From positions 60,824-124,823 of IMG/VR virus record IMGVR_UViG_3300036857_000619: a DNA stretch of 64,000 nucleotides. One strand, 5' to 3'. Positions 1 to 64,000 of the stretch are shown here, one piece after another (positions within the stretch are counted from its first letter, which is position 1; every line of letters begins with the position of its first letter). Under the pieces are notes generated by a model. That model was not told the origin of the DNA. It made no database searches and worked only from the letters and a program-made list of their open reading frames with translations. Origin of the DNA: a virus. The translations under genes and the position numbers were made by a program.

Positions 1-770
1 AGTTTGACCACGACGTCGCCCGACGGCATCTCGAACAGGCGGAAGAAGCCGATGCGATTCGGCGGCCCGAGATCGTACAGCGCTTCGATCTGGGAGTATT
101 TCTGGAGATAACTGAGCGCGGACTCACCCGCGCGGCGGTAGGCGTTTTCGACGTTGACGTCCCCACCCGCAGACAGGCCGCCGGTGCCGGAGTGCCAGAT
201 GAAGCGCAACCCGACCGGATCGGCGATGCCGAAGCCATAAACGCGGCCCGTGGACTGGAGGTTGGCCAGCGTGTGCGGCACGTTCGCCCGCAGCAGCACC
301 GCGTGGGCGATCTCCGTGTACGTCGCGCAACCGGCGAAGTGGCCAGAGCTGGGCACCAGGTCCTGGACGCGCAGACCCCCGATCCCGATCGAGTAGGTGG
401 TGTTGCCGAAGGTCAGATTGGGGATCGTCCGTCCGGGGATGCTGGTGCTCTCCTGCCAGTTGATGTATTCGTCGGCTCGCGACAGCTCGCCGACGCAGTC
501 CATGACGACGTTGCGCGGCAAGAGGTCGTAGTGCGCCTTGCGGCGGCGGCCCTTGAAGCGCGTGATGAGCCCATTACCCCCGTCAGCTACGGCGACACCG
601 CACTTGATCTCGACCGGAGAGTCGTACGTGCCGTAGGCGTAGGGCGCGACGATGGTGGCGCGCGCGACGGCGTCCGTCAGTGAGTGGCTGGCGCGAAACG
701 CCAGGAAGTCGTGCACAGTCTGATTGCCGACGGTCAACTGCGCCTGGATCTGGCGGCGCACGATCGGCAT
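1..770 (-). CDS. Tail/baseplate hub-like protein, 3' end runs off the window
   Basis: ATG at 770 overlaps the stop of 770..1279 (TGATG). Frame translated by hand (MPIVRRQIQAQLTVGNQ...FRLFEMPSGDVVVK) appears open to base 1. Second gene after the tape measure; absent from the ORF track because it is truncated. Confidence 0.55.
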   Translation of the reverse strand, partial: MPIVRRQIQAQLTVGNQTVHDFLAFRASHSLTDAVARATIVAPYAYGTYDSPVEIKCGVAVADGGNGLITRFKGRRRKAHYDLLPRNVVMDCVGELSRADEYINWQESTSIPGRTIPNLTFGNTTYSIGIGGLRVQDLVPSSGHFAGCATYTEIAHAVLLRANVPHTLANLQSTGRVYGFGIADPVGLRFIWHSGTGGLSAGGDVNVENAYRRAGESALSYLQKYSQIEALYDLGPPNRIGFFRLFEMPSGDVVVK

Positions 771-1279
771 CAGGGACCTATTCCATTCGGCGACGGAGCG
801 CCCGTCTCCTCGTGCGTCTGGGCGGTCTTCGCGGTCCCACCGATCGCCCCGTCTGGGGCACTGGCGGGATCGACCAGCAGGAGGAAGTCGGCTTCCGCCT
901 TGTGGACCGCCATCGGCAGCGCCTCGTTGCGGCTCAGGCTGACCAGGATGGCCGTGTAGGTGACTGGCTCCGTGATGACAGGCCGGTTGGCGATGCCAGA
1001 GCGGACCTGCAGGCTCATGTTGAGCGGACCACTGGGGTCCGGCCCCCAGTGATCGACATACACGACACCGCCCACGCTCGGATCGCCAGCCACGCGCACG
1101 GAGCATGGGCGCACGTAGCTGAACAGCGCGTCGAGCTCGACGATGTCGTACACGAGGATGGATCCCGACAGGTGCAGGGCGCCGTCCTGGATGGTGCGTT
1201 TCGGGTTGCCGTATTCCCAGTCGAAGCCCGTGCCGCGGAAACTTGAGACCGGGGAGTAGTAGGGCGAGGGCATCGTCAT
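770..1279 (-). CDS. Putative distal tail (Dit-like) protein, 169 aa
   Basis: Coupled directly downstream of the tape measure; beta-rich composition; call from synteny. Confidence 0.5.
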   Translation of the reverse strand: MTMPSPYYSPVSSFRGTGFDWEYGNPKRTIQDGALHLSGSILVYDIVELDALFSYVRPCSVRVAGDPSVGGVVYVDHWGPDPSGPLNMSLQVRSGIANRPVITEPVTYTAILVSLSRNEALPMAVHKAEADFLLLVDPASAPDGAIGGTAKTAQTHEETGAPSPNGIGP

Positions 1280-4200
1280 CGCTGAGCGACTCCCGACATC
1301 GTGCCGTTGACGTTGCCCTGAGCGGTGCGGAACACGTAGACGAGCTGATTGCGCACCTGTTCGTAGGTCTGATCGCCGGCTTGATCGGCGGCGGCGCGGG
1401 CGATGCGTTCGATGTCCTCCTGGGAATTGATCGTCGCGCCGCTCAGATCGACGCTGATCGACGGCGCGGTCGACGGCATCATCGCCGCGTGGTACACCTC
1501 GGCCTGCTCGGGTTCGGCCGCGGGTGTGATCGGCGCCTGGACGTAGCTCTGAATCGGGCGAACGTCGGGCCCCTGCGGAAACAGCCGCCGCAGCACCTGG
1601 TCGCTCGCGCCGCTGAAGATCTGCCGGATCTCGGGCGTGAGCGTGTCGCCGAAGCCCTGCATCGCTGCCTGGAGCTGCTGTTTGGTCGCGACCGGCGCCT
1701 GGGCGGGTGGTGGCGCCGGCTGCGGCTGCGGTTGGGCCTCGAGACTGCGGAGCGCGGCGACGATCTGGGCGAACTCGCTCAGCTCTTCGGGCGTCGGCTG
1801 GGTCTGGTAGGGATCTCGGCCTGGGACGAGGATGCCCTGGCGCACGCCCTCCTGTTGGGCCCGCGCGAAGGCCGTCGGCAGATCGAGCAAACCCGATTCG
1901 ATGGCCCCGAGATCGTTGTGCACGAACTCCGGCGCAAGCCCGAGGTGGCGCAGCGCCGCATTGGTCACTTCCTGCGCGGAGGGCGGTGCTGCCGCGGGTG
2001 GGGGCTGGGACGGTTGTCCGCCGCCGCCTGCGCCGCCACCCGGCCGCTGGTCCGGATACTCGCCGCGCTCGCCGCGCCGCTGGTCCTCGAGCGCGCGCTG
2101 GTTGGCTTGCTTGGTCTGCTCGTCGGTGATCTGCTTCTGAATATCCAGGCGCGCCTGGTCCGCCACGAGCTGCAGCGCCGTCGTCTTCAGCAGGTCGTTG
2201 GCGACATTCAGCAGGTCGGTCTCGGCTGCCAACCCGGCGTTTTCGAGGATCGCGGCGCGTTCGGCGGCCGTTGCCTGACGCTCGAGCGCGTCAGCCCCCA
2301 GCACCTGCCGCTCGGCGATCTCGCGTTCCGGTTCGCGCTGCAGATCGCGCAGATCGAGGGCCGTCTGGATGTGTAGTTGCTGGTTCTGCAGACTCGCCGC
2401 GATCTGCTGTTGCTGGAGCTGGACGTCCTCGAGCGCGCGCTGCTCGTTGCTCAGTTGATTCAGGATCAGGTCGCGCGCGATCTGCTCGTCCTCAAGCTGG
2501 CGTTGGGGGCCGACCAGCGAGCGTTGCGCTTCCAGGGACTGGGGCAGTTGGGCCTGCGCTTCGAGCGTGGCCTGGATCTGTTCCTGCACCAGACCAGGGA
2601 TCGCCCCAAAGTCCGCGCCGCGGCCGAGCAGCACATTGGCGCCGATCGCACGCAACCGCGCGCCGGCGATCGTGGCGCGATACTGCAGGTCCTCCTGCTC
2701 GCGCGTGGCAGCCAACGAGCCCTGACGGGCCAGGAGCAGCTGTCGCTCAGTCTCCAGGTTGGTGCGCTGGGCGATGGTGACCCTTGCCTGGAGCTGAGTC
2801 TGTTGCAACTGGTTGTCGGAGATGGCCAGCTCGAGTTGGAGTTGCTGCGCCTTGAGATTGGTGAGCTCCTGCTGGCGGCTGATGCCATTGGCCTGGACGT
2901 CGAGCAAGTCGTGCTGGTGCTGGGCGGAGAGCTCGTCGAGTTGCGCCTGGGCCTGGGCACGGCCCATGGCGATGTAGGCGCGCGCCTGCTCGATCTGTTT
3001 GAGCTGCGCCTGGGCGCCGGCCTGGCGCTGAAGATCGGCCAGCTCCTCCGCGGCTGGCCGCGTGCCGGGCTGACCCTGGATCGTCGCGACCGCGCCGGGT
3101 CCCTGTGCCGCGGCGCGGACCAGCGGCGGCAGCACTTCCAGGTTCTGGGCCTGCAGCGCCGTCGCCGCGTTGCGCTGGGCGAGGACCTGGGAAATCGCCT
3201 GGCCCTGGGCGAAGCTGGTGATGCCACCCGGCGGGATGACCAGCGGCGCGAAGGGTCCCAGCGCCGCCTGGCCGAGCTGCTGCGCCCGCTGGGCGATGGG
3301 CTGCAGATTGGTGATCAGGTCCAGCCGCGACTGCACGTCCTGGCTGGCCGTCGACAGCGCCGTGAGGCTGTTGGCCGCACCAGCGAGCGCTGGCGTCAGC
3401 TGCGTCTTGTGCGCGCGCGTGGCCTCATCAGCCGCTTGCTTCTCTTGCTGGAGCGCGATCGCGGCGTCGCGCACCGCCGGCGCCATGTCCTCGGGCTTGA
3501 CGCCCTGCTCGATCTGCGCCTGCGCCAGGGCGCGCGCTGCGATCGGGTTGGACTCCTCCGCGCCGAGCTGGAGCAGATAACCCTGCGGGCCGCGGCGATA
3601 GATCCGCACGTCTTCGGGTCGGGTGCCAGTGACAGTGGCCTGCAACTCGGGGTTGGCCGCCTCGATCAGCGATCGCGTGCGGAAGTTGCGGAGGATGTCC
3701 TCGGAGCGGAGGCCGACGAGGCCGGTGAGGCCCGCCAGCATCTTGGCCAGCTCGCCACCGGCATAGCCGACGACGGTCGAGAACGCCTCCCACGCCTGCT
3801 GGTTGCTCTTGGCCAACTGGTCCTGGGAATCGGCGAGCTTCTGGGCGTCACCAACCTGGCGCTCGTAGGTGTCGTTGAGCTGTTCCTGGATGGCCTGCAG
3901 ACGGATGAGCTGCTGCGTCGCCTCAGGCAGTTGGTCGAACCAGGCGCCAAACTGCTGCAGCGTCTGGCCAGGCAGCGGCTGGCGGCCGGTCAGCCGCTGG
4001 GTGAGCGCGGCAGAGCTGACGTCGATCGCACCGCCTGTCATGCGCGTCAGCTGGTCGGTGCTGCCGGAGATTGCCTGCTGGATCGCCTGGCCCGCGTCTT
4101 CGACGCTGGTACCGAACTCTCTGCCCAGCAGCCCAGCCTGCAGATTGAGCTGCGTCGCCAGATCGCCCTGCGGCGCCACGCCGGCACGCCGCGCGAGTGC

Positions 4201-7200
4201 CTGACCGGCGGTCGTCGCGCCGAGCTGGGCGCCGATATCAGCTGGCAGGCCACGCTGAATCTGGGAGACGAACGCCTGCTGACCGATCTGCGCACGGACC
4301 AGCTCGGTGCGCGTGCCCGCGATCTGCGCGCTGCGCGCCAGTTGCTGGTTGACGCCTTCGATCTGGTCGGACCGCTCGCCGTAGACCGCGTTGGTGGCGC
4401 GCGCGGCGCGCTGCCAGTCGCCCTCGGTCTGAATTGCGGCGGCGAACAGGTCGTGGAGTTGGCGGCCCAGGGAGCCCAGGATCGAGATGCCGACGCCCAG
4501 GCCGATCAGGTCCGTGCCGAAGCGGACGACGTCGCCGGAGGTGCCGCGGAACAGACGGTTGATGGCCTGGACGCCACGGCCGACGATGCCGAGCCCGTGG
4601 CCAGCCCGCTCGGAACTGGTCTCCAGACCGCGCAGGCTGCGGCTGTAGTCCTGGGTCGACTGGATCTGCTCGCCGAAGACGCGCGCCGGTCCGTAGGTCT
4701 CGGGCGTGATGCGGATGCGTTGACCGCCGATCGGGACGATCCGACCTTCCATGCCCGCCGGGACGGCGGTGCCGACCGCGGCTCGAGCACGCGCCTGGAG
4801 CGCGGGTGTCTCCAGCAGGCTAATGACCTGTTCCGAAGTCTCGAGGACCTGGCGGGTCGCGCGCGTGGTGCGCCGCGTGCCGCGTGTCGCTTCCTGGAGC
4901 TCGGCCGAGTAGTCGACGAGCGCGCGGTAGAGCGGGTAGGTCGCCTCGTTGATCTGGACGAAGCGCCGCTCGAGACCGCGGCCGACGGGCTGGATGGTGC
5001 CGGCGAGGATGGGTGGCAGCTCGTCGGTCCGCGCGCGTGCCTCCGCGCGCCGCGAGACCGGCAGCAGCTCCGCGACTTCCTCGGGTGTGGTGCGAACCCG
5101 CGCCCGTTCTTCACGCGCGCGCCGATCCGTCTCGGCCCGAATCCGGCGAGCTTCCCTCTCTCGCTCCTCCTCCGAGCGTCGCGCCAGCGCCGCCAACTCC
5201 TCGGCGGAGGGCGGCTCAACCTCCGAGGCGTAGGCGCGGATGAACGGCGGGAAGCTCGCGAGCCGCGTACCGCTCAGCAGCTCGCCCGCGCGACCGCCGC
5301 GTCGCCGTGCCTGCCGACGGGCCTCCCGCGCGGCGACGCTGAGCTCGCCCAGCTCCTCCGGGCTCATGGTGCCCGACTCGTATTCGGCCAGCAGCGGCGT
5401 CGTCAGGAAGCGCTCGGGCACGCCCGCCGCGCGGGCGACGGCCCGCATGCCACGCGTGTCCCTGGACAGCCGCGCCGTGGTTTCGCCGCTGCGCCTGGCG
5501 GCGGCGGTGCCGCGGTCGGTCGCCCCCGCCGCCTCGGCCTCGGCGCGCATCAGGCGCTCGAGCAGCGGCAGCTTGGCACGGATGGCCTCAGCTTCGGTGT
5601 CGATCGCTTCGGCGCTGTCGCGTGCGGACGCGGCCGCGTCGTCGGTCGCGTCGGCGGTCTCTCGCTCGCGGTCCGTCAGTCCCTCGAGGTAGTCGGCGAC
5701 TTCCTCAGGAGTCGACGGCCCTGGGGCGGCGGCCGCGGCTGGCGTGTAGGCAGGCCGCATCGCCGCGGCCGCCAGCGGACTGACGTACGGACCGGTCGGG
5801 GCCGCTGCGGCGGCTGGGATCGCGGCCGGTGGCGGGCCGATAGTCGGCTCGGGGTAGATGTCCTCTTCTTCAGGCGCTGCCGCTGCACCCGCAAGACGCG
5901 CGGAGACGGCCGCCATCGCCGCACGGCGGGTGGGGCTGCGCACTGCGCCCATCGCGGCGATCGTGCGTGACGCCTCGGGCTCGCGCAGGCGCTCCTCGGG
6001 TGCTTGCGGCGGTAGCTCGTCGGCCAGGTAGCTGAGCCTGCCGGACACCTGCAGCATGACCTGGTTGACCGTCTGCAGCTCGGACTTGGCGGCGTCCAGC
6101 TCCTTGCCAGTCCTGGTGGCGACCTCGTGCTCGAGCGCACGGCGATCCGCGCGCAGCTGGAGCATCTGCGCCTTGGCGCGGTTCCATTCCGCCTCGAGCT
6201 CGGCGATGCGCAGCTCGGACAGCTGGGCGACCTGATAGCGGTACTTCTGCGGGTCGTCGCCCTCCGGCATCGTCTGGAACAGCCTGCGGAACTCGGTGCC
6301 GGAGGCCTTCTTGCCAACGTAGACGCTGACCTGTTTACCCGCCTGGCTGATGAGCTCGGCGAAGAGCTGGCGGCCGGAATCGGCGGTGACGCCCTGGAAG
6401 CGGCCCGTCAGCCCCTTGTACTGGCCGCTCAGGATCTGCAGGATCTGACCGCGCTCGACATCCCAGTTCTTCGGCTGGGCCGAGACGCCGATCGGGCGGT
6501 CGCGGAAGATGACGTCGCCCATCTGGCGCGCCGCCTGCTGGCGTGCGCCGGCCGGCGTGAGGCCCTGGCGCACCAGCTCCTGGCGCATGGCGGCGACGCG
6601 CGTGGACCGCTCTGCCTGGTAGCGCGCGTAGGCGCCTGCGGTCAGCTGCGGGCCTGGCTCGACGGCCGCCGTGCGGCCGCCGCTCTGCGCCTGACGCCGG
6701 CCGCGCACGCCTGGCGCCATCTCCGCGGCGCGCGCGCGCAGCTCCTCGACACGCCGCGTGTCGCCCGCGTTCCGCGCCTCGACGATCCGCCTGGCGAGGT
6801 CCCCGCGTGCTTGCAGCCAGTCGTCCTGGCCGGAGAGCACCTGCTCGAGCAGCGCGCGCGTCTCGGCCAGGCTGTTCAGCGCCTGTTGGGCGACCGCGTC
6901 CTTCCGCTCGCCGATCTGCCGTTCGAGCTGGGTGATCGCCTCCAGCTGGCGACGCGCCGCGGCCGTCACCTCCCCGATCGTCAGCTCGCCTGTGCGTGCC
7001 TCCTTCGCCGCCGGCGGTTCGTAGTCCAGCCGCTTCAGCCACGCGAGTCGCTCCGGGGTGTCGGCCGGCGGCGGCTCCGCGCGGCGCGCCTCCTGGGCCA
7101 TCGTGCCCGGCGTGGTCAGGCGAGTGGCGCGCTGCTGGAGCTCGGCCGCCGTCTGCAGCAGTCCCTGGCGGATGCTGAGCACGACGTCGTCGATGCGCTT

Positions 7201-9102
7201 CATGCCGGCCTGGACGGCCAGGTACTCCGGCGAGCGCGCCGGGCGCGCGCGGGTGGCCTGCTGGACCGCCTCGGACATCGGCGTGCGCACCGCCTGGGCG
7301 AGCGCCGCGACCGCGCCCTCGACGCCATCCTCGACCATGCGCTGCAGCGTCGCGACGTCCTCGCGGCCACGCCGCGTCAGCGCCACTTCCTGGCGGGACG
7401 GCTGGGGCGCGCCGGTCGGCCTGGCGCCCTCGGTGAGGCCGAGCTGCTCGCGCGTGAGGCCGCTCTCGTTGACGATCGCCTCGGCCCTAGCCGTCAGCTC
7501 CGTAATGCGCGTCTCGAGGGCGCGGATACGGGTCTCGTACTCGGCGATCTTGCGCGACGGGCCGACGTGGCTGTAGACGCCCTGCCGCTCACCTTCCGCG
7601 AGCGCCCGCATGACGTCCTGGTGCGACTCGACGTACGGCGTGTCGCGCTCGATGCCGCGGCGCGCCTCGATCAGCCGCTTCAGCTCGGCGATCTCGGCCT
7701 CTTGCTCACGGATGCGGGCCATGACCGCGCCGAAGGCCTCGGCGGGTGTCTGGGTGGGCGCCGGCGCGGCCGCGGCCTCGGGCACCTGCTCCGCGCCTGG
7801 CTCTTGCGGCGGCTCGGCGGCCGTGGTTGGGCGTCGTCGACGACGTCCGCCGCCACCACCAGCGCCCGCGCCCGCGCCAGTCTCCGCGGTAGTCGCCGCT
7901 GCGGTGGTCGCCTGCTGGACGGTCTGCGCCTGCTGGTCGATCTGCTGCGCCTGAGCGGCCGCCTGCTGGACGGTCTCCGCCTGCTGCTCGATCTGCTGCG
8001 CCGAGCTGGCCGCGGCGGCCTTGAGCGCACGGTCAGCCGCGCGCCACTGCTCGAACGCCGGCTGGAGCGTCGTGACCACCGCATCGACGGCGGCCGCCGT
8101 CTCTTTCGGCAGCTGCTCGAACTGCTTGACCATCGGCAGCGCCTGCTGCAGCAGCGCGCGGCTGGCGGCCACGGCCCCTTCCTGCGAGCGCGTCAGCTGC
8201 TCGCCGCCCTGCAAGCGGGTCGTGCCCGTGCGCATGCGTTCGGCCAGCGCCTGCAGGTTGTCCTGGCTCGTCTTGAAGTGCTGCTGCAGCGCGTCGACCG
8301 GCGCGGCGGCGGCCGCCTGGACCTGCGCCTGCTCGCGCTCGAGCCCGACGTACGACTTCGCCGACACGAAGCGCGGGATCAGCGGCGCGCGGTAGACGCC
8401 GGCCGCGAGCGCCTCGCGCGCCAGCCGCTCCTTTTCCTCGAGGGTGGACAGCTGCTCCCTGGCCGTCGGCAGGTTGCGCTCGGCGATCTTGGACCGCGTC
8501 CCCGCGGCGATCGCCCGCTCGGAGGCGGCGATGTTGCCGGCGCGCGTGGCCACGTCGTGCGCCAGGGCGGTGACGACCTGCTCCATGAACTGGCGCGTGC
8601 CCTGGGGCGCGTCGATGCGGCCGGCGGTGCCGCGCGTTGGGCCGGTGGCCGCCCGCCGCCGCTCTTCCTGGCGCTGCTGGACCGTCTGCTGCTGCTGCTG
8701 CTGCGTTTGCTGGCGGGCACGCTCCGCGTCGCGGATGGCCTTTTGCTCGGCGCGGTACTCCTCCTCGAGCTCCTGGAGCACGCGGCGCTGGGCATCGCCG
8801 ACCTCAGCGCCCTTCTGCACGGCGGCGTTCTGGGCGTTCTGCGCCTCGGTGAGCTTCTGGGTGGCCTCGGTCGCGGCGTTGATTTTGTCGGTCGGCAGGT
8901 TCAGCCGGCTGGCGGCCTGACTGGCGTTGCTGAAGGCGTCCTGGACGCCAGCCGCGAAGTCCTGGAGCGCCTCGTTGGCCGCCTCGAGCCCTTCGGCGAG
9001 CGGCTGGAGATTGGCGTCGACGTTGACCTGGAGCTCGCCGGCGACGGCCTCGGAGCCCGTCTCGCCGGTGAAGTCCTCGTTCGGCGTGAACTGACCCGCC
9101 AT
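1276..9102 (-). CDS. Tape measure protein, 2608 aa
   Basis: Very long Ala/Gln/Glu/Arg-rich helical ORF downstream of tail tube and chaperones; Gly/hydrophobic segment (GTDLIGLGVGISILGSLG). Confidence 0.85.
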   Translation of the reverse strand: MAGQFTPNEDFTGETGSEAVAGELQVNVDANLQPLAEGLEAANEALQDFAAGVQDAFSNASQAASRLNLPTDKINAATEATQKLTEAQNAQNAAVQKGAEVGDAQRRVLQELEEEYRAEQKAIRDAERARQQTQQQQQQTVQQRQEERRRAATGPTRGTAGRIDAPQGTRQFMEQVVTALAHDVATRAGNIAASERAIAAGTRSKIAERNLPTAREQLSTLEEKERLAREALAAGVYRAPLIPRFVSAKSYVGLEREQAQVQAAAAAPVDALQQHFKTSQDNLQALAERMRTGTTRLQGGEQLTRSQEGAVAASRALLQQALPMVKQFEQLPKETAAAVDAVVTTLQPAFEQWRAADRALKAAAASSAQQIEQQAETVQQAAAQAQQIDQQAQTVQQATTAAATTAETGAGAGAGGGGGRRRRRPTTAAEPPQEPGAEQVPEAAAAPAPTQTPAEAFGAVMARIREQEAEIAELKRLIEARRGIERDTPYVESHQDVMRALAEGERQGVYSHVGPSRKIAEYETRIRALETRITELTARAEAIVNESGLTREQLGLTEGARPTGAPQPSRQEVALTRRGREDVATLQRMVEDGVEGAVAALAQAVRTPMSEAVQQATRARPARSPEYLAVQAGMKRIDDVVLSIRQGLLQTAAELQQRATRLTTPGTMAQEARRAEPPPADTPERLAWLKRLDYEPPAAKEARTGELTIGEVTAAARRQLEAITQLERQIGERKDAVAQQALNSLAETRALLEQVLSGQDDWLQARGDLARRIVEARNAGDTRRVEELRARAAEMAPGVRGRRQAQSGGRTAAVEPGPQLTAGAYARYQAERSTRVAAMRQELVRQGLTPAGARQQAARQMGDVIFRDRPIGVSAQPKNWDVERGQILQILSGQYKGLTGRFQGVTADSGRQLFAELISQAGKQVSVYVGKKASGTEFRRLFQTMPEGDDPQKYRYQVAQLSELRIAELEAEWNRAKAQMLQLRADRRALEHEVATRTGKELDAAKSELQTVNQVMLQVSGRLSYLADELPPQAPEERLREPEASRTIAAMGAVRSPTRRAAMAAVSARLAGAAAAPEEEDIYPEPTIGPPPAAIPAAAAAPTGPYVSPLAAAAMRPAYTPAAAAAPGPSTPEEVADYLEGLTDRERETADATDDAAASARDSAEAIDTEAEAIRAKLPLLERLMRAEAEAAGATDRGTAAARRSGETTARLSRDTRGMRAVARAAGVPERFLTTPLLAEYESGTMSPEELGELSVAAREARRQARRRGGRAGELLSGTRLASFPPFIRAYASEVEPPSAEELAALARRSEEEREREARRIRAETDRRAREERARVRTTPEEVAELLPVSRRAEARARTDELPPILAGTIQPVGRGLERRFVQINEATYPLYRALVDYSAELQEATRGTRRTTRATRQVLETSEQVISLLETPALQARARAAVGTAVPAGMEGRIVPIGGQRIRITPETYGPARVFGEQIQSTQDYSRSLRGLETSSERAGHGLGIVGRGVQAINRLFRGTSGDVVRFGTDLIGLGVGISILGSLGRQLHDLFAAAIQTEGDWQRAARATNAVYGERSDQIEGVNQQLARSAQIAGTRTELVRAQIGQQAFVSQIQRGLPADIGAQLGATTAGQALARRAGVAPQGDLATQLNLQAGLLGREFGTSVEDAGQAIQQAISGSTDQLTRMTGGAIDVSSAALTQRLTGRQPLPGQTLQQFGAWFDQLPEATQQLIRLQAIQEQLNDTYERQVGDAQKLADSQDQLAKSNQQAWEAFSTVVGYAGGELAKMLAGLTGLVGLRSEDILRNFRTRSLIEAANPELQATVTGTRPEDVRIYRRGPQGYLLQLGAEESNPIAARALAQAQIEQGVKPEDMAPAVRDAAIALQQEKQAADEATRAHKTQLTPALAGAANSLTALSTASQDVQSRLDLITNLQPIAQRAQQLGQAALGPFAPLVIPPGGITSFAQGQAISQVLAQRNAATALQAQNLEVLPPLVRAAAQGPGAVATIQGQPGTRPAAEELADLQRQAGAQAQLKQIEQARAYIAMGRAQAQAQLDELSAQHQHDLLDVQANGISRQQELTNLKAQQLQLELAISDNQLQQTQLQARVTIAQRTNLETERQLLLARQGSLAATREQEDLQYRATIAGARLRAIGANVLLGRGADFGAIPGLVQEQIQATLEAQAQLPQSLEAQRSLVGPQRQLEDEQIARDLILNQLSNEQRALEDVQLQQQQIAASLQNQQLHIQTALDLRDLQREPEREIAERQVLGADALERQATAAERAAILENAGLAAETDLLNVANDLLKTTALQLVADQARLDIQKQITDEQTKQANQRALEDQRRGERGEYPDQRPGGGAGGGGQPSQPPPAAAPPSAQEVTNAALRHLGLAPEFVHNDLGAIESGLLDLPTAFARAQQEGVRQGILVPGRDPYQTQPTPEELSEFAQIVAALRSLEAQPQPQPAPPPAQAPVATKQQLQAAMQGFGDTLTPEIRQIFSGASDQVLRRLFPQGPDVRPIQSYVQAPITPAAEPEQAEVYHAAMMPSTAPSISVDLSGATINSQEDIERIARAAADQAGDQTYEQVRNQLVYVFRTAQGNVNGTMSGVAQR

Positions 9103-9105
9103 GCG

Positions 9106-9294
9106 CTACTGCCGCTCGCCGTGGTCTTCGACGAAGCCCGAGGCCGGGCGCCCGCTGCGCGCGCGCAGCCACGCGAACAGCGCGCGGATCTCGCTGGCGG
9201 TGTCGGGGCGCGGCTGGACCTGCTGCTGAACCAGGGGGCGCCGCGCGGTGCGTGGGCTCGACGGCACCACCCAGACCGGCCGCCTACCCGGCAT
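9106..9294 (-). CDS. Small hypothetical protein (62 aa) whose C-terminus copies the gpT C-terminus
   Basis: GAGGAGG RBS before ATG 9294; ends EIRALFAWLRARSGRPASGFVEDHGERQ. Confidence 0.5.
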   Translation of the reverse strand: MPGRRPVWVVPSSPRTARRPLVQQQVQPRPDTASEIRALFAWLRARSGRPASGFVEDHGERQ

Positions 9295-9478
9295 CCAGTT
9301 CCTCCTCGATCGCGAACAGCGCCTCACCCAGCTCGCACGGCTCGTTGCCCTCACGGCACGCCGCGCACCCCAGCAGGTGCTGATCCAGCACGCTCGGCCC
9401 GGCACAGTCGCAGCAGTCGTAGCAGCACGGCTCGGCCTCCAGATCGCGCGGATCGTGGCGGTGCTCGCTAGCCGCCAC
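9284..9478 (-). CDS. Cys-rich hypothetical protein (64 aa)
   Basis: GTG 9478 overlaps the gpT end; PCCYDCCDC...CAAC...PC; overlaps the next start. Confidence 0.45.
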   Translation of the reverse strand: MAASEHRHDPRDLEAEPCCYDCCDCAGPSVLDQHLLGCAACREGNEPCELGEALFAIEEELDAG

Positions 9479-9881
9479 GCGGGCGCCGATCCTCCTCGAA
9501 GCCGGACGTGCGCGTCGGGTCACCCCAGAACTTGCCCCGCAGCCAGGTGAACAGCGCGCGGATCTCCCGTCGCGCGTCGCGCTGCGACGGATCGGTGCCC
9601 GTCTCGGGGCGCGTGCGCCAGCCACTGGCGCCCTCCGCGTCTTTGATCCACCTGTTCAGCTCCGCCTCGCGGTCCATTTGCCAGCCCGCGTCGGAGACGG
9701 TCAGCACCCGCCGCTGATCGAGCATCTCCTGCGCGTGCAGCGCCCTGAGCGCATCCCACCACGCCCACCACTCCTTCAGGAGCATCCGCCCCTGCTCTTC
9801 GGGGCCTACTCCGTAGTAGCGGCAGAATCGGGCTCGGGCTCGGCCCCAATCGAACTCTGGATCGAGCCCATTTCCGGGGGG
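9468..9881 (-). CDS. Tail assembly chaperone gpT segment (-1 frameshift product, gpGT)
   Basis: -1 frame is open from 9905 to 9468 and reads DPEFDWGRARARFCRYYGVGPEEQGRMLLKEWWAWWDAL, extending well upstream of the track's ATG 9785. Confidence 0.7.
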   Translation of the reverse strand, partial: PPGNGLDPEFDWGRARARFCRYYGVGPEEQGRMLLKEWWAWWDALRALHAQEMLDQRRVLTVSDAGWQMDREAELNRWIKDAEGASGWRTRPETGTDPSQRDARREIRALFTWLRGKFWGDPTRTSGFEEDRRPRGG

Positions 9882-10462
9882 TTCTGGGACTCGCCTCCGC
9901 CCTCACTACCTTCTTCGGCCTGGCCCTCGCCTTCGTCCTGGGCGTTCTCGGCCCGTGGCGGCCGCAGATAGCCCAGCTCGGTGATCACCATCACCCGCGC
10001 CTGCGGACTCAGCAGGTCCGCCTCGTGCTCCTCGAGTCCGGGAATCAGCGCGCACAGCGCCCGCGTCACGTAGCGCTGCCACTCCACCTCGCTCGAGCGC
10101 AGCTCGGGCTCCTCCTGGAGCTCGCGCACGACGGCGGCCAGCCCGCGCGCCGCGGAGACGATCGCCTCGGGCTCGTCGGACTGGTCCACGACATCCGCCA
10201 GCGTCTCCGCCGCGTCCCACAGCGTGCTGGGGATCGCGACGTTGGGATTGATCGGCTCGCGTGCGCTCAGCCAGCGATTGCGGGCGTCGTCGAGCTCGGC
10301 CGCGACGCTGGACGGGTAGCGGCCATTGGTCGTGACCCAGGCGAACAGCGTCTTGCCGTTGATCTCGATCGGGCGGCGCTCCTCGACCGTGTCGCCGAGT
10401 TTGAGGACGTCGAACTGCTTGGCGTGGCCATTGGCACGCGCCAGGGTTGGAATGCCCTGCAT
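9806..10462 (-). CDS. Tail assembly chaperone gpG, 218 aa
   Basis: Between tail tube and tape measure; acidic tail ending ...QNPPEM... at a slippery run. Confidence 0.7.
   Translation of the reverse strand: MQGIPTLARANGHAKQFDVLKLGDTVEERRPIEINGKTLFAWVTTNGRYPSSVAAELDDARNRWLSAREPINPNVAIPSTLWDAAETLADVVDQSDEPEAIVSAARGLAAVVRELQEEPELRSSEVEWQRYVTRALCALIPGLEEHEADLLSPQARVMVITELGYLRPPRAENAQDEGEGQAEEGSEGGGESQNPPEMGSIQSSIGAEPEPDSAATTE
9875..9881 (-). other. Putative -1 ribosomal slippery heptamer C CCC CCG
   Basis: Minus strand CAG AAC CCC CCG GAA; fits X XXY YYZ and lies inside the only overlap window of the two frames. Confidence 0.6.
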
Positions 10463-10475
10463 GGCTGGAACCAGC

Positions 10476-11042
10476 TCAGGTCAGGTCGCGGAACCAGATG
10501 ATCCGCGGTGGCGCGGCACTGGTGTCCGGCACGATGGCGTGGTTGAAGCTGATCTGGGCCGCGTCGTTGACGACGAAGTCGAGCGTCACGTCGCCAGTGG
10601 CAAAGCCCTTCCAGCCCACGACCCGGACGGGCTTGTTGTCGCCCGGATTCAGGATGTCGTAGCCGGTGGTGATGTACTGGTCAATGATCGTGCCCGAGAT
10701 CTGCAGCTCGTCATGACCTGCCACGGTGGTCGGCGTGCCCTGGCCCGTGCCTTCAGCCAGGTTGGCCATGTTGATCTGTGCCAGGCGGCACTCCATCGTG
10801 ATGTCGCGCGAGGTCGGGATACGCAGCACCGGGTCGACTTGCTGATCGACCAGGATGTCCTGGCGTTGGACGGCCAGCCGCACGTGCAGCCCGCCACTGG
10901 TGAAGCCCTTGTCCACCCACGTGCCACCCCAGGTCTGGCCCCACGGGATCGCGTCAGCTGGGAACGCGTTGGACGGCTGCCATGGCTCGGTGTAGACAAT
11001 CAGGTTCCTACCGGCCACTACCTGTGTTTGATCGCCCGGCAT
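10476..11042 (-). CDS. Major tail tube protein, 188 aa
   Basis: W..KGFTSGG...DILVDQ..DPV...PTSRDITMECRL pattern typical of siphovirus tail tubes; position after terminator-region genes. Confidence 0.8.
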   Translation of the reverse strand: MPGDQTQVVAGRNLIVYTEPWQPSNAFPADAIPWGQTWGGTWVDKGFTSGGLHVRLAVQRQDILVDQQVDPVLRIPTSRDITMECRLAQINMANLAEGTGQGTPTTVAGHDELQISGTIIDQYITTGYDILNPGDNKPVRVVGWKGFATGDVTLDFVVNDAAQISFNHAIVPDTSAAPPRIIWFRDLT

Positions 11043-11184
11043 CGCTGCATACCCCCTCGGCGGAGGAACGGCTCACAGCTCCGCGAGCTCGGTGCCCGAG
11101 GTGTGAGCGCTCTTCGGTTTGCAGCTCTTGGCGGGCAGCGTACGCAGTCCGCTGCCGCGAAGCGACCGGCAGGCCGGCAGTCGT

Positions 11185-11886
11185 TCAGGAGCTGGGCGGG
11201 ATTTCCGTCGCCTCTGGATCCGCGGCGGGCTCCTCGGTTTCAGCCGGTGCGGGCTCGCCGAAGTCAGGCAGTGGCTCGAGGTCGGACTCGTCGGCGGCTG
11301 GCTCCTGATCAAGCGGCTCGGGCGGCTCGGGCGGTGGCTCGGGATCGGGGACAGCCACGGCCACCACGTCCTCGGGCTCACTGGTCACGGCCAGCTCGGC
11401 CGCTGCTGGCACGGCGACGGCCACCACGCCCTCGCCGGCGACCAGCGGCGGCGGCGGGTCGACGATGTTGGCGGTCACCGCGCTGCCGCTGGTGGAGGTC
11501 GTCCAGGACTCCTGGGGCGCGGCGCCGTGCACGACCACCCCAGGCGCGAGCTCCGGCCCAGGCGCGGGTGGTGGTTCGGGTGCGACCCAGTTCGCCTGCG
11601 GGGCCGGGCCGTTCAGGATGACGCCCGGCGTGGAGCCCTCTGGCTCGCCGGTCCGCGTTGCCGTGTGCGGCACGCGACGCTGGGTCATGGCCGCCGGCTC
11701 CATGTACGGCGTGCCATAGGGGTAGACGTTGGGGATCTCGAAGCTGTGGCCGAGCGGCACCATCACCTGCGCCTCGGGTTCGCTCATGCCAGGGATCAGG
11801 TCGCCCACGTTGTAGAAGACGCCGCTGCCCGGCGGATACTCGAGCTGGCTGACGCCCGGCGCTCCGAGCCAGTAGACCGTGGCCAT
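11185..11886 (-). CDS. Pro/Glu-rich virion-associated hypothetical protein, 233 aa
   Basis: ACAGGAGG RBS; folded-looking N-terminal ~60 aa followed by acidic low complexity. Confidence 0.55.
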   Translation of the reverse strand: MATVYWLGAPGVSQLEYPPGSGVFYNVGDLIPGMSEPEAQVMVPLGHSFEIPNVYPYGTPYMEPAAMTQRRVPHTATRTGEPEGSTPGVILNGPAPQANWVAPEPPPAPGPELAPGVVVHGAAPQESWTTSTSGSAVTANIVDPPPPLVAGEGVVAVAVPAAAELAVTSEPEDVVAVAVPDPEPPPEPPEPLDQEPAADESDLEPLPDFGEPAPAETEEPAADPEATEIPPSS

Positions 11887-12000
11887 TATCAGTGACCTCC
11901 TGTCAGGAACTGCGCGTCAGTGCGACATGACACGCGCGCTGTGCAATCTCGCCGCGCGGCGAATTTCCGAATGGTCCAACCAATACTGGTCATGTCAGCG

Positions 12001-12522
12001 TCACTGCAGGCGCACCGGCACCGGCGGCCGACGGCTGTTGATCTCCGCCATTAACTGCTCGGCGCGCGCCTTGCTGATCGGCTCCAGGACGCCGATCGCG
12101 ATGGCGATGATGTCCACGCCGGGCTCGTTCGGACGCAGCGCCTGGGCGGTCAGCGGGTGGCCGGCGGCCAGGTGCGGCGCCCAGTCCAGCAGGCGGTGGC
12201 GCAGCGTGCTGTCGCCGCGGACCTGCGCGTAGCCCCACAGCGCGCCCTCAAGCCCGCGGAATGGGCGGTACACGCCCATATACGTCAGGTACTCGTGCAG
12301 CCCGTTGCAGTTGTGCAGCTCGGGCACCGAGCAGCGATAGCGCTCGCCGGTCATGCCGTCGCGATTGCGGACCAGGAAATACTGGCTGTCGCGCAGGCGG
12401 CGGTACGCGGTCAGGTGTTCGGGCAGCAGCAGGTCGGGCACGCGCAGATGGCTCAGCCCGCGCTCGCGCATGAACCGCGTCAGTTGCTCGGTGTCGAGCC
12501 AGTTTTCGCCCGCCTGGCTCAC
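12001..12522 (-). CDS. Hypothetical protein (173 aa) with Cys/His cluster
   Basis: GTG 12522 overlaps the terminator gene stop; RYRCSVPELHNCNGLHEY motif. Confidence 0.6.
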   Translation of the reverse strand: MSQAGENWLDTEQLTRFMRERGLSHLRVPDLLLPEHLTAYRRLRDSQYFLVRNRDGMTGERYRCSVPELHNCNGLHEYLTYMGVYRPFRGLEGALWGYAQVRGDSTLRHRLLDWAPHLAAGHPLTAQALRPNEPGVDIIAIAIGVLEPISKARAEQLMAEINSRRPPVPVRLQ

Positions 12523-12986
12523 GCGGCCACCGGTAGCCGCGCGTGCTGGACCAGGTAGCTCATCAACGCCCGGTCCCAGTCCGTGCCTGGCTCGGGCAGC
12601 GTGAGCGGCTCGCTGGTCTGGGGCAGGATGGTGTAGACGATCAGCCCCGCGGCGTGGAAACCCATCGGGGTGCCGCTGCTGGCCGGCGGGCACAGCGCCG
12701 GCTCGGCTGTCCGCCACAGCAGGCGCGCGGTGCGGCGCCGCACGTTCGGCGAGGGCCCCGAGCCGTAGAAGTGCAGGTCGACGCGGCCCCAGCGCCGCTC
12801 GTCGTAGGCCGACGGCGGCAGCCCGCCCACGGCGCGCACGATGATCGCGTACGTCGGCATCGGCCAGGCGCGGCGGCCCTCTGGGAACGCGGCCGAAATC
12901 CGATCGCCGCACAGCGCCACGACCTCGGGACTCGAGCGGAGGCGCTGGATGATCGCTGCCGGCAGGTCGCCGAGCACGACCGCCAT
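12519..12986 (-). CDS. Tail terminator protein (155 aa)
   Basis: IIQRLRSSPEVVALCGDRIS...MPTYAIIV...RVDLHFYG pattern; ATG 12986 coupled to the gp10-like stop. Confidence 0.65.
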   Translation of the reverse strand: MAVVLGDLPAAIIQRLRSSPEVVALCGDRISAAFPEGRRAWPMPTYAIIVRAVGGLPPSAYDERRWGRVDLHFYGSGPSPNVRRRTARLLWRTAEPALCPPASSGTPMGFHAAGLIVYTILPQTSEPLTLPEPGTDWDRALMSYLVQHARLPVAA

Positions 12987-13444
12987 CAGTCGCTGCGGCC
13001 TTTCAGCTCCTGGGCCAGGTACGTGCGGATGCGCGGGGCGATGAAGTCCATCGTCTGGCGCAGCGGGAAGTGGCCCTCGTAGTTGCGCGTGCCGAACTCG
13101 TGGTAGATCGCCTCGGGCGCCTGCCCGAGATCCACGCTGCCGGTGAAGCGCACGCGATTGCGAGCGCTGCGCCGCACGAGGAAGCGCCCGGCATCCCTTT
13201 CGTTGCCGGTCATGTACGGGTGCAGCTGCGGCTGCCAGACGACGTCCTCCCAATAGTTGCGCGCGTCGGCGGCGGCTCGCTGCATGGCACGCTCGGTCGC
13301 CTCGTTCATCGTCGCCAGGACCTTGTTGCCGTTCCACACGTAGCGGATCTGGGCGCCGCGAAAGAGGCTCGGCGTGGCGCGCCCGAACACGCTCTTGATG
13401 CCGCTGGGAACCGGACGGCGGCTGCGGAAGCGTCGGAAGGGCAT
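12986..13444 (-). CDS. HK97 gp10-like tail completion/neck protein, 152 aa
   Basis: TGNERD..., AIYHEFGTRN, HFPLRQTM motifs resemble gp10-like family; synteny. Confidence 0.65.
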   Translation of the reverse strand: MPFRRFRSRRPVPSGIKSVFGRATPSLFRGAQIRYVWNGNKVLATMNEATERAMQRAAADARNYWEDVVWQPQLHPYMTGNERDAGRFLVRRSARNRVRFTGSVDLGQAPEAIYHEFGTRNYEGHFPLRQTMDFIAPRIRTYLAQELKGRSD

Positions 13445-13455
13445 GCGGTCTATCT

Positions 13456-13902
13456 CTATCCAGGCTCGTGCGGGGTGGTCGTCTCGCGCAGCAGCCAGCT
13501 CTGGTACACGCGTGGGCCGCCAGGCGCGATATCGGCGGGCTCTTCGGCCACGCCGCGCTTGACGTAGATGTGGCCCTCGCTGTCGCGCACGTCGTGCACC
13601 TCGTCACCGGCCTGCAGCGGATCGCCATAGGCGACGAACAGGATCGGTCGATCGACGAGCTCGGTGCCGTGGTCGGTGCGCACCAGGCGCGTGCTGGTCT
13701 GGTTGCCAGCCGCCTCGTACAGGCATGGCTGGTTCGGCACGGGCGTGCCGTAGGTCATCTCCGGCTGGTTGTAGTCGTCGAGCCCGTCAGGATCCTCCGG
13801 GACCTGGCCGCTGTCGAGGACGTCGACCACCGGCACGCGCGTGTAGCGATGACGCAGGTAGCGCGTGATGCGGTGACGGGCGAAGGTGTTCCTGGGGAAC
13901 AC
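13456..13902 (-). CDS. Head closure (stopper) protein, ~148 aa; start uncertain
   Basis: Beta-rich pattern (PCLYE, RPILFV..GDPLQAGDEV.DV) upstream of the gp10-like gene; GTG 13902 chosen over the track's 14061. Confidence 0.55.
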   Translation of the reverse strand: MFPRNTFARHRITRYLRHRYTRVPVVDVLDSGQVPEDPDGLDDYNQPEMTYGTPVPNQPCLYEAAGNQTSTRLVRTDHGTELVDRPILFVAYGDPLQAGDEVHDVRDSEGHIYVKRGVAEEPADIAPGGPRVYQSWLLRETTTPHEPG

Positions 13903-14005
13903 CGGACGATTGTCCCGCCACACTTTCGGAAGCGCCAAGCTCCAGGCCGGCGTCCGCGTGTGGTCCCAGCGGCCGCGGCACCGGCAACTGCCGGTCGCAC
14001 ATGCC

Positions 14006-14413
14006 TCAGTAGGCTGTCTCGGGAACCTGTTCCCGGCGTCGGCCGTGCTCGCGGTGGACACGCTCGAGCTTGAGCGCGGCGACCACGCGCAGCATGGTCA
14101 GCAGCTCGTCCTGCTCCGCCGGCGGCAGCTGGGCCACGTAGCCATTCAGCTCGAGCAGCCGCTCTGGCCAGGCCGTCGCCTCGGGCAACTCGCCCTCGCC
14201 CTGCTCGCCGATCAGCACACTGACGCGACTGCCGAGCGCGACGGCGAGCGCCTGCAGCGTCTGAAGCGTCGGCGATCGCTCGTCGGCCTCGTAACTGGAG
14301 ATGCTCGACTGGGGCTTGTCGATCAGCACGGCGAGCTCGCTCTGCTTGAGCCCACGCTGCTGGCGTAGATACTTGAGTCGCTGGCCGAACGTGCGCGGCC
14401 CGTTGGCGATCAT
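14006..14413 (-). CDS. XRE-family HTH transcriptional regulator, 135 aa
   Basis: FGQRLKYLRQQRGLKQSELAVLIDKPQSSISSYEADERSPTLQTLQALAVALG is a canonical HTH_3. Confidence 0.88.
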   Translation of the reverse strand: MIANGPRTFGQRLKYLRQQRGLKQSELAVLIDKPQSSISSYEADERSPTLQTLQALAVALGSRVSVLIGEQGEGELPEATAWPERLLELNGYVAQLPPAEQDELLTMLRVVAALKLERVHREHGRRREQVPETAY

Positions 14414-14417
14414 ACGA

Positions 14418-14436
14418 ATATCGTCCCAGACGATAT
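14418..14436. promoter_or_regulatory. Palindromic operator candidate ATATCGTC-CCA-GACGATAT
   Basis: Perfect 8-bp inverted repeat 4 nt upstream of the XRE start codon. Confidence 0.6.
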
Positions 14437-15011
14437 CACGTACTCAGATATTGCCTGTGGAACGCCTGGGCGAACGCCGTGGCGCCGCAGATGACAGCCG
14501 CGTGATGTGTCCGAGTTGTACTGAATATGCCTGCTCCTCGGGCTTTTGCGGGTGTCCCGAGAGTCGCTCCAGGGGAACTATCTTCGGTTGTGCGGGATAG
14601 TGGGGGGCGATAAACTCCCCGGTCGCGACACCCTGGTGCGGCCCGTACCCGGACAAGGTCCAAGTCGCGGAGGGCGACGCTGCCGGGCAGCGTTAGGAGC
14701 TACCCGACAGCGCCTTTTCGGGACGGGCGGGCCAACCCAGCGGTCTCAACTACAGACCCCTGTGAACGCCCGTTCCGGAATCGAAGCCTATCAGTCTGCA
14801 CACTAAGTGTGCGACTGAGAATGGTGCCGGAGTTCGCACCGTTTTCCTCACGAATCGACCACAGTCAGGTTTCGGGCGTCGTGAGTAATAGAACAGAATT
14901 TCTGTTTTTACTCTCATTTTCTGCCAAGGCGCTGCTCCTAAAGAGGCCGGCCTTCTTAACAGAAATTCCCTCCAAGAACTCTTTGAAAAAACGGGGCTAA
15001 ACCATGCCGGA

Positions 15012-15025
15012 AGAACGTATGTTCT
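15012..15025. promoter_or_regulatory. LexA (SOS/Cheo-type) box AGAAC-GTAT-GTTCT
   Basis: Exact match to AGAAC-N4-GTTCT; overlaps the stop of 15024..15425 at the edge of the ~600-bp intergenic gap. Confidence 0.6.
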
Positions 15026-15425
15026 AGCTGGAGCGCGTCACGTCGGCGCGGAAGGTGAGCGTCCCGGAGGCCACCGTCCACACCTCGCCCGTCGGTTCCC
15101 GCCACTGCACGTCGATCTGCACCGGCGAGTCCAGCGGCGGCAGCACGGCGCTCGCCGCGGGCGTGAGCTGCACCCTCAGCACGCCTGGGCTCGGGTTGGT
15201 GATCACGCCCTGGTCGCTGCCAAGCTGCGTCACCTGGAACAGCGCTTCCGTGTCGTCGACGGCGTTCCGCCACCACTTGCCGGTGCACCACCACTGGCCC
15301 TCGCTGAGATCGGCGAGCGCGCCCTGGCGCGCCACGGTGATCTCGAAGACGACCGTGTCGCCGCGAAAACACGCGTCGTCGATCTCGGCGATCTCGGGCG
15401 GCAGCGCGTAGCCGGATCCAGTCAT
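15024..15425 (-). CDS. BppU N-terminal-like domain protein, 133 aa
   Basis: RGDT..F.ITV...DLS......G.LRVQLTPA.S..L......DVQW....EVWTVASGTLT..ADVT pattern. Confidence 0.6.
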   Translation of the reverse strand: MTGSGYALPPEIAEIDDACFRGDTVVFEITVARQGALADLSEGQWWCTGKWWRNAVDDTEALFQVTQLGSDQGVITNPSPGVLRVQLTPAASAVLPPLDSPVQIDVQWREPTGEVWTVASGTLTFRADVTRSS

Positions 15426-15595
15426 CGGACCGGGATCTGCGAAACCGTCGTCGTCGGTCCCAATCGGCGGTAGGTCGAGACCGGCTGGCCCGCGGTTGGG
15501 CCAGGGCCTGGACCAGGTCCGACGCTCAGCTGCATCGGGCTGGCTGGCACGACCGCGCCGAGCTGTGTGAGCGGCGTGCCCAGGATGGACGTCAT
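15422..15595 (-). CDS. Small Pro/Gly-rich hypothetical protein (57 aa)
   Basis: ATG 15595 overlaps the fibre gene stop; its stop overlaps the next start. Confidence 0.4.
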   Translation of the reverse strand: MTSILGTPLTQLGAVVPASPMQLSVGPGPGPGPTAGQPVSTYRRLGPTTTVSQIPVR

Positions 15596-18069
15596 CAGCC
15601 GGTCTGCTCGACGAGGAGGTGGCGCAGCGTAGTGACGCCAGTCATCGTTCCACCACTCGTGTTCCATCGGCCGCGAATGGTGTGTGACCCGGCTGCCACG
15701 TCGGTCCAGATGGCAAAGATGGTCGCGGCTGTACGGCCGTTGGTGGATGGCATGCGCGTGCTGATCTGACCCTTCTCGGCTGTTGCGTCCAACTGCAACG
15801 CGATATTCAGATCGTTGGACAGCGTTGAGTGGCTGAGCGTGATACTCAGCCACGCGACCAGGGTGCACGTCGCGGCGGGATTGACCGTGACGGTCATGTC
15901 CGGAATGTCGGCATAGGTCGCGGAGGTGGTCGATGGCCCTGATTGCACGCCTTCGGCAGAGCCGACGATGCGTACGCCAATCGACCCTTGCGGTCCTTGC
16001 AGTCCCTGCGGGCCGGCCGGACCCTGAATGCCCTGCGGCCCCTGCGCCCCGGCCGTCCCGGCCGCGCCCTGCGGTCCCGTGTCGCCTTTGGCACCCGCGA
16101 TGCCTACATCCCCCTTCGGCCCCTGCGGTCCCTGGAGGCCATCCGCGCCGGCTGGGCCCTGTGCCCCCTGCGGCCCCTGCGCGCCGCTGGCGCCCACATC
16201 CCCCTTTGGGCCCTGCGCACCCGCCGGGCCGACGTCGCCTTGCGGACCTGGCGGACCCGCCGGACCCTGCGCGCCGATCGGCCCCGCTGGACCCTGTGGC
16301 CCGGCCACACCCGTCGCCCCATCCACGCCCGGCGCACCGACCGGGCCACTCGCTCCGACCCCGCCCACCGGCCCCCGAATGTTGGTCGAGGTCTGATTCC
16401 AGCCCGACGGTCCCGTCTCCGGGTTGTCGAACGACCAGAGCTGACCGTCGTCCTGGACGTACATGTCGCCAGGTCGCCCCAGCGTGGGCAGTGGCGCGCC
16501 ACTGCCCGTGTACCACTGCGGAACGGGCGAGCCCTCGGCCAGGATGCTCAGGATGGCGTCCGCGCCGCTGTTGGGCGAGGCCCCAAGCCCGTCGAGGACG
16601 CTGACGGTGTACTCGAAGTAGGTGCCCTGATCCACGGGCGGCTGCATCACTTCGTACTTGACCCAGCGCGTCGAGTCGGTCTTCTGCTGCAAGCGGATGT
16701 TGTCGCCGACCTCGACCGCGCGCAGCTCGGCGCTGAGATCGACGTTGCTCACGTTGTTGTCGTCGACCCAGAGCTTCGTCGCACTCAACCAGTCGACCGT
16801 GTCCGTGCGCACCTGCATGTTGTTGGGCGGAGTGGTGTTCTGGCTGTTCCAGGTCCACGTGCTGGTGTAGATCGCGTTCGCGTCGCCCGGTGGCCCCTGC
16901 TGGCCTTGCGGCCCGGCCGGGCCGGGGTCGCCCTGCGGCCCAGCGACACCGTCCGCTCCCGTCGGCCCCACCGCGCCTGGTGCACCGGGCGGTCCGATTG
17001 GGCCGGGGTCGCCTTGCGGTCCCTGTTGGCCAACTGGCCCCTGGAGCCCCGCGTCGCCCTTCGGTCCAGCCACGCCAGCAGCACCCTCTGGGCCAGCCGG
17101 GCCAACCGCTCCAGGCGGACCCTCTGGGCCGGCCGGACCTTCGGCGCCTTGCGGTCCAGCTGGGCCCTGCGGGCCGGGCGCGCCTGGCTGACCCGCCGAC
17201 ACGAACAGGTCCCAGTGGTTGGGATCGTCCTCCGGCTCGGCCGGCGCCGGCGCGGCAACGTCCATGATGCACACGTAGGCGCACCCGTTGTCGCAGGTCG
17301 CGATGTCGTTGACCGCATAGCTCGTGTTGGCGTCCCACAGCCCACGCCAGACGCGCTCTGGTCCGACCGGCCCCATCGGTCCGGGTGGGCCCTGAGCGCC
17401 CATGGGCCCTTGCGGGCCCGGCAGCCCCGTCGGTCCGGGCGTCGGCAGCGTGGGCTGGTAATCGGCCGGGATCGCGCCGACGACCAGGCTGACGTTGTCG
17501 AACGAGAAGTCGAACTGGCCCATGCCTGCCAGCACGACCGTGACGCCCACGGGCGGGCCGGCCGGGATCGAGCCCAGCAGCCGCACGATCTGCCAGTCAT
17601 CGGTGCCATCGAGCGGCTGGGGCAGCGTGAAGCCGAACGCGCCGATGACGCCGACGACGGCCTGCACCTGCGCGCCGAGGGGTGCGCTGACCAGGAACGA
17701 CAGCGACACGTCAGTGCCGTTCAGCGCGCACACCGACGGGTCGATCGTCTGCGCCAGCAGATTGGCCGCGGCGCTGGTGCCGTGCAACCTGGCAGCCGAC
17801 GCCGAGCCGGCTGGCGCGGTCGAGGCTTCCTGTTCGACACTGGCGACCTCGCCGTTGGCGTTGGCCATCAGGAACCAGCCGGTGGCGGTCTCCTGGTCGC
17901 TCTGATCGAACGGGCCTGGGCCGAGCGGCCAGTCCTCGAAGCCGCCGTTCTGCAGCAGATTCGGCCGCGGCATGTCGAAGTTGACCGCCTCGTTGGAGAC
18001 GCGTTGCACGGCTGCCGGCTGCGTGCCGGGCACCATGGGTGTCGCGCCGAACGCTTCGATGACCGTCAT
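15595..18069 (-). CDS. Collagen-like fibre protein (~824 aa) with N-terminal CBM-like and C-terminal BclA-like beta domains
   Basis: Three Gly-X-Y tracts; [14 protein letters not shown] (CBM4/9-like start); [11 protein letters not shown] motif; ATG 18069 follows the upstream stop. Confidence 0.8.
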
Positions 18070-18073
18070 GACG

Positions 18074-18619
18074 TCATGGCCCCGTCGTGGCGTAGCTGAT
18101 GACCACCCGCTCGCTGCCGCTGAAGCCCCCCGCAAAGGTGACGGTCTTGTCCGTGACCGAGTAATGACCCGCCGCGCGTGACTGGATCACTCCGTTGCGC
18201 GAGACCATGAACACCGGGTTGGGCGTCATGCTCAGCGTCACCTGGTTGGCCCCACCAGTGGGCAGGAACTCCTCGAGCTGGATGCTGAGCGTGGCGACCT
18301 GCAGCAACGCGCTCAGCCCATCGTGGGTCAGAACCGCCGCGATGCTGGTGCCCGAGGCCCAGGCGCGCGCGGTGCGAACGCCGCGAAACGGCTCGGCCGC
18401 CCGCTCGACGCCGAGCGTGGCGGTGCCCTGCCCGGCCGTGACGCGCAGGACTTCCCAGGGCCCGTTCGTCGCGTCGCTGAACAGCACGGCGCGGTACACG
18501 CCGCTGCCAGGCCACGCTGACGCGTCGGCGGCCTGGATCGGAATCACGGTCGTGCTGGCGTCGATCGCGGCGCTGAGCGTGCTCTGCAGCCCGTTGCCGG
18601 CCAGCACTTCCATCGTCAT
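18074..18619 (-). CDS. Hypothetical virion protein (fibre adaptor/neck-like), 181 aa
   Basis: [15 protein letters not shown]...WP...EVLRVTA...LGVERA pattern seen in phage structural proteins; coupled spacing. Confidence 0.5.
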
Positions 18620-18631
18620 GACGCGACCTGA

Positions 18632-19102
18632 CTACCCCCAGCTGGGGCCCACGGGCGGGCGGCTGTACCCCGGCCGGACATCGCCGCGGCCACCGGCGGC
18701 GAGCACCATTGCCGGCGGCAGCACGCTTTCGGGCAGCGTGTCCGGGATCGTGCTGATCGCGCCGAGCTCCTCGAGCGCCTGGGATCGCAGGAAGCTGTAG
18801 AGCGCGTTCAGATCCTTGGGCACGAGCGTGACCGCGTACTGCGCGAAGCGCTCGCTGGCGATCTGCGTCAGGCGCAGCGCCAGGCGGGCGGCTGTCAGAT
18901 AGATGGTCGCCAGACGCACGTGGGCGCGATCGGCTGGATCGGTGTGGACCAGCGCGTCGGGGTCGATCGCGAGCACCTCCGCCTCCGCGGCGCCCTGGTA
19001 GACGTCGCGGTGGATGATGTCGTCTGGCAGCTCGTCTGGACCGAGATCCGGGCTCAGTGCCGCCCGAACCTCGGGATAGTCGGCGGGCGTCAGAATAGAC
19101 AC
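18632..19102 (-). CDS. Head-tail connector (gp6/gp15-like adaptor), 156 aa
   Basis: YPEVRAAL...LPDDII...AAEAEV...VRLATIYLTAARL helical pattern; position after the capsid cluster. Confidence 0.65.
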   Translation of the reverse strand: MSILTPADYPEVRAALSPDLGPDELPDDIIHRDVYQGAAEAEVLAIDPDALVHTDPADRAHVRLATIYLTAARLALRLTQIASERFAQYAVTLVPKDLNALYSFLRSQALEELGAISTIPDTLPESVLPPAMVLAAGGRGDVRPGYSRPPVGPSWG

Positions 19103-19151
19103 GCCTGGAATCCTGGGTAATCCCCTGGCGTCAGAAGATCAGTCGGCACGG

Positions 19152-19691
19152 TCAGGCCGGCCGCTCTACCTCGGACGCAGACGGGACGTACGCCCCTGTC
19201 GGAGTAAGTTCGGTCGGGCGACCTGACAACCGCCGTTCGACTGCCGCGATCTCCCCAGCATCGAAGAGATCGGGGTCCAACGTTCGGCCCAATGGAATTG
19301 GCCGGCCTGGCTGAGCAGCGGCGGAATCGCCAGTTTCGATCCCCGTATTCACGGGGTAGCGCGGATTGGGGATCTCGACCTCTTGCCCATCGCGCATGAC
19401 CTTGACCGTGCGCCTGGGCTCGGGAACTTCGACGATCAACCCCTGCATCAGCAACTGGTTGACTTGCCCGGTTCGGTAGACGAAGTCGGGTGTTGGACCA
19501 GCAATAAACGCCTCGCCACCGGGATGCATCGGATCGCGCTCAAAGAGCACGACGCGATCGTCGGTTCGTCCTGACACCGCCCAGAACACGTTCGCCTGCC
19601 AGCGGTCGAGCTGGGATTCTGCGACGCCGCGCGAGCGGGCGCGTTCCCGCTCACGATCGTCTACTTTGCCTTTGCTGTTCGATTCAGCCAT
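19152..19691 (-). CDS. Hypothetical capsid-region protein, 179 aa
   Basis: Contains LFERDPMHPGGEAFIAGP, shared with the neighbouring gene. Confidence 0.6.
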   Translation of the reverse strand: MAESNSKGKVDDRERERARSRGVAESQLDRWQANVFWAVSGRTDDRVVLFERDPMHPGGEAFIAGPTPDFVYRTGQVNQLLMQGLIVEVPEPRRTVKVMRDGQEVEIPNPRYPVNTGIETGDSAAAQPGRPIPLGRTLDPDLFDAGEIAAVERRLSGRPTELTPTGAYVPSASEVERPA

Positions 19692-19700
19692 CGAGCACGC

Positions 19701-20159
19701 CTATTTGCTGCCTGCTTCGCGCAGGATGCCTGCCCGAAGACGCGCCTCGACCGCAGCTGTGCGAGCCACTTCGACCTGGTGGCCTGGGCCGACAAACGCT
19801 TCACCGTTGGGATGCGCTGGATCGCGTTCGTACAGTGCGACCCGATTCGCGTCAGTGCCCGTCAGTGCCGACTCGACCGTGATCGTCTTGGCTGCGGCTG
19901 CCGCTTCTTCTTTGCCCTCGGTCCTGGAGTTCGCCTTTTCGTGATCGTCAGCGGTGCTCTTATCCTCCTCGGCCGGCGGACCACCAGCTGCCTGCGGCAA
20001 CGGCGGGTGCATGACGGTCGACCCTTCTGCGGGAACAGGCTGCGGTTCTGTCGTTACGGTCGCCATCGTCGCGCCAGGAGCCGGCGTCGGCGCCGGCGCG
20101 GATGCAGTCTTCGCGGTTGTCGTGGATGACGACGACCCGGAGCTCGTGGATTCAGCCAT
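19701..20159 (-). CDS. Hypothetical capsid-region protein, 152 aa
   Basis: GGAGG RBS; Ser/Thr/Pro-rich N-terminus, then LYERDPAHPNGEAFVGPG. Confidence 0.6.
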   Translation of the reverse strand: MAESTSSGSSSSTTTAKTASAPAPTPAPGATMATVTTEPQPVPAEGSTVMHPPLPQAAGGPPAEEDKSTADDHEKANSRTEGKEEAAAAAKTITVESALTGTDANRVALYERDPAHPNGEAFVGPGHQVEVARTAAVEARLRAGILREAGSK

Positions 20160-20193
20160 GCTTATCAGTCCTCCCTCGTGGTGGACGTATGCG

Positions 20194-21501
20194 TCAGGCA
20201 GCGATGTTCAGGATGCGAGCCGCGTTCGGATCGATGATCCCGTAGCCCTCGACCTCGGTCATGGTCAGCAGCTGCGTCTGGTTGTTAATGAACCGGTCCA
20301 CCTCGGACACGTTGCCACCCACTTCGGTCACGCGTTCGAGCGAGCCGCTGGATTGGAGCGCGACCAGCTTGGATGCCGGCGCATCTGCCGTGACGCCGTA
20401 TTCCATCGCGATGTTCAGCTGATTGGCGAGCGGCGTGATCGTGCCGAGCGCGTTCGCCGGAAGCATCGCGTAGGGAGTCTGGACGCCAACCGACACCGGC
20501 AGGAGCAACAGCTGCATCACCGCGGCTTCTTGGCCGAGGACGATGTCCGGCTGGTACGTCAAGGCAAACCGGAGCTTGAATGTCAGCCACGACTGAAGCG
20601 TCAGCGTGCCTGCGGTCGAACCAGGGTGCAGTGCGGTCTGATTCAGGACCAGGGCTGACGTGTTCGCGTTGCCGTCGCCGTTGATGATCGTGTTCAGCGC
20701 GATCGTGACCTTGTCGGCCTCGGCCTGAACAGCCATACGCGCGATGATGAACGCGATCCGGTCGATACGCTGACGCCGAAGCTGCTCGTACGTCGCCTGG
20801 AGCGCACGCCCAAACTTGTAGATCCGCAGCGTGTGCTCACCAGTGACGAGCGAGGTGCGGGGGATCTCGGTGCCTTCAGCGATGCGCTTCATGCGATACG
20901 CGTCAGTCCCGAAGTCATCCGTGATGTACAGCGTGCGGTAGGCGTCGCTGTCGATCGCCGTGGTGCGAGCCACCAGGCGCTCGAGCGGGATTGGCGGCAC
21001 CAGGCGCTTCGCCCGAATCTCCGGGTTGTCGTACCAGGGATTGACCAACGAACCGAGCGCCGCGTCGCCAGACATCAGCACGGCGCGCGTTTGCGATCCA
21101 GGAAGATCCTCGATCTGGGTCATCGCCAGACGAGCTTGCTCGACTGGATCCAGACGCTGTGCGCGACGCCACACCCGCGCCATGAACTCTGGCATCAGGG
21201 CGCGACGCTCTGGCGCGGCGAGGCACTCCTGCCAGGTTGACGCGTGGAGCCCGAGCTCCGGCACGGGCGCGAGCACAATGCCGCTCGCACGGACCAAACG
21301 CTCGAATGCGTCGAGCGCCCGATCCTCGGCAGATTCACGTTCAGCCGTAGGATCGACGTTTTCGAGATACTGGGAGAGATTCATGCCGCGCTCAGCGGCT
21401 TCGCGATAGAGACGCGATCCGTTGTTCCCGAGAACACGGATCGTGTCTTCAGGCGATTGTCGCCGGATCTGAACGGTCGCCGGCGAAAGGGTTGTTTCCA
21501 C
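20194..21501 (-). CDS. Major capsid protein (HK97 fold), 435 aa
   Basis: AAGGAG RBS; KRIAEGTEIP...LRIYKFGRALQATYEQLRRQRIDRIA...AEADKV pattern; follows protease and decoration genes. Confidence 0.85.
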   Translation of the reverse strand: METTLSPATVQIRRQSPEDTIRVLGNNGSRLYREAAERGMNLSQYLENVDPTAERESAEDRALDAFERLVRASGIVLAPVPELGLHASTWQECLAAPERRALMPEFMARVWRRAQRLDPVEQARLAMTQIEDLPGSQTRAVLMSGDAALGSLVNPWYDNPEIRAKRLVPPIPLERLVARTTAIDSDAYRTLYITDDFGTDAYRMKRIAEGTEIPRTSLVTGEHTLRIYKFGRALQATYEQLRRQRIDRIAFIIARMAVQAEADKVTIALNTIINGDGNANTSALVLNQTALHPGSTAGTLTLQSWLTFKLRFALTYQPDIVLGQEAAVMQLLLLPVSVGVQTPYAMLPANALGTITPLANQLNIAMEYGVTADAPASKLVALQSSGSLERVTEVGGNVSEVDRFINNQTQLLTMTEVEGYGIIDPNAARILNIAA

Positions 21502-21521
21502 GTGTGGTTCTCCTTTCCGGC

Positions 21522-21962
21522 CTAGCCGCCCAGGTCTACGACGACCTTCGTCATGTCCACGTTGTCCCAGGCAATCGGCGCCATCTTCGCGAGCTCAGCC
21601 GCCGTAGCGCTGTTCACGTCGCGGATGTAGCCCTTGGCCGCGGCCGCACCGAGCGCCCCAACCTGCCTGAGACCTGGGGTCACGGTCGCCGCGTTGCCAG
21701 CCGGCAGCGTGCAATTGCCCTTGTTTTGAATCGTGCACGCGCCGTCAGCTTCGACCTTCAGGAGCTTGCCGACGATGGCGTCCCCGTCGGCGCACAGCCC
21801 CACGACGTCGGTGCCAGCCGCGAACGTCACGGCCAGACCTACCGACACCGAACCGCCTGGTGCCGTCGCGCTGAAAACAATCGTTGTGCCGTCAGCCCAG
21901 AACGTCTGCGCGTTGTAACGCTGATCGTCAAAGCCGATGGCAAGTCGGCCAGTAGCAGGCAT
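21522..21962 (-). CDS. Capsid decoration/cement protein, 146 aa
   Basis: VGLAVTF...DVVGLCADGDAIVGKLLKVEADGACTIQ..G (DUF2190-like); GAGAGGAG RBS; between protease and capsid. Confidence 0.7.
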   Translation of the reverse strand: MPATGRLAIGFDDQRYNAQTFWADGTTIVFSATAPGGSVSVGLAVTFAAGTDVVGLCADGDAIVGKLLKVEADGACTIQNKGNCTLPAGNAATVTPGLRQVGALGAAAAKGYIRDVNSATAAELAKMAPIAWDNVDMTKVVVDLGG

Positions 21963-21988
21963 GGGCTACCTCTCCTCTCTCTCGGCTT

Positions 21989-24082
21989 TCATGAGCGATA
22001 TGCGTAGGAGGGCACTTTGCGCGGGTTGGCCGACGCGATGTCCTCCGAACGCGGAGTGGCTGACGGATCGTCGTCACGGGTGACCCGTCCGCCGCGCAGC
22101 CGCTGGGCAGCCTGCTCCTGGAAGTGCTTGCGCAGCGCGAGCAGATCGTCGGCGGTGCCGCGCTCGATGATCGGCACGTACGCCGCCCTGGAGCTGCTCC
22201 AGGTCTCGGCGCCGAAGGCGCGCACACCCTCGGCTTCGATGTCGCGGCACAGCTCCTCGCGATAACGGCGGCCCCAGCCGCCCCAGGTGCGCTCGACTTC
22301 CAGCTCGCGGCCGAGCTCGCGGAGTCGGGTCAGCGGGTCGCCGTCGAATCCGTCCGGCGCCAGCTGCGACTCGATGAGCGCGCCGCGCACCTCGGCATGC
22401 CAGATGGGCACCACCGCCGCCGCCGCCGGTGCGGCGGGCTCAGGCGCCGCGCGGCTAGCAGGCGGGGGTGCTTCCGACGCCGGGGGGGCTGCCGCAGAGC
22501 TGCTCAAAGCGGCGGCCCCACTCGACGCGGGTCCCTCGTGAACGGCCGACTCGGGATCGGCGGGAGCGGTACTGGTCATGGACGCGCGCACCTCCTGCGG
22601 CTCAGGGTTGGGATCGGGCTCGGGCTGCGGCTCGGGCATAGGCTCCGGATCGGGCGGCTGCGGGCCGGGGTCGTCTTCGGTGTCGTCGGGCACAACTCGC
22701 CGGAACTTGGGCTTGCCGTCGGGCGTCCAGTGCGAGTGGTCCGTGTCACCCTCAGGCGTGCGGTCGTCGTCCCCGTCGCCGTCCGGATCGGGATCGTCGT
22801 CGGTCGGCTTCTTGACAGCCCGCTCGACGTCCCAGTCGTCGTCTGGACCGACGTCCAGGACGTAGCGGCGCGCGGTGACGTCAGGAAAGTGCACGCCGCG
22901 GGTGTGCTCCTCGAGCAGCAGCGCCGTCTGGCGATCGAGCAGGTCGGCCTCGGCGAGCAGCGCGGCGGTCCGCAAGCTTGGTGTATGCAGCGCCCAGGCT
23001 GGCGGACCACCCCGCTCGTCGACGACCAGCGCGCGGGACGGACTGATGATGCCCGCGCCGGGTGTAGCCCCGCGAAAGACCGGGCTCAGCTCGAGGCAGT
23101 GTGCGCCGTAGATCTTGCCCAGCGCGCGTTGCTTTTTGCCCTCGTGGACGTACGTGACGCCCGGAATGTGGCGGCAGGGCGCATTCGGGTCCTCGGGATC
23201 GGCCGTCAGCAGCTCGAGCAGATTGCGCGGCATGTTGCGGCCGTCGAGCGAGCACACGATGCGCTCGGGCTCGAAGCCAATCGACACGTCGCGTGCGACG
23301 CCCGAGCGCACGGCCTTGATGAAGTGCGTGGTGTCGACCCCGTTGACGTTCATGTCGTAGGGCACGTAGACGTCCATCTCCGTGCGCGCCAGGTTCTGGC
23401 CGCGGCCCTGGTGGAATTTGCCCTCGAACGTGCGGCCGAACGGCAGCTCCTCGTGCTGGTGGCTGTTGCAGAAGGGCAGCCCGTCCTCGGCGTCCTGGGC
23501 GTAGTTGCGCAGGCTGTCGGTCTGCATGACCGTGCCGTAGTGGTCCTCGGCGGCATTCGAGGCAACGCTGCGGAACCAGTACAGCGGTGTGTCCTGGACC
23601 ACGCTCGGGTCGTGCAGCTGGCGCACAAGCGACTCGGGCAACTGCTCGGCCGAGTCGGCCAACAGCATCGCGCCCACGTTGCGCTCGAGCGGCACGATCG
23701 AGGCGTAGGGCGCCATCCAGCGCTCCTCGTCGCCCGAGTGCATCTTCTTCATGTAGCCGTCGATCACCGAGCGGGCGGCGTTCCTGGTCTCGGTGCTCAA
23801 CCCATCGGTCTGGGGCAGCCGGCTGGCGGCCGCGCGCAGGCCCGACGCGAGGGCCGTCAGCCGACCATTCAGCACCATCGCGAACGGGAGCTTGTACGAG
23901 CCGCGCTGATCTGGCGCGTCCGCGTCGTAGGCCAGAAAGCCGCGGCGGGCCCCCGAGGTGGGGTTGCCGTCCGAGTCGCTGTTGGCCTCGAAGATGGACT
24001 TCGCCGCCGCGCCACCATCCCAGGCCTTGCTGGTATTCAGCGGCAGGTCACGGGCAGCGCCGCATTTGAAGCCGCTAGCCAT
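21989..24082 (-). CDS. Prohead protease-scaffold fusion, 697 aa
   Basis: N-terminal WDG.AA...YKLPF domain, protease-like core (CNSHQH, RDVSIGF, ELSPVF.GATPGA), acidic/Pro linker and helical scaffold tail. Confidence 0.72.
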   Translation of the reverse strand: MASGFKCGAARDLPLNTSKAWDGGAAAKSIFEANSDSDGNPTSGARRGFLAYDADAPDQRGSYKLPFAMVLNGRLTALASGLRAAASRLPQTDGLSTETRNAARSVIDGYMKKMHSGDEERWMAPYASIVPLERNVGAMLLADSAEQLPESLVRQLHDPSVVQDTPLYWFRSVASNAAEDHYGTVMQTDSLRNYAQDAEDGLPFCNSHQHEELPFGRTFEGKFHQGRGQNLARTEMDVYVPYDMNVNGVDTTHFIKAVRSGVARDVSIGFEPERIVCSLDGRNMPRNLLELLTADPEDPNAPCRHIPGVTYVHEGKKQRALGKIYGAHCLELSPVFRGATPGAGIISPSRALVVDERGGPPAWALHTPSLRTAALLAEADLLDRQTALLLEEHTRGVHFPDVTARRYVLDVGPDDDWDVERAVKKPTDDDPDPDGDGDDDRTPEGDTDHSHWTPDGKPKFRRVVPDDTEDDPGPQPPDPEPMPEPQPEPDPNPEPQEVRASMTSTAPADPESAVHEGPASSGAAALSSSAAAPPASEAPPPASRAAPEPAAPAAAAVVPIWHAEVRGALIESQLAPDGFDGDPLTRLRELGRELEVERTWGGWGRRYREELCRDIEAEGVRAFGAETWSSSRAAYVPIIERGTADDLLALRKHFQEQAAQRLRGGRVTRDDDPSATPRSEDIASANPRKVPSYAYRS

Positions 24083-24300
24083 CCCGTTTGTCCTGGACTG
24101 TGCGCGTCACGAACCCTCTCCCTCCTCGGGAAGCGTGTCCGCGCGTCGCGCGCGCCAGGACGAGCTATGAACGGGCTGGCCGCCCGACGCAGGCCCCCAC
24201 GTCAGTCAGGACGTGACATGACGCTGCGCCTGCGTTTGGGCGCGAGCCTAGCAGCGTCGGCGCACGCGAGAGAAATCCCAGGCCGGCAGTCGGCCAGGAT

Positions 24301-24543
24301 TCAAGACTTGTCGCTCGATTCGGCCTCTTCGGGCGCCTGCTCCTCCTCCTCGGACTCGTCCTCCTCAGCGGGTTGTTGTTCTTCGTCGGGCTGCGGGCCC
24401 TTCGCCGCGGCCTCGGCTGCCTCGATCGCGGCCTCGCCGCCGGCCGCCACCTCGCCCGCGGTGTGCGGGCTGCCGGGCACCTGCTCCTGCGTGTCTGGCT
24501 GCTCCTGATACCCCGATTCCGCTGGACGTTCCTGCTCCGTCAT
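24301..24543 (-). CDS. Small acidic protein A (80 aa)
   Basis: VPGSPHTAGEVAAGGEAAIEAAEAA; start overlaps the upstream stop. Confidence 0.6.
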   Translation of the reverse strand: MTEQERPAESGYQEQPDTQEQVPGSPHTAGEVAAGGEAAIEAAEAAAKGPQPDEEQQPAEEDESEEEEQAPEEAESSDKS

Positions 24544-24752
24544 ACCTGCTTCTCCTCGTTCGATTCCTCGGGTTCTGCGGACTGCGCCTCGGTCTGGCCC
24601 GGATCCGTCAACGCGGCTTCGGCGGCCTCGATCGCGTCGTCGCCGCCGTCGGCCACCTCGGCCGCGGTGTGCGGGCTGCCGGGTACTTCGTAATTGATCT
24701 CCGACGGCAACTGCTGATACGGCGATTCCGTCGGATCTGGCGGCTGTGTCAT
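24540..24752 (-). CDS. Small acidic protein B (70 aa)
   Basis: YQQLPSEINYEVPGSPHTAAEVADGGDDAIEAAEAA; ATGA overlap with the upstream gene. Confidence 0.6.
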   Translation of the reverse strand: MTQPPDPTESPYQQLPSEINYEVPGSPHTAAEVADGGDDAIEAAEAALTDPGQTEAQSAEPEESNEEKQV

Positions 24753-24937
24753 GCCTGGGTGTCTTCCGCGTGCTCGGCCTGCTCCGGCTCGGGTGCTGGT
24801 TGCTCTGGGACTGCGCCGTAGTTGATCTGCGACGGCAACTGCTGATGGACCGTGATCCACGGCGTCTTGGACGGCTCGGCGGGCGTGGCGGGCGTCGCCT
24901 CCTCCGTCGTCGGCTCAGGGTCTTTTTTCTTTGCCAC
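24749..24937 (-). CDS. Small acidic protein C (62 aa)
   Basis: GAAGGGAG RBS then GTG 24937; HQQLPSQINY motif. Confidence 0.55.
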   Translation of the reverse strand: MAKKKDPEPTTEEATPATPAEPSKTPWITVHQQLPSQINYGAVPEQPAPEPEQAEHAEDTQA

Positions 24938-24950
24938 GATGTGACTCCCT

Positions 24951-25193
24951 TCAGAACGTGGTGGCACGCGGGCGACGGCGCTGGATCTCGGCGATCCAGC
25001 GGTCGCGGTCGGGCCGCGGCAGCGGTTCCTCACCGACCTTGACGAGGTTCATCCGTCCGCACCGCGTCTCGGGACACTTGAGATGCACCGTGCCGTGCGT
25101 CCCGAGAGCGACCGTGGTCTCGAACAACCAGCGCCCGCAGCCACGACAGAAATAGCTCCGTTCGATCTGGCCGTTGCCATTGGCTTCGCTCAT
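24951..25193 (-). CDS. Com-like zinc-finger regulator (80 aa)
   Basis: FCRGCGRWLF...VHLKCPETRCGRMN matches the Mu Com family CxxC..LL...KC(x)nRC..N pattern. Confidence 0.65.
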   Translation of the reverse strand: MSEANGNGQIERSYFCRGCGRWLFETTVALGTHGTVHLKCPETRCGRMNLVKVGEEPLPRPDRDRWIAEIQRRRPRATTF

Positions 25194-25381
25194 CGCCGCT
25201 CGGACTGGCGCGGATCCTCGACGCTCCGCCGCCAGACATGCGTGACCAGCCCCTCGCGACGGTGCTCGTCCGGACCCGCGCCGCACTCCTGGCAGCGATC
25301 CAGCGGCGGTTCTTTCCAGCGCTGCTGCCACACGTTGCCGCAGCGGCGGCACTGGACGAGCATGTCCGCGGGCCGAGACAT
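25190..25381 (-). CDS. Zinc-ribbon protein (63 aa)
   Basis: CRRCGNVW...RCQECG; coupled to the Com-like gene. Confidence 0.55.
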   Translation of the reverse strand: MSRPADMLVQCRRCGNVWQQRWKEPPLDRCQECGAGPDEHRREGLVTHVWRRSVEDPRQSERR

Positions 25382-25383
25382 CG

Positions 25384-25590
25384 TTAGCGGCTGCGTCCCG
25401 GACGATTGCGTCCGCCGGGGGGACGGGCCATCGAGGGAATGCTGCCAGCGTAGCCACTCGCGCGGGCGTAGCCGGCTTTGATGAGCGCCTTCTGGGTGGT
25501 GCGCCGGCCAGCGCTCGGGACTGGATTGTTGCCTGGCGCCCACGGGTTGGCCATCACGCCTGGCCCACCCATATCTCCGGACATCATCAT
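25384..25590 (-). CDS. Small Gly/Pro-rich hypothetical protein (68 aa)
   Basis: GAGGAG RBS; fills the gap after the MuF-like gene. Confidence 0.45.
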   Translation of the reverse strand: MMMSGDMGGPGVMANPWAPGNNPVPSAGRRTTQKALIKAGYARASGYAGSIPSMARPPGGRNRPGRSR

Positions 25591-25593
25591 TGC

Positions 25594-26247
25594 TCACTCC
25601 TCCTGCGAAGATGCTGCTCTCGGTCGGCTCAGTTGCAGCGGCGACCAGCTCGCCGCGAGCTGACGGCAGTCGGCGCATTCGCGTTCGTCGCCCAGGTCCA
25701 GCCAGTACACCTGCCAGCCGTCGTCGGTTTCGTCGACCTGCAGCTCGCAGCGGCAGTTAACGAGACAGCTCGTCGAGCCGTCGCCTGGCACGCGCTCGAG
25801 CCGCGGCATGTCGCCAAAGCCGGCCAGCTGACCGCGCTGATAGCTCTGCGTCGCCGCCTGGACATACAGCGTGCTGCGACTGAGCGCCCGTTCGCGCGTG
25901 ACGGTCTGGCCGTCGATGGCGCGGGCGTACTCGTTCAGATAGCGGTACTGCCGACCGACCAGCCCGCCGACACGACCCCAGTCCGCCTGGGTCATGACGT
26001 TGCGGCCGCCGCGGCCGAGCAGGTACGCGGTGCCGAAGGCGTCCTTGACCACCCGCCGCATCTCGATCTCCCACTCCTCGAGGGTGATCTGGCGATTGGC
26101 GAGCTGACCAGTCACGACCAGCGTCCTGTCGGTGACCTGACGCAGGAACCGTTCGCGCAGCGGGCGCAGCTCGCGCTCGCCGAGCTCGCGGCCGGTGTCC
26201 TCCTCGCGGTAGCGTCGCCGCTCGATGTTGTAGGTCCAACCGGGCAT
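25594..26247 (-). CDS. Minor head / head morphogenesis (MuF-like) protein (217 aa)
   Basis: W.YN..RRRYR...G, QADWGRVGGLV.RQYRYL..YA, RSTLY, PGDGST.CLVNCRCEL; ATG 26247. Confidence 0.7.
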   Translation of the reverse strand: MPGWTYNIERRRYREEDTGRELGERELRPLRERFLRQVTDRTLVVTGQLANRQITLEEWEIEMRRVVKDAFGTAYLLGRGGRNVMTQADWGRVGGLVGRQYRYLNEYARAIDGQTVTRERALSRSTLYVQAATQSYQRGQLAGFGDMPRLERVPGDGSTSCLVNCRCELQVDETDDGWQVYWLDLGDERECADCRQLAASWSPLQLSRPRAASSQEE

Positions 26248-26435
26248 CAGTACAGGTCCGTCCACGAGCAGCGGTCGCAATAGACCTCGCCATATCCGCG
26301 AAACCGGACGTGATGTCCGATGAATGGCCACAGCAGGTGCTCCAGCCAGGGCCACCTCGAGCCCACATAGCACCGCCAGCTAATGCGCTCGGCCACTACT
26401 CGCCGTCCGACGCGACGGCCCAGCTGACTTTGCAA
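26247..26435 (-). CDS. Small hypothetical protein (62 aa)
   Basis: ORF filling the gap; C-terminal YCDRC. Confidence 0.35.
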   Translation of the reverse strand: MQSQLGRRVGRRVVAERISWRCYVGSRWPWLEHLLWPFIGHHVRFRGYGEVYCDRCSWTDLY

Positions 26436-26440
26436 TGGTG

Positions 26441-26686
26441 CTACTCACGAAGATCCACGACGACGATCCCGCGCTCGTCGAATTCAAAGTCGTAGTCGCC
26501 ACAGGACCGGCATGTGTACGTTCCGAACGGATGCCCCCAGCAATCGGTTTCGTAAGTGTCAGATCCGCCGCACACAGGGCACCGTGGAGGATGCGGATCG
26601 AACAGAGCAGCCAGCGGGTAAGGGTGCGTACGCAGGCATCCCGCCAGTTCGCAGAGCTCGATCTCCTGGACTGACGGTTCACTCAC
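26441..26686 (-). CDS. Zinc-ribbon protein (81 aa)
   Basis: GTGA overlap; CPVCGG...YTCRSCG. Confidence 0.55.
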   Translation of the reverse strand: MSEPSVQEIELCELAGCLRTHPYPLAALFDPHPPRCPVCGGSDTYETDCWGHPFGTYTCRSCGDYDFEFDERGIVVVDLRE

Positions 26687-26892
26687 TCGCCCTCCGATTC
26701 GACCGACCAGCTGACCTTGCAGCGCCAGCAGTCGATCCACACAATGGGCGGGCTCATGCTGGGAAACCGGCGCACGTCGCAGGCGCTGCGGCAGCGCGGG
26801 CAGCGCGGCGGCATACCGGGCGGGGTGGGCTCGGCTTCGTTGGCCATCCGAAAGATCTCGTCGCGTGCCAAGGCTGACCAGCTCACCTTCAC
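26683..26892 (-). CDS. Zinc-ribbon protein (69 aa)
   Basis: GTG overlaps the portal stop; CPRC...CWRC. Confidence 0.5.
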   Translation of the reverse strand: MKVSWSALARDEIFRMANEAEPTPPGMPPRCPRCRSACDVRRFPSMSPPIVWIDCWRCKVSWSVESEGE

Positions 26893-28748
26893 GCCGCTTC
26901 CCAGCGGCGCTCGAGCTCGGTATCGCGCTCGCGGGCGTTGAGCAGCCCGCTGTAGGCCGGCATCGCGGCGTCCCACAGCGCCGCGCACTCGCGCTGGTCG
27001 GCCGCGTCGAAGCGCACCTGCTCGGGCACGATCGGCAGTGGGTGACCGAGCGGCTGCATCGGCTGCGGCGCGTCCGCCTGCCGCTCGTTCGGCTGCGGCC
27101 AGCGCAGTCGCAAAAACTCGCGGCGACTCGAACGCGCGGCGCCGGTGTCTTCAGCCTTCTGCTGGTCGCCCTCGGACTGCAGCCCTTCGCGGCCGCCTGA
27201 CGGGCGGTTGTCGGCGCCGCCGGGGCGAGCCGGCACGGTGCCCTCGGCGGTGGCGTTGCCGAACTCGGGCGGCGCCTCGCCGCGCGGCACCATGCGCGGC
27301 TTGGCCTGATCGGGCAGGTGGCCAGTGGCCTCCATCGAGGCCTGCACCTGGGAGTCCCAGCCCATCAGATACGTCTTGGTGGCCGTGTCGACCATCAGCG
27401 CCTTGGTCATCGCATCGCGGTACAGCTCGGCGGCGCGCAGCTCGGCGAAACGCCAGGTGGCGGTGGCGGCGATGCCCTGGGCATTCAGCACCAGCGTGGC
27501 GAACTCGGAGAGCAGGCTCTCCGACAGGTGCTGGATGGATTTGACGCCCGCGGCCTGGATCTCCCACTGGCGGTTGGCGTTGGCCTCGCTCTGGCCCTCG
27601 GTCATGCCCATCAGCAGCGGCATGCTTTTAAGCGCACGCGCGAGTTGGCGCTCGAGGACCTCGATGAGCTGGCTGACGCCGCGCAGCGAGTCGGCGTTGA
27701 CGGCGCCGGTGGGCGGCCGCACCTCGACCAGGTCGGTGTGCACGAAGGCGGCGTCCGGCTCGAGCGCGTTGTAGGCGGCGGAGACGGCGTCGGTGGTCGC
27801 CTCGACGAAGTTCTTCCAGGCGTTCGGGTCGCTCTTGACGGCCGGGCCGGCCAGCAGCGCCAGCTGCTCGAGTTTGATCAGCAGGTCGTACCGCGGATAG
27901 CCCTGCTGGGCGACCACACGGCGGAGGTCGCCGAGCAGTCCGAGCAGGAACAGGCTGTTGAAGAGCGCCGGCGCCGAAGGGCTGCGGCCGTAGGGGATGC
28001 CTGGCGCGGGATCGACCGGAACGTACTTGATCGTCGGCCGATCGAGCAGCACCCAGCGCGCTTGCTGGTACTGGCCGAGATCCCACACCTGACCGCGGAG
28101 CGGGTCCACGCGCCGTCGAAAGCGCGCGGTGGTGGGATCGGGTGTGGCGAAGTCGATCGCCACGCGGCCCTGCTCGTCGAGCACCAGCTCGGCGAAGAGC
28201 GCGCCGCGCAGGAACGCGCCGAAGTGGAGCCGGCCGACGACCACGTCCATGCTGCCGTAGAGCTTCTCGAGCGAGCTGGCCCACTTGTCCAGCACGGCCT
28301 GGGCGGCGGGATACGGCCGCTGGGTCCCCGGATGCATCGCCTTGAGCTCCCAGCCGGGGTTGACCAGCCGGAGGAAGTCCCAGAGCGAGCGGCTGACGTC
28401 CGGCGACAGGTCGGCGAGCACGCGCAGCAGCCGCTGGGCGGGCATGCTGCGGATCGTCGAGGCGTCCAGGTTGATGAGCCGCCAGCCCTCGGTGATCTCG
28501 TCCGGCGGCATGATGAACGGGTAGCCACCGAAGAACTGCCAGGGGAAGTCGGTGCTGACGCGGCCGCCGCCACGGGCGAAGCCGCGTGGCGGGTTGGGTG
28601 GCGCGGATGACGTGCCAGGCGCGACACCCGGATACGCGGCGCCCTCGGCGGAGATGCCCTCGATGCCCGTGTCGAGGGTCTGCCGTTGGTGGCCGTCGTC
28701 GGACGATATCCCGAAGAAGCGGTCGCGCAGGTCGGCAAGCAGCGGCAT
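26889..28748 (-). CDS. Portal protein, 619 aa
   Basis: First gene of the head module; GAFLRGALFAELV, YGRSP..PAL, GYPRYDL patterns; low-complexity C-terminus. Confidence 0.8.
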   Translation of the reverse strand: MPLLADLRDRFFGISSDDGHQRQTLDTGIEGISAEGAAYPGVAPGTSSAPPNPPRGFARGGGRVSTDFPWQFFGGYPFIMPPDEITEGWRLINLDASTIRSMPAQRLLRVLADLSPDVSRSLWDFLRLVNPGWELKAMHPGTQRPYPAAQAVLDKWASSLEKLYGSMDVVVGRLHFGAFLRGALFAELVLDEQGRVAIDFATPDPTTARFRRRVDPLRGQVWDLGQYQQARWVLLDRPTIKYVPVDPAPGIPYGRSPSAPALFNSLFLLGLLGDLRRVVAQQGYPRYDLLIKLEQLALLAGPAVKSDPNAWKNFVEATTDAVSAAYNALEPDAAFVHTDLVEVRPPTGAVNADSLRGVSQLIEVLERQLARALKSMPLLMGMTEGQSEANANRQWEIQAAGVKSIQHLSESLLSEFATLVLNAQGIAATATWRFAELRAAELYRDAMTKALMVDTATKTYLMGWDSQVQASMEATGHLPDQAKPRMVPRGEAPPEFGNATAEGTVPARPGGADNRPSGGREGLQSEGDQQKAEDTGAARSSRREFLRLRWPQPNERQADAPQPMQPLGHPLPIVPEQVRFDAADQRECAALWDAAMPAYSGLLNARERDTELERRWEAA

Positions 28749-28890
28749 GGGGATGGTTGGCCCGATCCGGCCCGAGCATAGCCCCGGTTTCCGGGCTCAG
28801 TCCCGCGCTGGGCCGGCGTCATGACGCGCCGGCCCCATCGCTTGAGAGGCGACCGACGAGCAGGCACAGTGCAGCCGACAGGAGGAGCTG

Positions 28891-29073
28891 ATGGCCACCC
28901 AGCCCCACACCCACTACGTTTGGGCATCCCCCGCCCGCTGGGGATTGCTCATCCTCGCGGTGCTCACGCTGTTGCTCGCCGCCTTTCACGCCAACCCGTT
29001 CGCGCCGACGGTCGATCTGACGGATCTGGGGCTGGCGCTCGGATTCGGCGCGTTCCTGGTTCCCGGTCCCTGA
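28891..29073 (+). CDS. Holin-like two-TM membrane protein (60 aa)
   Basis: GGAGGAG RBS; two hydrophobic segments; heads the lysis cassette. Confidence 0.55.
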   Translation: MATQPHTHYVWASPARWGLLILAVLTLLLAAFHANPFAPTVDLTDLGLALGFGAFLVPGP

Positions 29074-29074
29074 T

Positions 29075-29317
29075 ATGGCGTACGGCTCGTATATCGATCA
29101 TCTCATCTGGAGCTCAATTCTTCCGGATTTAGTACTTAACCCAGAGGCGGCGATTTACGTCTTTTGGAGGCAACTGCGCAACGACCCGGCCACGCCGAAC
29201 CCCGGCCCGCCGATCACCCCGGAGATCGAGACGGAGATCGGCGTCCAGCAGGCGTTTAGCTCGGGGATAGTTCTGGGCTGGAACGAGACCGACGGCGCCT
29301 ACATCGCCAACGGCTAA
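29075..29317 (+). CDS. Small lysis-cassette protein (80 aa), possible cell-wall-binding module
   Basis: AIYVFWRQ...GPPITPEIE...QQAFSSG.VL.W resembles LGFP-type repeats; coupled to GH19. Confidence 0.45.
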   Translation: MAYGSYIDHLIWSSILPDLVLNPEAAIYVFWRQLRNDPATPNPGPPITPEIETEIGVQQAFSSGIVLGWNETDGAYIANG

Positions 29318-29886
29318 TGGTTAGCGCGGCCACCTTCCATCCACCGCAACATGTCGTTCAACCGCCTGCCCCGGAAGGCTGCTGGTCACGCTGGGACGCG
29401 GGCACGATGGCTCGCTGCACGAACTGTCCGCAGCTGGTCATTGAGGCCAACTGGCCAGCGATCTACGCAGAGCTCGAGCGCTGCGGTATCGCCTCCCCTG
29501 AAGTGCAGGCCGGCGCATTGAGCACGATCGCCATCGAGACGGCGCGCACGTTCGCCCCGGTGCGCGAGGCGTACTGGATGAGCGAGGACTGGCGCGCCGA
29601 GAACCTGCGCTACTCCCCCTACTACGGGCGCGGCTACATCCAACTGACCTGGGACTACAACTACCAGAGCTACGGCCAGATCGTCGCCCAGCCACTGCTC
29701 GAGCAACCCGACCTGGCGCTCGAGGAGGCGATTGCCGCCAGCGTCTTCGCCGAGTTCTTCGGTCGCTCGGGCGCCGCGGCGGCGGCGCAGCGCTGCGACT
29801 GGACCGAGTGCCGGCGTCGAGTGCAGGGTGGGTCGGCCGGGCTCGACGAGCTGAAGCACGTGTGTGCCTGCCTGGGCTATCCATGA
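29317..29886 (+). CDS. Glycoside hydrolase family 19 endolysin, 189 aa
   Basis: AIET...VRE catalytic Glu pair and YYGRGYIQLTWDYNY signature. Confidence 0.88.
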   Translation: MVSAATFHPPQHVVQPPAPEGCWSRWDAGTMARCTNCPQLVIEANWPAIYAELERCGIASPEVQAGALSTIAIETARTFAPVREAYWMSEDWRAENLRYSPYYGRGYIQLTWDYNYQSYGQIVAQPLLEQPDLALEEAIAASVFAEFFGRSGAAAAAQRCDWTECRRRVQGGSAGLDELKHVCACLGYP

Positions 29887-30431
29887 CCAGCCCCGTCCTG
29901 TTCAACCCGCACAACTTCGCGATTCCGGTCGACATTCCACTGCCGGAACCGATCACGCCGGTGGCCGGCTGGTACGACTACTTCGATCGCCACCGCGACC
30001 TGTACATGGCCCCCCAGGTGTACGACTGGACCTGCTCCGTGGCGTCCACGACGTGGGTTCTCCAAGCCTCAGGGCTCGACGTCAACGCGGCACGCGAGTC
30101 GGTGGCCTACGCGATCGGTTATCCGCAGTGCGTCAATCCGCAGTACGGGTTAATGGACACCAACTGCGTCGAGCGGGTGTTCCGCAGCTACGGCGTGGAG
30201 TGCCGCACGCTGTGGCCGAACTTCGACCAGATGTACGAGTTGGCCGAACGCACCACGGGCCTGCTTAATTCCACGCGCTGGTACCACTTCGTGGGCATCC
30301 GCGGCGTCTCTGGCAGCTCGATCTGGGTGGCGAATTCGGCCGTCGGCTACAAGGGCATCGGCGAGCTGGTCAGCCGCGGACAGTGGGATGCCTGGGCGAA
30401 CTCATGGAAATGCGTTGTGCTGGAGCCATGA
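29883..30431 (+). CDS. C39-like (papain-fold) cysteine peptidase (182 aa)
   Basis: Q.YDWTCSVAS, WYHFVGIRG, WVANS (Q/C/H/N catalytic set); ATGA overlap at 29883. Confidence 0.7.
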   Translation: MTSPVLFNPHNFAIPVDIPLPEPITPVAGWYDYFDRHRDLYMAPQVYDWTCSVASTTWVLQASGLDVNAARESVAYAIGYPQCVNPQYGLMDTNCVERVFRSYGVECRTLWPNFDQMYELAERTTGLLNSTRWYHFVGIRGVSGSSIWVANSAVGYKGIGELVSRGQWDAWANSWKCVVLEP

Positions 30432-30640
30432 GCGCGGCGAAAGAACAGGTCGCGTTCGGTGAGGCAATCGTTGCCGATCTGGTGCGACTGTTTCCTGACT
30501 ATCCGCCGAATTGCTTCACATCCAACGCTGCGAACGCCCGTCTTGGGGGTCTTTTGACGATCACCATGCCGGACGCTGTTGCGCGAAGACTGATCGACGA
30601 AGCCCTGCGCTCGTGGAAATCCGTTGTGCTGGAGCCATGA
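30401..30640 (+). repeat. 31-bp direct repeat (30401-30431 / 30610-30640)
   Basis: CTCATGGAAATGCGTTGTGCTGGAGCCATGA vs CTCGTGGAAATCCGTTGTGCTGGAGCCATGA, 29/31 identical. Confidence 0.9.
30428..30640 (+). CDS. Small hypothetical protein (70 aa) ending like the peptidase (WKSVVLEP)
   Basis: ATGA overlap; bounded by a 31-bp direct repeat. Confidence 0.45.
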   Translation: MSAAKEQVAFGEAIVADLVRLFPDYPPNCFTSNAANARLGGLLTITMPDAVARRLIDEALRSWKSVVLEP

Positions 30641-30731
30641 ATCGCTTCGTAGCGCCCTGATCATGAGCATTGCGCAACCACGACGAGTGGTGATCCTGGT
30701 CGGCGCCGGCCTGGTCGTGTGAGCTCCGTCT

Positions 30732-30977
30732 GTGGCTGAGTCGCCTCCTGAAAGCGAGTGGCACGAGGATGCGCGCGTGACGGCCACGCGGCTGGTGTGT
30801 CAGATGATCGTGACGCTGACCGTCCTGGTCGCTTCCGTCCTGCTGGTGCTGACGCATCCCGAGTACGCGGCGGGCGTCGCGCTGGTGTGCGGCGTGGTGC
30901 TGGGCAGTTGGTTCACCATGCCGCGTGACCTGCGCGGGGGGCGCGGCCGCCGCCGTCGCCAGGATTCCGAGGACTAG
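30732..30977 (+). CDS. Two-TM holin/antiholin-like protein (81 aa)
   Basis: Two hydrophobic helices and a basic C-terminal tail. Confidence 0.5.
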   Translation: MAESPPESEWHEDARVTATRLVCQMIVTLTVLVASVLLVLTHPEYAAGVALVCGVVLGSWFTMPRDLRGGRGRRRRQDSED

Positions 30978-31703
30978 ATGCTGGCCCTGGCGGTGGGCCT
31001 GGCCATGCTGCTGCACGCCCAGTGCGTCAATCCGCTCGGCACCATCGAGGTGTGTTCGACGCCGACCGAAACGCCCATGCCTGAGCCGACCGAGACGCCA
31101 ACCCTGGAACCGACGCCGACGCCAGAGCCAACCGAGACGCCGACGGTTGCGCCGACCCCCACGCTCGAGCCGACCCAGACACCGGTCCCGCCGCCGGTGG
31201 TAGTTGTGGTGACCGAGACGCCCACGCCGCGGGAGCTCCCTACGCCCAGGCCCACCCCGGACGTACCGACGCCCCCTACGCCCAGGCCCACCCCGGACGT
31301 ACCGACGCCGCAGCCGCGATTCCGCCCGACGCTTCCGCCCGGCCCCGAACGAGCGAGGTCGGCTGCGTGCCTGGCGGCGCCTCCACCCGTGCCTGACCTG
31401 TCGGGAGTTCGGGACGTGAGCTGGACGAACGAGCAGCGCTGTGGCGGCACGCCCGAGGCACTGGCTACCCAGCACGAGCTACCTGCTCTCCGCACGCCAG
31501 CGTCCGCGCCAGATCGCGGCGGCAACGGTGCGCTGGTGGTGGTGGTGATCCTGCCCGCACGCGAGCCGACCGAGACGGCAACCCCTGAGCGCGTGTTGAT
31601 CAATCCGCCCGCTTCAACGGATGAAGCGCCGCCCGAGTGGCCAGAGGTGCCAGTTCAGTTACCTGAAGAGACTGGTGCTGTTGATCGCCAACCAGCCAGG
31701 TGA
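30978..31703 (+). CDS. Exported Pro/Thr-rich protein, 241 aa
   Basis: Hydrophobic N-terminus; EPTETPT and PTPRPTPDVP repeats. Confidence 0.6.
   Translation: MLALAVGLAMLLHAQCVNPLGTIEVCSTPTETPMPEPTETPTLEPTPTPEPTETPTVAPTPTLEPTQTPVPPPVVVVVTETPTPRELPTPRPTPDVPTPPTPRPTPDVPTPQPRFRPTLPPGPERARSAACLAAPPPVPDLSGVRDVSWTNEQRCGGTPEALATQHELPALRTPASAPDRGGNGALVVVVILPAREPTETATPERVLINPPASTDEAPPEWPEVPVQLPEETGAVDRQPAR
31238..31309 (+). repeat. Perfect 36-bp tandem duplication (PTPRPTPDVPTP x2)
   Basis: CCCTACGCCCAGGCCCACCCCGGACGTACCGACGCC twice, in frame. Confidence 0.85.
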
Positions 31704-31853
31704 CCACCACATCCTGTTGTGCGAGGAGTGGCTGAAAGAGCACTCGCCGCCGGCCCGCCACCCACGCGGCCTGGCAAGGTCAACCAGCCGGCCCATGTGG
31801 TGCGGCCGCGTATGGACCCGTGCTAGCGTCGGGCCGAGTTTGGGATTGACGAC

Positions 31854-32435
31854 ATGACCCAGGCGACGAATGACCTGACCGAGCTGGTCAGCCAGGCACA
31901 GTTGGTTCCGCTTTCGAGCCTGCGCCCAGCCGTTTGGAATCCTAGGGTCATTCGATCCGAGCGCATGAAGAACCTGATGCGCTCGATCGAGCGCGACCCG
32001 GACATGCTGCGGCTGCGGCCGGTGCTGGCCAGGCTGAACGGCGAGATCTACGCCGGCAACCAGCGTTACCTGGCCTGCCAGCAGCTCGGCCGCGAGACGA
32101 TCTGGGCGCATCTCGAGGACGTCTCCGAACAGGTCGCCAAGGAGCGCGCGCTGCGCGACAACAACGAGTGGGGCGCCTGGGACGACGACAAGCTGCGCGA
32201 CATGGTCGCCGATCTCAAACAGCTGGGCTCCGACGTCGCGCTGCTCGGTTTTGACGACAAGGAGCTGCAGGCGCTGATGGGCGGCCGCGGCATGCCGGCG
32301 CCGGGCGACGCGGACACCGACGCGACGGAGCATCTGTTCGGGGTGGTGGTCACCTGCAGCGACGAAGCGCAACAGGTCGAGCTGCTCGAGCGGCTGACCG
32401 AAGAGGGCTACGACGTGCGCGCGCTGGTCTCTTGA
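31854..32435 (+). CDS. ParB/Srx N-terminal domain protein, 193 aa
   Basis: LRPAVWNPR...L..SI...P.V.....EIYAGNQRYLA...LG...DN...G.WD..L pattern of phage ParB-N proteins. Confidence 0.85.
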   Translation: MTQATNDLTELVSQAQLVPLSSLRPAVWNPRVIRSERMKNLMRSIERDPDMLRLRPVLARLNGEIYAGNQRYLACQQLGRETIWAHLEDVSEQVAKERALRDNNEWGAWDDDKLRDMVADLKQLGSDVALLGFDDKELQALMGGRGMPAPGDADTDATEHLFGVVVTCSDEAQQVELLERLTEEGYDVRALVS

Positions 32436-32451
32436 TGACGCGAGTATTGGG

Positions 32452-32649
32452 GTGTGTGATTTCTGCGGCGACCCAGGCGACCACAACAAGCCGTACGAGG
32501 TTGGCCGCGAGGACCTGGTGGTGCTGCGACTGGTGCCCGCCGAGTTGCACGCGTTGACGCGGCTGCGCACGCACGTGCGCGACGTGCAGCTGCGCGGCTA
32601 CGACCAGGGCCCCGCCGCGGGCGACGTCCAGGCGGATGCGGAGTCATGA
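32452..32649 (+). CDS. Small hypothetical protein (65 aa)
   Basis: Stop overlaps the ATPase-GNAT start (ATGA); N-terminal CDFC. Confidence 0.45.
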   Translation: MCDFCGDPGDHNKPYEVGREDLVVLRLVPAELHALTRLRTHVRDVQLRGYDQGPAAGDVQADAES

Positions 32650-33896
32650 CCACGACAGCTGGGCCTCTGGTGGCGCACGTCAGGAACGAGGTGGCCGTCA
32701 AAAAGTCCGTACGCACGATGCAGGTTTCGTCAATGTTCGACATCCCGCCGCACGAGCGCAGCACGAGCGAGTGGACCGTGTCTCTGCCCCTGCACGAGCG
32801 GGACTGGGGCGTGGGCCTGATCGTCGGGCCATCAGGGGCAGGCAAGACGAGCGTGGCCCGCGCCCTCTTCCCCGAGCAACTCGTCGCCGAGTTCGCGTGG
32901 CCCGCGGAGCGCAGCATCCTGGACGCGTTCCCGGAGGGCATGTCGATCAAGGACATCACCGGCTCGCTGACCGCCGTCGGCTTCGGCTCGCCGCCGGCCT
33001 GGTTCCGTCCGTACGCCAGCCTGAGCACCGGCGAGCAGTTCCGCGTGACGATCGCCCGTGCGCTGGCCGAAAGCCCGGACCGGGTGGTCATCGACGAGTT
33101 CACCAGCACCGTCGATCGGCAGGTGGCGCAGGTCGCCTCACACGCGATCCAGAAGGCGGTCCGCCGCGCGAAGCGGCAGCTGGTAGCGGTGACGTGCCAC
33201 TACGACGTCGTCGACTGGCTGCAGCCCGACTGGATCTACCAGCCGCACACGGGCGAGTTTGCCTGGAGGTTTCTTCAACGACACCCGCCCCTGGAGCTCC
33301 GTCTCCATTCGGTCCATCACTCCGTCTGGCCGGTGTTTGCACGTCATCACTATCTGAGTTCAGAACTGAACAAGTCCGCGGTGTGCTTCGGCGGCTGGAT
33401 CGGCGACGAGCTGGTGGGTTTCACGTCGTACCTGCATCTGCCGCACTACCGCGTCAAGAACGTGAAGCTCGGCCACCGGCTGGTGGTGCTGCCCGACTAC
33501 CAGGGGCTGGGCATCGGCGGGCGCATGGACGACTGGCTCGGCCAGAAGCTGTACGAGGAGGGGTACCGCTACCACAACGTGGTCTCGCACCCGGCGATGA
33601 TCGCGTACTACTCGGCCTCGCCCCGCTGGCGGCTGTTTCGAGGGGCCGGAGCCAAGTCGTACCCGCTGCACAGCTACGGCTCACTCGAAAAGAACCCGAC
33701 GCTGGTGCGGCGCCACGCGCACCCGCGCAACCTGCAAACCATGGCCTTCGAGTACGTGCCGCCCATTCAAGAGGGGGGGGTAGCTGTATGCCGTTCGGCG
33801 CCGACTGCGAATTTGCGGACTTCGCCGCCTGTGTCAGGCACTTCTCGAGCGGCAAGAACAAGAAGTCCAACCCGCGCGCGTACTGCGCCCAGTTAA
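32646..33896 (+). CDS. ABC-type ATPase fused to a GNAT acyltransferase, 416 aa as assembled
   Basis: Walker A GPSGAGKTS, signature LSTGEQFR, Walker B VVIDEF, H-loop VTCH; GNAT motif A RLVVLPDYQGLGIG; no TM partner. Confidence 0.88.
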   Translation: MTTTAGPLVAHVRNEVAVKKSVRTMQVSSMFDIPPHERSTSEWTVSLPLHERDWGVGLIVGPSGAGKTSVARALFPEQLVAEFAWPAERSILDAFPEGMSIKDITGSLTAVGFGSPPAWFRPYASLSTGEQFRVTIARALAESPDRVVIDEFTSTVDRQVAQVASHAIQKAVRRAKRQLVAVTCHYDVVDWLQPDWIYQPHTGEFAWRFLQRHPPLELRLHSVHHSVWPVFARHHYLSSELNKSAVCFGGWIGDELVGFTSYLHLPHYRVKNVKLGHRLVVLPDYQGLGIGGRMDDWLGQKLYEEGYRYHNVVSHPAMIAYYSASPRWRLFRGAGAKSYPLHSYGSLEKNPTLVRRHAHPRNLQTMAFEYVPPIQEGGVAVCRSAPTANLRTSPPVSGTSRAARTRSPTRARTAPS

Positions 33897-34012
33897 TGAA
33901 GGCGACCGAGGAGCACTGCGCGAAGCAGCGCGCGGCCCAGCACGTGCCCGCCGAGCCGCCGCCGGCCGAAGCGCCCGCGGAGTGGCCCATGCCACCGCGC
34001 GTGGGCCCATGA
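33788..34012 (+). CDS. Small hypothetical protein (74 aa)
   Basis: G-run RBS then ATG 33788; MPFGADCEFADFAACV...YCAQL; stop overlaps the panD start. Confidence 0.55.
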   Translation: MPFGADCEFADFAACVRHFSSGKNKKSNPRAYCAQLMKATEEHCAKQRAAQHVPAEPPPAEAPAEWPMPPRVGP

Positions 34013-34371
34013 AGAACTGGGTTGCCGCCAAGATCCACGGCATCGTGGTGACCGACCGGCACTTCAACTACCACGGCTCGGTCACCATCGCCGAACGACT
34101 GCTGGAAGCCGCGGGCATCGAGCCGTACGAGCAGGTCCACGTGGTGAATCTCGAGAGCGGCGCGCGCTGGGTGACGTACGCGCTGCCAGGCCCGGAGTCC
34201 GTGTTCGAAACCAACGGCGGCGGGGCGCACCTGGCCAAGCCTGGCGATCGGTGCGTGGTCATGACGTACGCCATGACCGAGCGCTTCGAGGGCGCGCGGG
34301 TACTGATGATGCGACTCGAGGGCGAGGCGCTGCTGCCGAACGTCGACTTCGATCTGCTGCGCTATCCGTGA
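34009..34371 (+). CDS. panD: L-aspartate 1-decarboxylase (pyruvoyl-dependent), 120 aa
   Basis: K8-I-H10, Y-H-G23/S24 cleavage site, R53, T56-Y57 and NG..AH align with E. coli PanD K9/H11/G24-S25/R54/T57-Y58/N72. Confidence 0.92.
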   Translation: MKNWVAAKIHGIVVTDRHFNYHGSVTIAERLLEAAGIEPYEQVHVVNLESGARWVTYALPGPESVFETNGGGAHLAKPGDRCVVMTYAMTERFEGARVLMMRLEGEALLPNVDFDLLRYP

Positions 34372-34457
34372 GCGACGAGCAGCTGCGCCTGGTGATGTTC
34401 GCCGCACTGGTTGTCACGTTCCTGGTCATCCTGGTCATGCGCGGGAGCAACTGGTGA
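34368..34457 (+). CDS. Single-TM micropeptide (29 aa)
   Basis: GTGA overlaps at both ends; LVMFAALVVTFLVILVM. Confidence 0.45.
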   Translation: MSDEQLRLVMFAALVVTFLVILVMRGSNW

Positions 34458-34462
34458 GGGCA

Positions 34463-35170
34463 ATGCGCGTTCTGGAACTAGGGAACTATGTTTCTGTCGC
34501 CTACGCGGGCATGCTGCTCGCCGAGCAGGGGTTCGAGGTGACCAAGTGGGTGGCGCCCGAGCCGGCGCGCGATCCGATCCTCGGTCTGGACCACGGCGAC
34601 GAGCTGTGGGCGTGGATCAACGCGGGCAAAACGCTGGTCGCGCGCCGGGCCCACGAGCTCGCGCAGCTGCCGCTGGGCGACGTCGGGATCGTGCTGGATA
34701 ACGTTCGACCGGCCACGCTGGCCAGCTGGGGCATCGAGCCGGCCACGCTGGCGCAACGCTGGGCGGTGGTGTGGGTCAGCCTGCGCAGCGAGGTCGGCGA
34801 GCGCAGCTTCGACGTCGTCGCCCAGGCGCGCAGCTGGATGGAGTACGGACCCTGGCTGCCGATCTACCTGGGCGACACCACCGCCGGGCTGATGATGGCC
34901 TTCAAGGCGCTGGCCAAACTCGCCCGCCACGAGCCCGGCCACTACGTCCTCGGCCAGGCCAGCTGCTTACAGAAACTTGTCGAGGGCGAGCTGGTGGTCG
35001 ATGCGCCGCTGCGCGAGCAGAACACGCGCTGGGACCTCGACGAATACTGGGCCGGGCCCGACGGCGCCCACGTCTGCTACCGCGGCGAGCTGCTGCGCGA
35101 GCCGATTCGCGATCGCGCCTGGAAGCTCGAGCACCTGTACCACGACGGGGCCGGACGGATCCGCCTCTAA
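34463..35170 (+). CDS. CoA-transferase family III (CaiB/BaiF-like), short form (235 aa)
   Basis: RVLELGNYVSVAYAGMLLAEQGFEVTKW, W...NAGK, DIVLDNVRP..L..WGI, VWVSL, LGDTTAG (catalytic Asp position). Confidence 0.85.
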   Translation: MRVLELGNYVSVAYAGMLLAEQGFEVTKWVAPEPARDPILGLDHGDELWAWINAGKTLVARRAHELAQLPLGDVGIVLDNVRPATLASWGIEPATLAQRWAVVWVSLRSEVGERSFDVVAQARSWMEYGPWLPIYLGDTTAGLMMAFKALAKLARHEPGHYVLGQASCLQKLVEGELVVDAPLREQNTRWDLDEYWAGPDGAHVCYRGELLREPIRDRAWKLEHLYHDGAGRIRL

Positions 35171-36153
35171 CCGCTGCCGAAGAGGTTTGAGATCGCTTTC
35201 GCGCAGAAGTGGACGATGCCGTCCAGTTGGCCGTCGGAGAGATAGTCGAGCATGGCGTAGCTGAAGAAGCCCAGCAGCAGGACCGTCGCATACCTGGCCG
35301 CCGTCCGGACGCTCATCGCGTCCCCAAGTACCGTGCGCGTGGCGCGGACCGTGAAGCACCCGCCCAGATCGGGCGACCACTGCAGCCGGCTGCGCAATTC
35401 CAGCCGCTCCTCGTCCTTCGCGATCCAGTGTTCGTTAAACTCAAGGATCTCGCTGCTGCGTTCCATGGCCACCCGCGTGCACTGCGCGACCTCGTCCGGG
35501 CGCGCCTGGCTGCTCGGCGGTTCGCCAGGGTGGAGCATCGTCTCGTAGTAAGAGCCCACCAGCTCCGTGCGGGTGTACTTGAGCGCGGTGCAGGCCGCGT
35601 CATTGGCGGCGAGGATCAACCCGCCGCCGCCGCCGGTGCCGGTCTTGATGACGATCACCAGCATCTCGTCGGCACTCGCGATGAGCGGGGCATCGCGCGG
35701 AGTCAAGCGGAAGCGCAGGCGGCCAGGGCTGTCGCGCACCACGTCCACGCGCGCCTGCTGTTGCGAACCATCGCCGCGGAACAGGTTCGTCTCCCAGGAA
35801 GCGTCGTCGCGGAGTCCCCGCTCCAGCGGGCCCAGCAGGTGACGCTCGAGGGGACCGGTGTCGGGCGCCGGCCCGATCCGGTGGGCCAGGGCCAGGGCCA
35901 GCGTGCGGTTGACCAGCTGCGTGTCGTCGGCGTAGCCGAAGGTTTGCAGGAAGTTGTCGAAGACCTCGACGATGATGCGCTGCGGCCCTTCGGTGATGAG
36001 TTCGCCGAAGCGCTTGCCAGGATCGAGCAACAGGTCGAGCTGCTCGCGGGTCTCGTCAATCAGTTTCAGGCACGCTTGGAGCTCACCGTCGGTGAATCCG
36101 TCGCGCGCGGAGTCCTCTCCGCGCTGGGATTGTGGCGTAGGTGTCACTGTCAC
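35167..36153 (-). CDS. Hypothetical protein with C-terminal membrane anchor, 328 aa
   Basis: Long ORF convergent on the modification operon; hydrophobic YATVLLLGFFSYAML; family not recognised. Confidence 0.65.
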   Translation of the reverse strand: MTVTPTPQSQRGEDSARDGFTDGELQACLKLIDETREQLDLLLDPGKRFGELITEGPQRIIVEVFDNFLQTFGYADDTQLVNRTLALALAHRIGPAPDTGPLERHLLGPLERGLRDDASWETNLFRGDGSQQQARVDVVRDSPGRLRFRLTPRDAPLIASADEMLVIVIKTGTGGGGGLILAANDAACTALKYTRTELVGSYYETMLHPGEPPSSQARPDEVAQCTRVAMERSSEILEFNEHWIAKDEERLELRSRLQWSPDLGGCFTVRATRTVLGDAMSVRTAARYATVLLLGFFSYAMLDYLSDGQLDGIVHFCAKAISNLFGSG

Positions 36154-36378
36154 CTGAGTGCATGCAGCCTCCCCTCAAGTGCGGAGTACCAACTCACACG
36201 GTACATGCCTCCAGAGTTGGCAATTCCCTAACCCCTGCTCAGACCATACCATCGGGGTTGGCACGCAATCACGCGATACTGGCAGGAGGTGGTGACGCAC
36301 TCGTGAGACACTCAGCCGCAGAACGCTTGCGCAGTCGGATGCCAGGCCACGGCACTGGGACGCTAGGCTGATGAGTGC

Positions 36379-36816
36379 GTGGACGCCGGCGGCGGCAGGA
36401 CCGACCTCTATGGGCTCCTTCGCCGTGAACTCACCGAACGCGGCTGGACGCGCCGGCGCTTCGCCCGCGAGCTGGGGCTGCGCGAGTCGACCGTCGGCCG
36501 CTGGTTGTCGACCAATCCGCACGCGCGGGTGGTGCCCCGTCCGGCCACGATCGCGCGCATCGCGCGCGTGCTGGATTTCACGCCCGCGGAGCTGCTGAGC
36601 GCAGCCGGCTACCTGGACCCACCAGCAACGTTGGCCTTCCAACCCGAAGAGCCCCTGGCCGACGAATTCCGCGCTCGGGCGCGGCGCTTCCGCAGGGTGC
36701 TGCGCATGGTTCCAAGCCACCAGCAGGGACTGGCGCTCCAGATCATCGACGTCATGCTGGACGCGCTGCAGGCGTTCGTGAACCGGCTTGACGACGAGGA
36801 GGACGACGCCGAGTAG
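36379..36816 (+). CDS. XRE-family HTH regulator, 145 aa
   Basis: LRRELTERGWTRRRFARELGLRESTVGRWL...P....IARIARVLD.TPAELL.AAGYL. Confidence 0.82.
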   Translation: MDAGGGRTDLYGLLRRELTERGWTRRRFARELGLRESTVGRWLSTNPHARVVPRPATIARIARVLDFTPAELLSAAGYLDPPATLAFQPEEPLADEFRARARRFRRVLRMVPSHQQGLALQIIDVMLDALQAFVNRLDDEEDDAE

Positions 36817-36921
36817 CGCAGGCACGCGTCACCGCGGACGCACACGTGCATTTTTCAGATGTGCCCGCGCCGGCCCCGCGCGTGCGGCCATCAACTGCCT
36901 CACGGCACACTCGGCCAGAGC

Positions 36922-37572
36922 ATGGCGGCCAACACCCGCACCCCGCTGCAACGCGAGAAAGACTTCGCCCGCACCGAGGAGCTGCACCTGCGGGGGTACA
37001 CCGCACCCGAGATCGCCAGCGAAATGGGCGTCTCGCCCGAGCAGATTCGCCAGGACCTGAAAAAGATCGCCCAGCAGTACGCCCAGAGCACGCTGCGCAA
37101 CTACGACGTCGATCTGAACCAGCAATTGCGAAAGCTCGACCTGCTCGAGCGCTCGGCGTGGCGCTTCCTGGGCCAATCCGAACAGGATCGCGAGATCACC
37201 GTGCGGCGGCAACGCAGCCGCTCGGGCGAGGACGGCGAAACGACCGTACGCGAGGCCAGCACGCGCACCGAGCAGCGCGACCCCGACAGCCGCTACATGA
37301 CCGTCATTCAGTGGTGCATCGCCGAACGCAACCGCCTGCTGGGGCTGTACCCGGCCGACGAGGCGAAGCCGCAGACGCACGTGAATGTGACGGAGATCGT
37401 ATACGAGCTCGCGCCGCAGAAGCCGGCGCAGGGCATGACGATCATCGGCGCCAGCTCGCAGGCGTCGCTGGTCAACGGCCAGGTCGAGGCGCTCAGCCCT
37501 CCAGCGCAGGAGATCGAGCGCGTCGATCCCAACGAACTGTGGGGTGTCGAGCCCGAGTCCGTCGAGGACTGA
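36922..37572 (+). CDS. Terminase small subunit (216 aa)
   Basis: HTH (LRGYTAPEIASEMGVSPEQIRQDL), coiled coil, ..IAERNRLLGLY; directly upstream of TerL. Confidence 0.7.
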   Translation: MAANTRTPLQREKDFARTEELHLRGYTAPEIASEMGVSPEQIRQDLKKIAQQYAQSTLRNYDVDLNQQLRKLDLLERSAWRFLGQSEQDREITVRRQRSRSGEDGETTVREASTRTEQRDPDSRYMTVIQWCIAERNRLLGLYPADEAKPQTHVNVTEIVYELAPQKPAQGMTIIGASSQASLVNGQVEALSPPAQEIERVDPNELWGVEPESVED

Positions 37573-37578
37573 GGCCGC

Positions 37579-40044
37579 ATGGTCATTTCGGCGAGCCAGC
37601 GCCGGCAGATCGAGCGCACCGCGGCCAACCTGGGAGCCGAACTGCTGAACGGCCCTCCCCTTGCGCCGACGCCACCGCCCAGGCAACTGCTGCCAGCGCC
37701 GCGAGTACCGCGCGGCGGCGCGCGGCAGGAAGGCCCGTGGATGCTCGAACGGAGCCCGGACGGCAGCGCACGCGTGCGCGCCAATCTGCACCCCGGCCAG
37801 AGCGCGGCGATGGCCAGCCGCGCCCGCACGATCGCCATGATCGCCGGGTCGCAGAGCGGCAAGACCTCGAGCGGGCCGCTGTGGCTGGAGCGCGAGATCC
37901 GCCTGCAGGGGCCGGGCGACTACCTGGCCGTGACGGCGACCTTCCCACTGCTGAAGCGCAAGATGCTGCCGGAGTTCCTGCGGTTGTTCCAGGGCACGCT
38001 CAATCTGGGCACGTGGATGGCCGCGGACAAGATGTTCGTCTTCCACGACAACCAGACCCGCGTGCTCTTTGGATCGGCGACCAATCCCGAGTCGCTCGAG
38101 TCGGCGACGGCCAAAGCCGCCTGGCTCGACGAGGCCGGCCAGGCGCAGTTTCGGCTCGAGTCGTACGAGGCCATCGACCGCCGCCTGGCGCTGTACGAAG
38201 GACGTCGGTTCATTTCGACGACGCCGTACAACCAGGGGCCTCTTTTCACCACCGTCTACAAGCCCGCGGTCGACGGCGACCCGGACATCTGCGTCATCCA
38301 GTTCGCGTCCTCGCTGAACCCGTCGTTTCCGATCGAGGAGATGGAGCGCCAGCGCGACAAACTGCCGCTCTGGAAGTACCGCATGTTCTTCGAGGGCCGC
38401 TTCGACAAGCCGCCGGGCCTGATCTACTCGGACTACGAGGACAGCTACCGCGAGCAGGGCGGGCACCTGATCAAGGCGCGCACGATGCCCATCCCGGCGT
38501 GGTGGCCGCGCTACATCGGCCTGGACTTCGGCGGCGTGCACCTGGCGCGCATCTTCATCGCCCAGGACCCGCTGACCAACACGTTCTACGTGTACGACGA
38601 GCAGCTCTCGGGCGGGCGGACCGCCTCGCAGCACGCCCAGGACATCCTCCAGCAGCTGGGTGGCGCGCCGCTGTACCGCTCGTGGGGCGGCGCCAAGAGC
38701 GAGGACAGCTGGCGGCTGGAGTTCACCGCGGCCGGGCTGGTGGTCGAACCGCCGCCGGTCTCCGACGTGGAGGTCGGCATCGACCGCGCGATCGAGCTGT
38801 TCAAGGCTCGAAGGCTGTTCGTCTTCGACACGTGCGTGGGCTTGCGCTCGGAGCTGGGCACGTACTCGCGCAAGGCCGGCCCGGACGGCGAGCCGCTCGA
38901 GGACATCCAGGACAAGGCCGCCTATCACCGCTGCGTGACGGCCGGAACGCTCATCGAGACCCGCTCCGGACTACGACCGATCGAGCAGATCAGACCGGGC
39001 GAGCTGGTGCGGACGCGTCAGGGGTTCCGACGTGTGCTGGACAGTGCGCTGACGGAGCGACAGGCCAAGGTCCTGACACTCGAGCTGAGTGATGGCCGGA
39101 AATTGACAGCGACGCCTGAGCATCCCATCTGGGTGCGCAAGCGTGGTTGGGTAAGAATGGACGCACTGCGATACGCTATGGCGGTCGAATGCAGCCCTTC
39201 ACGCCCCCAGCCCGCGAATACAAGTCCGAGGTGGTCGTCTTCCAGGGCATCACCTACCGGCGCTACCCGGAAGCGGAAGATGAGCATCGCCGCAACTACT
39301 TCCACGCCAGTGAAAACACCGGCGGCCGCCCGCGGTATCTCCACATCGCCATCTGGCAAGACGCGACCGGACAGAAGCTCCCTAAAGGCTGGGTGGTTCA
39401 TCACGACGACCACAACCCACTCAACAACGACCCCTCGAATCTCAAACCGATGTCGCAAGCCGAGCACAACCAGCACCACTTCCGCGGGCCGGGGGCAAGT
39501 CCCGCGAGGCTGGCGCATCTGGAGCGAGTTCGTGCGCAGGCCGTGGAGTGGCACAGCTCAGAGGCTGGTCTGGCGTGGCACGCCAAACATGCTCGAGAAG
39601 CTTGGGCGAAGCGTCAGACAGCCAAGCGCAGCTGTGAGCAGTGCGGCACGAGCTTCGAGTCGATCACGCGGCGCGCGAGCGATCGCTTCTGTTGCAACTC
39701 GTGCAAGTCGAGTTGGCGGCGGGCCAGCGGCGTCGACAACGAGACGCGCACGTGTGCCTGGTGCGGACAATCCTTCGAGACGAACCGGTACTCACGCATT
39801 CGCCATTGCTCGCGCAGTTGTTCGAGCAAGGCCAGGATGTCTGGTCGTCCGAGTAGTCCGCGAGACCGAGCCACGGGACGTTTTCAATCTGACGGTTGAA
39901 GGCGAGCACGAATACTTCGCGAACGGCATCCTCGTCTCGAACTGCGACGCGCTCCGGTATCTGTGCTCGGGCTTGAGCGGGCCGCAGCAGCCGCTGCCGG
40001 TGCTGGCCATGGGCCGCGCGCGGGGCTGGCAACCGCGCTATTGA
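37579..40044 (+). CDS. terL: Terminase large subunit with intein (821 aa precursor, 484 aa spliced)
   Basis: Walker A AGSQSGKT, Walker B WLDEAGQ, motif III FISTTP, nuclease IGLDFG; YHR|C-DALRY is reconstituted after splicing. Confidence 0.92.
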   Translation: MVISASQRRQIERTAANLGAELLNGPPLAPTPPPRQLLPAPRVPRGGARQEGPWMLERSPDGSARVRANLHPGQSAAMASRARTIAMIAGSQSGKTSSGPLWLEREIRLQGPGDYLAVTATFPLLKRKMLPEFLRLFQGTLNLGTWMAADKMFVFHDNQTRVLFGSATNPESLESATAKAAWLDEAGQAQFRLESYEAIDRRLALYEGRRFISTTPYNQGPLFTTVYKPAVDGDPDICVIQFASSLNPSFPIEEMERQRDKLPLWKYRMFFEGRFDKPPGLIYSDYEDSYREQGGHLIKARTMPIPAWWPRYIGLDFGGVHLARIFIAQDPLTNTFYVYDEQLSGGRTASQHAQDILQQLGGAPLYRSWGGAKSEDSWRLEFTAAGLVVEPPPVSDVEVGIDRAIELFKARRLFVFDTCVGLRSELGTYSRKAGPDGEPLEDIQDKAAYHRCVTAGTLIETRSGLRPIEQIRPGELVRTRQGFRRVLDSALTERQAKVLTLELSDGRKLTATPEHPIWVRKRGWVRMDALRYAMAVECSPSRPQPANTSPRWSSSRASPTGATRKRKMSIAATTSTPVKTPAAARGISTSPSGKTRPDRSSLKAGWFITTTTTHSTTTPRISNRCRKPSTTSTTSAGRGQVPRGWRIWSEFVRRPWSGTAQRLVWRGTPNMLEKLGRSVRQPSAAVSSAARASSRSRGARAIASVATRASRVGGGPAASTTRRARVPGADNPSRRTGTHAFAIARAVVRARPGCLVVRVVRETEPRDVFNLTVEGEHEYFANGILVSNCDALRYLCSGLSGPQQPLPVLAMGRARGWQPRY
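38932..39942 (+). mobile_element. Intein (337 aa, precursor residues 452-788)
   Basis: Block A CVTAGTLI, block B TATPEHPIW, block F DVFNLTV..EHEYFANG, terminal Ser-Asn, +1 Cys. Confidence 0.92.
39189..39899 (+). CDS. HNH homing endonuclease with C-terminal zinc fingers (236 aa), nested out of frame in the intein
   Basis: LH..IW...G..LPKGWVVHHDDHNPLNNDPSNL..MS..EH; CEQC..RFCCNSC and CAWC..HCSRSC; -1 frame relative to TerL. Confidence 0.88.
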   Translation: MQPFTPPAREYKSEVVVFQGITYRRYPEAEDEHRRNYFHASENTGGRPRYLHIAIWQDATGQKLPKGWVVHHDDHNPLNNDPSNLKPMSQAEHNQHHFRGPGASPARLAHLERVRAQAVEWHSSEAGLAWHAKHAREAWAKRQTAKRSCEQCGTSFESITRRASDRFCCNSCKSSWRRASGVDNETRTCAWCGQSFETNRYSRIRHCSRSCSSKARMSGRPSSPRDRATGRFQSDG

Positions 40045-40194
40045 GCACGAACTCCCGCACTTTTGCGTGCTACAGTGAGCCGCACTGCAGCTTTGGCTCA
40101 GGGGTCGGCAACGGCCGCGGGGTCCAAGGGTGTGGTGGGGTGTTCGAGGGGCATTCGGCGCAATCCGGGTGCCCCTCGACGTGTGTTCAGCGGT

Positions 40195-40395
40195 TTAGTT
40201 GGCCTCCAGCAGCGGCATCGTCGCCTCGCAGCGCGTGCAGACCAGCAGACGGCGCTCGATCTCCTCGGGAGTCGCCTGCCAGCGGTGCATGCCGTAGCGC
40301 TCGCAGTCCCAGTGGCAGTGGCAATCGCAGCCGTCGGGCTGACGGATGTTGTGGCTGCACGCCGCGCACAGCACGTCGTAGCGCCTGATCTCCAT
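40195..40395 (-). CDS. Cys-rich small protein (66 aa)
   Basis: CAAC, CDCHCHWDC, CTRC. Confidence 0.45.
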   Translation of the reverse strand: MEIRRYDVLCAACSHNIRQPDGCDCHCHWDCERYGMHRWQATPEEIERRLLVCTRCEATMPLLEAN

Positions 40396-40397
40396 GG

Positions 40398-40700
40398 CTA
40401 CGGCATCGGCCGCCAGGGCCCGACGCGCCAGGACTCGATCTGGCTCAGACTGACCGGCTGCTCGTGGTGCTCCCAGCTGCAATACTGGCACTCGCGCCAC
40501 AGGATCCAGCCCAGCCGCTTCCATCTCGGATTGGACTGAGCCTGGATGCCGCCGTCGTCGAAGTCCTCGCGGTAGGCCATGACGGCTGGGACGTCCTTGC
40601 CCTGCCGGCCGCAGCGTGGGCACACGAGCGGGCGCGATCCCGTGGCCTGCCACCACTGCCCGTCAGTCTGCGGCGAGCCATGCATCGTCGTGCTTTGCAT
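40398..40700 (-). CDS. Zinc-ribbon protein (100 aa)
   Basis: CPRCG...WRECQYC. Confidence 0.55.
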   Translation of the reverse strand: MQSTTMHGSPQTDGQWWQATGSRPLVCPRCGRQGKDVPAVMAYREDFDDGGIQAQSNPRWKRLGWILWRECQYCSWEHHEQPVSLSQIESWRVGPWRPMP

Positions 40701-40790
40701 CCCAGAATGCTAGCGTTTCGGCGGCCTGTATCGGGTCTGTAATGCCAAGCGGCCCGGACCGGGCAGCACTGACCGGCAGACTGACAGGAC

Positions 40791-41210
40791 ATGACACCCA
40801 CCCCACCCGAGACTGCCGAGATCGGCGAATGGGTCAGCGTCAAGGACGCGGCCGCGCGCCTGCACATCACCGAGCGGTCGGTCTTCCGCCGGCTGGAGAA
40901 GGGCGTGCTCAAAAAGCGCGCCAACCCGGACGGCAGCATCATGGTCCTGCTGACAGGTCAGGACGCCGTCATCGCCGAGGACATGACCGAGTCTGAGCCC
41001 GCATCTCAGCCAGGACCCGAGCCGCAGGTGGCTCTGGCGCTCGGCGTCATGCACAGCCTGCAGACGTTCGGGCTAACCCGCGAGCGCGAGCTGGCCGAAC
41101 GCGACGAGCGCATCGCCTCGATGGCCGAGGAGATCGGCCGTTTGAGGGAGCAGCTGGCGTGGCTGCGGCGGCCGTTGTGGAAGCGGCTGACCGGCCAGCT
41201 GCCGTCATGA
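40791..41210 (+). CDS. MerR/excisionase-like HTH plus coiled-coil protein, 139 aa
   Basis: WVSVKDAAARLHITERSVFRRLEKG; C-terminal ELAERDERIASMAEEIGRLREQL...RRPLWKRL. Confidence 0.75.
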   Translation: MTPTPPETAEIGEWVSVKDAAARLHITERSVFRRLEKGVLKKRANPDGSIMVLLTGQDAVIAEDMTESEPASQPGPEPQVALALGVMHSLQTFGLTRERELAERDERIASMAEEIGRLREQLAWLRRPLWKRLTGQLPS

Positions 41211-41378
41211 CCTGAGAGAACCGAGCGCGCCGGCGGACTCGGGGGAGGCTGGCGACCCGCGCACGCAGCGCCGGTCCCTGGAGGCGGAGACGCGGCGCCC
41301 CGCACCGCACGCGAGCTGGGAGTCGAGCCCGCCGACGCGCCCTCAATATAAGGGGCGGCACCGCCACAACTGCCGGCC

Positions 41379-41591
41379 TCAGCCCGAGCACTCCGGACAG
41401 CTCGGCTCGAACTCGTCGGCCGGCCACAGCCACTCCCAGCCCAGGCCCAGGAAATACTCGCCGTAGTGATCGTCGCAGCACGGCGTGGTGTGGCCGCAAT
41501 CCTCGAACTCGACGCTCCACACGCCCTCGCGCACGCACCACGCGCACGCGACGAGCGCGGAGAGCTGGGTCGTATCGTGGCTGTCAAGCAC
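41379..41591 (-). CDS. Zinc-ribbon protein (70 aa)
   Basis: CAWC, CGH.TPCC, CPEC; overlaps the upstream gene end. Confidence 0.5.
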   Translation of the reverse strand: MLDSHDTTQLSALVACAWCVREGVWSVEFEDCGHTTPCCDDHYGEYFLGLGWEWLWPADEFEPSCPECSG

Positions 41592-43506
41592 TGGCGGGCT
41601 CGGTGGCCTGCTTGGCGACTACCAGCTTGACCATCTCGAGCCACTCGGGCTTGAGCGCTTCGGCCTCGATGACATCGCAGGCGCCAGTGGTCAGCTTGGC
41701 CAGGCTGGTTGTGTCGATCAGCGCCTGCAGCAGCCCGCGACTGGCGAGCGAGTCGTTGGCGGTCGCCTGCTGGATGAGCATGCCGACGGCCTTGCGGCGG
41801 TCGTACTCGGCGACGTCCTTGTGGACGCTCGAGCTGATCCGCTGGCGCATCTCGGTCAGCCAGCGATCGAGTAGCTTCTGCTGCTCGTCCTGGCGGGCCA
41901 GATCCTCGCAACGCTCGGTACACGCCTCGCGATCGGCGCACACCAGCTGGCTGTCCTCGTCGTCCTGGTTGGCCATCACCAGTTTGGTCACCACGCCACA
42001 CAGCTCGCACTCGCCGACGTCGGGATCGAGCCCATCGGCCTCGTCGCGGGCGGCCGCCTCGGCCCAGCCGCCTTCACCCATGTCGCCGGGGTCGATCTCC
42101 TCGTCGTCGTCGGCTGTCTGCGGCCGCGAGCGGCGGGTCGCGGCGTCGATGCTGGCCTGGTCGTTGGTGTCGTCGCCGAAGATCTCGGTGTAGCGCTGGG
42201 CACGCGACGCGTCGGCTGGCTGGGCAGTGCCGTTGGCCTCTCGGGCCAGCGTGTCGGTGACCGCGGCGAGCATGCGCTCGGCGTCGGCGTTGGTCACGCC
42301 CTTGAGCCACGCGGCCAGGCTGTTGGTCTCGTTGTCGGTGTACGCGAGCATCCACTCGGCGCGACCGGCCTTGTCGGCATAGCGCGAGCCGCCGACGGCG
42401 CCGAACCAGGCGCGCCGCCAGTAGTCGTAGTCGGCCGGCGCATCGCCAGCCATCAGCCGCGCGATGTCCGCGTCGTCGGGCTCGAATTCCTCGGGCCCTT
42501 CGACGGCCGCCGTTTCCCATGTCTCGGCGCGCGGCGCCATGAGCGCCTTGCCGTTGGGGTCGGGCACGTGCAGCGCCTTGCCCTCGGCGAGCGCCTGCTG
42601 GACCAGCGGCGCGAAGTTGCGCGTGTCCAGGACGATGCCGTGCGGCGGCTTCATGGCCAGCGACCACGTCGGGATGTTGCGCTTCATGCCGAACGGGTCC
42701 GACACCTCGCGATATGTCAGCTGCAGCTCCATCGGCACGCCGGCCAGACGGCCGCCGGTGAAGCGGCTGAGGTAGCGCAAGGTGCCCAGGATGTTTCGCA
42801 AACTGTGGCGTGAGGTCGTGCGCAGCCGATAGAACCCGAGTCCGTCGGGCATCAGCACGCGCGGCTTGTTGTCCTGGTCCCAATCGGCGAGCACGAAGTA
42901 CAGACTGGCGGACACCTTGCAGTCGGCGACGAGCTCGTCGTAGCGCGGCGTGCCAGCCTCATGGACCAGATGCTGGGCGGTCTGGCCGCGGGTGACGATC
43001 TCCATCAGGCGGAACTGATCGCCGTAGACCTTCAGCGCGGTGGCCGTGTAGCACACGAAGCGCTGCTGCAGGAACAGATCGGGATCGTCGAAGCCGACGG
43101 CGATGGTCAGCCGCTTGTTGTTGGTCTCGGCCAGCGCGGCCTTGAGACCGGGCGCGCGGTTGTCGGCGTCGTGGAGCATGATCGTGCCGTCGCGCGAGAC
43201 GCGCGGCGTGCCAGGGCGGCCGTCTTTGTCGGGGCCGCGATCGCCCGCGGAGATCGTGGCGAGCGCGTCGATCCGGGCGCCGCCGTCGCGCTCCTTAACG
43301 ACGCCTTTGGCGTAGACGTCGAGCAGCTGGAAGCGATCGATCGGGGCGAGTTCGACGAGATCGTCATCGTCATCGCGCACCACGGGCTGTAGTTGAGCTC
43401 CGCGCTGCGCTGGGGTGGTACTCACGGTGGTGTATTGCGCCTCCACTCCCTCATGGGAAAAGGGCCCTTGGCCGGGACCCGCGTCATGACGTGGGGATTG
43501 TCGCAT
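41584..43506 (-). CDS. Gp3-like recombination protein with long acidic C-terminal extension; start 43506 or GTG 43425
   Basis: GFYRLRTTSRHS...L....GRLAGVPMELQL...P.W.L recalls the Gp3-like/recombination directionality factor-like family; GGAGG upstream of 43425. Confidence 0.55.
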   Translation of the reverse strand: MRQSPRHDAGPGQGPFSHEGVEAQYTTVSTTPAQRGAQLQPVVRDDDDDLVELAPIDRFQLLDVYAKGVVKERDGGARIDALATISAGDRGPDKDGRPGTPRVSRDGTIMLHDADNRAPGLKAALAETNNKRLTIAVGFDDPDLFLQQRFVCYTATALKVYGDQFRLMEIVTRGQTAQHLVHEAGTPRYDELVADCKVSASLYFVLADWDQDNKPRVLMPDGLGFYRLRTTSRHSLRNILGTLRYLSRFTGGRLAGVPMELQLTYREVSDPFGMKRNIPTWSLAMKPPHGIVLDTRNFAPLVQQALAEGKALHVPDPNGKALMAPRAETWETAAVEGPEEFEPDDADIARLMAGDAPADYDYWRRAWFGAVGGSRYADKAGRAEWMLAYTDNETNSLAAWLKGVTNADAERMLAAVTDTLAREANGTAQPADASRAQRYTEIFGDDTNDQASIDAATRRSRPQTADDDEEIDPGDMGEGGWAEAAARDEADGLDPDVGECELCGVVTKLVMANQDDEDSQLVCADREACTERCEDLARQDEQQKLLDRWLTEMRQRISSSVHKDVAEYDRRKAVGMLIQQATANDSLASRGLLQALIDTTSLAKLTTGACDVIEAEALKPEWLEMVKLVVAKQATEPASA

Positions 43507-43509
43507 GAA

Positions 43510-43525
43510 TCGAACAAATGTGCGA
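43510..43525. promoter_or_regulatory. LexA-box-like site TCGAAC-AAAT-GTGCGA
   Basis: One mismatch to TCGAAC-N4-GTTCGA; adjacent to an extended -10 (TGCGACAAT) on the minus strand upstream of the Gp3-like gene. Confidence 0.5.
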
Positions 43526-43649
43526 TATCGGAAAGGATTTGTTCTCGGCGAAACCTACCTACACTGGCCGCAACCGCCGCAACACCCGAATCGCGACCAG
43601 GAGCACACCCACTGCTTGCGGTTGCACTTCCAGATCGCTATACGCATGA

Positions 43650-43931
43650 GTGGAAAACTATTTGGGTCCGGGCGTCACCTTCAGTTGGTGCCACGCCCAC
43701 GCGCAGCAGCTCTGGCCAATCTTTCACGCCGTGTCCAGCAATGGCCAGATCGAGTCTCAGTGGTGGCTGGATAACCCGGCGTTTGTAGCGCTGCACCCCT
43801 CGTTTGCGGCCAAGCACAAGGGCGGATCGCCCGTCGTGAGCAAGTGGGCGAAGAAGTTCAGCGGGCTGTCCAGGATCACGTGGGTTCGCTATTTGGGCTC
43901 CAACAACTCGCTCTGGCTGGTGCAGCAGTAG
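43650..43931 (+). CDS. Hypothetical protein (93 aa) in an AT-richer patch
   Basis: Trp-rich ORF, no clear RBS. Confidence 0.3.
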   Translation: MENYLGPGVTFSWCHAHAQQLWPIFHAVSSNGQIESQWWLDNPAFVALHPSFAAKHKGGSPVVSKWAKKFSGLSRITWVRYLGSNNSLWLVQQ

Positions 43932-43946
43932 CTCTAGCCGTCTAGC

Positions 43947-44912
43947 TCAGAGTCCCGCGAGGACGGCGGCGTTGTCGCGGAACAGTCGCCCCTCGCGGAC
44001 GTAGCGGTTGACCATCGCCGTCGAACGGTGCCCGGTCTGGCGCATGATGGCGCGGTCCGACGCACCGCCGTCGGCGGCTGAGGTCGCCAGCCCGGCGCGC
44101 AGCGAGTGGCCCGCGTAGCGGCTGGGGTCGAGTCCGACGAGCTCGGCGTGCTCTTTGACCAGGCGTGCGATCGAGCGGTCGCTCAGACGCTCGGAACTGA
44201 CATTGTCATGACGGTCGACGGCGCGGAAGACGGCGCCGCGGCTGATCTCGGCGGCTTCGAGCCAGCGCTGGACGCCGCGGACCGGGCAGGTCAGCTCGGT
44301 CGAGCCGAAGGGGATGCCGACGCGCCGCGTGCGGCCCTCCTGGTCTGTTTTTGAACGCCTCAAAGTAACGACCAGACCGTTTCTTTGAAAATCCAGATCG
44401 CCGCGATTGAGCGAGACCAGCTCGGTGCGGCGGAAGGCGCCGGCGAAACCCAGCAGCAGGACGGCGCGGTTGCGCAGGCCGCGCAGCGAGTCCGGAGTCG
44501 CGCTCAACATCGACTTCAAGTCGTCGGTCAGCAGCGCGGCCACCTGGCGCTGGGCGGTGCCGACGGAGCGGCGCACGCCGGCCAGCGTCTCCTTCACCTC
44601 GGGGCTCAGGCCGGGCTGCGGTGCTCTGGCGACTTTGTGCTCGCGGTTGATGGCCACCAGGCGGCGGTCGATGGTCGCCGGGCGCAGACCGTTTGCGGCC
44701 ATGTCGGTGACGTACATGGCGACGGTGATGGGCGTGGCGGGCAAGCGCTCGAGACCGCGCTCGGCGCACCAGTTGGAAAAATGGCGCCAGTCGCTGGCGT
44801 ACGCCTTGACGGTGCGCGGCGAGCGGGCCGCGCGGGCGTAGCTCTGCGCCTGTTCGGCGAGCTGGGCCAGCTCCGTGCTGACGGGGACGACGCGTTCGAG
44901 ATCGCTCGACAT
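43947..44912 (-). CDS. Cre-like tyrosine recombinase, 321 aa
   Basis: SAM-like N-domain (RSPRTVKAYASDWRHF..WC), RNRAVLLLGFAGAFRRTEL, RSKTDQ, GHSLRAG...QTGH....MV.RY catalytic set. Confidence 0.92.
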   Translation of the reverse strand: MSSDLERVVPVSTELAQLAEQAQSYARAARSPRTVKAYASDWRHFSNWCAERGLERLPATPITVAMYVTDMAANGLRPATIDRRLVAINREHKVARAPQPGLSPEVKETLAGVRRSVGTAQRQVAALLTDDLKSMLSATPDSLRGLRNRAVLLLGFAGAFRRTELVSLNRGDLDFQRNGLVVTLRRSKTDQEGRTRRVGIPFGSTELTCPVRGVQRWLEAAEISRGAVFRAVDRHDNVSSERLSDRSIARLVKEHAELVGLDPSRYAGHSLRAGLATSAADGGASDRAIMRQTGHRSTAMVNRYVREGRLFRDNAAVLAGL

Positions 44913-45046
44913 ACGGGGCTGGATTCTATGGTCCGGGAAGTGCCGATTACCGGACGCCAGCGTTGCGATTCCGTCGCGGTTGGGTTCAGACGGTGACGCG
45001 CCGGGCGCCTCCCTGCCCGGCGCGCGGCCAACCGTCGGATTGCTGA

Positions 45047-45169
45047 TCAGGGTCGCGGTTGCGGCTCAGGCTGCGATGGGTCCGGCCGCGGCTCCGGGTT
45101 CGGCTCCGGGTTCGGGTTGGGGTTCGGGTTGGGGTTCGGGTTCGGCTGGGGTGGGTTGGGCTGTGTCAT
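45047..45169 (-). CDS. Pro-Asn/Pro-Glu repeat micropeptide (40 aa)
   Basis: MTQPNPPQPNPNPNPNPNPEPNPEPRPDPSQPEPQPRP; synonymous variation among repeat codons. Confidence 0.4.
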   Translation of the reverse strand: MTQPNPPQPNPNPNPNPNPNPEPNPEPRPDPSQPEPQPRP

Positions 45170-45207
45170 GGCCGCGCTTGATGCAAAAACCGGACCGTGA
45201 GCCGGGT

Positions 45208-45450
45208 TTAAGAACTGCTCGGCCCGCGGGTGCCCTCGGGCGTGATATTCCAGTCGTAGACGTGCTCGGCCAGCGCGAGGACTCGCTTGGCGGCGTCGCC
45301 CTCGAGCTTCGTGGCCAGCTCGCGCAGTGCCGTTTCGACCCGTGGCAGCGTCGCGATCGTGTCCTGCCAGCAGCCGTCGCAGTACGTCGGGCCGTCGAGC
45401 GTGATCGACTGCTGACAGCAGTCGCAGACGAGATCCAGGTCGAGGCTCAT
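45208..45450 (-). CDS. Zinc-finger hypothetical protein (80 aa)
   Basis: CDCC...YCDGC followed by a coiled coil. Confidence 0.55.
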   Translation of the reverse strand: MSLDLDLVCDCCQQSITLDGPTYCDGCWQDTIATLPRVETALRELATKLEGDAAKRVLALAEHVYDWNITPEGTRGPSSS

Positions 45451-45693
45451 TCAGGAATTGCGTGAACCCGCTACATCCTTGCGGGATTGCACCACGTCCG
45501 CGCGGTCGAGACTGAGCTTGCCGTAGGCCACCCACTCGCGACTCACGTGGCCCGCGCGCGCCCGCCCCGGCCGACGCGTGATCTCGAACATGGTGGGATC
45601 GTCGAGCTGAGCGAGGGCGCTGGTCAGCGCAAAGATCGCCTCGTCGATCTCGGACTCGGAGCGGCCGACCAGTCGGATGCGCACGACCGTCAT
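45451..45693 (-). CDS. Hypothetical protein (80 aa)
   Basis: Abuts both neighbours; VRIRLVG...R.PGRAR...W.AYG. Confidence 0.55.
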   Translation of the reverse strand: MTVVRIRLVGRSESEIDEAIFALTSALAQLDDPTMFEITRRPGRARAGHVSREWVAYGKLSLDRADVVQSRKDVAGSRNS

Positions 45694-45697
45694 TGCG

Positions 45698-46858
45698 TCA
45701 TCGCTTGACTACGAACAGCTTTGACTGCGGCGTTTTCAGCGGCCGGTCCTCAGGCCCCTTGACGTAGGGGGCGATGTACAGCGGCTTGTGTGCATCGGTT
45801 GATGGGTAATACTGCCGTCTCCAATGGCCGCTCACGATCCAGCGGTTCTTCCAGTCCGGGCCTTCGCCAGACTCGCCCGCGTCGCCGTGTTCCCGGTAGT
45901 GGCGGCGGCGGAGCTCGACGACCTTGATGTACGGCTCCTGCACGGACCCCGCCCGCTCAAGCCGGCGGCGAGCCGTGCGATGCGCTTCGCCTCTAGGCGT
46001 GACGACCAGCTCCTGCTCGAGGAAGCTCAGACTGGCAGCGACGAACTTCAGGAACGCTCGGTGTTCGGCATCGGGGCCGCGCACCCGGATTGGCAACTCG
46101 GCCTCGTCGGTCAGTGTCCAGCCGAAATGCACCTCGGCATCGATCGTCGGAAACCCAGCTGGGCGCTTCGGTGTGTAGGTGAAACCCCACAGCGAGCACG
46201 TCCAGCCTGAGTGCGGCCGCGGGGCAGGAGCGCCGCCGATCACGGCGTTCTGTTCGTGAATCTTCTTCTTCTCTGAAGGCGGATCGACGTTCCACTGCCA
46301 GGCGGTGAGTCGAATCGGACCGTGCTTGTCGCTGGTCAGCAGCGTCACGGGATGCTCGAGCCAGACGAACGCGTCGTGGACAGGGAAGCTCTCAGCCGTG
46401 AACGTGTAGTCGGGGATGATCTTCGAGGCAGCCAGCACGACATCGGCGATCGCGCCCGTCCAGAAGAAGGGCGTCGCCCTGGTGACCTGTGTCCGAAACG
46501 CGCGTGCAACATCCCGCTCATCGCGCGGTTCGCTCAGCGCCGGGTTGGTTTTCATCGCGGCGCGGTACATCTGGTCGAACCAGTTGCCGATCAGCGGCTC
46601 GGTGCTGGCGCGCTCTAACGCCAACTGCTCTTGCAGCGCGACCGAGTACACGGCCGGGCTGACGCGCGGCATGCTGGGCACGGCTGCTTTGCGCTTCGGC
46701 TTCGGCGTTGGCGTCGACGTCGATGACGTCGTCGAGGGCAGTTGCTCGCGTTGCCCGCCGAGGAGTTTGCCGACTTTCTCTCGGAAGGCACTCCCGACCG
46801 TGACGCCGCGTGCGTACGCCTCGTCGTTGCCCTTGAGCAGGTCGCGCAGCTTCTTCAC
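45698..46858 (-). CDS. Conserved phage hypothetical protein, 386 aa
   Basis: C-terminal WIVSGHWRRQYY....HKPLYIAPYVKGPED.P motif common in phage ORFs; AGGAGG RBS. Confidence 0.7.
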   Translation of the reverse strand: MKKLRDLLKGNDEAYARGVTVGSAFREKVGKLLGGQREQLPSTTSSTSTPTPKPKRKAAVPSMPRVSPAVYSVALQEQLALERASTEPLIGNWFDQMYRAAMKTNPALSEPRDERDVARAFRTQVTRATPFFWTGAIADVVLAASKIIPDYTFTAESFPVHDAFVWLEHPVTLLTSDKHGPIRLTAWQWNVDPPSEKKKIHEQNAVIGGAPAPRPHSGWTCSLWGFTYTPKRPAGFPTIDAEVHFGWTLTDEAELPIRVRGPDAEHRAFLKFVAASLSFLEQELVVTPRGEAHRTARRRLERAGSVQEPYIKVVELRRRHYREHGDAGESGEGPDWKNRWIVSGHWRRQYYPSTDAHKPLYIAPYVKGPEDRPLKTPQSKLFVVKR

Positions 46859-46918
46859 CAGCGTTGGCCTCCTGGCTGTGGATGATGCGCCCGCGCGCGG
46901 CTGTATGGGATTGCTAGC

Positions 46919-47177
46919 TCATGCAGAAACGCGTGGCGCTATGGCGGGGCTGTCGAGTGGGCGCATGGCGGCCTGGAGGCGCCGGTCGGTGGTCATCAGC
47001 ACTGCGGGCTCGACGCCGAGAGCGGTGGCGAGTTTGAGGGTGGGTGCTCGGATGCGGCTCGGCCTGGCCGTTCTCGATGCGGAGGATGGTGGACTTGCCG
47101 ACCCCGGAGCGCTCAGCGAGTCGCGCCTGGGACCAGGCGCGGCGCAGGCGGATGCGTCGGAGATTGGTCAACTTCAC
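46919..47177 (-). pseudogene. XRE/Cro-like HTH gene disrupted by a 1-bp insertion (or sequencing error)
   Basis: LRRIRLRRAWSQARLAERSGVGKSTILRIENGQAEPHPST, then TLKLATALGVEPAVL continues in the shifted frame (ACC-C-ACC near 47041-47044). Confidence 0.7.
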
Positions 47178-47187
47178 TGGAGCACGG

Positions 47188-47298
47188 CTAGCGACGACGA
47201 CGCCGACGCACGAAATCGCTAGCGCAGTAGCCGCCCGCGATGCCGGCCAGCACGACGAACCAGTAGTAGAAGCGCGAATACCGCAGCTGGGGTCTCAC
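47188..47298 (-). CDS. TM micropeptide with poly-Arg tail (36 aa), copy 1
   Basis: GAGGGGAGG RBS; MRPQLRYSRFYYWFVVLAGIAGGYCASDFVRRRRRR. Confidence 0.65.
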   Translation of the reverse strand: MRPQLRYSRFYYWFVVLAGIAGGYCASDFVRRRRRR

Positions 47299-47305
47299 CC
47301 TCCCC

Positions 47306-47635
47306 TCATGAAACAGCTCTGAGCGCCTCGCGCATCTCTTTGAGCCGGCTCACTGGCCGCGGGTGATTGACTTTGCGCCGTCGGCCGAGGACGTCCAACT
47401 TGTAGCTCACGGAGCCTTTCGGACGACCGATCGGCTTGCGCTGGGCGTGCCAGCGCTGGATGTCGTGGCCTCGGATATTCCAGGAGCGGCCGATCTTCTC
47501 ACCCTTGAGCTCGCCATAGGCCAGCAGCTGCCGCACACGGACCGGGCGCACGCCAAGAATCCTGGCCGCGTTGTTGACGCTGTACCACTCGGTGGGGTTG
47601 ACATCGAGCTCGGCAGAGGCAGGTTTGGTGGGCAA
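47306..47635 (-). CDS. Excisionase-like HTH_17 protein, 109 aa
   Basis: WYSVNNAARILGVRPVRVRQLLAYGELKGEKIGRSWNI; CAGGAG RBS. Confidence 0.8.
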   Translation of the reverse strand: MPTKPASAELDVNPTEWYSVNNAARILGVRPVRVRQLLAYGELKGEKIGRSWNIRGHDIQRWHAQRKPIGRPKGSVSYKLDVLGRRRKVNHPRPVSRLKEMREALRAVS

Positions 47636-47660
47636 TCGACAACTCCTGGGGATGAATTAT

Positions 47661-47687
47661 TAGCGTTGCGGAACGCTATGATCATAG
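47661..47687. promoter_or_regulatory. Two overlapping palindromes in the divergent switch region
   Basis: TAGCGTT-GCGG-AACGCTA (47661-47678) and CTATGATCATAG (47676-47687) between divergent gene blocks. Confidence 0.55.
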
Positions 47688-47769
47688 TCGAGGAGGACGC
47701 CCCGGTGCAGGCCAACCGCCAGGGTTCCAGGCATCACAGACGTATATCGGCTGCAGACTGGAGTGTCGC

Positions 47770-48000
47770 ATGACGCACGCATTGATCGGCTTCTACTGGC
47801 GCGTCGTCTGCACGCTGGTGACCGCGTGCGCGGTGGCCAGCTCGATCGGTCTGCCGCTCGTCGCGTTCTGGCTGCTGGCGTCCCAGCCCGTGCTCGTCCG
47901 CGTCGGCGTGTCCGCGCTGGCGGCGCTCATCCTGTGGCCGAACGCGGTCTTTCTGCTGCTCGGCTATCGGCGCATGCTGGGCTGGGTGTCGCCGCCGTGA
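47770..48000 (+). CDS. Membrane protein (76 aa)
   Basis: Two to three hydrophobic segments. Confidence 0.55.
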   Translation: MTHALIGFYWRVVCTLVTACAVASSIGLPLVAFWLLASQPVLVRVGVSALAALILWPNAVFLLLGYRRMLGWVSPP

Positions 48001-48239
48001 GCTTCCCGCACGAGTGCGAGTTTCGCTACCGCCGCGCCGGTGGCGTGGCGCGCATCCAGACACGCAGCCTGACCAACCACGAGCTCAGAAGCATCCTCAT
48101 CGGCATGTGGCTGTCGCTCGACGAAGACGATCGGCGCGACCACGTCGCCGAGCTCAGCCACTACCTCGAGCCTGGCTCCAGACCGCCCGGCGTCGCGGTC
48201 GAGATCGCCGCGTCGATCGCTCGCGCTCGCACCGACTGA
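47997..48239 (+). CDS. Hypothetical protein (80 aa)
   Basis: GTGA overlap; SFPHECEFRY...ILIGMWLSL. Confidence 0.5.
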   Translation: MSFPHECEFRYRRAGGVARIQTRSLTNHELRSILIGMWLSLDEDDRRDHVAELSHYLEPGSRPPGVAVEIAASIARARTD

Positions 48240-48368
48240 CTGACGCGCGTCACGGCCGCGTCACGCCCCGCCGGCAAACCGTCATGTCCCCGGCATGACA
48301 GTGTCACAATTTGTCGTAACAACTTGACTTGCCCGAACATGGCATGCGTTACCCTGACATTGTCGTAC

Positions 48369-48382
48369 AGGACATTTGTTCT
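48369..48382. promoter_or_regulatory. LexA-box-like site AGGAC-ATTT-GTTCT
   Basis: One mismatch to AGAAC-N4-GTTCT, just upstream of the RBS of 48399. Confidence 0.4.
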
Positions 48383-48398
48383 CCCAGGGGAGGCGCGT

Positions 48399-49298
48399 AT
48401 GAAGTTCGAGCAGGCTGTGAATCGCATTCGCGAGCTGGATGCCAGTGAGGGCATGACGGCGTTCGAGATGGGGGACGTGGTGCTGGAGCAGGCGCCACTC
48501 GGCCGTGACGGCGCCCACAACGACACCGCCGGGGTGCTGGAGCGGCTCGCCGCCGATTCGGGCGTCGACTACAAGGTGCTGGAGCAGCGTCGGTTCGTCT
48601 CCAGCCGCATCCCTCCTACTACGCGCGTAGTAGGAGTCATCTGGTCGGTGTACCGCGAGATCGCCCAGGTCGCCGACGAGCGCGAGCGCAGCCGGCTGCT
48701 CGAGATGGTGGCCACCAAACCGCCCACGCAGTTCGTGGGCGGCGTGGAGCGCCCGACGGTGCAGAAGCGCTGGACCATCGACGCGATCCGCACCCACATC
48801 GGCGTCGAGCCGTACAACCCGCCGACCGGCAGCCAGGCGCTGCTCGACCGCGCGTTCAAAGGCGTGCCGTCTCAGGTGATCCTGCACCAGGCCTTCAGCA
48901 AGGCGACGCCCGAGGCGATCGACGAGGTGCTCGACCAGCCCGAGATCCGCCGCGCCGTGTACCAGGGCTTGCACCGCCGCGAGCAGCAGGTCACCGCGCG
49001 CGCCGAGCGCATCGCCGACGCCGATCCGATCGACCGCACCATCGACCAGCAGCGCGCGCTGCTGGACGTGCGCACCTGGGTCGACCAGATGCGCCGCCAC
49101 GTCGAGAAGCTGCGCGACGACATCCTGCCGCGGCTGGGCTCCGCGCCGACGCGCGATCCGCTGGCGCTGCGCCAGTTCCTGAAAGAGGCGCTCGACGATC
49201 TCGACGACGCCACCGGCCCGATCCGCGTGTTCGTCGACACCGGCTCCAGCGACATCGACCAGTTCCTGAGTTCTGTTCTCGGAGGCAAACGTGGCTAA
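48399..49298 (+). CDS. DUF6192/RacO-like protein (299 aa)
   Basis: GGGAGG RBS; F.MGD.VLE.AP...L.RLA...RFVSSR.P...R..GV..SV...ER..LL pattern (recalled family match). Confidence 0.5.
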   Translation: MKFEQAVNRIRELDASEGMTAFEMGDVVLEQAPLGRDGAHNDTAGVLERLAADSGVDYKVLEQRRFVSSRIPPTTRVVGVIWSVYREIAQVADERERSRLLEMVATKPPTQFVGGVERPTVQKRWTIDAIRTHIGVEPYNPPTGSQALLDRAFKGVPSQVILHQAFSKATPEAIDEVLDQPEIRRAVYQGLHRREQQVTARAERIADADPIDRTIDQQRALLDVRTWVDQMRRHVEKLRDDILPRLGSAPTRDPLALRQFLKEALDDLDDATGPIRVFVDTGSSDIDQFLSSVLGGKRG

Positions 49299-49704
49299 CA
49301 AACGCGGCCGTCCGCCCCTCAAGCCCGGCTGGGCCGAGCTCGTCTTCATGCACATCCCGACCACCAACGACAACCGCTGGATCACGGCCAACCAGCTGAT
49401 GACGCTGACCGGCCTGCGCTACATGCAGGTGACGGCCGGCGTCGAATACCTGCGCGATCACTTTCCCGAATTCCCGCTGGTGTCGTGCAAGAAGGGCTAC
49501 CGCTTCAGCGTCGACCCGCGCGAGGTGCGCGAGTTCGCCGCCTGGCGGGCGAAGACTGCGATGACGATCCTGCGCCACAGCTACCGCGGCGCGGTCGCGC
49601 CGTACTTGAAGAACATGCCGCAGAGCCCGATCGTGCCCGTCGTGCGCAAGCAGTTCGAGCGCGCGCTCGAAGACCTCGGCGAGCTCATCACCGCGACGCC
49701 GTAG
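49291..49704 (+). CDS. RacP-like winged-helix protein, 137 aa
   Basis: QL..LTGL...QV..G...LRD....PL.....GY.F..DP pattern; coupled to the upstream gene. Confidence 0.5.
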   Translation: MANKRGRPPLKPGWAELVFMHIPTTNDNRWITANQLMTLTGLRYMQVTAGVEYLRDHFPEFPLVSCKKGYRFSVDPREVREFAAWRAKTAMTILRHSYRGAVAPYLKNMPQSPIVPVVRKQFERALEDLGELITATP

Positions 49705-49715
49705 GGCCGGGCATC

Positions 49716-49925
49716 ATGGTGCTTGCCGTGGCCGAAGACACCGAGTGGCTGACGGTCGCCGATGTAGCCGCTCGCCTGAAGATCACGCCGACCACGGTCC
49801 TCAGATGGATTCGTGATCGGCGGCTTCCGGCGACGAAGCCAGGCGGTGATCGGATGGGTTACCGGATACGCGCTGACGATCTCGACCGATTCATTGCCGA
49901 GTACCGGACGTATGAGCCGGGCTGA
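49716..49925 (+). CDS. Excisionase-like HTH_17 protein (69 aa)
   Basis: WLTVADVAARLKITPTTVLRWIRDRRLPATK.GG...YRI...DLDRFI. Confidence 0.8.
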   Translation: MVLAVAEDTEWLTVADVAARLKITPTTVLRWIRDRRLPATKPGGDRMGYRIRADDLDRFIAEYRTYEPG

Positions 49926-50172
49926 GGTGTGGGACGTCGCCGAAGATGTGGCGGAGATCGTGCGCGAGCGCAAGACGCTGCGCGTACGTGTCCGGCGTCT
50001 GGAAGCCCAGCTGAAACGCGTCGAAACCGAGAACAGGCGGCTGCGGGTGATCGTCGAGGGCACCCGCCAGCAACTGCGGCGCCATCCCGCCGATCGCGGT
50101 GACGGCTCGACGTCACCGCCGCCGCGATCGAAGACCCAGTCAGGGCGCAGCCAACCCCGCCCTGACTGGTGA
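49912..50172 (+). CDS. Coiled-coil hypothetical protein (86 aa)
   Basis: LRVRVRRLEAQLKRVETENRRL heptads. Confidence 0.5.
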   Translation: MSRAEVWDVAEDVAEIVRERKTLRVRVRRLEAQLKRVETENRRLRVIVEGTRQQLRRHPADRGDGSTSPPPRSKTQSGRSQPRPDW

Positions 50173-50229
50173 TTTCCCCTGCCGGTCTCGGCATGTACGC
50201 CACGCTGGCCAGGCGGCGACGATGTCGCC

Positions 50230-50514
50230 GTGACCGACGAGCCGGCCGAGACCGCGCCCGACGTCCTGTTCGTCTATGCGCGCAAGGGCCCGAAGGTCCA
50301 TCTCGAGCAGCGCGGGCTGGGCTCAGACGAGCTGGCGCTGCTGGTGACCTCGTGGTGGCTGCAGTTGAGCGAGAGCGAACGCGGCGCGTTCCTCGAGCTG
50401 CTCGCGAGCTACCACGAAGGCCGCGCGCAGCCGCCGCCGGTGGCCCTCGGCATCGCTGCCATCGTGCACCGCGGCGGGACGTCGCCGAGCAGTCCGAACG
50501 GCCACGCCGAGTGA
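50230..50514 (+). CDS. Hypothetical protein (94 aa)
   Basis: Coupled to the next gene by GTGA. Confidence 0.5.
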   Translation: MTDEPAETAPDVLFVYARKGPKVHLEQRGLGSDELALLVTSWWLQLSESERGAFLELLASYHEGRAQPPPVALGIAAIVHRGGTSPSSPNGHAE

Positions 50515-50900
50515 AGACCCTCGATCACTGGTTCGCGCACGTCGCCACGCTCGCGGGCGCCTGGACCGGCCACCCGCTGGCGTTTGTGCTGTCGTGCGTG
50601 GCGGTGATCGTGTGGGCGGTGACGGGGCCGATCTTCGGCTTCTCGGACACGTGGCAGCTGGTCATCAACACCGGCACGACGGTGATCACCTATCTGCTGA
50701 TCTTCCTGGTCCAGAACACCCAGAACCGCAACGCCGCGGCGATGCACCTGAAGCTCGACGAGATCATCCGCGCACTGCCGCAGGCGCGCACCGAGCTCGT
50801 CATGCATCACCTGGAGACCGCCTCCGAGCAGGAGCTGGCGACCTTCAAGGCCGAGCTGGACCGCCTGGCCACCAGGAGCAAGCAGCCCCGTCAGTCCTGA
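50511..50900 (+). CDS. Low-affinity iron permease (Fet4-like) family protein (129 aa)
   Basis: WAVTGPIFGFSDTWQLVINTGTTVITYLLIFLVQNTQNR...MHLKLDEIIRA signature. Confidence 0.9.
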   Translation: MKTLDHWFAHVATLAGAWTGHPLAFVLSCVAVIVWAVTGPIFGFSDTWQLVINTGTTVITYLLIFLVQNTQNRNAAAMHLKLDEIIRALPQARTELVMHHLETASEQELATFKAELDRLATRSKQPRQS

Positions 50901-51556
50901 GTCTTTCATGCGCTCGGGCGTGGCTGCATGGCGCTGGAAATCGTGACGCAAATTGCTGCCGGCCCAGCCTTTACACCCACGCTCCGGGGTCCGGCACACT
51001 GTGCAGTGCCAACCCAGCGAGGAACTCTCAACGCCAAACAGACTCCCTGCCGATCGGTCGGCCGGGGCCTCACATTGACCCGTCGACCCGCGCATAGCCG
51101 CGCTCGTGATGCCGTCGTGACGCCGGCCATGCGCCGTTGGGCTCGCCCATCGTGAAAATTCTAGCGATGCGGCGAGCATTTGATCGGCAGGCACCATCAC
51201 GTCGAAGCAGCAGGCCAATCGCACACGCGCCGCGGGAAGAGGAGGAACCGCCTCTGCCCGACTAGGCCGGCTTGCCCGGCATGGCCGACTAGACATTCGT
51301 TCTAGTCCAGCACTACCGTCAAGTTGTCCGAGCGCCCATTGGGCAAATAAAAACGCCCCCCGGTGGCACGGGGAGCGCTCGGTGCGAAATCCACAGCGCC
51401 CCTTTGGGGAGGGCCACGCTTTGCCACTCCAAGCCAAGGAGCTTGTTCGGTGACTAGCGTAACCCGAGCCGAAATGCGGGCGCAAGAGGGAGAGTTTGTG
51501 CCCGCATCAACACTGCATCACGAGTTCGTCGCGCTCCAGGCTCCGAGGGTCCGCTG

Positions 51557-52660
51557 ATGGCCGGCCAGCCAGAGCCGCTGCACATCCAGGTCCGCGTCGA
51601 TCTGATGAAACACCGGCGCTTCGCCGAGTTGCTCGCACTGTTGGACGACGTTGACGAACTGAACCAGCTCGGCGAACTGGTGAAGAAGCACGTGGTCAAG
51701 AGTTGCCTTGAACAGCTCTGGTCATCGGCTATGGAGCGCGAAAACGAAGAGGGCGATCTCACCGGCCACTCGGCCGCGGCCATCGCGCTCGTCACGGACT
51801 GGCCGTACCGCAGCCACCGCGAGACATGGATGAACGCGCTGATCGGCAGCGGGTTTCTGGAGCAGACCGACGCTGGCCGCTTGCTGATCCACCACTGGGA
51901 TGAGTTCAGCGGCAAGTATTTCGCCAAACGTGCTGAGGCGCGCGAACGCATGGCGGCTCTGCGGGCCGAACGTTCTACGAATGTTCAGCGAACGTTCGAC
52001 GAACATTCGCCCGGGCCTGAGTCGAAGGGCGCGAACGGTGCGCGAACGTTCTTACGCGCGAAGACCGGAGAGGTTAAGAACGTAGAGAACGTAAGAACTG
52101 AAGAAGAGATACCCGGGCTCACTCAAGCGCACGCGCGCACGCGCGCACGCGAGGAGACGCCGGACTTTGAAGTCGAGGATGACGACTTCCTGGCGTCCGC
52201 CAAAGACGAGCCCCTGCCCGGGGTAGACGCCGAGGACGCTGATCTCGGCCCTTTCCCGGCTGACGATGCCGACGTGCCCGGGGTCATCGTCAAGCTGCAA
52301 CCCCTGGACGAACAGGTGCGGCGCAAGGAGTACCCGGCCACTGGCGACGAGCTGGCCCGCGCCAAGCGCTTCTGGAAGACCGAGTACGAGAAGGTCGGCG
52401 CTGAGCAGGCGTTCTACACGTCATGGACGCGGGCCATGGCGTGGCCCGAGCAACAGGACGCCAACGGGCGTAAACGCCAGCCATTGTCGGACCGGGCGCT
52501 GAACGAGTGGCTGTCGCGCGACTTCGACCGCGCCAAGGAGAGCGGCTTGCCAGACGAGGTGGCCAGGGTGGCCCGCAACGGCAGAGTGATTTCCGCGCAG
52601 GAGATGGCTCAGTTCGACGCGTTCGAGCGAGCCGAGATTCGCGTAGGACGGAGCGCCTGA
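51557..52660 (+). CDS. Replication initiator protein, 367 aa
   Basis: L...GFLEQ.....LLIHHWDE..G N-domain, internal iteron array, adjacent DnaC-like gene. Confidence 0.7.
   Translation: MAGQPEPLHIQVRVDLMKHRRFAELLALLDDVDELNQLGELVKKHVVKSCLEQLWSSAMERENEEGDLTGHSAAAIALVTDWPYRSHRETWMNALIGSGFLEQTDAGRLLIHHWDEFSGKYFAKRAEARERMAALRAERSTNVQRTFDEHSPGPESKGANGARTFLRAKTGEVKNVENVRTEEEIPGLTQAHARTRAREETPDFEVEDDDFLASAKDEPLPGVDAEDADLGPFPADDADVPGVIVKLQPLDEQVRRKEYPATGDELARAKRFWKTEYEKVGAEQAFYTSWTRAMAWPEQQDANGRKRQPLSDRALNEWLSRDFDRAKESGLPDEVARVARNGRVISAQEMAQFDAFERAEIRVGRSA
51968..52095. repeat. Iteron array / probable replication origin
   Basis: GAACGTTC-like units at 51968, 51979, 51990, 52001 (11-bp period), again at 52033 and 52044, then an A-rich GAACGTA tract. 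Confidence 0.75.
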
Positions 52661-52661
52661 C

Positions 52662-53714
52662 ATGGCCGAGCCGGAGCCCCTGAGTAACGCGCTCGGACGG
52701 GTGCTCCGCTTGCACAACGTGCAGCCGCCTGACCCGGCCGATCCCGAGGAGATCGAGCGCAACCTGCTGGAGGTGCCGCTGCTGCCGGCTGGCGCGTACG
52801 GGGCGCAACTCGAGTACCACCGCCAGATCCAGCGCTCGCGCGAGGCCACCGATGCCGATCGCCGGGCCGCGTCCGGCGACATCACCCGACTGGAGCGCCT
52901 GCTCGCCGCGGCCGAACTGCGCGAGCGGCTGATGCGCGGCCGCCCGGAGAGGTGTTTCTGCTACGGGCTGGGCGGCATGCAGAAGCGCTGGCTGCGCATG
53001 TTCGAGGGCGACGAGGTCGTGGCAGTGCCGACGTGGTCGATCTGGTGCACCTGCCCCGAGGCGCAGGAGCAGCAGGCGGCCAGGGAGCGGATGCTGGCCG
53101 AGCAGCGACGGCAGCAGTTGCAGCGCAATGCCGAGCGGCTGTTCGGCTCGATGCCCGAGCGCTTCAAGGCGTGGACGTTCGAGACGCTGCTCGCCGAGTC
53201 GACGGCCCACGCGTCGGTGGTCGAGCCCGCGCGGCAGTGGCTGGCCAGCGGGAAGTGGATGCTCTTCATGCGCGGGCCCGTCGGTACCGGCAAGACCGGC
53301 GTCGGCGTGGCGGTGACGAAGCAGGCGCTGGAGATGGGTCTGAGCGTGCTGTACGTGGACGTGATCGACATGCTCGGGAAGCTGCGCGACAGCTTCAGCA
53401 GCCGCGAGGCGTTCGCCGAGAGCGACGACGGGCTGCGCGCGCGCTGGAACGCGCTGCAAGGCGTCGAGGTGCTCCTGGTCGACGACCTCGGTGCCGAGCG
53501 CCACAAGCGCAATGAGGACGTCGACTGGCCGACCGAAACGCTGTGGCAACTGCTCAACCACCGCCACGGCGCCAGGCTCAGGACGATCGTCACCAGCAAT
53601 CACAGCCTGAACGAGCTGGCCGAGAAATTCGGGCACCCACGGCTGCCGTCGCGCATGGGCGAGGACGCGATCGGGCTGAATTTCACCGGGCTGCCGATGC
53701 TGCGGGAGCCATGA
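52662..53714 (+). CDS. DnaC/IstB-like AAA+ helicase loader, 350 aa
   Basis: RFKAWTFET, Walker A GPVGTGKT, Walker B LLVDDLG, TIVTSN, R..SR; N-terminal CFC...CTC zinc motif. Confidence 0.9.
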   Translation: MAEPEPLSNALGRVLRLHNVQPPDPADPEEIERNLLEVPLLPAGAYGAQLEYHRQIQRSREATDADRRAASGDITRLERLLAAAELRERLMRGRPERCFCYGLGGMQKRWLRMFEGDEVVAVPTWSIWCTCPEAQEQQAARERMLAEQRRQQLQRNAERLFGSMPERFKAWTFETLLAESTAHASVVEPARQWLASGKWMLFMRGPVGTGKTGVGVAVTKQALEMGLSVLYVDVIDMLGKLRDSFSSREAFAESDDGLRARWNALQGVEVLLVDDLGAERHKRNEDVDWPTETLWQLLNHRHGARLRTIVTSNHSLNELAEKFGHPRLPSRMGEDAIGLNFTGLPMLREP

Positions 53715-53715
53715 C

Positions 53716-53943
53716 GTGCGCGGTACGGCCAGCATCCAGCACGCCCACGACACGCTCATCCGCGTGCTCCTGCACCAGACGCCAGTGCGGCTGGGCATGG
53801 AGAGCGAGGCGCTGATGATGGAGGCGGCCGGCGTGCTGTGCTGGGTGCTGCACGAGGAAGACGACCAGGCCCACCACGGCAGCTTCGGGGTCGATCTGAT
53901 CAACCTGGAGCGGGAGCTCGCGGGCGGAGAGACGACGCGATGA
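53716..53943 (+). CDS. Hypothetical protein (75 aa)
   Basis: LCWVLHE.D motif; coupled to the next gene. Confidence 0.5.
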   Translation: MRGTASIQHAHDTLIRVLLHQTPVRLGMESEALMMEAAGVLCWVLHEEDDQAHHGSFGVDLINLERELAGGETTR

Positions 53944-54251
53944 GCGAGCCGGTCATGCTCGAACGCCCGGCCGTTATCGAGGTCACCACGCGCACGGACG
54001 GCGATCAGGCGCTGGTGCAGATTGCATGGCCGTCCGTCGGCGAGCTGGTGCTCGATGCGAGAGCCGCGGAGCGACTGGCGATCGAGCTGCTGCGCGCCAG
54101 CCGCGCGGCCGAATTCGACAAGTGGCTGCTCGACTGGCTGCACGAGTCGCCGCATTTCAGAAAGCCAGGCGACGCAGAGTTCCTGCTCGAGCTGTTCCAG
54201 GAGTGGCGGCTCGAGCGGCTGCGCCCGCGGCGTGGGGAAGGGAGTAGCTGA
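53940..54251 (+). CDS. Hypothetical protein (103 aa)
   Basis: ATGA overlap at 53940. Confidence 0.55.
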   Translation: MSEPVMLERPAVIEVTTRTDGDQALVQIAWPSVGELVLDARAAERLAIELLRASRAAEFDKWLLDWLHESPHFRKPGDAEFLLELFQEWRLERLRPRRGEGSS

Positions 54252-54423
54252 TGGCAGGCTCGGCGGTGTACTGGGATTCGTCGTTTCCGCGGCGCCGTCG
54301 GCGACGTCGCAAGCCGCAGGCGATCCCGCTGCGACGGCGCGAGCGCGGTCTGCTGGTGCCGATCGCGTGGGGGCTGGCGGCCATGCTGGTGATCGTCGCG
54401 TGGGTCGTGGTGAGCCAGCTGTC

Positions 54424-54627
54424 ATGAACGACCAGCAGCTACGCGACGAAGGCCAGCGCTGCTTCGACGCCTTCCTGGCGTGGTGGGCGATGGGCGACCG
54501 CGGCGACCGCGACCAACTCTCGGCGCTCGAGGGGTTTATCGCCGCCTGGCCGCTGAAGAACCCCGAGGATCGGCACGGGCTGGCGCTGGCGATCCTGCCG
54601 CTCGCGAACGCGGCGATCTTCTCATGA
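54424..54627 (+). CDS. Hypothetical protein (67 aa), paralog of 59047..59271
   Basis: RCFDAFLAWW...LSALEGFIAAWPL..PEDRH.LALA.LP. Confidence 0.65.
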   Translation: MNDQQLRDEGQRCFDAFLAWWAMGDRGDRDQLSALEGFIAAWPLKNPEDRHGLALAILPLANAAIFS

Positions 54628-54753
54628 GCATGACGGTGCCGGTCATGCGGGTTGGTTTAGGCAGCGCGGGTTGGTTACAAGGGGTGGCACCCCTAGCGGT
54701 TCGGATTGAAAGGAGCCGAGCCGACTCCAACCCAACAAGAGGACTTCTGCATC

Positions 54754-55398
54754 GTGCGATTGGCCAACCTCGCATGCGCTGCAGCTTCGCTCAGTGTGTG
54801 TTTGATCCAGCTCGCGCCGTCTGTGGCGTGGGCCCGACCCGAACCAGACACCGTTGCGGACGAGCGGTCCGCACCCTCCGCCGTACCAGTGGAGCCGCAC
54901 TTCGTGCTCGGCTTCGCGGCCCTGAAAGATCAGCTCGGCGACCTGATGGGCGAGCCGATCGAGCTCGAGCATCCACCGCCGGACGGCGGCGCCGATGCGA
55001 TCCAGCTGACCAGCACCGGGCTGGCGGCGTACACCGAGGGCAAGCTGCCGGCGTTCACCGACGGCTGGCAGACATGGCAATTGATCGTGCCCGCATCACC
55101 CTCTGCGGCCGCGGTCTCAGGCGGAGCCGCGCCGGGCTCACCACCCCGCGCGGCGCCCGCGTTCAGCGTGTGGGACACGCTGGCCCGCTGCGAGAGCCAG
55201 GGCAACTGGTCGATCTCGACGGGCAACGGATTTTTTGGCGGCCTGCAGTTCGATCTGCAAACGTGGCGCGCGTACGGCGGGGCGGGCATGCCCAACCGTG
55301 CGTCGCGTGCGGAGCAGATCGCGGTCGCCGAGCGGCTCAGGGCGGCACGGGGGTTCCAGCCCTGGCCGGCCTGTTCGCGGGCGCTCGGCTTGCGCTGA
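54754..55398 (+). CDS. Secreted resuscitation-promoting-factor (Rpf) domain transglycosylase (214 aa)
   Basis: WDTLARCESQGNWSISTGNGFFGGLQF...TW.AYGG...ASRAEQIAVAERL....G..PWPAC; signal peptide ending AWA; AAGAGGA RBS before GTG 54754. Confidence 0.92.
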   Translation: MRLANLACAAASLSVCLIQLAPSVAWARPEPDTVADERSAPSAVPVEPHFVLGFAALKDQLGDLMGEPIELEHPPPDGGADAIQLTSTGLAAYTEGKLPAFTDGWQTWQLIVPASPSAAAVSGGAAPGSPPRAAPAFSVWDTLARCESQGNWSISTGNGFFGGLQFDLQTWRAYGGAGMPNRASRAEQIAVAERLRAARGFQPWPACSRALGLR

Positions 55399-55416
55399 AG
55401 GGAGGGTTCTGAACCG

Positions 55417-55635
55417 ATGCCGAGTCAGGATGTGGTGCGCATCGCATTGATCGGAGGTGGCATCTGGCTCGGCATGACAACGCTCATCACGCTGGCGTTC
55501 ACCCGCTGGATGCGCTACCAGCGCGAGTGTGACGAGCGCGATCGGCTGGCCCGCTGGCGGGAGGCCGAGCGAGCGCACTGGCGCAACGGGCACGCGCCGC
55601 TCGCGGCTGGACAGGCGGAGCGCTCGCGCAGGTGA
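55417..55635 (+). CDS. Single-TM protein (72 aa)
   Basis: AGGGAGG upstream; IALIGGGIWLGMTTLITLAF. Confidence 0.55.
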   Translation: MPSQDVVRIALIGGGIWLGMTTLITLAFTRWMRYQRECDERDRLARWREAERAHWRNGHAPLAAGQAERSRR

Positions 55636-55865
55636 GCCACTTCATCCAGGTGACGGCCATCCCCCAGGACCCGGACGGGCTGCGCCAGGAACTGCTGGTG
55701 AACACCGATCAGGTGCGCTTCATCCAGAAGCACGAGGCCAGCGGCGGCAGCGTGCTGGTCTTCGACGGCGTACGCAAGGAGCGCGAGGTGATGCAGGTCG
55801 CCGAGAACCGTCTCGAGCTGTGGCTGCGGCTGCAGGGCATGGGCAACACGCTGGTGGAGCCGTGA
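55632..55865 (+). CDS. Hypothetical protein (77 aa)
   Basis: LLVNTDQVRFI motif; overlapping start/stop. Confidence 0.55.
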   Translation: MSHFIQVTAIPQDPDGLRQELLVNTDQVRFIQKHEASGGSVLVFDGVRKEREVMQVAENRLELWLRLQGMGNTLVEP

Positions 55866-56074
55866 CCGACCAGCTGAGCCACGGCCTGGATCTCGAGGCG
55901 CTCCACGGGCCGCTGCACCAATCGCGCTGCCGGCTGTGCCGTTTGCCCTACCCGTGCTTCGCGGCGCGCGAGGCGGCGCTGGCCGCGGCGCGGCGGGCAG
56001 TCAGCCCTGAAAAACTCCTCGAGCAAGGCCGCGAGCGCGAAGCGCGGACCAGGCGCATGGCCAACCGTCCGTGA
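55862..56074 (+). CDS. Hypothetical protein (70 aa)
   Basis: H..RCRLC..PYPC motif; coupled. Confidence 0.5.
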   Translation: MTDQLSHGLDLEALHGPLHQSRCRLCRLPYPCFAAREAALAAARRAVSPEKLLEQGREREARTRRMANRP

Positions 56075-56268
56075 TGACCGGCAAGCACTTCGCGGCGCTG
56101 CTCGAGATAGCCGAGTGCGCCGAGCAGCTGGTGGACGCCTGGCAGCGCGAGGACAGTGATTGGCACACCGCCGCCGGGTGGCTGACCGAGGCGGTCGACG
56201 AGTACCGCAACATACGCTCTAACCATTCCAACGTGCTAGAATTCCCCGGTGCAGCAGAAGCTCTTTGA
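56071..56268 (+). CDS. Hypothetical protein (65 aa)
   Basis: Coupled ORF. Confidence 0.45.
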   Translation: MMTGKHFAALLEIAECAEQLVDAWQREDSDWHTAAGWLTEAVDEYRNIRSNHSNVLEFPGAAEAL

Positions 56269-56740
56269 CGACGTGCCGGAGCGAGAGCGCGGGGCGGCCA
56301 ACTCCGCGCTCTCGGCGTCCATTCCGGCGCTCACGCTGACCCAGCCATGGGCGTCGTTGGTGGCCATCGGCGCCAAGCGCATCGAGACCCGCTCGTGGGG
56401 TACGCGCTACCGCGGCCCGATCGCGATCCACGCCGCCAAGCGCATGTCGTTCGAGGACGAGATGCAGTGCTTCTTCGAGCCGTTCAACAAGACGCTTCGC
56501 ACCCGCGACATCCTGTCGGCGCGCGATCTGCCGCTGGGCGCGGTGCTGGCGATCGGCCGGCTGGTGGACTGCCAGAAGGTGGGCGAAGGTGCGCAGCGAC
56601 CGGCGCAGAATTCGCTGGAGTTCGCGTTCGGCGACTTCAGCTGGGGCCGCTGGCTCTGGTATCTGGACGACGTCGAAGAGCTCGACGAGCCGCTGCCCGC
56701 GCGCGGGGCGCTCGGCTTGTGGGAGTGGCGGCCGGACTGA
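56249..56740 (+). CDS. ASCH domain protein, 163 aa
   Basis: ALTLTQPWASLVAIGAKRIETRSW.T.YRGPIAIHAAK ... RGALGLW. Confidence 0.9.
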   Translation: MQQKLFDDVPERERGAANSALSASIPALTLTQPWASLVAIGAKRIETRSWGTRYRGPIAIHAAKRMSFEDEMQCFFEPFNKTLRTRDILSARDLPLGAVLAIGRLVDCQKVGEGAQRPAQNSLEFAFGDFSWGRWLWYLDDVEELDEPLPARGALGLWEWRPD

Positions 56741-56950
56741 TTGATGCCGCACCACTGCATGCACGCCGACGAGCGTTCGGGCACGCGCTACTGCTGCTGG
56801 TGCGACCTGGACCAGCACCTGGAGCGGGATGAAGGCGCTGAGCCGAGGCACGGCGCGCGCTTCACGGGCCAGCGCTACGACCAGCGCTGGACGCCGCCGT
56901 CCAACCAGGACGACTGTCCGCGCGAGATCGGAGGCGTGCATGAGCGATGA
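56741..56950 (+). CDS. Cys/His-rich hypothetical protein (69 aa)
   Basis: HCMH...YCCWC. Confidence 0.45.
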   Translation: MMPHHCMHADERSGTRYCCWCDLDQHLERDEGAEPRHGARFTGQRYDQRWTPPSNQDDCPREIGGVHER

Positions 56951-57176
56951 GGTTCGCCGGCCCGTGGTGCGGGCCACGTTTCGCAAGGCGGTCAGCGACG
57001 ACCACTACGGCACCGAAAGCGCCGAGATCACGCTCGAGCGCGAGGACGACGGCATGGACGTCAACTACGCCGAGCAACTGCTCGCGGAGGCGCGCCGGAT
57101 CGTGCACGAAGAGCTCGCACGCTCGCCCTCGCCGGCGGTGCGGCGCGCGCTCGGCAAGAACAACGGGGAGTTTTAA
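56940..57176 (+). CDS. Hypothetical protein (78 aa)
   Basis: GGAGG RBS; VSDDHYGTESAEITL. Confidence 0.55.
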   Translation: MSDEVRRPVVRATFRKAVSDDHYGTESAEITLEREDDGMDVNYAEQLLAEARRIVHEELARSPSPAVRRALGKNNGEF

Positions 57177-57181
57177 GCGAT

Positions 57182-58078
57182 ATGGGCAAGAAGACCGGCA
57201 TCGGCTGGACCGACTACACGATGAACTGGTGGTGGGGGTGTCTGGAGGTCACCGACGAGGAGTGCGGCGACTGCTACGCGCGCGATTTCGCGCGATCAGC
57301 CCGCGGCGGTAGCTGGAACGGGACATCGCACCCCGAGACCGGCAAGGTCAACCCTGAGATCTGGGGCCCGCCGCTCTCAACCCCGCGACGGCTGTTCGGC
57401 GACAAACACAACGCCGAGCCGTACGCCTGGAACGCCGCGGCGATGAAGGCGAACGAGCGGATGTGCGGCTTCGCCCACTCGATGTCGGACATCTTCGAGG
57501 CGCATCCGATGCTCGTCGATCCGCGCAAGCTCGCGCTGCGTACGGTCGAGAACACGACCTTCATCGACTGGAAGATCCTGACCAAGCGCATCCAGCTGGT
57601 GAGCCGGTACGTGCCGAAGCACTGGATGGAAGGGCAGTGGCCGCGCAATGCCTGGATCGGCTTCTCGGCCGGCAGCCAGGCGTTCTTCGACGAGCGCATG
57701 CCCTACGCGATCGACCTGCCGGCGCCAGTCATCTTCGTCAGTCATGAGCCCGCGACGGGTCCCATCAACATCGAGCAGCTGGCCAGAGCCGTCGATCCCA
57801 AACGTCTGTGGGTCATCACTGGCGGCAAGAGCGGGCGCAACTGGCGCAGCCAGATGATGGACCCGGATTGGGCGCGCTACATGCGCGACCAGTGCCGTGA
57901 GATGGACATCGCGTTCTTCTTCAAGCAGCACTCGGCGTACGGGCCGGGGGTCAGGCCCGAGCTCGACGGCCGGCTGCATCACGAGTGGCCGACGGTGCCC
58001 GGTGTTGGTGGGAAGCTCGGCGGCGTGCGGAAGAAGGCGATGGAGGAGGCCGTGTTGGAGCAGGGGGCGCTCCTGTGA
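57182..58078 (+). CDS. DUF5131 / phage Gp37-Gp68 family protein, 298 aa
   Basis: TGIGWTDYTMNWW.GC..V...C.DCYA, SMSDIFE, LTKR, FVSHEP, WVITGG.SG, FFFKQ. Confidence 0.9.
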   Translation: MGKKTGIGWTDYTMNWWWGCLEVTDEECGDCYARDFARSARGGSWNGTSHPETGKVNPEIWGPPLSTPRRLFGDKHNAEPYAWNAAAMKANERMCGFAHSMSDIFEAHPMLVDPRKLALRTVENTTFIDWKILTKRIQLVSRYVPKHWMEGQWPRNAWIGFSAGSQAFFDERMPYAIDLPAPVIFVSHEPATGPINIEQLARAVDPKRLWVITGGKSGRNWRSQMMDPDWARYMRDQCREMDIAFFFKQHSAYGPGVRPELDGRLHHEWPTVPGVGGKLGGVRKKAMEEAVLEQGALL

Positions 58079-58296
58079 TGTCGGTCGACGTCGAGCGCAT
58101 CGCCCACGAGCGTCTGGAAACCTGGGCGAAGGACTGCATCAACGACCACGCCACGCCGGCGCTGCTGCTGGCCATCGGCCACGACGAGTTCAGCGGTGAG
58201 GTGCACCTGTACCTGCCGGACGACCCGTATTTCGACCAGCGCCGCATCGTGCAGCTGCTGCACCTGGCGCTGCGGGAGCTCACGACACCGTCATGA
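58078..58296 (+). CDS. Hypothetical protein (72 aa)
   Basis: ATG coupled to the DUF5131 stop. Confidence 0.55.
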   Translation: MSVDVERIAHERLETWAKDCINDHATPALLLAIGHDEFSGEVHLYLPDDPYFDQRRIVQLLHLALRELTTPS

Positions 58297-58949
58297 CGAG
58301 CACTGATCTGCATGCCTGGACCGAGATCGAGGTGCCCGCGCGACTGGCGGGTCGGCCCCGCACGCGTGGCTTCGTGGTGCCGTGGTTCGTCGACCAGGAC
58401 GAGCAGGGCAACTGGGATTTCCGCCTGGCCGATCAGCGCAAGCTGGTGCGCGCGGTCAAGCTCAAGCTGTGCTGGCTGTGCGGTGAGCCGCTGGGGCGCT
58501 GGCAGGTGTTCGTCATCGGTCCGATGTGCGCGATCAATCGCACCACCGCCGAGCCGCCGATGCACCGAGAATGTGCCGAGTACGCGGCGGCGGTGTGTCC
58601 GTTTCTGACCCAGCGCGAGCAGCGGCGACGGACCGACCATCTGCATCCCGAGTCGATCGCGCCGGCGGGCACGATGATCGCGCGCCAGCCGGGCGTCACG
58701 CTGCTGTGGGTCACGCGCGAGGGCTATCGGCTCTTCCCGGCGACGGGCGGAGTTCTGCTCAAGATCGGCAGCCCCAGCGAGTGCATCTGGCAGTGCGAAG
58801 GCCGGCCGGCCACGCGTGACGAGGTGCTGGCGTCGATCGACAGCGGCTACCCGCTGCTGCTGGCCGAAGCCGAAGCGGAAGGGCCAGCAGCCATCGCCGC
58901 GCTGCAGCGCATGCGCGCCGCCATCGACCCATTGTTGCCGAATGAATGA
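58293..58949 (+). CDS. Conserved phage zinc-binding protein, 218 aa
   Basis: RGFVVPWFV, LCWLCGEPL, GPMC...EPPMHRECA.Y...CPFL. Confidence 0.7.
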   Translation: MTSTDLHAWTEIEVPARLAGRPRTRGFVVPWFVDQDEQGNWDFRLADQRKLVRAVKLKLCWLCGEPLGRWQVFVIGPMCAINRTTAEPPMHRECAEYAAAVCPFLTQREQRRRTDHLHPESIAPAGTMIARQPGVTLLWVTREGYRLFPATGGVLLKIGSPSECIWQCEGRPATRDEVLASIDSGYPLLLAEAEAEGPAAIAALQRMRAAIDPLLPNE

Positions 58950-59046
58950 CGACCTGCACCAACGTGCTGATCGTGATGGGCGATCGGTGGACGATTCTCG
59001 ACGGGGCGCACTTCCGCACGCTCGCCGAGCGCGTCCTGGACCAGCT

Positions 59047-59271
59047 ATGACCGAGCGCCAGCGCGAGCAGATCGAAGCCCAGGCGGCGCGATGCTTCGCG
59101 GAGTTCTCCGCGTGGTGGTCACTCGGTCACCCCGAGCGGGACGCGCTGTCTGCGCTCGAAGGCTTCATCGCCGCCTGGCCGCTCTCCGATCCCGAAGACC
59201 GCCATGCGCTCGCGCTGGCGATGCTGCCGATGGTGAACGCCGCGGGGATCATCCAGGTGCCGGAGCGATGA
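59047..59271 (+). CDS. Hypothetical protein (74 aa), paralog of 54424..54627
   Basis: RCFAEFSAWW...LSALEGFIAAWPLSDPEDRHALALAMLP. Confidence 0.65.
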   Translation: MTERQREQIEAQAARCFAEFSAWWSLGHPERDALSALEGFIAAWPLSDPEDRHALALAMLPMVNAAGIIQVPER

Positions 59272-59798
59272 CCGAGGTGGTCGAGCGCCAGGGCGAGCGC
59301 TGTCCCGAAGACCCGATGGAACTGTGCGGCCAGCCGATTGGCCAGTACCACTGCCCGGACTGCGGAGAGGCGAAGCCGCGCACAACCGAGTTCTTCTACC
59401 GGCACAGTCAGGGTCGCGATGGACTTCGGCCCACGTGCAAGGTGTGCGTCGGCAAGGCCCAGCAGGCGTACCGGAAAGCCAATGGGTATCGACGCGTCAA
59501 GGAATGGCGTGCTGCGAACCCGGAGAAGCTTCGCGCCATGCGACGGCGCCAGGGTTTGCGGAGAGCTGACTGGACGCCTGATGAGTGGGACGCCGCTTTT
59601 GAGGCCCAGCAAGGCGTCTGCGCTATCGAAGGGTGTGGCCGCCCAGCGACTCAGTCCGACCACGATCACGACACCGGTAGAAGGCGCGCTCTCCTCTGCG
59701 CCGGCTGCAATGTGGCGTTGGGGGTGCTAGCAGACGATCCAGCCCGCATCCGCGGACTGCTCGCATATCTGGAGGCTCATCGTGGTCAAGTGCCCTGA
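59268..59798 (+). CDS. Endonuclease VII-family (homing-type) nuclease (176 aa)
   Basis: C..C...K....F.......GL...CK.C; Q.GVCAI..C...DHDHDTG.RR.LLC..CN.ALG...DDP..I..L..YL. Confidence 0.9.
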   Translation: MTEVVERQGERCPEDPMELCGQPIGQYHCPDCGEAKPRTTEFFYRHSQGRDGLRPTCKVCVGKAQQAYRKANGYRRVKEWRAANPEKLRAMRRRQGLRRADWTPDEWDAAFEAQQGVCAIEGCGRPATQSDHDHDTGRRRALLCAGCNVALGVLADDPARIRGLLAYLEAHRGQVP

Positions 59799-59955
59799 AG
59801 ATCCGATGGCGCTCTGTGGGGCTCCAATTGGGCAATACCACTGCCCTTATTGCGCTTGCATGCAGGTCGCGTGCTGCGCGCACGTGTGCGATCCCGACGT
59901 CTGCCGGCTGGAGAACTGCGAATGCCTGGACCACTCACCGACATCGCGCTGCTGA
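59782..59955 (+). CDS. Cys-rich small protein (57 aa), regenerated copy of the endonuclease's N-terminal host segment
   Basis: GGAGG (59771-59775) plus GTG 59782; KCPEDPMALCGAPIGQYHCPYCACMQVACCAHVCDPDVC..; not in the ORF track. Confidence 0.7.
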   Translation: MVKCPEDPMALCGAPIGQYHCPYCACMQVACCAHVCDPDVCRLENCECLDHSPTSRC

Positions 59956-60239
59956 CGATCATCCAGGAGAAGCTCGACAACGCGCGCCTGGTGGTGCGCC
60001 TGAACGGCCACGTGATCGGCTACTGCGTGCAGGACGCCAAGAACAAGTGGATCGTGCAGACCGCGCCGCCGCCGCCCGAGCGCGTGATTCGCGGCTCGCT
60101 GCAGGCCTGCGCGGAGTGGTTGTATTCGACGATCGAGCCGGAGATGGCGCGCGAGCACGGGGAGCGTGTCATGACGCCATCCGGTCAAGTGTCAGTCGAA
60201 GCACCCGCCGAGCCAGTTCAAACTGAGGCGCCGGCATGA
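59922..60239 (+). CDS. Hypothetical protein (105 aa)
   Basis: VVRLNGHVIGYCVQD..NKW motif. Confidence 0.55.
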   Translation: MPGPLTDIALLTIIQEKLDNARLVVRLNGHVIGYCVQDAKNKWIVQTAPPPPERVIRGSLQACAEWLYSTIEPEMAREHGERVMTPSGQVSVEAPAEPVQTEAPA

Positions 60240-60253
60240 TGGAGGTGGCATGA

Positions 60254-60421
60254 GTGGCCGCCCAGCTCCCGCCGAACTGGCGGTCGATGCGGGTCAAGGA
60301 GCTGCGCCAGTGGCTGCGCGAGCACGGCGGTCCACCGCCGTACCTGAGCCAGATGCGCAAGCACGAGCTGATCGAATGGATCGAGCGCTACGAGCGCCAG
60401 ACCCGCGAGAGTCGGCCGTGA
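60254..60421 (+). CDS. Rho-N/HeH-like small nucleic-acid-binding protein (55 aa)
   Basis: W.SMRVKELRQWLREHG....LSQMRKHELIEWI; GGAGG upstream; not in the ORF track. Confidence 0.5.
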   Translation: MAAQLPPNWRSMRVKELRQWLREHGGPPPYLSQMRKHELIEWIERYERQTRESRP

Positions 60422-60555
60422 GTTGCACGCGCTGCAACCTGAGCGCGCGCCAGCAACGTCGAGGCGACGCCCAGGCGCGCACCGGACGTCAGGTGGGCCG
60501 CCATCCGAGCTGCGGCCACGTGCTGTGGTGGGCGGGCGACGCATGAAAGAACCGC

Positions 60556-60906
60556 GTGGGCGACAGCGACGGGCATCAAGCGCGCAATGAGGAGACGGTG
60601 CGCCGCTTGAGCGAGTACCTGTCTCAGCAGCCGCGCGTGACGTCGGCGACGCGACGCGAGGTGCGTCTGCTGACGGGCGTCGACCCGGTCAGCGAGCTGG
60701 GCATTCCCGAGGCCGACGAGTCCGAGCTCGACGCAACCGCGATCGTGCTGGTGGTGCGCGTGCCGGCGCCGCACGCCGTCGGCGCGAAGATGGAGCGCTG
60801 CGCGGTCTGCAACCGTCGCGTGTGGGTGGCGCGCAGCACGCCGCCGGGCCCCAAGCGCGTATGCGTGGTGTGCTTCATGGACGCGCGGATGGGCTCGACC
60901 GATTGA
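60556..60906 (+). CDS. Zinc-finger hypothetical protein (116 aa)
   Basis: RCAVCNRRVW...CVVC. Confidence 0.5.
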   Translation: MGDSDGHQARNEETVRRLSEYLSQQPRVTSATRREVRLLTGVDPVSELGIPEADESELDATAIVLVVRVPAPHAVGAKMERCAVCNRRVWVARSTPPGPKRVCVVCFMDARMGSTD

Positions 60907-61148
60907 TGCCCAAGTACGTCTTTGAGCAGTCGGCGATCCTGCCAGCCGACGAATCGCTCAGCGTGCTCGAAGCGGAGGCGCTCTCCAGCGTGCTCGCCGC
61001 CGAGCTGCGTCGATGGCTGGACCGGATGCATCACCGGCGACACGCGGTGAGCTACGAGCCACCCTTTGAGCAAGTCGGGGGCGACTTCCTGCCGCCCGAC
61101 GAGCAGGGTGTCGTGAAGCTGGGCGAACCCGTGCCCATCGACCTGTGA
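60906..61148 (+). CDS. Hypothetical protein (80 aa)
   Basis: TGATG overlap. Confidence 0.5.
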   Translation: MPKYVFEQSAILPADESLSVLEAEALSSVLAAELRRWLDRMHHRRHAVSYEPPFEQVGGDFLPPDEQGVVKLGEPVPIDL

Positions 61149-61432
61149 GCGCCGGTCCAGTGGCGGTGGTTTCCGAACGGATGTCCTACCCTGGATGGCG
61201 GGGCATGGACGCGCCGGGGCTGTTCACGCGCATGCAGATCGCCCGCGGCCGGCTGGAGCGGACGCTCGACGCGTACCACAACGGGGCGTACCTGCTTGCG
61301 ATCGGGCACGTGCAGGCGCCTCAGCCCGGCGAGCTCGAGCGCTGGAGCGACGAGCTCGAGGACGCCTACGTCGAGTACCGCGCCGCGGTCAGCCAGGCGC
61401 TCCGCGGCGCGCAGGACCAGGCTGGATCGTGA
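61145..61432 (+). CDS. Hypothetical protein (95 aa)
   Basis: Coupled helical ORF. Confidence 0.5.
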   Translation: MSAGPVAVVSERMSYPGWRGMDAPGLFTRMQIARGRLERTLDAYHNGAYLLAIGHVQAPQPGELERWSDELEDAYVEYRAAVSQALRGAQDQAGS

Positions 61433-61659
61433 TGATGAAGCGCACGACCTACCGACAGCGCTACCTGCGCACGCCGCACTGGCTCGGCTTTCGCACCCGC
61501 GCGATCGCGCGCGCGCACGCCACCTGCCAGAGCTGCGGCAAGCAGCCGCCGAGCCTGGACGTGCACCACCTGAGCTACGCGCGCCTGGGCCGCGAGCGCT
61601 ACGCCGACGTCCTGGTGCTGTGCCGGGCGTGCCATCGCCGCCGCCACGGACGCCGATGA
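61432..61659 (+). CDS. Small HNH endonuclease (75 aa)
   Basis: YL.TPHW...R.......CQSCG....LDVHHLSY..LG.E...D..VLCRACH...H. Confidence 0.85.
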   Translation: MMKRTTYRQRYLRTPHWLGFRTRAIARAHATCQSCGKQPPSLDVHHLSYARLGRERYADVLVLCRACHRRRHGRR

Positions 61660-61769
61660 GACCCCAACTGCGGCACTCGCGCTTCTACTACTGGTTCGTG
61701 GTGCTGGCCGGCATCGCGGGCGGCTACTGCGCCAGCGACCTCGTGCATCGCCGCCGTCGCCACCGCTGA
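61656..61769 (+). CDS. TM micropeptide with poly-Arg tail (37 aa), copy 2
   Basis: MRPQLRHSRFYYWFVVLAGIAGGYCASDLVHRRRRHR; inverted copy of 47188..47298. Confidence 0.65.
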   Translation: MRPQLRHSRFYYWFVVLAGIAGGYCASDLVHRRRRHR

Positions 61770-61777
61770 GACGATGG

Positions 61778-62113
61778 TTACTGCTGTTGGAAGAACGCCA
61801 CCTCGAACTCGGCCAGCCGATGGGCCTGCTCCTCGCGGGTGACGGTCGGCTCGTCGAAGATGGCGCAGGTTGCAATCTCCGCCACGGCGTCGATCGCGCG
61901 GTGGAAGACCGGGTCCATGTCGTAGCGCTGGCGGGCGCCCATGCCGTCGATCAGTGCGCGCTGCACCCGAGTTCTGGCGTCGGCCTGCCAGTCGGCGAGC
62001 TCGTGGCCGTCCAGCCCGCGCAGCGCCTGCTGCATTCGCCAGGCGTCTGGCGTGCGGTTGTCGACCAGCTGCTCGTACCAGCCGCGGATCTGTCGCCACG
62101 TCCAGCGCGGCAT
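61778..62113 (-). CDS. Hypothetical protein (111 aa)
   Basis: ATG 62113 overlaps the upstream stop; converges on the + block. Confidence 0.55.
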   Translation of the reverse strand: MPRWTWRQIRGWYEQLVDNRTPDAWRMQQALRGLDGHELADWQADARTRVQRALIDGMGARQRYDMDPVFHRAIDAVAEIATCAIFDEPTVTREEQAHRLAEFEVAFFQQQ

Positions 62114-62361
62114 CAGAACGAGCCGCGCGGTCCGCGCCGGTCCAGCGTCTGGGCGAGCCAGTTGTTCACGTAGTCGTCGTAGGACTCGTCGTAATACTGG
62201 GGCGACCCGTGGAAGCTCGGCGGGTCCTCGCACTTCGGGCAGTAGGCCACCTGCTCGAAGCGGCACTCGCCCTTGCCGAGCGTCGTGCCGCGCCACCAGA
62301 TCGGGTGCGCCACGGCCACGATCATCGGCGCGCCGCCGCACTCGCTGCACACGATGCTCAC
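62113..62361 (-). CDS. Zinc-ribbon protein (82 aa)
   Basis: CSECGG...YCPKC. Confidence 0.55.
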   Translation of the reverse strand: MSIVCSECGGAPMIVAVAHPIWWRGTTLGKGECRFEQVAYCPKCEDPPSFHGSPQYYDESYDDYVNNWLAQTLDRRGPRGSF

Positions 62362-62714
62362 GACTTCGGCTCCGCCCGCAGCCGCTCGACCTCAGCCTCC
62401 GCCCGTTCCGCTCGCTCGCGTTGGCCGCGTCGGCCTTCCGCCACGCGATGAAGTTCGATCCGCAGCCGCTCGATCTCAGCGCGAGCTGCGGCCAGTTGCA
62501 CCACAAGATGGTTGTAGGGCGTCAGCGTCTGGCCCCACTTGTTCGTGACCGGAGCCTTGAGTTGTTGGTTCTCTGTCTGTAGCCGCTCATTCTCGGCGCG
62601 GAGTTCGTCACGCTCAGCTTCTAACGTTTCGGTGTGATCTATGGACTGGGCGGCGATTTCCCTCCACGGCACCAGTGGTTCGTCCGTCACCGACATGTTG
62701 GGCTCGCCGGTCAT
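62358..62714 (-). CDS. Coiled-coil protein (118 aa)
   Basis: LEAERDELRAENERLQTENQQL; ARAEIERLR. Confidence 0.55.
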   Translation of the reverse strand: MTGEPNMSVTDEPLVPWREIAAQSIDHTETLEAERDELRAENERLQTENQQLKAPVTNKWGQTLTPYNHLVVQLAAARAEIERLRIELHRVAEGRRGQRERAERAEAEVERLRAEPKS

Positions 62715-62869
62715 GACCGCGCCATGACCACGATCAGCCCCGCGCTGCCCACGTACAGCGGCAGCATGAGCCACAGCATCAGCCGCCGTTGGCGAGCGAA
62801 CCGCGCCGCCATCCTCGCCTCGAACGCATCGCACGCCGCCGCAAATCGATCGCCCGGCCGGTAGCTCAT
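62711..62869 (-). CDS. Small TM protein (52 aa)
   Basis: GAGGAGG RBS; LMLWLMLPLYVGSAGLIVVM. Confidence 0.5.
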   Translation of the reverse strand: MSYRPGDRFAAACDAFEARMAARFARQRRLMLWLMLPLYVGSAGLIVVMARS

Positions 62870-62883
62870 ACGACCTCCTCGCT

Positions 62884-63195
62884 CTACTCGTCGTCCTCAG
62901 CCGCGATCTCGTCGATCATGGCCCGCAGCCGTTCGTTCTCGGCGCGCACTTGCCTGATCTGGATGAGCGTTGCTATCTCGCTATTGGCGAAGTTAGTGCG
63001 CGCCTCGTCGCGTTCCGCCCGTAACCGTTCGATCTCGTCATTCAGCGCTCGGCACGTTCCGATCAGCACGATCACGTCGGCCACGTCCGGACGGAACGGC
63101 TCGATGCACATCGCCTGCTGGATGCGCTCCACGAGAGCGAGATACTCGGTTTCGTTCAGAGCTGGCTCAGTCATCACCCCACGATCAAGTGTCAT
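62884..63195 (-). CDS. Coiled-coil protein (103 aa)
   Basis: EIERLRAERDEAR...VRAENERLRA. Confidence 0.55.
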   Translation of the reverse strand: MTLDRGVMTEPALNETEYLALVERIQQAMCIEPFRPDVADVIVLIGTCRALNDEIERLRAERDEARTNFANSEIATLIQIRQVRAENERLRAMIDEIAAEDDE

Positions 63196-63443
63196 GCCTG
63201 CCGTCCTGAGACCCGCGTCGCGATCGCAAACTGCACCAGTCGCGCCGCATGCCGCTTGCTCATGCCCGGCGGGTCGCCCTCCTCTGACCCCGGCACGTAG
63301 CACCCGCACCGCTTCTCCACGTGCGCGATCGAGCCCAGCGCCATGCGCATCCCACACTCGTAGTGCAGCGGCGTCCCGTCATACGGCGCCTGCACGTCCC
63401 GTTCCGTGATCTCCTCGTCGCAGCGTGCGCAGCGGTTGGCCAT
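63192..63443 (-). CDS. Zinc-finger hypothetical protein (83 aa)
   Basis: RCARC...LHYEC...HVEKRCGC; GGAGG RBS. Confidence 0.55.
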   Translation of the reverse strand: MANRCARCDEEITERDVQAPYDGTPLHYECGMRMALGSIAHVEKRCGCYVPGSEEGDPPGMSKRHAARLVQFAIATRVSGRQA

Positions 63444-63479
63444 CGCTTCGCCCACCTCCCAACCCGCTCACGCTACCAC

Positions 63480-63683
63480 TCAACACGGGTCGCGTCGCTG
63501 GCTCGGCCGCGCGTAATCCGCGCACTCGCACCTGCCACACGGTCGCTCCAGCTCAATCCGCTGGCTCTCGCTGCCCGATTCGAGTTCGCCGATCCGCGGC
63601 TGCACCCAGTGGTCCTGCAGCTCGTGACCACACGTGCACGCGGGTACCACGCGTACCCGCCTGCCCGTCTTCGTTGCCTGCAT
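63480..63683 (-). CDS. Zinc-finger hypothetical protein (67 aa)
   Basis: CTCGH...H...CGRCECADY. Confidence 0.5.
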   Translation of the reverse strand: MQATKTGRRVRVVPACTCGHELQDHWVQPRIGELESGSESQRIELERPCGRCECADYARPSQRRDPC

Positions 63684-64000
63684 CTCGCCCCCGATCCTAC
63701 CGGGGCGGCCCAGCGGGTGGACGGTGGGACATTACCCGGTGTCTCGCCCCGAAGCCGACGCCGGTCTGTCGCCTCCGGTCCCGCCTTCACCCGCCAGACC
63801 GGCTCCCCCCATTCGCACGAACCGGACCACGCTCCGCACGCCAACGCTCGCTGCGCTCGCTCAAACGACGTGGTGGTGGTGGTGGTGGTGGTGTGGCCTC
63901 CGCACCTGGAGTTCCGACCGTTCGCCTGGACGCTCCAAAAAATATGCGCGTCGGTATTCCCCCGCCCTGGCGTGACTTGACATAACGGGACAGGGGGGGG

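Follow-up and report, generated by a model that had tools for sequence, protein, structure and literature searches.

The window analysed here, a stretch of 64,000 nucleotides from the 124.8-kb genome of a soil phage, carries a module of seven co-oriented, intact open reading frames (Table 1). The four stop/start codon overlaps claimed in the original prediction are all present in the sequence (ATGA at 32646-32649 and 34009-34012, GTGA at 34368-34371 and 34454-34457). The module was correctly placed between lysis genes and terminase, since the endolysin gene lies on one side and the intein-bearing terminase large subunit (TerL) gene on the other, and the ParB, ATPase-GNAT, PanD and CoA-transferase domain calls were borne out by hmmscan scores and a phrog_620 match. 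Three points had to be revised. The ABC-GNAT ORF, thought to end at 34012, stops at 33896; the three small ORFs are not conserved; and the locus is not one seven-gene system, given this and the absence of PanD and the CoA-transferase from its closest relatives. It consists of a conserved core (ParB and ABC-GNAT) plus an inserted two-enzyme cassette (PanD and a mini CoA-transferase).

Table 1. Features of the module and of associated genes in the window
Feature	Coordinates	Strand	Size or remark	Basis
Endolysin	29317-29886
ParB/Srx-like partner protein	31854..32435	+	193 aa	PF02195, phrog_620, phrog_498
s65, small protein	32452..32649	+	65 aa; between ParB and ABC-GNAT	GC3, L150 homolog
ABC-type ATPase fused to GNAT	32646..33896	+	416-aa ORF	phrog_11143, ABC_tran, Acetyltransf_1
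s74, small four-Cys protein	33788..34012	+	74 aa	GC3, RBS, L150 homolog
PanD-type pyruvoyl-dependent aspartate 1-decarboxylase (predicted)	34009..34371	+	120 aa	PF02261, catalytic residues
tm29, possible hydrophobic peptide	34368..34457	+	29 aa	GC3, stop/start overlaps
Mini family III CoA-transferase (predicted)	34454..35170	+	238 aa	PF02515, catalytic Asp, fold
TerS-like gene	36859-37572		separate gene
TerL with intein	37579..40044	+		phrog_2 1e-31
ASCH-domain protein	56249..56740	+		PF04266 21.8 bits

The GC3 values of the small ORFs are 0.88-0.89 (s65), 0.89 (s74) and 0.90 (tm29). A purine-rich, G-run ribosome binding site with the Shine-Dalgarno stretch GAGGGGGGGG lies upstream of s74. Both s65 and s74 recur solely in the closest relative, L150 (75% identity at the same position, and 59% identity, respectively); a homolog of s65 was not recognisable in L149 or the other loci compared, and neither protein was found at other cassette-bearing loci. 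Domain and family profile searches returned no match for s65, and a search of the phage collection none for s74. As L150 is without PanD and the CoA-transferase, s74 is not specific to the cassette. The candidate tm29 has stop/start overlaps at both ends and no counterpart at any related locus compared; it is lineage-specific and doubtful as a gene.

The ParB-like protein, the sole ParB of the whole phage genome, has a ParB_N domain at its N-terminus (PF02195, 25.9 bits; phrog_620, 5e-23) followed by a conserved C-terminal mini-domain of about 35 aa; no HTH domain was detected in the domain search. It also matches phrog_498, a ParB-methyltransferase family (5e-23), and PADLOC MTase_II (5e-13), and by these matches it is of the type that is fused to phage DNA methyltransferases, the ParB part of which is its best match. 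There is experimental precedent for such a partner in phage thymine dioxygenases, which require a ParB-like protein (5mYOX clade E, PNAS 2026, PMC13229309), and fusions of ParB with acetyltransferase exist (PMC12704722). As in the window, the ParB-like protein of the clade E system is short, has no obvious DNA-binding domain and is encoded next to the (here putative) DNA-modifying enzyme, often near terminase. In contrast to these dioxygenases and methyltransferases, the enzyme in the window is predicted to be an acyl-CoA N-acyltransferase, and it carries an ABC ATPase of its own.

This enzyme comprises an ABC-ATPase (residues 1-214) and a complete GNAT fold (residues 216-373), and matches phrog_11143 over positions 13-353 (1e-98). 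Walker A (GPSGxGK), the LSxGE signature, Walker B (DEF), the D-loop and the CH H-loop are invariant in the family, as is the acyl-CoA-binding GNAT motif QGxGxG. Structure searches with the AF2 model (pLDDT 87) found transporter NBDs (VIA Z 15) and, for the acyltransferase part, RimI, Naa50 and IAA acetyltransferase (VIA Z 13-14). Homology stops near 33788, the closest relatives have a protein of 380 aa, and the last 36 codons overlap s74 out of frame with low GC3; past about 33788 the ORF is an unselected tail overlapping the next gene.

The ABC-GNAT family comprises at least 4352 cluster representatives and was found on more than 448 viral stretches. Of 82 sampled loci, at least 59 have a ParB homolog immediately before ABC-GNAT, and in 43 a TerL cluster that includes the annotated TerL of phage P335 follows 1-4 genes downstream. 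Judging from these counts, the ParB and ABC-GNAT core is a very large phage family that is mostly situated just upstream of terminase. Within it the window pair is ordinary (full-length match, all motifs, ParB upstream, terminase downstream), whereas PanD and the mini CoA-transferase accompany it in just 4 of the 82 loci. The novelty originally claimed for the composition therefore does not extend to the core and falls to the donor cassette. No experimental characterisation was found in the literature.

The predicted tie to packaging was strengthened by gene position and by four distinct proteins in which ABC-GNAT and TerL form one continuous fusion, with the portal gene next (P0242, P0244, P0246, P0247); the fusion is confined to one lineage. 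Such fusions, together with about six sampled loci in which TerL follows ABC-GNAT with no intervening gene, might indicate that the pair has a non-canonical part in packaging, as a DNA-recognition or small-terminase-like factor whose GNAT is structural or regulatory (CoA sensing). This is very improbable, given that the family keeps the acyl-CoA-binding motif and the complete GNAT fold without variation, that a separate TerS-like gene is kept in the phage and its relatives, and that linked CoA-transferase, formyltransferase and ASCH genes speak for chemistry. The TerL of the window is 84% identical to the intein-less 482-aa TerL of L150.

The PanD protein scores 98.9 bits against PF02261 (Asp_decarbox) and 65 bits against TIGR00223, under the NCBI equivalog cut-off of 106. 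Alignment with M. tuberculosis PanD (2c45) shows that Lys9, His11, Tyr22, Gly24-Ser25, Arg54, Thr57, Tyr58 and Asn72 are kept. It thus retains the catalytic set known from the PanD of pantothenate synthesis, among it Arg54, the residue to which free aspartate binds by its distal carboxylate, as well as the Gly-Ser site of self-cleavage, and is predicted to yield beta-alanine. It differs from that enzyme in its subthreshold score and in its genomic setting. The original prediction had stated that no other pantothenate genes are present; this holds for PanC, the gene that was searched for, which is absent throughout the phage genome. With no PanC present, the cassette does not amount to a route to pantothenate.

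The mini CoA-transferase matches positions 4-186 of the 366 of PF02515 (CoA_transf_3; 41.6 bits) and is composed of the family III large domain and a novel C-terminal beta domain of about 70 aa. All members of its family (at least 285 cluster representatives) are about 225-270 aa long, and G140-D141-T142 is invariant, with D141 aligning with Asp169 of CaiB. The AF2 model (pLDDT 93) retrieves Rv3272, formyl-CoA transferase and CaiB in Foldseek (4e-9). The window enzyme has the large-domain fold and catalytic Asp of these proteins but lacks their small domain, which in solved family III CoA-transferases completes the active site, so that CoA-transfer activity is not assured. At nine actinobacterial chromosomal loci the gene is bordered on one side by that of a glutamate-decarboxylase-like PLP enzyme, an amino-acid decarboxylase non-homologous to PanD, and on the other by that of an aminobutyraldehyde-dehydrogenase-like enzyme. 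Enzymes of both kinds give omega-amino acids, suggesting a substrate of this class, and the mini enzyme is predicted to be an omega-amino acid (beta-alanine) CoA-transferase.

In viruses the mini CoA-transferase gene is strictly syntenic. It directly follows ABC-GNAT at all 36 informative loci, which belong to phages of Actinomycetota, Planctomycetota, Alphaproteobacteria and Acidobacteriota and include gp85-88 of the cultured Rhodococcus phage Jace. The linkage is far beyond chance. PanD lies between the two genes at 29 non-redundant loci and is missing at 7. The two closest relatives (ABC-GNAT 82% and 77% identical) have neither cassette gene, and at least nine gains or losses are needed on the tree; PanD and the mini CoA-transferase therefore form an accessory cassette, acquired by the window phage. 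A formyltransferase-like gene is a second, alternative accessory at the same site in Burkholderia, Pseudomonas and Gordonia phages, a pattern expected if the core enzyme can exchange the tailoring or donor genes that accompany it.

The cassette-free relatives and the repeated gains and losses also imply that the GNAT is independent of beta-alanyl-CoA, and the cassette might serve another purpose. It could be auxiliary metabolism at a permissive insertion site, unrelated to the GNAT substrate, and would then, during infection, enlarge the pools of beta-alanine or CoA, or else detoxify acyl-CoAs or divert them; alternatively the GNAT might acylate a polyamine or another small molecule. PanD also occurs alone as an apparent metabolic gene in other phages (e.g., Achromobacter phage 2-1), and the mini CoA-transferase occurs in the chromosomal contexts described above. 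These explanations are quite improbable when set against the confinement of the viral CoA-transferase to the position after ABC-GNAT in four host phyla or classes and against the lack of PanC, and a CoA-transferase uses up CoA pools rather than making them.

Within 1.5 kb downstream of ABC-GNAT modules, ASCH genes, mostly convergent, are found at 25 of 130 informative loci. An HMM built from them matches the ASCH protein of the window (E 1e-29), the gene of which lies 21 kb from the module in the rightward early block. N4-acylcytosine amidohydrolases, YqfB (PMC6972931) among them, belong to the ASCH family, and a preprint reports ASCH proteins as tRNA ac4C erasers (bioRxiv 10.64898/2026.02.27.708502). 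The substrates for which ASCH erasers have been characterised so far are free nucleosides and tRNA; DNA is not among them. The window protein is a candidate reader or eraser of the putative acyl mark.

In TmcA and NAT10, which introduce N4-acetylcytidine (ac4C) into RNA, an ATPase is fused to a GNAT. The logic would be shared with the phage module: acylation of a nucleobase amine by a GNAT to which an NTPase is coupled (predicted here), with ASCH proteins as matching hydrolases or readers. The module might accordingly drive N4-acylation of cytidine in host or phage tRNA with ATP, ASCH proteins being the erasers, and a tRNA cluster lies about 3.6 kb downstream of the module in Jace. We regard an RNA target as distinctly unlikely: the ATPase is a transporter-type ABC protein rather than the RecD-like helicase of TmcA, a tRNA-binding domain is absent, and the ParB partnership, the terminase position and the TerL fusions are hard to fit to a tRNA enzyme. 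In this packaging context the target would probably be DNA and the donor possibly beta-alanyl-CoA.

GNATs are overwhelmingly protein or small-molecule acyltransferases, and the best structural matches here, RimI and Naa50, are protein N-alpha-acetyltransferases. The ABC-GNAT might thus acylate a part of the packaging machine (TerS, TerL or portal) or a protein bound to host DNA or otherwise a DNA-bound host protein, with the cassette supplying a beta-alanyl donor, and the TerL fusion fits a motor-protein substrate as well as DNA. Such a target is nevertheless unlikely, as the recurrent ASCH partner and the methyltransferase-type ParB indicate nucleic acid and ordinary protein acetylation needs no soluble, ATP-dependent ABC dimer.

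The Mom protein of phage Mu, a GNAT-fold enzyme that makes N6-carbamoylmethyl-adenine, had been put forward as a parallel. Both would be phage GNAT-fold enzymes thought to modify DNA late in infection, but Mom has no ATPase, ParB or CoA-transferase, and membership of the GNAT domain in the Mom family was ruled out (no match to Pfam Mom, PF25680; hhalign probability below 1%). In the Mu-like phage phiE255 an ABC-GNAT gene follows the tail-fibre genes, in the position of mom in Mu. We know of no demonstration of acyl-CoA-dependent acylation of DNA bases. In the thymidine hypermodification of phages, amino acids are added to 5-hmdU and then tailored (Lee et al. 2018, as cited in PMC13229309). The idea of cationic, amino-acid-derived DNA groups made by a core transferase with interchangeable tailoring enzymes would be common to both, but genes for a hydroxymethylase, a kinase or an aGPT-Pplase were not seen in this case, and the group would be attached by N-acylation, with a CoA thioester as donor.

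The enzymatic activities, donor, target and biological purpose that we infer for the module form two layers, a core nucleic-acid N-acyltransferase and a beta-alanyl-CoA donor cassette, a combination that we favour tentatively, at somewhat less than an even chance. ParB and ABC-GNAT would together be an ATP-driven, acyl-CoA-dependent N-acyltransferase acting on phage nucleic acid around packaging. The ParB partnership, the terminase linkage and the recurrent ASCH genes favour a DNA base as target, most probably at an exocyclic amine, with cytosine N4 as the leading candidate. PanD would decarboxylate L-aspartate to beta-alanine, and the mini CoA-transferase would pass CoA from a common acyl-CoA to it. 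The resulting beta-alanyl-CoA might serve the GNAT domain instead of or beside acetyl-CoA, in which case the group added would be 3-aminopropanoyl (+71 Da), which is cationic, and not acetyl. This route from aspartate to GNAT transfer, part of the original prediction, has gained real comparative support and is well backed by gene context, through the PanD residues, the Asp and fold of the CoA-transferase, synteny and the chromosomal partners. The distant ASCH gene product may read or remove the mark, which might shield packaged DNA from host nucleases or neutralise its charge; the anti-restriction role of the original prediction is likewise putative. What is new is the combination of the core with what would be a dedicated donor pathway; with two enzymes predicted to supply beta-alanyl-CoA, the possibility of a new amino-acyl modification of phage DNA can now be put to the test.

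The source phage genome is complete at 124.8 kb, with direct terminal repeats and approximately 68% G+C, and recurs across several soil metagenomes; the window is its second half. Genes for virion proteins (portal, major head, tail fibre) point leftward as far as position 28748, and from 28.9 kb there is a rightward block that begins with an endolysin gene and ends with an intein-bearing TerL gene. The genes that the original prediction placed between 31854 and 35170 are real, and all four ATGA/GTGA stop/start overlaps are present in the sequence. Some details had to be corrected, for example the true end of ABC-GNAT homology, which falls short of the end of the ORF; the last 36 codons are of low GC3 and overlap the gene for a 74-aa protein. 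A run of eight G at 33771-33780, just 5' of the ATG at 33788, serves as ribosome-binding site and coincides with the end of this homology. The read-through over the next gene is perhaps a side effect of the joining of the genes downstream. Neither the 74-aa protein nor, by megablast, the region 29000-41000 had a match in the phage collection.

Genes of the rightward block between the endolysin and TerL
Feature	Position	Strand	Remarks
Endolysin	29317-29886	+	first gene of rightward block
ParB-like protein	31854-32435	+	PF02195, phrog_620
65-aa protein	32452-32649	+	small ORF between ParB and ABC-GNAT
ABC-ATPase-GNAT fusion	32646-33896	+	phrog_11143, PF00583; homology ends near 33788
74-aa four-Cys protein	33788-34012	+	GC3 0.89, G-rich ribosome-binding site
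PanD	34009-34371	+	PF02261
29-aa hydrophobic ORF, doubtful	34368-34457	+	
Family III CoA-transferase, 238 aa	34454-35170	+	PF02515
TerL with intein	37579-40044	+	821 aa

The CoA-transferase gene is convergent, with a 4-nt stop overlap, with a leftward gene of 328 aa (35167-36153, minus strand), which sits in the slot held by ASCH genes at other loci. Its product gives a weak PAS_9 match and has a 219-aa counterpart (29% identity) in the close relative L150. TerL of L150 has only 482 aa, with 84% identity across the extein parts, and TerL of a second close relative, L149 (791 aa), also carries an insert, with Hint/Intein_splicing matches; because of these two comparisons, the insert in TerL of the window is identified as an intein in the nuclease half. 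Exact contigs of 151-248 nt from a soil metatranscriptome library lie inside the PanD and CoA-transferase genes (34145-34392, 34804-34954). They may reflect transcription in nature, DNA carry-over being an alternative source.

The ABC-GNAT fusion was modelled with AF2 at a pLDDT of 87. Residues 1-214 form a transporter-type ABC nucleotide-binding domain (VIA Z 15) and residues 216-373 a complete GNAT fold (VIA Z 13-14). The ATPase motifs GPSGAGKT (Walker A), LSTGEQ (signature), VVIDEF (Walker B), STVD (D-loop) and CH (H-loop) are invariant in both family alignments, A2 and A3. The GNAT domain matches PF00583 with 28.9 bits, and its motif A, Q286-G-L-G-I-G, which follows the consensus Q/R-x-x-G-x-G/A, is likewise invariant across the family alignments. 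Given that these ATPase motifs, like the acyl-CoA motif, are kept across the family, the enzyme is predicted to be active. Whole-model searches with Foldseek and the ESM Atlas returned generic ABC proteins or unnamed clusters only. Membership of the GNAT domain in the family of Mu Mom, a GNAT-fold enzyme to which the original prediction had pointed, did not hold: there is no Pfam match to PF25680, whereas Mu Mom scores 253 bits, and hhalign against Mu Mom is not significant (probability below 1%). TmcA/NAT10 enzymes consist of a RecD-like helicase ATPase, a GNAT domain and a tRNA-binding domain. By contrast, ABC-GNAT has the transporter-type ABC domain as its ATPase and carries no further domain, and its likeness to them is one of analogy only.

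The ParB-like protein belongs to the ParB_N family at its very threshold (PF02195, 25.9-26.3 bits, cut-off 26.3) and to phrog_620 (5e-23). Partition ParB proteins have a central HTH DNA-binding domain, a C-terminal dimerisation domain and a ParA partner. Here, the score on TIGR00180 is 19 bits (cut-off 58), sequence-profile search reported no HTH or ParB C-terminal family, and the adjoining ATPase is ABC-type rather than ParA. With an ATPase of another type than ParA and a GNAT domain beside it, a role in plasmid partition was set aside. Complex prediction for ABC-GNAT and the ParB-like protein, carried out without controls, scored 0.04 and speaks neither for nor against an association. With a full-length ABC-GNAT fusion, ParB directly upstream and terminase nearby, the locus is a member of the phrog_11143 module.

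This core is widespread. The ABC-GNAT family comprises at least 4352 sequence clusters (E 1e-10 or better), and ABC-GNAT was found in more than 448 stretches of viral contigs. A sample of 82 loci was drawn up from 79 of the best viral loci and three annotated phages. A ParB homolog lies directly upstream of ABC-GNAT in at least 59 of these 82; in 43, a member of the cluster containing the annotated TerL of phage P335 follows ABC-GNAT at a distance of one to four genes. As greedy longest-ORF calling 3' of ABC-GNAT yielded many spurious ORFs in high-GC loci, accessory genes are named only for the TerL cluster and for independently confirmed formyltransferase and ASCH genes. Two homologs (P0241, P0243) are split by intein-type inserts of the HNH or LAGLIDADG kind. 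Eukaryotic homologs of 730-1060 aa (P0245, P0250 and Atlas clusters) come from the dinoflagellate Durusdinium, from a transcriptome of MMETSP and from a cluster of Chlorophyta; a weak SAP DNA-binding motif is seen at the N-terminus of one of them.

PanD and the small CoA-transferase were originally predicted to be parts of a single seven-gene system together with the core. This is contradicted by their distribution. The two closest relatives by ABC-GNAT (82% and 77% identity) have portal, ParB, a TerS-like gene and TerL in common with this phage, and one of them also the 65-aa and 74-aa genes, but both are without PanD and CoA-transferase; in a tree of 110 ABC-GNAT sequences, the presence of the two genes requires at least 9 changes. 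Thus, positions 34009-35170 are a mobile accessory cassette. In viral loci it is kept only beside ABC-GNAT, which does well without it. Alignment-based scans starting from the CoA-transferase gathered 38 viral and 23 genomic loci, whereas a related-locus search with its single sequence as query found none. The expected gene neighbourhood was borne out in one direction: wherever a viral locus extends far enough upstream (36 loci), the CoA-transferase is directly 3' of ABC-GNAT; with redundant loci removed, 29 have PanD between the two and 7 have no PanD. The reverse association is rare (4 of the 82 sampled ABC-GNAT loci). Judging by the genomic loci, the hosts belong to Actinomycetota, Planctomycetota, Alphaproteobacteria and Acidobacteriota. 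Core and cassette also occur together, as the four genes gp85-88, in Rhodococcus phage Jace, which is in culture; identity to the proteins of the window is 48-55%. The separate contigs of one planctomycete MAG (Gemmataceae) that have PanD and the CoA-transferase number at least four to six (L042, L044, L045, L059, L062, L063); they are either many related prophages or phage contigs binned into the MAG.

PanD of the phage scores 98.9 bits on PF02261 (cut-off 25). When aligned to M. tuberculosis PanD (2c45), it keeps the Gly24-Ser25 cleavage site and Lys9, His11, Tyr22, Arg54, Thr57, Tyr58 and Asn72. With catalytic set and self-cleavage site intact, it is predicted to be active. On NCBIfam TIGR00223 it reaches 65.4 bits, below the equivalog cut-off of 106, and it is therefore classified by sequence as a divergent, PanD-type branch rather than the housekeeping equivalog. 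The original prediction had noted no other pantothenate genes, and indeed PanC is absent from the whole 124.8-kb genome; pantothenate synthesis is therefore not the purpose of the cassette. A PanZ-like role of the GNAT domain, as an activator of PanD, was also considered and set aside, since ABC-GNAT mostly occurs without PanD.

Typical family III CoA-transferases are two-domain chains of approximately 360-430 aa, in which the small domain completes the active site of an interlocked dimer. The phage enzyme, in contrast, is without the small domain and has its own beta-rich C-terminus of approximately 70 residues. Its match to PF02515 (41.6 bits, cut-off 23.3) covers only positions 4-186 of the 366 in the profile, and its whole family (at least 285 sequence clusters) is of approximately 225-270 aa. 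Because of its length of 238 aa, the half profile match and the uniformly small size of the family, it is regarded as a minimal variant of family III and not a typical member. In its AF2 model, which has a pLDDT of 93, the fold is that of the large domain in family III enzymes of solved structure, with Foldseek values of 4e-9 to Rv3272, FRC and CaiB and a query-normalised TM of approximately 0.6. All 38 of 38 aligned sequences share the motif G-D141-T, and D141 aligns with Asp169 of CaiB, albeit in an alignment that is by itself weak (E 0.06). In CaiB/FRC, Asp169 is the catalytic residue that forms the acyl-aspartyl anhydride. On the model and the conserved motif, the minimal enzyme is likewise predicted to be active.

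A clue to its substrate comes from nine actinobacterial chromosomal loci that have the minimal CoA-transferase without ParB or ABC-GNAT. Here, its gene overlaps that of an upstream PLP-dependent decarboxylase, which scores just under the glutamate decarboxylase equivalog (347-363 bits, cut-off 380), and is followed by the gene of an aldehyde dehydrogenase that, with up to 622 bits on NF010000, scores as an aminobutyraldehyde dehydrogenase. Both neighbour enzymes are producers of omega-amino acids. Since one minimal enzyme is paired with two unrelated decarboxylase folds (PanD and PLP-dependent) and with an aminobutyraldehyde-dehydrogenase-like neighbour, gene context provides independent evidence that the family activates an omega-amino acid, predicted to be beta-alanine in the phage and probably GABA in the chromosomes. 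The chromosomal three-gene set (L041, L043, L046-L048, L050, L052-L054) in places adjoins SARP-type regulators, an adenylation enzyme or an IDO-like gene, and may be the omega-aminoacyl-CoA branch of a secondary-metabolite pathway. In the phage gene cluster, the GNAT domain is the sole acyl-CoA user. Supply of beta-alanyl-CoA from Asp is the best-supported part of the original interpretation.

The link to packaging, also part of that interpretation, is supported by the position of the module at the terminase and by one lineage of Mu-portal phages in which ABC-GNAT and full TerL form one continuous ORF. Four distinct proteins of this kind were found (P0242, P0244, P0246, P0247). In two loci, L147:445-2979 and L148:1194-3743, the ORFs encode 844-849 aa (phrog_11143 and phrog_38, both full), with an ASCH gene just upstream and a Mu-type portal downstream. 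The closest similarity of the ParB-like protein is to phage DNA methyltransferase fusions, namely to their ParB portion. Phage thymine dioxygenases need a ParB-like partner without DNA-binding domain (PNAS 2026, PMC13229309), and ParB-acetyltransferase fusions are known (PMC12704722). In place of the cassette, a formyltransferase-like gene (PF00551) is found in Burkholderia phiE255 (gp30, L064:4607-5221), Pseudomonas phage Komp_PAO1_1 and ten Gordonia phages; it lies directly 3' of ABC-GNAT in 14 of the 15 phage records carrying it, which represent three unrelated phage groups. This alternative accessory gene fits a core transferase with interchangeable, amine-acting tailoring genes. Of 130 informative loci, 25 have an ASCH gene at most 1.5 kb downstream of the module, in most cases in convergent orientation, and this phage has one of that kind at 56249-56740. 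One ASCH protein, YqfB, is an amidohydrolase of N4-acylcytosine (PMC6972931), and ASCH proteins are also reported as erasers of tRNA ac4C (bioRxiv 10.64898/2026.02.27.708502).

Because the ParB type, the dioxygenase precedent, the ParB-acetyltransferase fusions, the terminase link, the formyltransferase and the ASCH genes point the same way when taken together, we favour N-acylation of a nucleobase amine, which would most simply be cytosine N4 in DNA near packaging. A DNA target and an anti-restriction role are plausible predictions, and protein or RNA may be the target of ABC-GNAT instead. A scheme for N-acylation of DNA can be spelled out, although it is rather unlikely to hold in full. A private two-step pathway would yield beta-alanyl-CoA as donor for the ATP-driven ABC-GNAT, which ParB would guide onto the genome being packaged and which would attach an N-(3-aminopropanoyl) mark to a base of the DNA, with cytosine N4 the likeliest position. 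In sister phages the mark would be acetyl or a formyl-tailored version, and ASCH proteins would be its readers or erasers.

The pair of ParB and ABC-GNAT is of an already known kind; no demonstration of what it does is known to us. With thousands of clusters, in phages of Firmicutes to Planctomycetota, and algal homologs, it is among the commonest unexplained gene pairs heading phage packaging operons. The new element is the composite with PanD and the minimal CoA-transferase, of which no characterisation or description was found in the literature. It makes the chemistry specific and testable: the donor pathway narrows it to an omega-aminoacyl-CoA, with a predicted mass shift of +71.04 Da versus +42.01 for acetyl, and the occurrence of the composite in phage Jace makes a direct test feasible. 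If the scheme for DNA is true, it would be the first acyl-CoA-dependent system for DNA base acylation and a new family of DNA hypermodifications. N-acylation would join the known DNA modification chemistries, the phage ASCH genes would be explained, a minimal omega-amino acid CoA-transferase would be defined, in actinobacterial chromosomes too, and new DNA-labelling tools might follow. If DNA is not the target, a very large family would be redirected to protein or RNA targets.

Follow-up and report, generated by a model that had tools for sequence, protein, structure and literature searches.

The window, by which we mean the whole 64,000-nucleotide stretch of soil phage DNA that was analysed, carries a terL gene interrupted by what its sequence identifies as an intein. 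The central part of this intein overlaps a predicted HNH nuclease ORF written on the same strand in the -1 frame. The elements of the locus, in window positions, are:

37579..40044, + strand: terL precursor ORF; 821 aa, 484 aa after predicted splicing; matches to Terminase_6N, Hint_2 and Intein_splicing
37579..38931, + strand: N-extein; 451 aa with C-terminal end ...AAYHR; aligned to the intein-less TerL of the relative L117 (90% identity)
38932..39942, + strand: class-1 intein; 337 aa from Cys1 to Ser-Asn, with a +1 Cys; corresponds to the stretch absent from the syntenic relatives L117 and L118
38932..39201, + strand: N-terminal splicing domain; intein residues 1-90, blocks A and B; conserved in 67 loci
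39189..39899, + strand, -1 frame: predicted HNH homing-endonuclease ORF; 236 aa from ATG; HNH_3 match, conserved columns, structural model, dN/dS 0.24
39202..39831, + strand: in-frame intein linker; residues 91-300; low complexity, predicted disorder, dN/dS 1.2
39333..39470, + strand: HNH catalytic core HH-x7-NN-x3-N-x8-H-x3-H; HNH_3 match, residues 63-108 of the 250-aa reading; invariant columns
39633..39704, + strand: zinc finger 1, CxxC ... CxxxC; C149, C152, C168 and C172 invariant; FCS/YacG-like (Z 4.2)
39753..39821, + strand: zinc finger 2, CxxC ... CxxxC; C189, C192, C207 and C211 nearly invariant
39832..39942, + strand: C-terminal splicing domain; residues 301-337, blocks F and G
39897..39899, + strand: HNH ORF stop codon (TGA); in the intein frame it falls across the codons for Val and Glu (gtT GAa) in block F 'NLTVEGEHEY'
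39943..40044, + strand: C-extein; first residues CDALRY (nuclease-domain motif), last 22 residues as in L117

The terL intein

The intein starts with Cys1 at 38932 ('CVTAGTLIE'), contains block B 'TPEHPIW' and ends in 'GILVSN' before the +1 Cys at 39943, splitting the host motif between AAYHR and CDALRY. The class-1 columns (Cys1, block B TxxH, C-terminal Asn and +1 Cys) are conserved in 67 loci, and the block F/G consensus 'VYNLTVEGEHEYFANGILVxN' is common to 69. When the isolated intein was compared with Pfam, Hint_2 scored above its cut-off (30.2 bits vs 28.4) and Intein_splicing marginally under it (35.5 vs 35.8). In the AF2 model, the two splicing half-domains consist entirely of strands and have pLDDT values of 94-98 (residues 1-90) and 92-98 (residues 301-337), while residues 91-300 reach 43-52 and are devoid of secondary structure. 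This in-frame middle is rich in Ser, Thr, Arg and Pro and has zero stops. The terL frame is uninterrupted from 37579 to 40044, so that the intein is contiguous and not of the split or fractured type.

Close relatives were recovered by a search with the TerL extein, which returned hundreds of terminase homologues. A metagenome scan with the intein protein yielded only distant inteins of about 30% identity, which were therefore unusable for dN/dS calculations on the window, and a DNA search of the phage collection gave a single 66-bp match in the C-extein (phage TJE1) and no close DNA relatives there. Two relatives, L117 and L118, have a TerL 90% identical to that of the window and syntenic DNA about 83% identical, and lack exactly positions 38932-39942 (1011 bp). 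In the TerL of L117, whose intein-less allele lies at positions 3001-4449 of that sequence, the site is ...FHRCDALRY..., without a residue gained or lost, and DNA synteny resumes at 39942. No HNH gene was found in 7.4 kb of syntenic L117/L118 sequence. A third relative, L119, has an extein 84% identical to that of the window and an intein at the same site.

The sequence-only reading had placed a TerL intein with complete splicing motifs in this nuclease motif, and the junction it proposed coincides exactly with the intein-less allele. Its description of a stop-free, Ser/Thr/Arg-rich and featureless intein middle agrees with both the translation and the predicted disorder, and we reproduced its figures of 821 aa reduced to 484 aa on splicing and of a 711-bp overlap between the two frames. 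The 38932-39942 insert is, judged on sequence, a real class-1 intein. Protein splicing would be expected, since the splicing motifs are intact and terL is essential.

The HNH ORF in the -1 frame

Read in the -1 frame, the sequence is free of stops from 39120 to the TGA at 39897-39899; TTG occurs at 39147, and the first ATG is that at 39189. Its product matches HNH_3 (PF13392) in Pfam with E=1e-12 (47.9 bits, cut-off 24.8); HNH_3 was the only family found, and Endonuclease_7 gave no match at E<=0.1. An alignment of 54 HNH sequences contains 17 invariant His/Asn/Cys/Trp columns. The catalytic and metal-binding residues H71, H72, N80, N84 and H93 do not vary in this alignment, and H97 hardly does. 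The position of the stop of the ORF, read from translations, is shared by TJE1 and Highwayman.

The predicted structure of the HNH protein has a pLDDT of 89.9 and is confident over residues 11-220. Its closest PDB structure is the homing endonuclease I-HmuI (1U3E; Z 7.2, rmsd 2.9 A over 75 residues), well ahead of I-PpoI (Z 4.4). The I-HmuI match was obtained with an all-against-representatives structure aligner; Foldseek against the PDB with the multi-domain model returned nothing significant (best E 0.29). The model suggests an I-HmuI-like nuclease followed by a helical, two-helix linker and by two C4 zinc fingers. A -1 frame HNH with two C4 zinc fingers, its own ATG and a stop inside block F had been proposed from the sequence, and Pfam and the residues concur. 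By profile, residues and predicted fold, the -1 frame ORF is an HNH nuclease.

A weak Shine-Dalgarno-like motif (GGCGG) lies four bases upstream of the window ATG at 39189. Our scan of positions 38700-40300 found no sigma-70-like promoter and no intrinsic terminator, a scan that is uninformative for a high-GC phage. Among RNA runs, none was listed as containing the stretch. In nearly all nested HNH ORFs, an ATG or GTG occurs at a similar position, a few codons 5' of the conserved core, and in most loci with a nested ORF it is the sole start candidate there. In many of them a GGAGG, AGGAG or GAGG motif precedes it. Elsewhere, the same nuclease is encoded by a stand-alone gene or by a gene separating the two parts of a split terL intein, and in these settings its translation has to be independent. 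Initiation at its own ATG (39189) is most likely for the window ORF, which would imply internal translation initiation.

Selection on the overlapping frames

Nei-Gojobori comparison of the window with L119 gave dN/dS values of 0.24 for the HNH frame, 1.20 for the intein frame and 1.72 for the third frame; that of the N-extein was 0.21. Evaluation of dN/dS in both frames was a check that the sequence-only reading had put forward, and its outcome is purifying selection on the HNH frame. The L119 intein and HNH are much more diverged than the extein: the HNH proteins share 54% amino-acid identity with a dS of 1.5, against 0.7 for the extein, and the -1 offset is kept at 62% nucleotide identity. 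The extein has a GC content at third positions (GC3) of 0.92; across the overlapping stretch, the highest GC (0.74) shifts to the third position of the HNH frame.

The probability of an open intein frame was estimated by resampling the synonymous codons of the HNH protein from the phage's own extein codon usage (5000 trials). The intein frame was free of stops in 1.8% of the resamplings (P=0.018 for the window), the expected mean being 2.7 stops. Across the family, the host frame is stop-free in 69 of 69 nested loci, with a chance median of 3 stops and up to 10 in AT-rich cases. The HNH frame shows, in its substitution pattern, long-term purifying selection, and the overprinted arrangement is real and kept by selection.

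Distribution of the nuclease family

We assembled 86 loci with this HNH family, with GC contents of 0.30-0.69. The gene is nested in a terL intein in 69 of them, invariably with the -1 offset; in none of the loci does the HNH share the intein frame. The searches gave about 420 hits on viral contigs, and further hits in prophages; L040-L050 form a dense cluster. The nested form occurs in the Tetrasphaera phage TJE1, the Acinetobacter phage Highwayman and the Clostridium phage phiCDHM19. In four loci (L056, L066, L084 and L085), the HNH gene lies between the halves of a split terL intein, whose blocks F and G were found by reading the translations after a regular-expression search had missed them. 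Free-standing homologues adjoin terS, terL or portal genes. Finally, six related loci carry stop-disrupted HNH copies, the terL/intein frame still being open.

A quick IQ-TREE phylogeny of the HNH was built leaving out L022/L023 (run-on ORF), L046, L063, L068, L077, L081, L083 and L086 (stops), and duplicates. It is mostly unresolved, with free and split forms interleaved with overprinted ones, and its well-supported branches force at least 2 state changes. Owing to this poor resolution, the direction, order or number of invasion events is not readable from the tree. The earlier proposal that a free-standing HNH invaded a mini-intein fits the existence of stand-alone homologues beside terS, terL and portal genes.

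We give about even chances to a broader reading, in which the I-HmuI-like HNH with double zinc finger represents one ancient and very widespread terL-targeting homing lineage, shuttling repeatedly between a free-standing state beside terL, a sandwiched state in a split intein and an overprinted state in a fixed -1 frame. This constancy of frame might be imposed by the block F stop codon together with a start just 3' of the N-terminal splicing domain.

Comparison with known systems

The sequence-only reading had cautioned that the novelty of the arrangement needed checking, and rightly so, as the layout was in the literature in 2012-2015 for brucellaphages and in 2025 in an actinophage preprint. 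Brucellaphages Tb and Pr (Perisivirus) have a terL intein with a nested out-of-frame HNH (NC_019446, gp07/gp08), annotated in 2012 and discussed in 2015 (PMC4422536). As in the window, the HNH gene is entirely enclosed by the intein, has the orientation of terL but a different frame, and leaves the reading of terL uninterrupted. The brucellaphage HNH, of about 228 aa and with a zinc ribbon, differs from the window protein in belonging to PF01844 and in having its zinc ribbons N-terminal to the catalytic core, and the two share short local similarity only. Its offset is +1 instead of -1. The brucellaphage intein occupies about residues 180-506 of an 848-aa precursor, about a fifth into the mature TerL, whereas that of the window lies in the C-terminal nuclease motif. 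We read the brucellaphage case as an independent origin of the same layout.

Gosselin, Arsenault & Gogarten described non-canonical inteins of actinobacteriophages whose endonuclease VII-like homing endonuclease (HEN) lies out of frame ('frame 3'), and for which they propose the invasion of an intein by a free-standing HEN; the layout is considered rare in their survey, which is restricted to actinophages (bioRxiv 10.1101/2025.01.02.630785). These inteins resemble that of the window in that the HEN gene lies between the splicing blocks, on the same strand and in the same relative frame, that the in-frame middle is unstructured and that the host genes include terL. The actinophage nuclease belongs to the Endonuclease VII-like family (IPR004211), with a catalytic core at residues 1-67 matched to 1E7D, whereas that of the window is HNH_3/I-HmuI-like with two C-terminal zinc fingers and belongs to a family whose host GC ranges from 30% to 69%. 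The phages of this survey were absent from the tblastn results. Membership of the window nuclease in their Endonuclease VII-like family was rejected on Pfam, structure (I-HmuI, and not T4 endonuclease VII, is the closest match) and tblastn, their genes being taken from the published description.

With I-HmuI from the Bacillus phage SPO1 (PDB 1U3E), the window protein shares an N-terminal beta-strand DNA-binding element and an HNH_3-type core, at a sequence identity of about 17%. I-HmuI, whose gene lies in a group I intron, carries a helix-turn-helix domain at its C-terminus, whereas the window protein lies in an intein and has the two-helix linker and two C4 zinc fingers instead. I-HmuI is a nicking enzyme, which we count against a homing reading of the window locus.

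Fractured genes, in which a free-standing endonuclease gene separates the halves of a split intein, were reported by Dassa et al. in 2009 with GIY-YIG and Vsr-like enzymes, not HNH (PMC2677866). The window shares with them the evolutionary logic of a free-standing endonuclease gene placed at the endonuclease-insertion point of the intein, but its intein is contiguous; the four split-intein loci of our set match the fractured-gene layout, in terL. Hidden out-of-frame HNH genes are also known from the ShiLan insertion in actinophage DNA methylase genes (Arsenault et al. 2025, PMC11855218), where an overprinted homing endonuclease similarly sits inside an insert with an open host frame, but without splicing domains and not in terL. 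[quoted passage not shown] The overprinted-HNH terL intein is thus not new as a kind. The window adds a further member to a widespread family of HNH_3 and double zinc-finger nucleases, of which no description was found in the literature that we searched.

Interpretation and alternative explanations

We consider it very probable that the insert is a composite homing element in terL, made of a mini-intein and of a separately translated, overprinted homing endonuclease. The mini-intein would be translated within TerL, excise itself and ligate ...AAYHR with CDALRY..., yielding a functional terminase of 484 aa, so that splicing would preserve host gene function. About 210 central intein residues would serve as a mere flexible, stop-free tether between the splicing half-domains, and the independent HNH gene would overwrite this tether in the -1 frame, from the ATG at 39189 to the TGA within block F. 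During co-infection, the nuclease may nick or cut an intein-less terL at or near the HR/CDA junction, and repair would copy the intein and the nuclease gene jointly into the cut allele. Both the cleavage target and homing are putative; the support for them is indirect and comes from the presence or absence of the insert among close relatives.

As the window is a metagenome assembly and the in-frame middle looks like junk, two compensating indels might have displaced an ordinary in-frame HNH domain of the intein. In contigs of three soil runs (X1, X4 and X5, the last from a sample not marked among the potential sources of the window), the stretch recurs with 0 differences and 0 gaps, the same offset is found in isolate phage genomes and in 69 loci in all, L119 retains it in spite of its nucleotide divergence, and the set is devoid of any in-frame version of this HNH. 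The sequence-only reading had itself named compensating indels as the refuting case; the independent contigs and the same-frame loci exclude it, the out-of-frame HNH is genuine, and the chance of an assembly or sequencing artefact is negligible. A programmed -1 ribosomal frameshift from the TerL/intein frame, giving a TerL-N/intein-N/HNH fusion, would account for an offset that is invariably -1, for the weak Shine-Dalgarno motif of the window and for a -1 frame open over about 70 nt 5' of the ATG. We nevertheless find it highly improbable: no X XXY YYZ slippery heptamer was seen, by reading, from the -1 frame stop (about 39117-39119) to 39189, in most loci the HNH frame is closed by a stop no more than about 15 nt 5' of a conserved start (ATG or GTG) that frequently has a good Shine-Dalgarno motif, and the split-intein and free-standing relatives have no upstream frame to shift from.

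The nested HNH might instead be a terminase packaging accessory, comparable with the HNH proteins adjacent to HK97-like terminases, and not a homing enzyme. Members of the family do adjoin terS, terL or portal genes, as a free-standing homing endonuclease would likewise adjoin its target gene. Kala et al. are said to have found in 2014 that some terminase-adjacent HNH proteins are required for cos cleavage. A functional link with the terminase was also raised in the brucellaphage paper (PMC4422536). A terminase-associated packaging HNH of the HK97 gp74 type would be expected as a constant component of the packaging module in related phages, whereas the window HNH is absent from L117 and L118, syntenic phages that, with 90% identity in TerL, have neither the intein nor an HNH in 7.4 kb. 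The loss of an intact HNH in six related loci whose terL/intein frame is open, together with a fold resembling that of a homing nickase, further makes a packaging role quite unlikely. That the HNH ORF of the window is an unexpressed relic, the intein persisting because its precise loss is rare, also seems unlikely, if slightly less so. The weak ribosome-binding site, the lack of a promoter match, the decayed copies in relatives and an HNH-frame GC3 of 0.74, below the phage norm of 0.92, could be taken in its favour, but a lower GC3 is expected from the dual constraint, the catalytic and zinc-binding residues are all intact, the model is confident over residues 11-220, and the dN/dS of 0.24 against L119 corresponds to long-term purifying selection.

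Implications

The GenBank records of TJE1, Highwayman and phiCDHM19 list terL and miss the nested nuclease gene. As gene callers and GenBank records overlook it, a protein-coding gene goes uncounted in many phage genomes. The nuclease family is a clear case of sustained dual coding, where avoidance of stop codons is the sole constraint on one of the frames. The window, an intein-less allele with a 90% identical TerL and an allele with a diverged intein form a trio useful for cleavage and homing experiments. The family, in which one enzyme occurs free-standing, within split inteins and overprinted, illustrates in nature how inteins come to gain endonucleases. If the shuttling lineage proposed above is true, the overprinted state would be a stable, selected end-point in phages of at least 3 bacterial phyla, and not a rare transitional accident.

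Organisation of the terL intein

The window belongs to a 124.8 kb phage genome of soil origin with direct terminal repeats. Its large terminase gene holds an intein and, one base back, a second open frame:

37579-40044, + strand: large terminase precursor ORF, 821 aa
38932-39942, + strand: class-1 intein, precursor residues 452-788
39120-39899, + strand: second frame as read from the sequence, open from 39120, first ATG at 39189, TGA at 39897-39899

The intein Cys1 lies in the context CVTAGTLIE, block B reads TPEHPIW and blocks F/G read VFNLTVEGEHEYFANGILVSN, followed by the +1 Cys. The intein splits the C-terminal TerL motif AAYHR/CDALRY (slashes mark intein boundaries). Given what is generally known of terminase nucleases, this motif is taken as the final catalytic-Asp motif in their RNase H-like nuclease domain. 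In the TerL frame, the middle of the intein is rich in Ser, Thr, Arg and Pro and contains no stop codon. The -1 frame product matches Pfam HNH_3 (47.9 bits, cut-off 24.8) and carries two CxxC...CxxxC zinc fingers, its TGA being built out of the Val-Glu codons of block F. The sequence-only reading had described splicing motifs interrupting YHR/CDALRY around a stop-free in-frame middle, which was accurate; its account of a -1 frame HNH with two C4 zinc fingers, its own ATG and a stop within block F was correct in every detail.

The model of the HNH-frame product (mean pLDDT 89.9) comprises, in order, two beta hairpins, a beta-beta-alpha HNH core, two long helices and two zinc-ribbon-like modules. 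Foldseek was uninformative for this model; in a full scan of PDB representatives the top match was the homing nickase I-HmuI (1U3E; Z 7.2, rmsd 2.9 A over 75 residues), against 4.4 for I-PpoI, and the zinc modules resembled FCS/YacG fingers (Z 4.2). Confidence in the TerL-frame intein model is bimodal: pLDDT is 92-98 for residues 1-90 and 301-337, which are all strands, and 43-52 for residues 91-300, which have no modelled secondary structure. The tether predicted to be disordered coincides with the HNH overlap.

Occurrence of the nested arrangement

Synonymous codons of the HNH protein were resampled with the phage's own codon usage for the window alone; the expected number of stops was 2.7, and just 1.8% of trials left the intein frame open. 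Homologues of the nuclease were found by tblastn, all at a -1 offset, within the annotated terL of Tetrasphaera phage TJE1, Acinetobacter phage Highwayman and Clostridium phage phiCDHM19. Their GenBank records list terL only, the nested 200-230-aa HNH ORFs being unannotated:

TJE1 (L001): terL 1119-3305, nested HNH ORF ~2474-3160
Highwayman (L002): terL 999-3281, nested HNH ORF ~2462-3139
phiCDHM19 (L003): terL 443-2842, nested HNH ORF ~2029-2721

In viral contigs, a profile scan confirmed 421 relatives. The best 80, together with the window and five previously retrieved related loci, made up a set of 86. Among these 86 loci the HNH ORF is nested in a longer ORF at 69, at offset -1 in every case and never at another. 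In all 69 the host frame is free of stops and a terminase motif of the '(x)DAxRY' type comes after intein blocks F/G; in 67 a '(D/N)xH' motif precedes the N-terminal splicing domain. The GC content of the nested loci ranges from 0.30 to 0.69, and the host-frame stops expected have a median of 3, reaching 10 in AT-rich loci. This comparative evidence settles that the arrangement is real and beyond chance.

A pair of compensating sequencing errors could also have placed the HNH out of frame. Three soil runs gave independently assembled contigs that cover the stretch with 0 differences and 0 gaps; one of these runs carries no flag marking it as a possible source of the window. Since these contigs agree and the 69 loci share the -1 offset and stop-free host frame, this scenario, against which the sequence-only reading had advised a check, is excluded.

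The insertion register varies slightly. Most inteins precede the Cys of 'H(x)/C(x)DAxRY'; those of Highwayman, L053, L061 and L075 lie a few residues off, after the 'DA'-equivalent ('..IDA/C..N/CRYA'), and related elements therefore occupy neighbouring, non-identical target sites. At two loci (L022, 2894-5212; L023, 2035-4353) no stop closes the HNH frame, which continues into the following 544-aa ORF; a 459-aa Terminase_6N protein is encoded directly upstream. Gene fusion, loss of the stop or misassembly of a 69% GC contig may account for this.

Selection on the two frames

Third-codon-position GC is 0.92 in the exteins; in the overlap the GC peak (0.74) falls instead at third positions in the HNH frame. 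A search with the TerL extein gave two close relatives. One is L117/L118, whose TerL (482 aa, 90% identical) has no intein. In the other, L119 (TerL 84% identical), an intein occupies the site used in the window, and the HNH ORF (4608-5231) again lies in the -1 frame. dN/dS was calculated with the Nei-Gojobori method on the same aligned nucleotides.

dN/dS between the window and L119
HNH frame: 0.24
Intein frame: 1.20
Third frame: 1.72
N-extein: 0.21

By this measure the nuclease protein is as strongly conserved as the terminase, and the absence of stop codons is the only feature maintained in the intein frame. The earlier dual-coding proposal is supported by the contrast between the HNH and intein frames. 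Among 54 family members, little or no variation is seen at the catalytic His/Asn, in the 'EWHxSxEG..WH' helix or at eight Cys.

Probable route of nuclease expression

Nearly all nested ORFs have an ATG or GTG a few codons ahead of the conserved 'E.V.F.G..Y(R)RYP' strand, at most loci the only start candidate. A GGAGG, AGGAG or GAGG frequently stands ahead of it, and often a same-frame stop lies within ~15 nt upstream. The motif upstream of the window's ATG 39189 is weak (GGCGG), and a sigma-70 scan of 38700-40300, uninformative for a high-GC phage, found no promoter-like site. Stand-alone copies of the same nuclease gene adjoin terS, terL or portal genes. At four loci (L056, L066, L084 and L085) the gene is flanked by a terL-N/intein-N ORF on one side and a short intein-C/terL-C ORF on the other, an arrangement that constitutes a naturally split intein. 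In these four the first ORF ends just past the N-terminal splicing domain, 6-8 host-frame stops cross the HNH gene, and the short ORF carries blocks F/G and the C-extein. In L056 terL-N/IntN spans 1374-2927, HNH 2908-3513 and IntC runs from ~3480; the L085 short ORF starts 'MAKVVSITPAG...', ~36 aa ahead of the +1 Cys.

Frameshifting into the HNH frame would be the alternative to internal initiation. The stretch from the upstream stop to ATG 39189 contains no slippery heptamer, and stand-alone and split-intein copies can be translated only on their own. Because of this, and of the nested ORFs' own start codons, the sequences favour internal initiation.

Homing versus packaging

The nested HNH could instead be an essential packaging factor of the HK97 gp74 type. 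Compared with L117/L118 (~83% nucleotide identity, synteny on both sides), the window shows a clean 1011-bp insertion, and neither locus contains an HNH homologue; intein and nuclease gene are gained or lost jointly. Against L119, dS is ~1.5 for the intein/HNH versus 0.7 for the host gene, HNH identity is 54% versus 84% for terL (amino acids), and the element (L119 4354-5277, window 38932-39942) is 62% identical in nucleotides, the surrounding terL ~75%. This suggests separate acquisitions of the intein, or turnover of the element faster than that of the host gene. Six loci (L046, L063, L068, L077, L086, L033) hold stop-disrupted HNH copies within still-open terL/intein frames; they look like endonuclease genes decaying in intact inteins, the stage expected of a homing cycle. 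Joint presence and absence, faster divergence and decayed copies argue against an essential packaging role.

Relation to known systems

An out-of-frame nuclease gene nested in an intein is already a known layout. The terL of Brucella phage Tb (NC_019446) is annotated 'intein present', and the record places an HNH gene within it. This is an element independent of that in the window: the HNH belongs to PF01844, its zinc ribbons are N-terminal, the frame offset is +1 and the insertion point is early in TerL. Gosselin, Arsenault and Gogarten (bioRxiv 10.1101/2025.01.02.630785) described actinophage inteins, terL among them, with an Endonuclease VII-like gene in 'frame 3' as well as antisense endonucleases, and proposed invasion by free-standing genes. 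A hidden HNH is reported in methylase genes (PMC11855218), as is a cyanobacterial dnaX intein with an out-of-frame endonuclease (bioRxiv 10.64898/2026.09.14.751524). Dassa et al. 2009 (PMC2677866) found GIY-YIG or Vsr-like genes, HNH not among them, between split-intein halves; our four split loci are an HNH version of these 'fractured genes', a form absent from that work. The seven catalogued mycobacteriophage TerL intein sites are all in the ATPase domain, whereas the window's lies in the C-terminal nuclease motif. The literature searched gave no report of this HNH_3/I-HmuI-like nuclease family with two C-terminal zinc fingers, of its constant -1 frame at the TerL C-terminal nuclease motif, or of its presence in all three states, free-standing, split-intein and overprinted.

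The observation of an overprinted HNH in the TerL intein is confirmed. Its interpretation as a free-standing HNH that invaded a mini-intein and would be separately translated is supported. The added value is modest: the trio of intein-plus, intein-minus and diverged-intein phages makes cleavage and homing directly testable.

Follow-up and report, generated by a model that had tools for sequence, protein, structure and literature searches.

A putative Endonuclease VII-type homing endonuclease gene within the 5′ end of a small cysteine-rich phage gene

Introduction

The locus described here raises the question of why the start of one small cysteine-rich gene should be found on both sides of a nuclease gene, and which of the two copies is the native one. 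It lies in a 64-kb window, the whole stretch of DNA analysed in this work. This window is the latter half of a virus record that is complete, 124,823 bp long and bounded by direct terminal repeats; the same contig is present in one NCBI metagenome assembly and in five soil runs. Residues 12–32 of the nuclease gene (ORF1; copy A, 59301–59363) are repeated as residues 4–24 of the gene that follows it (ORF2; copy B, 59791–59853), with identity at 18 of 21 residues and 46 of 63 nucleotides. The original prediction for this DNA was of an intron-less, intein-less homing element that fuses to its target gene and keeps that gene functional, and immune, by carrying a synonymously recoded copy of its 5′ end downstream. 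The figures then given for the repeat, the count of third-base differences and the placing of a GGAGG motif and a GTG codon in the last codons of ORF1 were all recomputed and confirmed, whilst the evolutionary reading of these observations has had to be changed in part. The features of the locus are collected in Table 1.

Table 1. Features of the locus, with positions given in the 64-kb window.
Feature	Position	Strand	Remarks
Upstream 74-aa gene	59047..59271	+	No family match; GC3 0.86, host-like
ORF1, 176 aa	59268..59798	+	Read as an Endonuclease VII-type nuclease fused to the displaced 5′ fragment of a host gene
Leader MTEVVERQGER, 11 codons	59268..59300	+	Host-like codons; GC3 11/11
Copy A (CPEDP...HCPDCG)	59301..59366	+	Putative displaced native 5′ fragment of the Cys-rich gene; 75–84% nucleotide identity to uninterrupted alleles; GC3 0.81
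N-terminal zinc ribbon (C29, C32, C57, C60)	59352..59447	+	Invariant Cys columns; AlphaFold2 model
Endonuclease VII catalytic domain (C118, C123, D131-H132-D-H134, C144, C147, N148)	59559..59774	+	Pfam residues 98–169
GGAGG Shine-Dalgarno for ORF2	59771..59775	+	Inside the nuclease's last codons; 6 nt before GTG 59782
ORF2, 57 aa, 14 Cys, GTG start	59782..59955	+	Complete; belongs to a large family of small Cys/His-rich phage proteins; 17-nt overlap with ORF1
Copy B, gene-completing 5′ end	59791..59856	+	Read as donor allele; foreign, nuclease-like codon usage
Rest of ORF2 (CMQVAC... to end)	59857..59952	+	Host-like codons; GC3 28/33; read as resident part
Downstream 105-aa gene	59922..60239	+	No family match; overlaps ORF2 end

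Results

The nuclease gene

Residues 98–169 of ORF1 match the Pfam family Endonuclease_7 (PF02945; score 60.7 bits, curated cut-off 23.6; E 1.3e-16), and residues 25–172 match phrog_2633, annotated ‘endonuclease VII’ (E 8e-26). The best of its 319 homologues are just 42–44% identical and align over residues ~28–176; the typical homologue begins with M, 2 to 15 further residues and CxxCGExKP, i.e. a short zinc ribbon, followed by the Endonuclease VII domain. In the nuclease alignment D131, H132, H134, C144, C147 and N148 are invariant and C118 is nearly so, whilst the first catalytic zinc knuckle of ORF1 has the form Cx4C, its second Cys being shifted (C123), where ~90% of homologues have CxxC; with this variant knuckle the activity of ORF1 is not assured. 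No intron family was found around ORF1 (Rfam, E ≤ 1, 58500–60600) and no intein or Hint domain within it, Pfam yielding Endonuclease_7 only, which agrees with the element having been predicted to lack both. The TGA stop of the upstream 74-aa gene overlaps the ATG of ORF1 (ATGA), which suggests that translation of ORF1 is coupled to that gene.

The AlphaFold2 model of ORF1 (mean pLDDT 84) is unstructured over residues 1–22 and has strands at residues 26–28, 35–37, 43–45 and 53–57, with pLDDT >90 from residue ~30 onwards. In the nuclease family the first CxxC of the N-terminal zinc ribbon is invariant, and C29 and C32, both within copy A, align with it; in ORF1 this ribbon is presumed to be a DNA-binding module. 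Since the ribbon in the model begins at strand 26–28, the claim that the host CxxC serves as the first half of the nuclease's zinc finger is supported: QYHCPDC at the end of copy A appears also to provide the ribbon with its first strand and its CxxC knuckle.

The cysteine-rich gene and its uninterrupted alleles

The NCBI record lacks a gene call for ORF2, which has no Pfam match and matches phrog_29033 and phrog_34602 weakly. An exhaustive HMMER search (E ≤ 1e-3) gathered a family of 108 representative clusters around it, with the core CPEDPxxLxGxPIGxYHCPxCGxMxxAGxxH. ORF2 is complete and retains this core, and copy A stops at CPDCG, so that one gene-completing and one orphan copy flank the nuclease. 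Copy B is the sole second match to copy A in the 124.8-kb genome (tblastn E 1.5e-10), and the repeat is therefore not a chance likeness. The structure of the two ORFs thus supports the architecture that had been proposed, a nuclease fused in frame to part of its probable target gene, with a complete, diverged copy downstream.

At least 14 uninterrupted alleles were found in the close subfamily (P0001/L001, L006, L097 and L105–L117), all of them continuous through CPxC(G/A)CMQVA and with N-termini of the form M(V)KCPEDP, MVACPEDP and similar. The allele in L006 starts ATG-GTC-AAG-TGC, the exact homologue of GTG-GTC-AAG-TGC in ORF2, and the start of ORF2 is therefore ancestral and not new. The GGAGG and GTG 59782 both fall within the last codons of ORF1, the stop codon of which is at 59796–59798; of the ribosome binding site and start codon that had both been described as new, the Shine-Dalgarno sequence does lie in nuclease codons, whereas the start was inherited.

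Nuclease-free alleles of the host gene thus exist, which amounts to a presence/absence polymorphism in distant phages, the nearest of these alleles being 72–77% identical in protein. A query made of copy A and the rest of ORF2, run against viral and metagenome contigs, returned many family members, none of them above 77% and none with the leader MTEVVERQGER, which is in no uninterrupted allele collected (at least 14). The contigs of five soil runs all carry the nuclease insert, and among the soil-run contigs compared with the locus (four of six runs) none joins across the nuclease, so that these show no empty allele, with the proviso that contigs drop rare variants. An empty site nearly identical to this locus was found neither there nor among the viral and metagenome contigs. 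The empty alleles that the original prediction called for were accordingly recovered as a class, whilst the exact empty site, one that opens with the leader, was not found among them.

Relatives that have the upstream 218-aa gene in common with this virus (L007–L012) lack the entire locus, and the interval 58200–61200 has no blastn match among 50,697 phage records. ORF1 itself is the only nuclease fusion among the 108 HMMER representatives, and a word-based search for a second fusion of the Cys-rich gene to a nuclease, made with residues 1–40 of ORF1 (proteins of 96–308 aa), returned ORF1 only. On contig L136 an Endonuclease VII gene lies ~1 kb from a Cys-family gene and does not adjoin it; this instance was not counted.

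Divergence between the two copies

Copies A and B are 73% identical in nucleotides and 86% in amino acids. The third base alone differs in 10 of the 18 conserved codons, copy B having A/T-ending codons that are rare in the host. Synonymous sites are saturated at a pN of 0.09, and the two copies have therefore diverged under selection at the protein level. These differences had been attributed to a synonymous recoding of copy B, and this part of the original prediction is not supported: over the same 63 nt the 14 uninterrupted alleles have a mean identity of 74% (range 60–90%), compared with 73% for A and B, and the 7 identical codons of 17 do not fall significantly short of the number expected, i.e. 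there is no significant excess of recoding over chance (P = 0.055). Copy B deviates at 1 of the 48 nucleotide positions that are invariant across the 14 alleles. All 14, which come from distant phages, are closer to A (0.75–0.84 in nucleotides) than to B (0.62–0.75). In the simplest reading the difference between A and B would be ordinary allelic divergence between phages, B being the allele of another phage brought in with the nuclease; its divergence would still hamper repeat-mediated deletion and self-cleavage.

These figures also bear on whether the first 21–24 codons were duplicated in situ when the nuclease was inserted and then diverged by selection against repeat loss or self-cleavage. 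Staggered or illegitimate insertion classically leaves direct repeats on either side of the inserted DNA, and ten synonymous third-base changes toward A/T in copy B are what such selection could leave. Synonymous saturation with only three differing residues would, on this account, have required the orphan to remain under the same protein constraint as the gene, and the divergence of A from B equals that found between the alleles of different phages. As copy B has in addition the codon usage of the nuclease and not that of mutated host sequence, and as codon identity is not significantly reduced (P = 0.055), we consider duplication in situ improbable.

Codon usage along the locus

The host genome is GC-rich, with a GC3 of 0.85–0.92 in its genuine genes. 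Along the locus GC3 is 1.00 in the leader, 0.81 (17/21) in copy A, 0.68 in the nuclease body, 0.52 (11/21) in copy B and 0.85 in the rest of ORF2. A codon-adaptation score, for which 39 long ORFs of the window served as reference, gave −0.46, −0.71, −1.28, −1.47 and −0.77 for the same five segments, against ~−0.8 to −0.85 for the host. The nuclease body is foreign relative to the surrounding genome (0.68 versus 0.87, P = 3e-9), copy B differs in GC3 both from the host (0.87, P = 1e-4) and from the rest of ORF2 (P = 0.014), and the leader together with copy A (28/32 in GC3) fits poorly with the codon usage of the nuclease (P = 0.006).

The likelihood change point from foreign to host usage falls after ORF2 codon 25 (2-lnL range 18–31), which corresponds by homology to the final codon of copy A and marks the end of the repeat. 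On the left the change point is vague, with a maximum likelihood estimate after ORF1 codon 69 (range 37–73) and not at junction codon 33, so that at this junction composition does not confirm the boundary. Because codon usage splits the locus in this way, the nuclease most likely arrived with the 5′ end of a donor allele: copy B most likely forms one foreign tract with the nuclease, or with no less than the distal two thirds of it, copy A and the 3′ part of ORF2 being resident. That the gene-completing copy is foreign and the orphan native is thus read from composition.

That copy A and the foreign tract of copy B end at one and the same codon is not predicted if the locus once held two tandem Cys-rich paralogues, the first of which had its 3′ part replaced by the nuclease, the repeat being old paralogy unrelated to mobility. 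The Cys-rich family is large, and tandem paralogues do surround an Endonuclease VII gene at one of the loci surveyed below (L041), but each of the relatives examined has a single copy of the gene, and the split in codon usage likewise counts against paralogy; we regard such a history as very improbable.

The same split has to be set against a further alternative, in which the nuclease arrived already fused to the leader and copy A, as the scar of an earlier host gene, and landed between genes immediately before an intact, resident ORF2, so that B would be native and A foreign. The leader and copy A are host-like (28/32 GC3, P = 0.006 under nuclease usage), nowhere in the locus are codons rarer than in copy B, which runs on from the low-GC3 3′ portion of the nuclease, and the gene-completing copy is foreign-looking in two further cases as well (both on contig L013, described below). 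Four observations nevertheless speak for arrival of a pre-fused nuclease: the ancestral start GTG-GTC-AAG is kept in ORF2; the left GC3 change point lies inside the nuclease and not at the junction of copy A; copy B and the rest of ORF2 are both closest, in a few residues, to P0001-type alleles, a likeness that argues weakly against a chimeric ORF2; and the leader resembles MTEVVVRHNGN, the N-terminus of nuclease P0082 (contig L013), MTE[VIL]V being otherwise absent from a six-frame reading of 0.63 Mb of fetched loci. Should this last likeness reflect homology, the leader would come from the nuclease lineage and copy A would be an internal patch, for which the main model does not account. The leader would be either the N-terminus of the resident gene or a leader of the nuclease lineage, and its codon usage favours a resident origin. 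Overall we think a pre-fused arrival unlikely, and prefer the reading in which copy B came in with the nuclease.

Other viral Endonuclease VII loci

The contig of nuclease P0082 (L013) carries two Endonuclease VII genes, each lying between diverged copies of the 3′ end of the host gene before it (over 40 aa the copies are 70% identical in one case, E 4e-16, and over 35 aa 51% identical in the other, E 4e-8). The gene-completing copies have a nuclease-like GC3 (0.51 and 0.59) and the displaced copies a host-like one (0.81 and 0.77), so that both cases independently replicate the codon-usage pattern of the window.

A survey for the same architecture covered 80 further Endonuclease VII loci from IMG/VR, located with a 7-sequence alignment, the left and right flanks of which were compared by tblastx. 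Adjacent same-strand repeats were found at 10 of 76 usable nuclease intervals versus 1 of 377 mismatched controls. With the window, L013 and two low-complexity hits removed, five robust further cases stand among 73 loci, or ~7%. At L045, 75 aa of the end of a portal gene are duplicated; L075, where a 36-aa orphan start precedes the nuclease and the full gene follows it, is of the same 5′ type as the window; and at L050, L058 and L073 orphan 3′ ends are fused in frame to the C-terminus of the nuclease. Synonymous sites are saturated in all of the flank repeats. In-frame fusion of the orphan occurs in 5 of 8 cases, not significantly above the expected one third. Seven candidates were discarded for low-complexity or stop-containing frames (L024, L079, L080, L083, L019, L059 and L046), and L041, with its tandem paralogues beside the Endonuclease VII gene, has a different layout. 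The expectation that the architecture would be met elsewhere is thus borne out by both L013 nucleases and by the five surveyed loci, against the single repeat in the controls.

The recurrence of duplicated host-gene ends beside such nucleases is also relevant to whether ORF1 encodes a homing enzyme at all. The founding member of Pfam PF02945, gp49 (T4 endonuclease VII), resolves DNA junctions in a structure-specific manner, and it is not known to carry the extra N-terminal zinc ribbon or to be mobile. ORF1 shares with gp49 a catalytic domain with four zinc-binding Cys and a D-H-x-H...N motif, and its Cx4C knuckle could signal altered function; the protein might then be a resolvase or packaging-type nuclease, its fusion to the Cys-rich gene an accident now fixed in place. 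This seems to us highly doubtful, given that a zinc ribbon joined to an Endonuclease VII domain is found at variable positions beside unrelated genes on hundreds of viral contigs, and that the codon usage of the nuclease is foreign.

Discussion

ORF1 is probably a free-standing Endonuclease VII-type homing endonuclease gene within the 5′ end of a small zinc-binding phage gene. The best explanation of the locus as a whole, and one that we consider likely, is that such a homing gene carries a foreign replacement 5′ end, the native start having been displaced and fused to the nuclease. The mobile tract would take in the distal two thirds, if not more, of the nuclease gene together with the ~25 opening codons (copy B) from a foreign allele of the target gene, and would complete ORF2, the host gene thereby being kept whole, whilst the resident first codons (copy A) would have been pushed upstream of the nuclease, to which they are now fused in frame.

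Uninterrupted alleles are predicted to be cut near TAC CAC TGN CCN ... TGN GGN TGN ATG CAG (codons ~24–26), a nucleotide block conserved across the junction, which would make it the kind of site favoured by homing enzymes. The right-hand broken end would invade a nuclease-carrying donor at CMQVAC and copy leftwards through copy B and the nuclease, and the left-hand end (...HCPDCG) would be joined by microhomology to the nuclease's own N-terminal zinc knuckle of the HCPDCG type. The junction motif is native to both partners, being found as YHCPDCGCMQ in allele P0001 and as KHCPDCGETKP in nuclease P0006. A break at about codons 24–26, invasion at CMQVAC and joining at HCPDCG would together give rise to the in-frame fusion and the coincident boundaries, in what would be a one-sided, partly illegitimate repair of a double-strand break. 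Illegitimate double-strand-break repair with limited exon homology was reportedly described for T4 intron homing by Parker, Belisle and Belfort in 1999.

The displaced fragment would now supply the nuclease with its start codon, with coupling to the upstream gene and with its first zinc knuckle. The allele that bears the nuclease is putatively protected, since the insertion breaks up site A and site B is that of an allele which has diverged, and the composite, once formed, could home into any sufficiently similar empty allele. Cleavage, homing and immunity at this locus are things that we infer from its sequence.

It is quite possible, if somewhat short of probable, that phage Endonuclease VII homing nucleases commonly travel as cassettes of a nuclease plus a replacement gene end, that the inner edge of the orphan marks the cleavage site, and that the orphan in the window has in addition been adopted by the nuclease by way of the shared CPxCG. 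If so, these cassettes would let nucleases live inside essential or conserved coding sequence with neither an intron nor an intein, as a third route by which a selfish nuclease may reside in coding sequence without killing the gene, and genome sequence by itself would suffice to tell what many uncharacterised phage nucleases target. The layout appears to be recurrent in phages, at ~7% of the Endonuclease VII loci sampled. In annotation it would account for gene ends left as orphans and for unusual tails at the N- or C-terminus of nuclease genes, host genes beside such nucleases would be chimeras of two lineages for the purposes of phylogeny, and for enzymology the orphan boundary would predict the cut site of each nuclease.

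Among known systems, the free-standing Seg and Mob enzymes of T4-type phages have been reviewed under the term ‘intronless homing’ (PMC2988022). As is proposed for the window, they are free-standing phage nucleases believed to spread as double-strand breaks are repaired, the flanking donor sequence, with its cleavage-resistant target, being co-converted. Their genes are intergenic or split a gene into two polypeptides (mobE/nrdA, mobA/gene 60), unlike the arrangement in the window, and duplicated target-gene ends were found neither in that review of T4-type mobile elements nor in a 2023 survey of phage nucleases (PMC10448857). F-CphI of cyanophage S-PM2 is described as a homing endonuclease with an Endonuclease VII catalytic motif (Fang et al., 2018; PMC6083498), and by that description, which is the basis of the comparison, it shows that a free-standing homing endonuclease of a phage may be built on an Endonuclease VII catalytic fold, as is proposed for ORF1. 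By the same description its target is the site of intron insertion in psbA, to which it is not fused, whereas ORF1 is fused to a fragment of its probable target gene.

The closest likeness is to the mORF ‘gene hybrids’ of fungal mitochondria, known from atp6 of Allomyces macrogynus, from atp6, atp9, cox2 and nad3 of Glomus sp., from atp9 of Rhizopus and from cox2 of Mortierella (Beaudet et al., 2013, PMC3630166, citing Paquin et al., 1994). In these a foreign C-terminal copy and a LAGLIDADG or GIY-YIG gene are followed by the displaced native C-terminus (PMC3630166); an N-terminal duplication of atp9 has also been mentioned (PMC7487136). As in the window, an endonuclease gene lies in a protein-coding gene without an intron or intein, a foreign end completes the gene and the native end is displaced. 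The duplicates are likewise much closer in protein than in DNA, those of Glomus atp6 being 91% identical in amino acids and 63.5% in nucleotides (PMC3630166), compared with 86% and 73% in the window, and the mORF nuclease is sometimes in phase with the host gene, as the nuclease of the window is fused in frame. The layout was found described in the literature for fungal mitochondria, and no description of it was found for phages. mORFs have LAGLIDADG or GIY-YIG enzymes, reside in organelle genomes and mostly involve 3′ ends, whereas the window has an Endonuclease VII fold, in a phage, at a 5′ end; unlike in mORFs, the displaced native fragment appears to have become part of the nuclease, for which it supplies the start codon and the first zinc knuckle. 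The locus is thus an instance of the known mORF-type layout, here with a phage, an Endonuclease VII enzyme, the 5′ end of a gene and an orphan built into the nuclease.

Duplicated gene ends beside Endonuclease VII genes

Five more viral contigs were found in which a diverged second copy of the end of a neighbouring gene lies beside an Endonuclease VII (Endo VII) gene, on its other side, and in three of these (L050, L058 and L073) the last codons and stop of the nuclease come from the orphan, that is, the displaced end of the host gene. On L013, the contig encoding the nuclease P0082, each Endo VII gene sits after a host gene, with a diverged repeat of the last 30-40 codons of that gene 3' of the nuclease, and the second orphan extends the nuclease reading frame as an in-frame fusion at the C-terminus. 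Third-position GC on this contig is nuclease-like in the copies that complete the host genes and host-like in the orphans.

P0082 and ORF1, the Endo VII fusion protein of the window, are just 34% identical, yet both begin with MTEVV.R, and both genes have an ATG that shares bases with the stop codon of the preceding gene (ATGA). No further occurrence of MTEVV.R was detected in 0.63 Mb of fetched loci. The motif may represent either a conserved leader of the ORF1/P0082 nuclease lineage or a coincidence.

Coordinates of the features described
Feature	Location
Endo VII gene, duplicated end of portal gene	L045:1772-2748
Endo VII gene, duplicated end of small zinc-ribbon gene	L075:1476-2293
Endo VII gene, duplicated end of 120-aa gene	L050:1924-2555
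Endo VII gene, duplicated end of 77-aa gene	L058:1965-2513
Endo VII gene, duplicated end of endolysin-like gene	L073:1883-2522
Two Endo VII genes within 1.5 kb, each with a duplicated host-gene end	L013:2747-4702
MTEVV.R start, ORF1	window 59268-59300
MTEVV.R start, P0082	L013:3034-3066
ORF2, Cys-rich	window 59782-59955
Endo VII gene and ORF2-family member	L136:1597-3201
Small HNH-type ORF	window 61430-61659
DUF5131 gene	window 57182-58078

The Cys-rich gene and its neighbourhood

ORF2, the Cys-rich gene following ORF1, is absent from the gene calls of the contig's NCBI record. Its family is widespread, comprising 108 clusters at 50% identity, and has the core CPEDPxxLxGxPIGxYHCPxCGxMxxAGxxH but no Pfam match. 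On another soil contig (L136) a member of this family is preceded, at a distance of ~0.9 kb, by an Endo VII gene, the two genes being non-adjacent and without a repeat.

Upstream of the ORF1/ORF2 locus is a DUF5131 (phage Gp37/Gp68-like) gene (E 7e-45). A small HNH-type ORF (...CQSCG...DVHHL...CRACHRRRH), with a faint PF01844 match in the L014 gene table, lies 1.6 kb downstream, and the region therefore contains a second nuclease gene.
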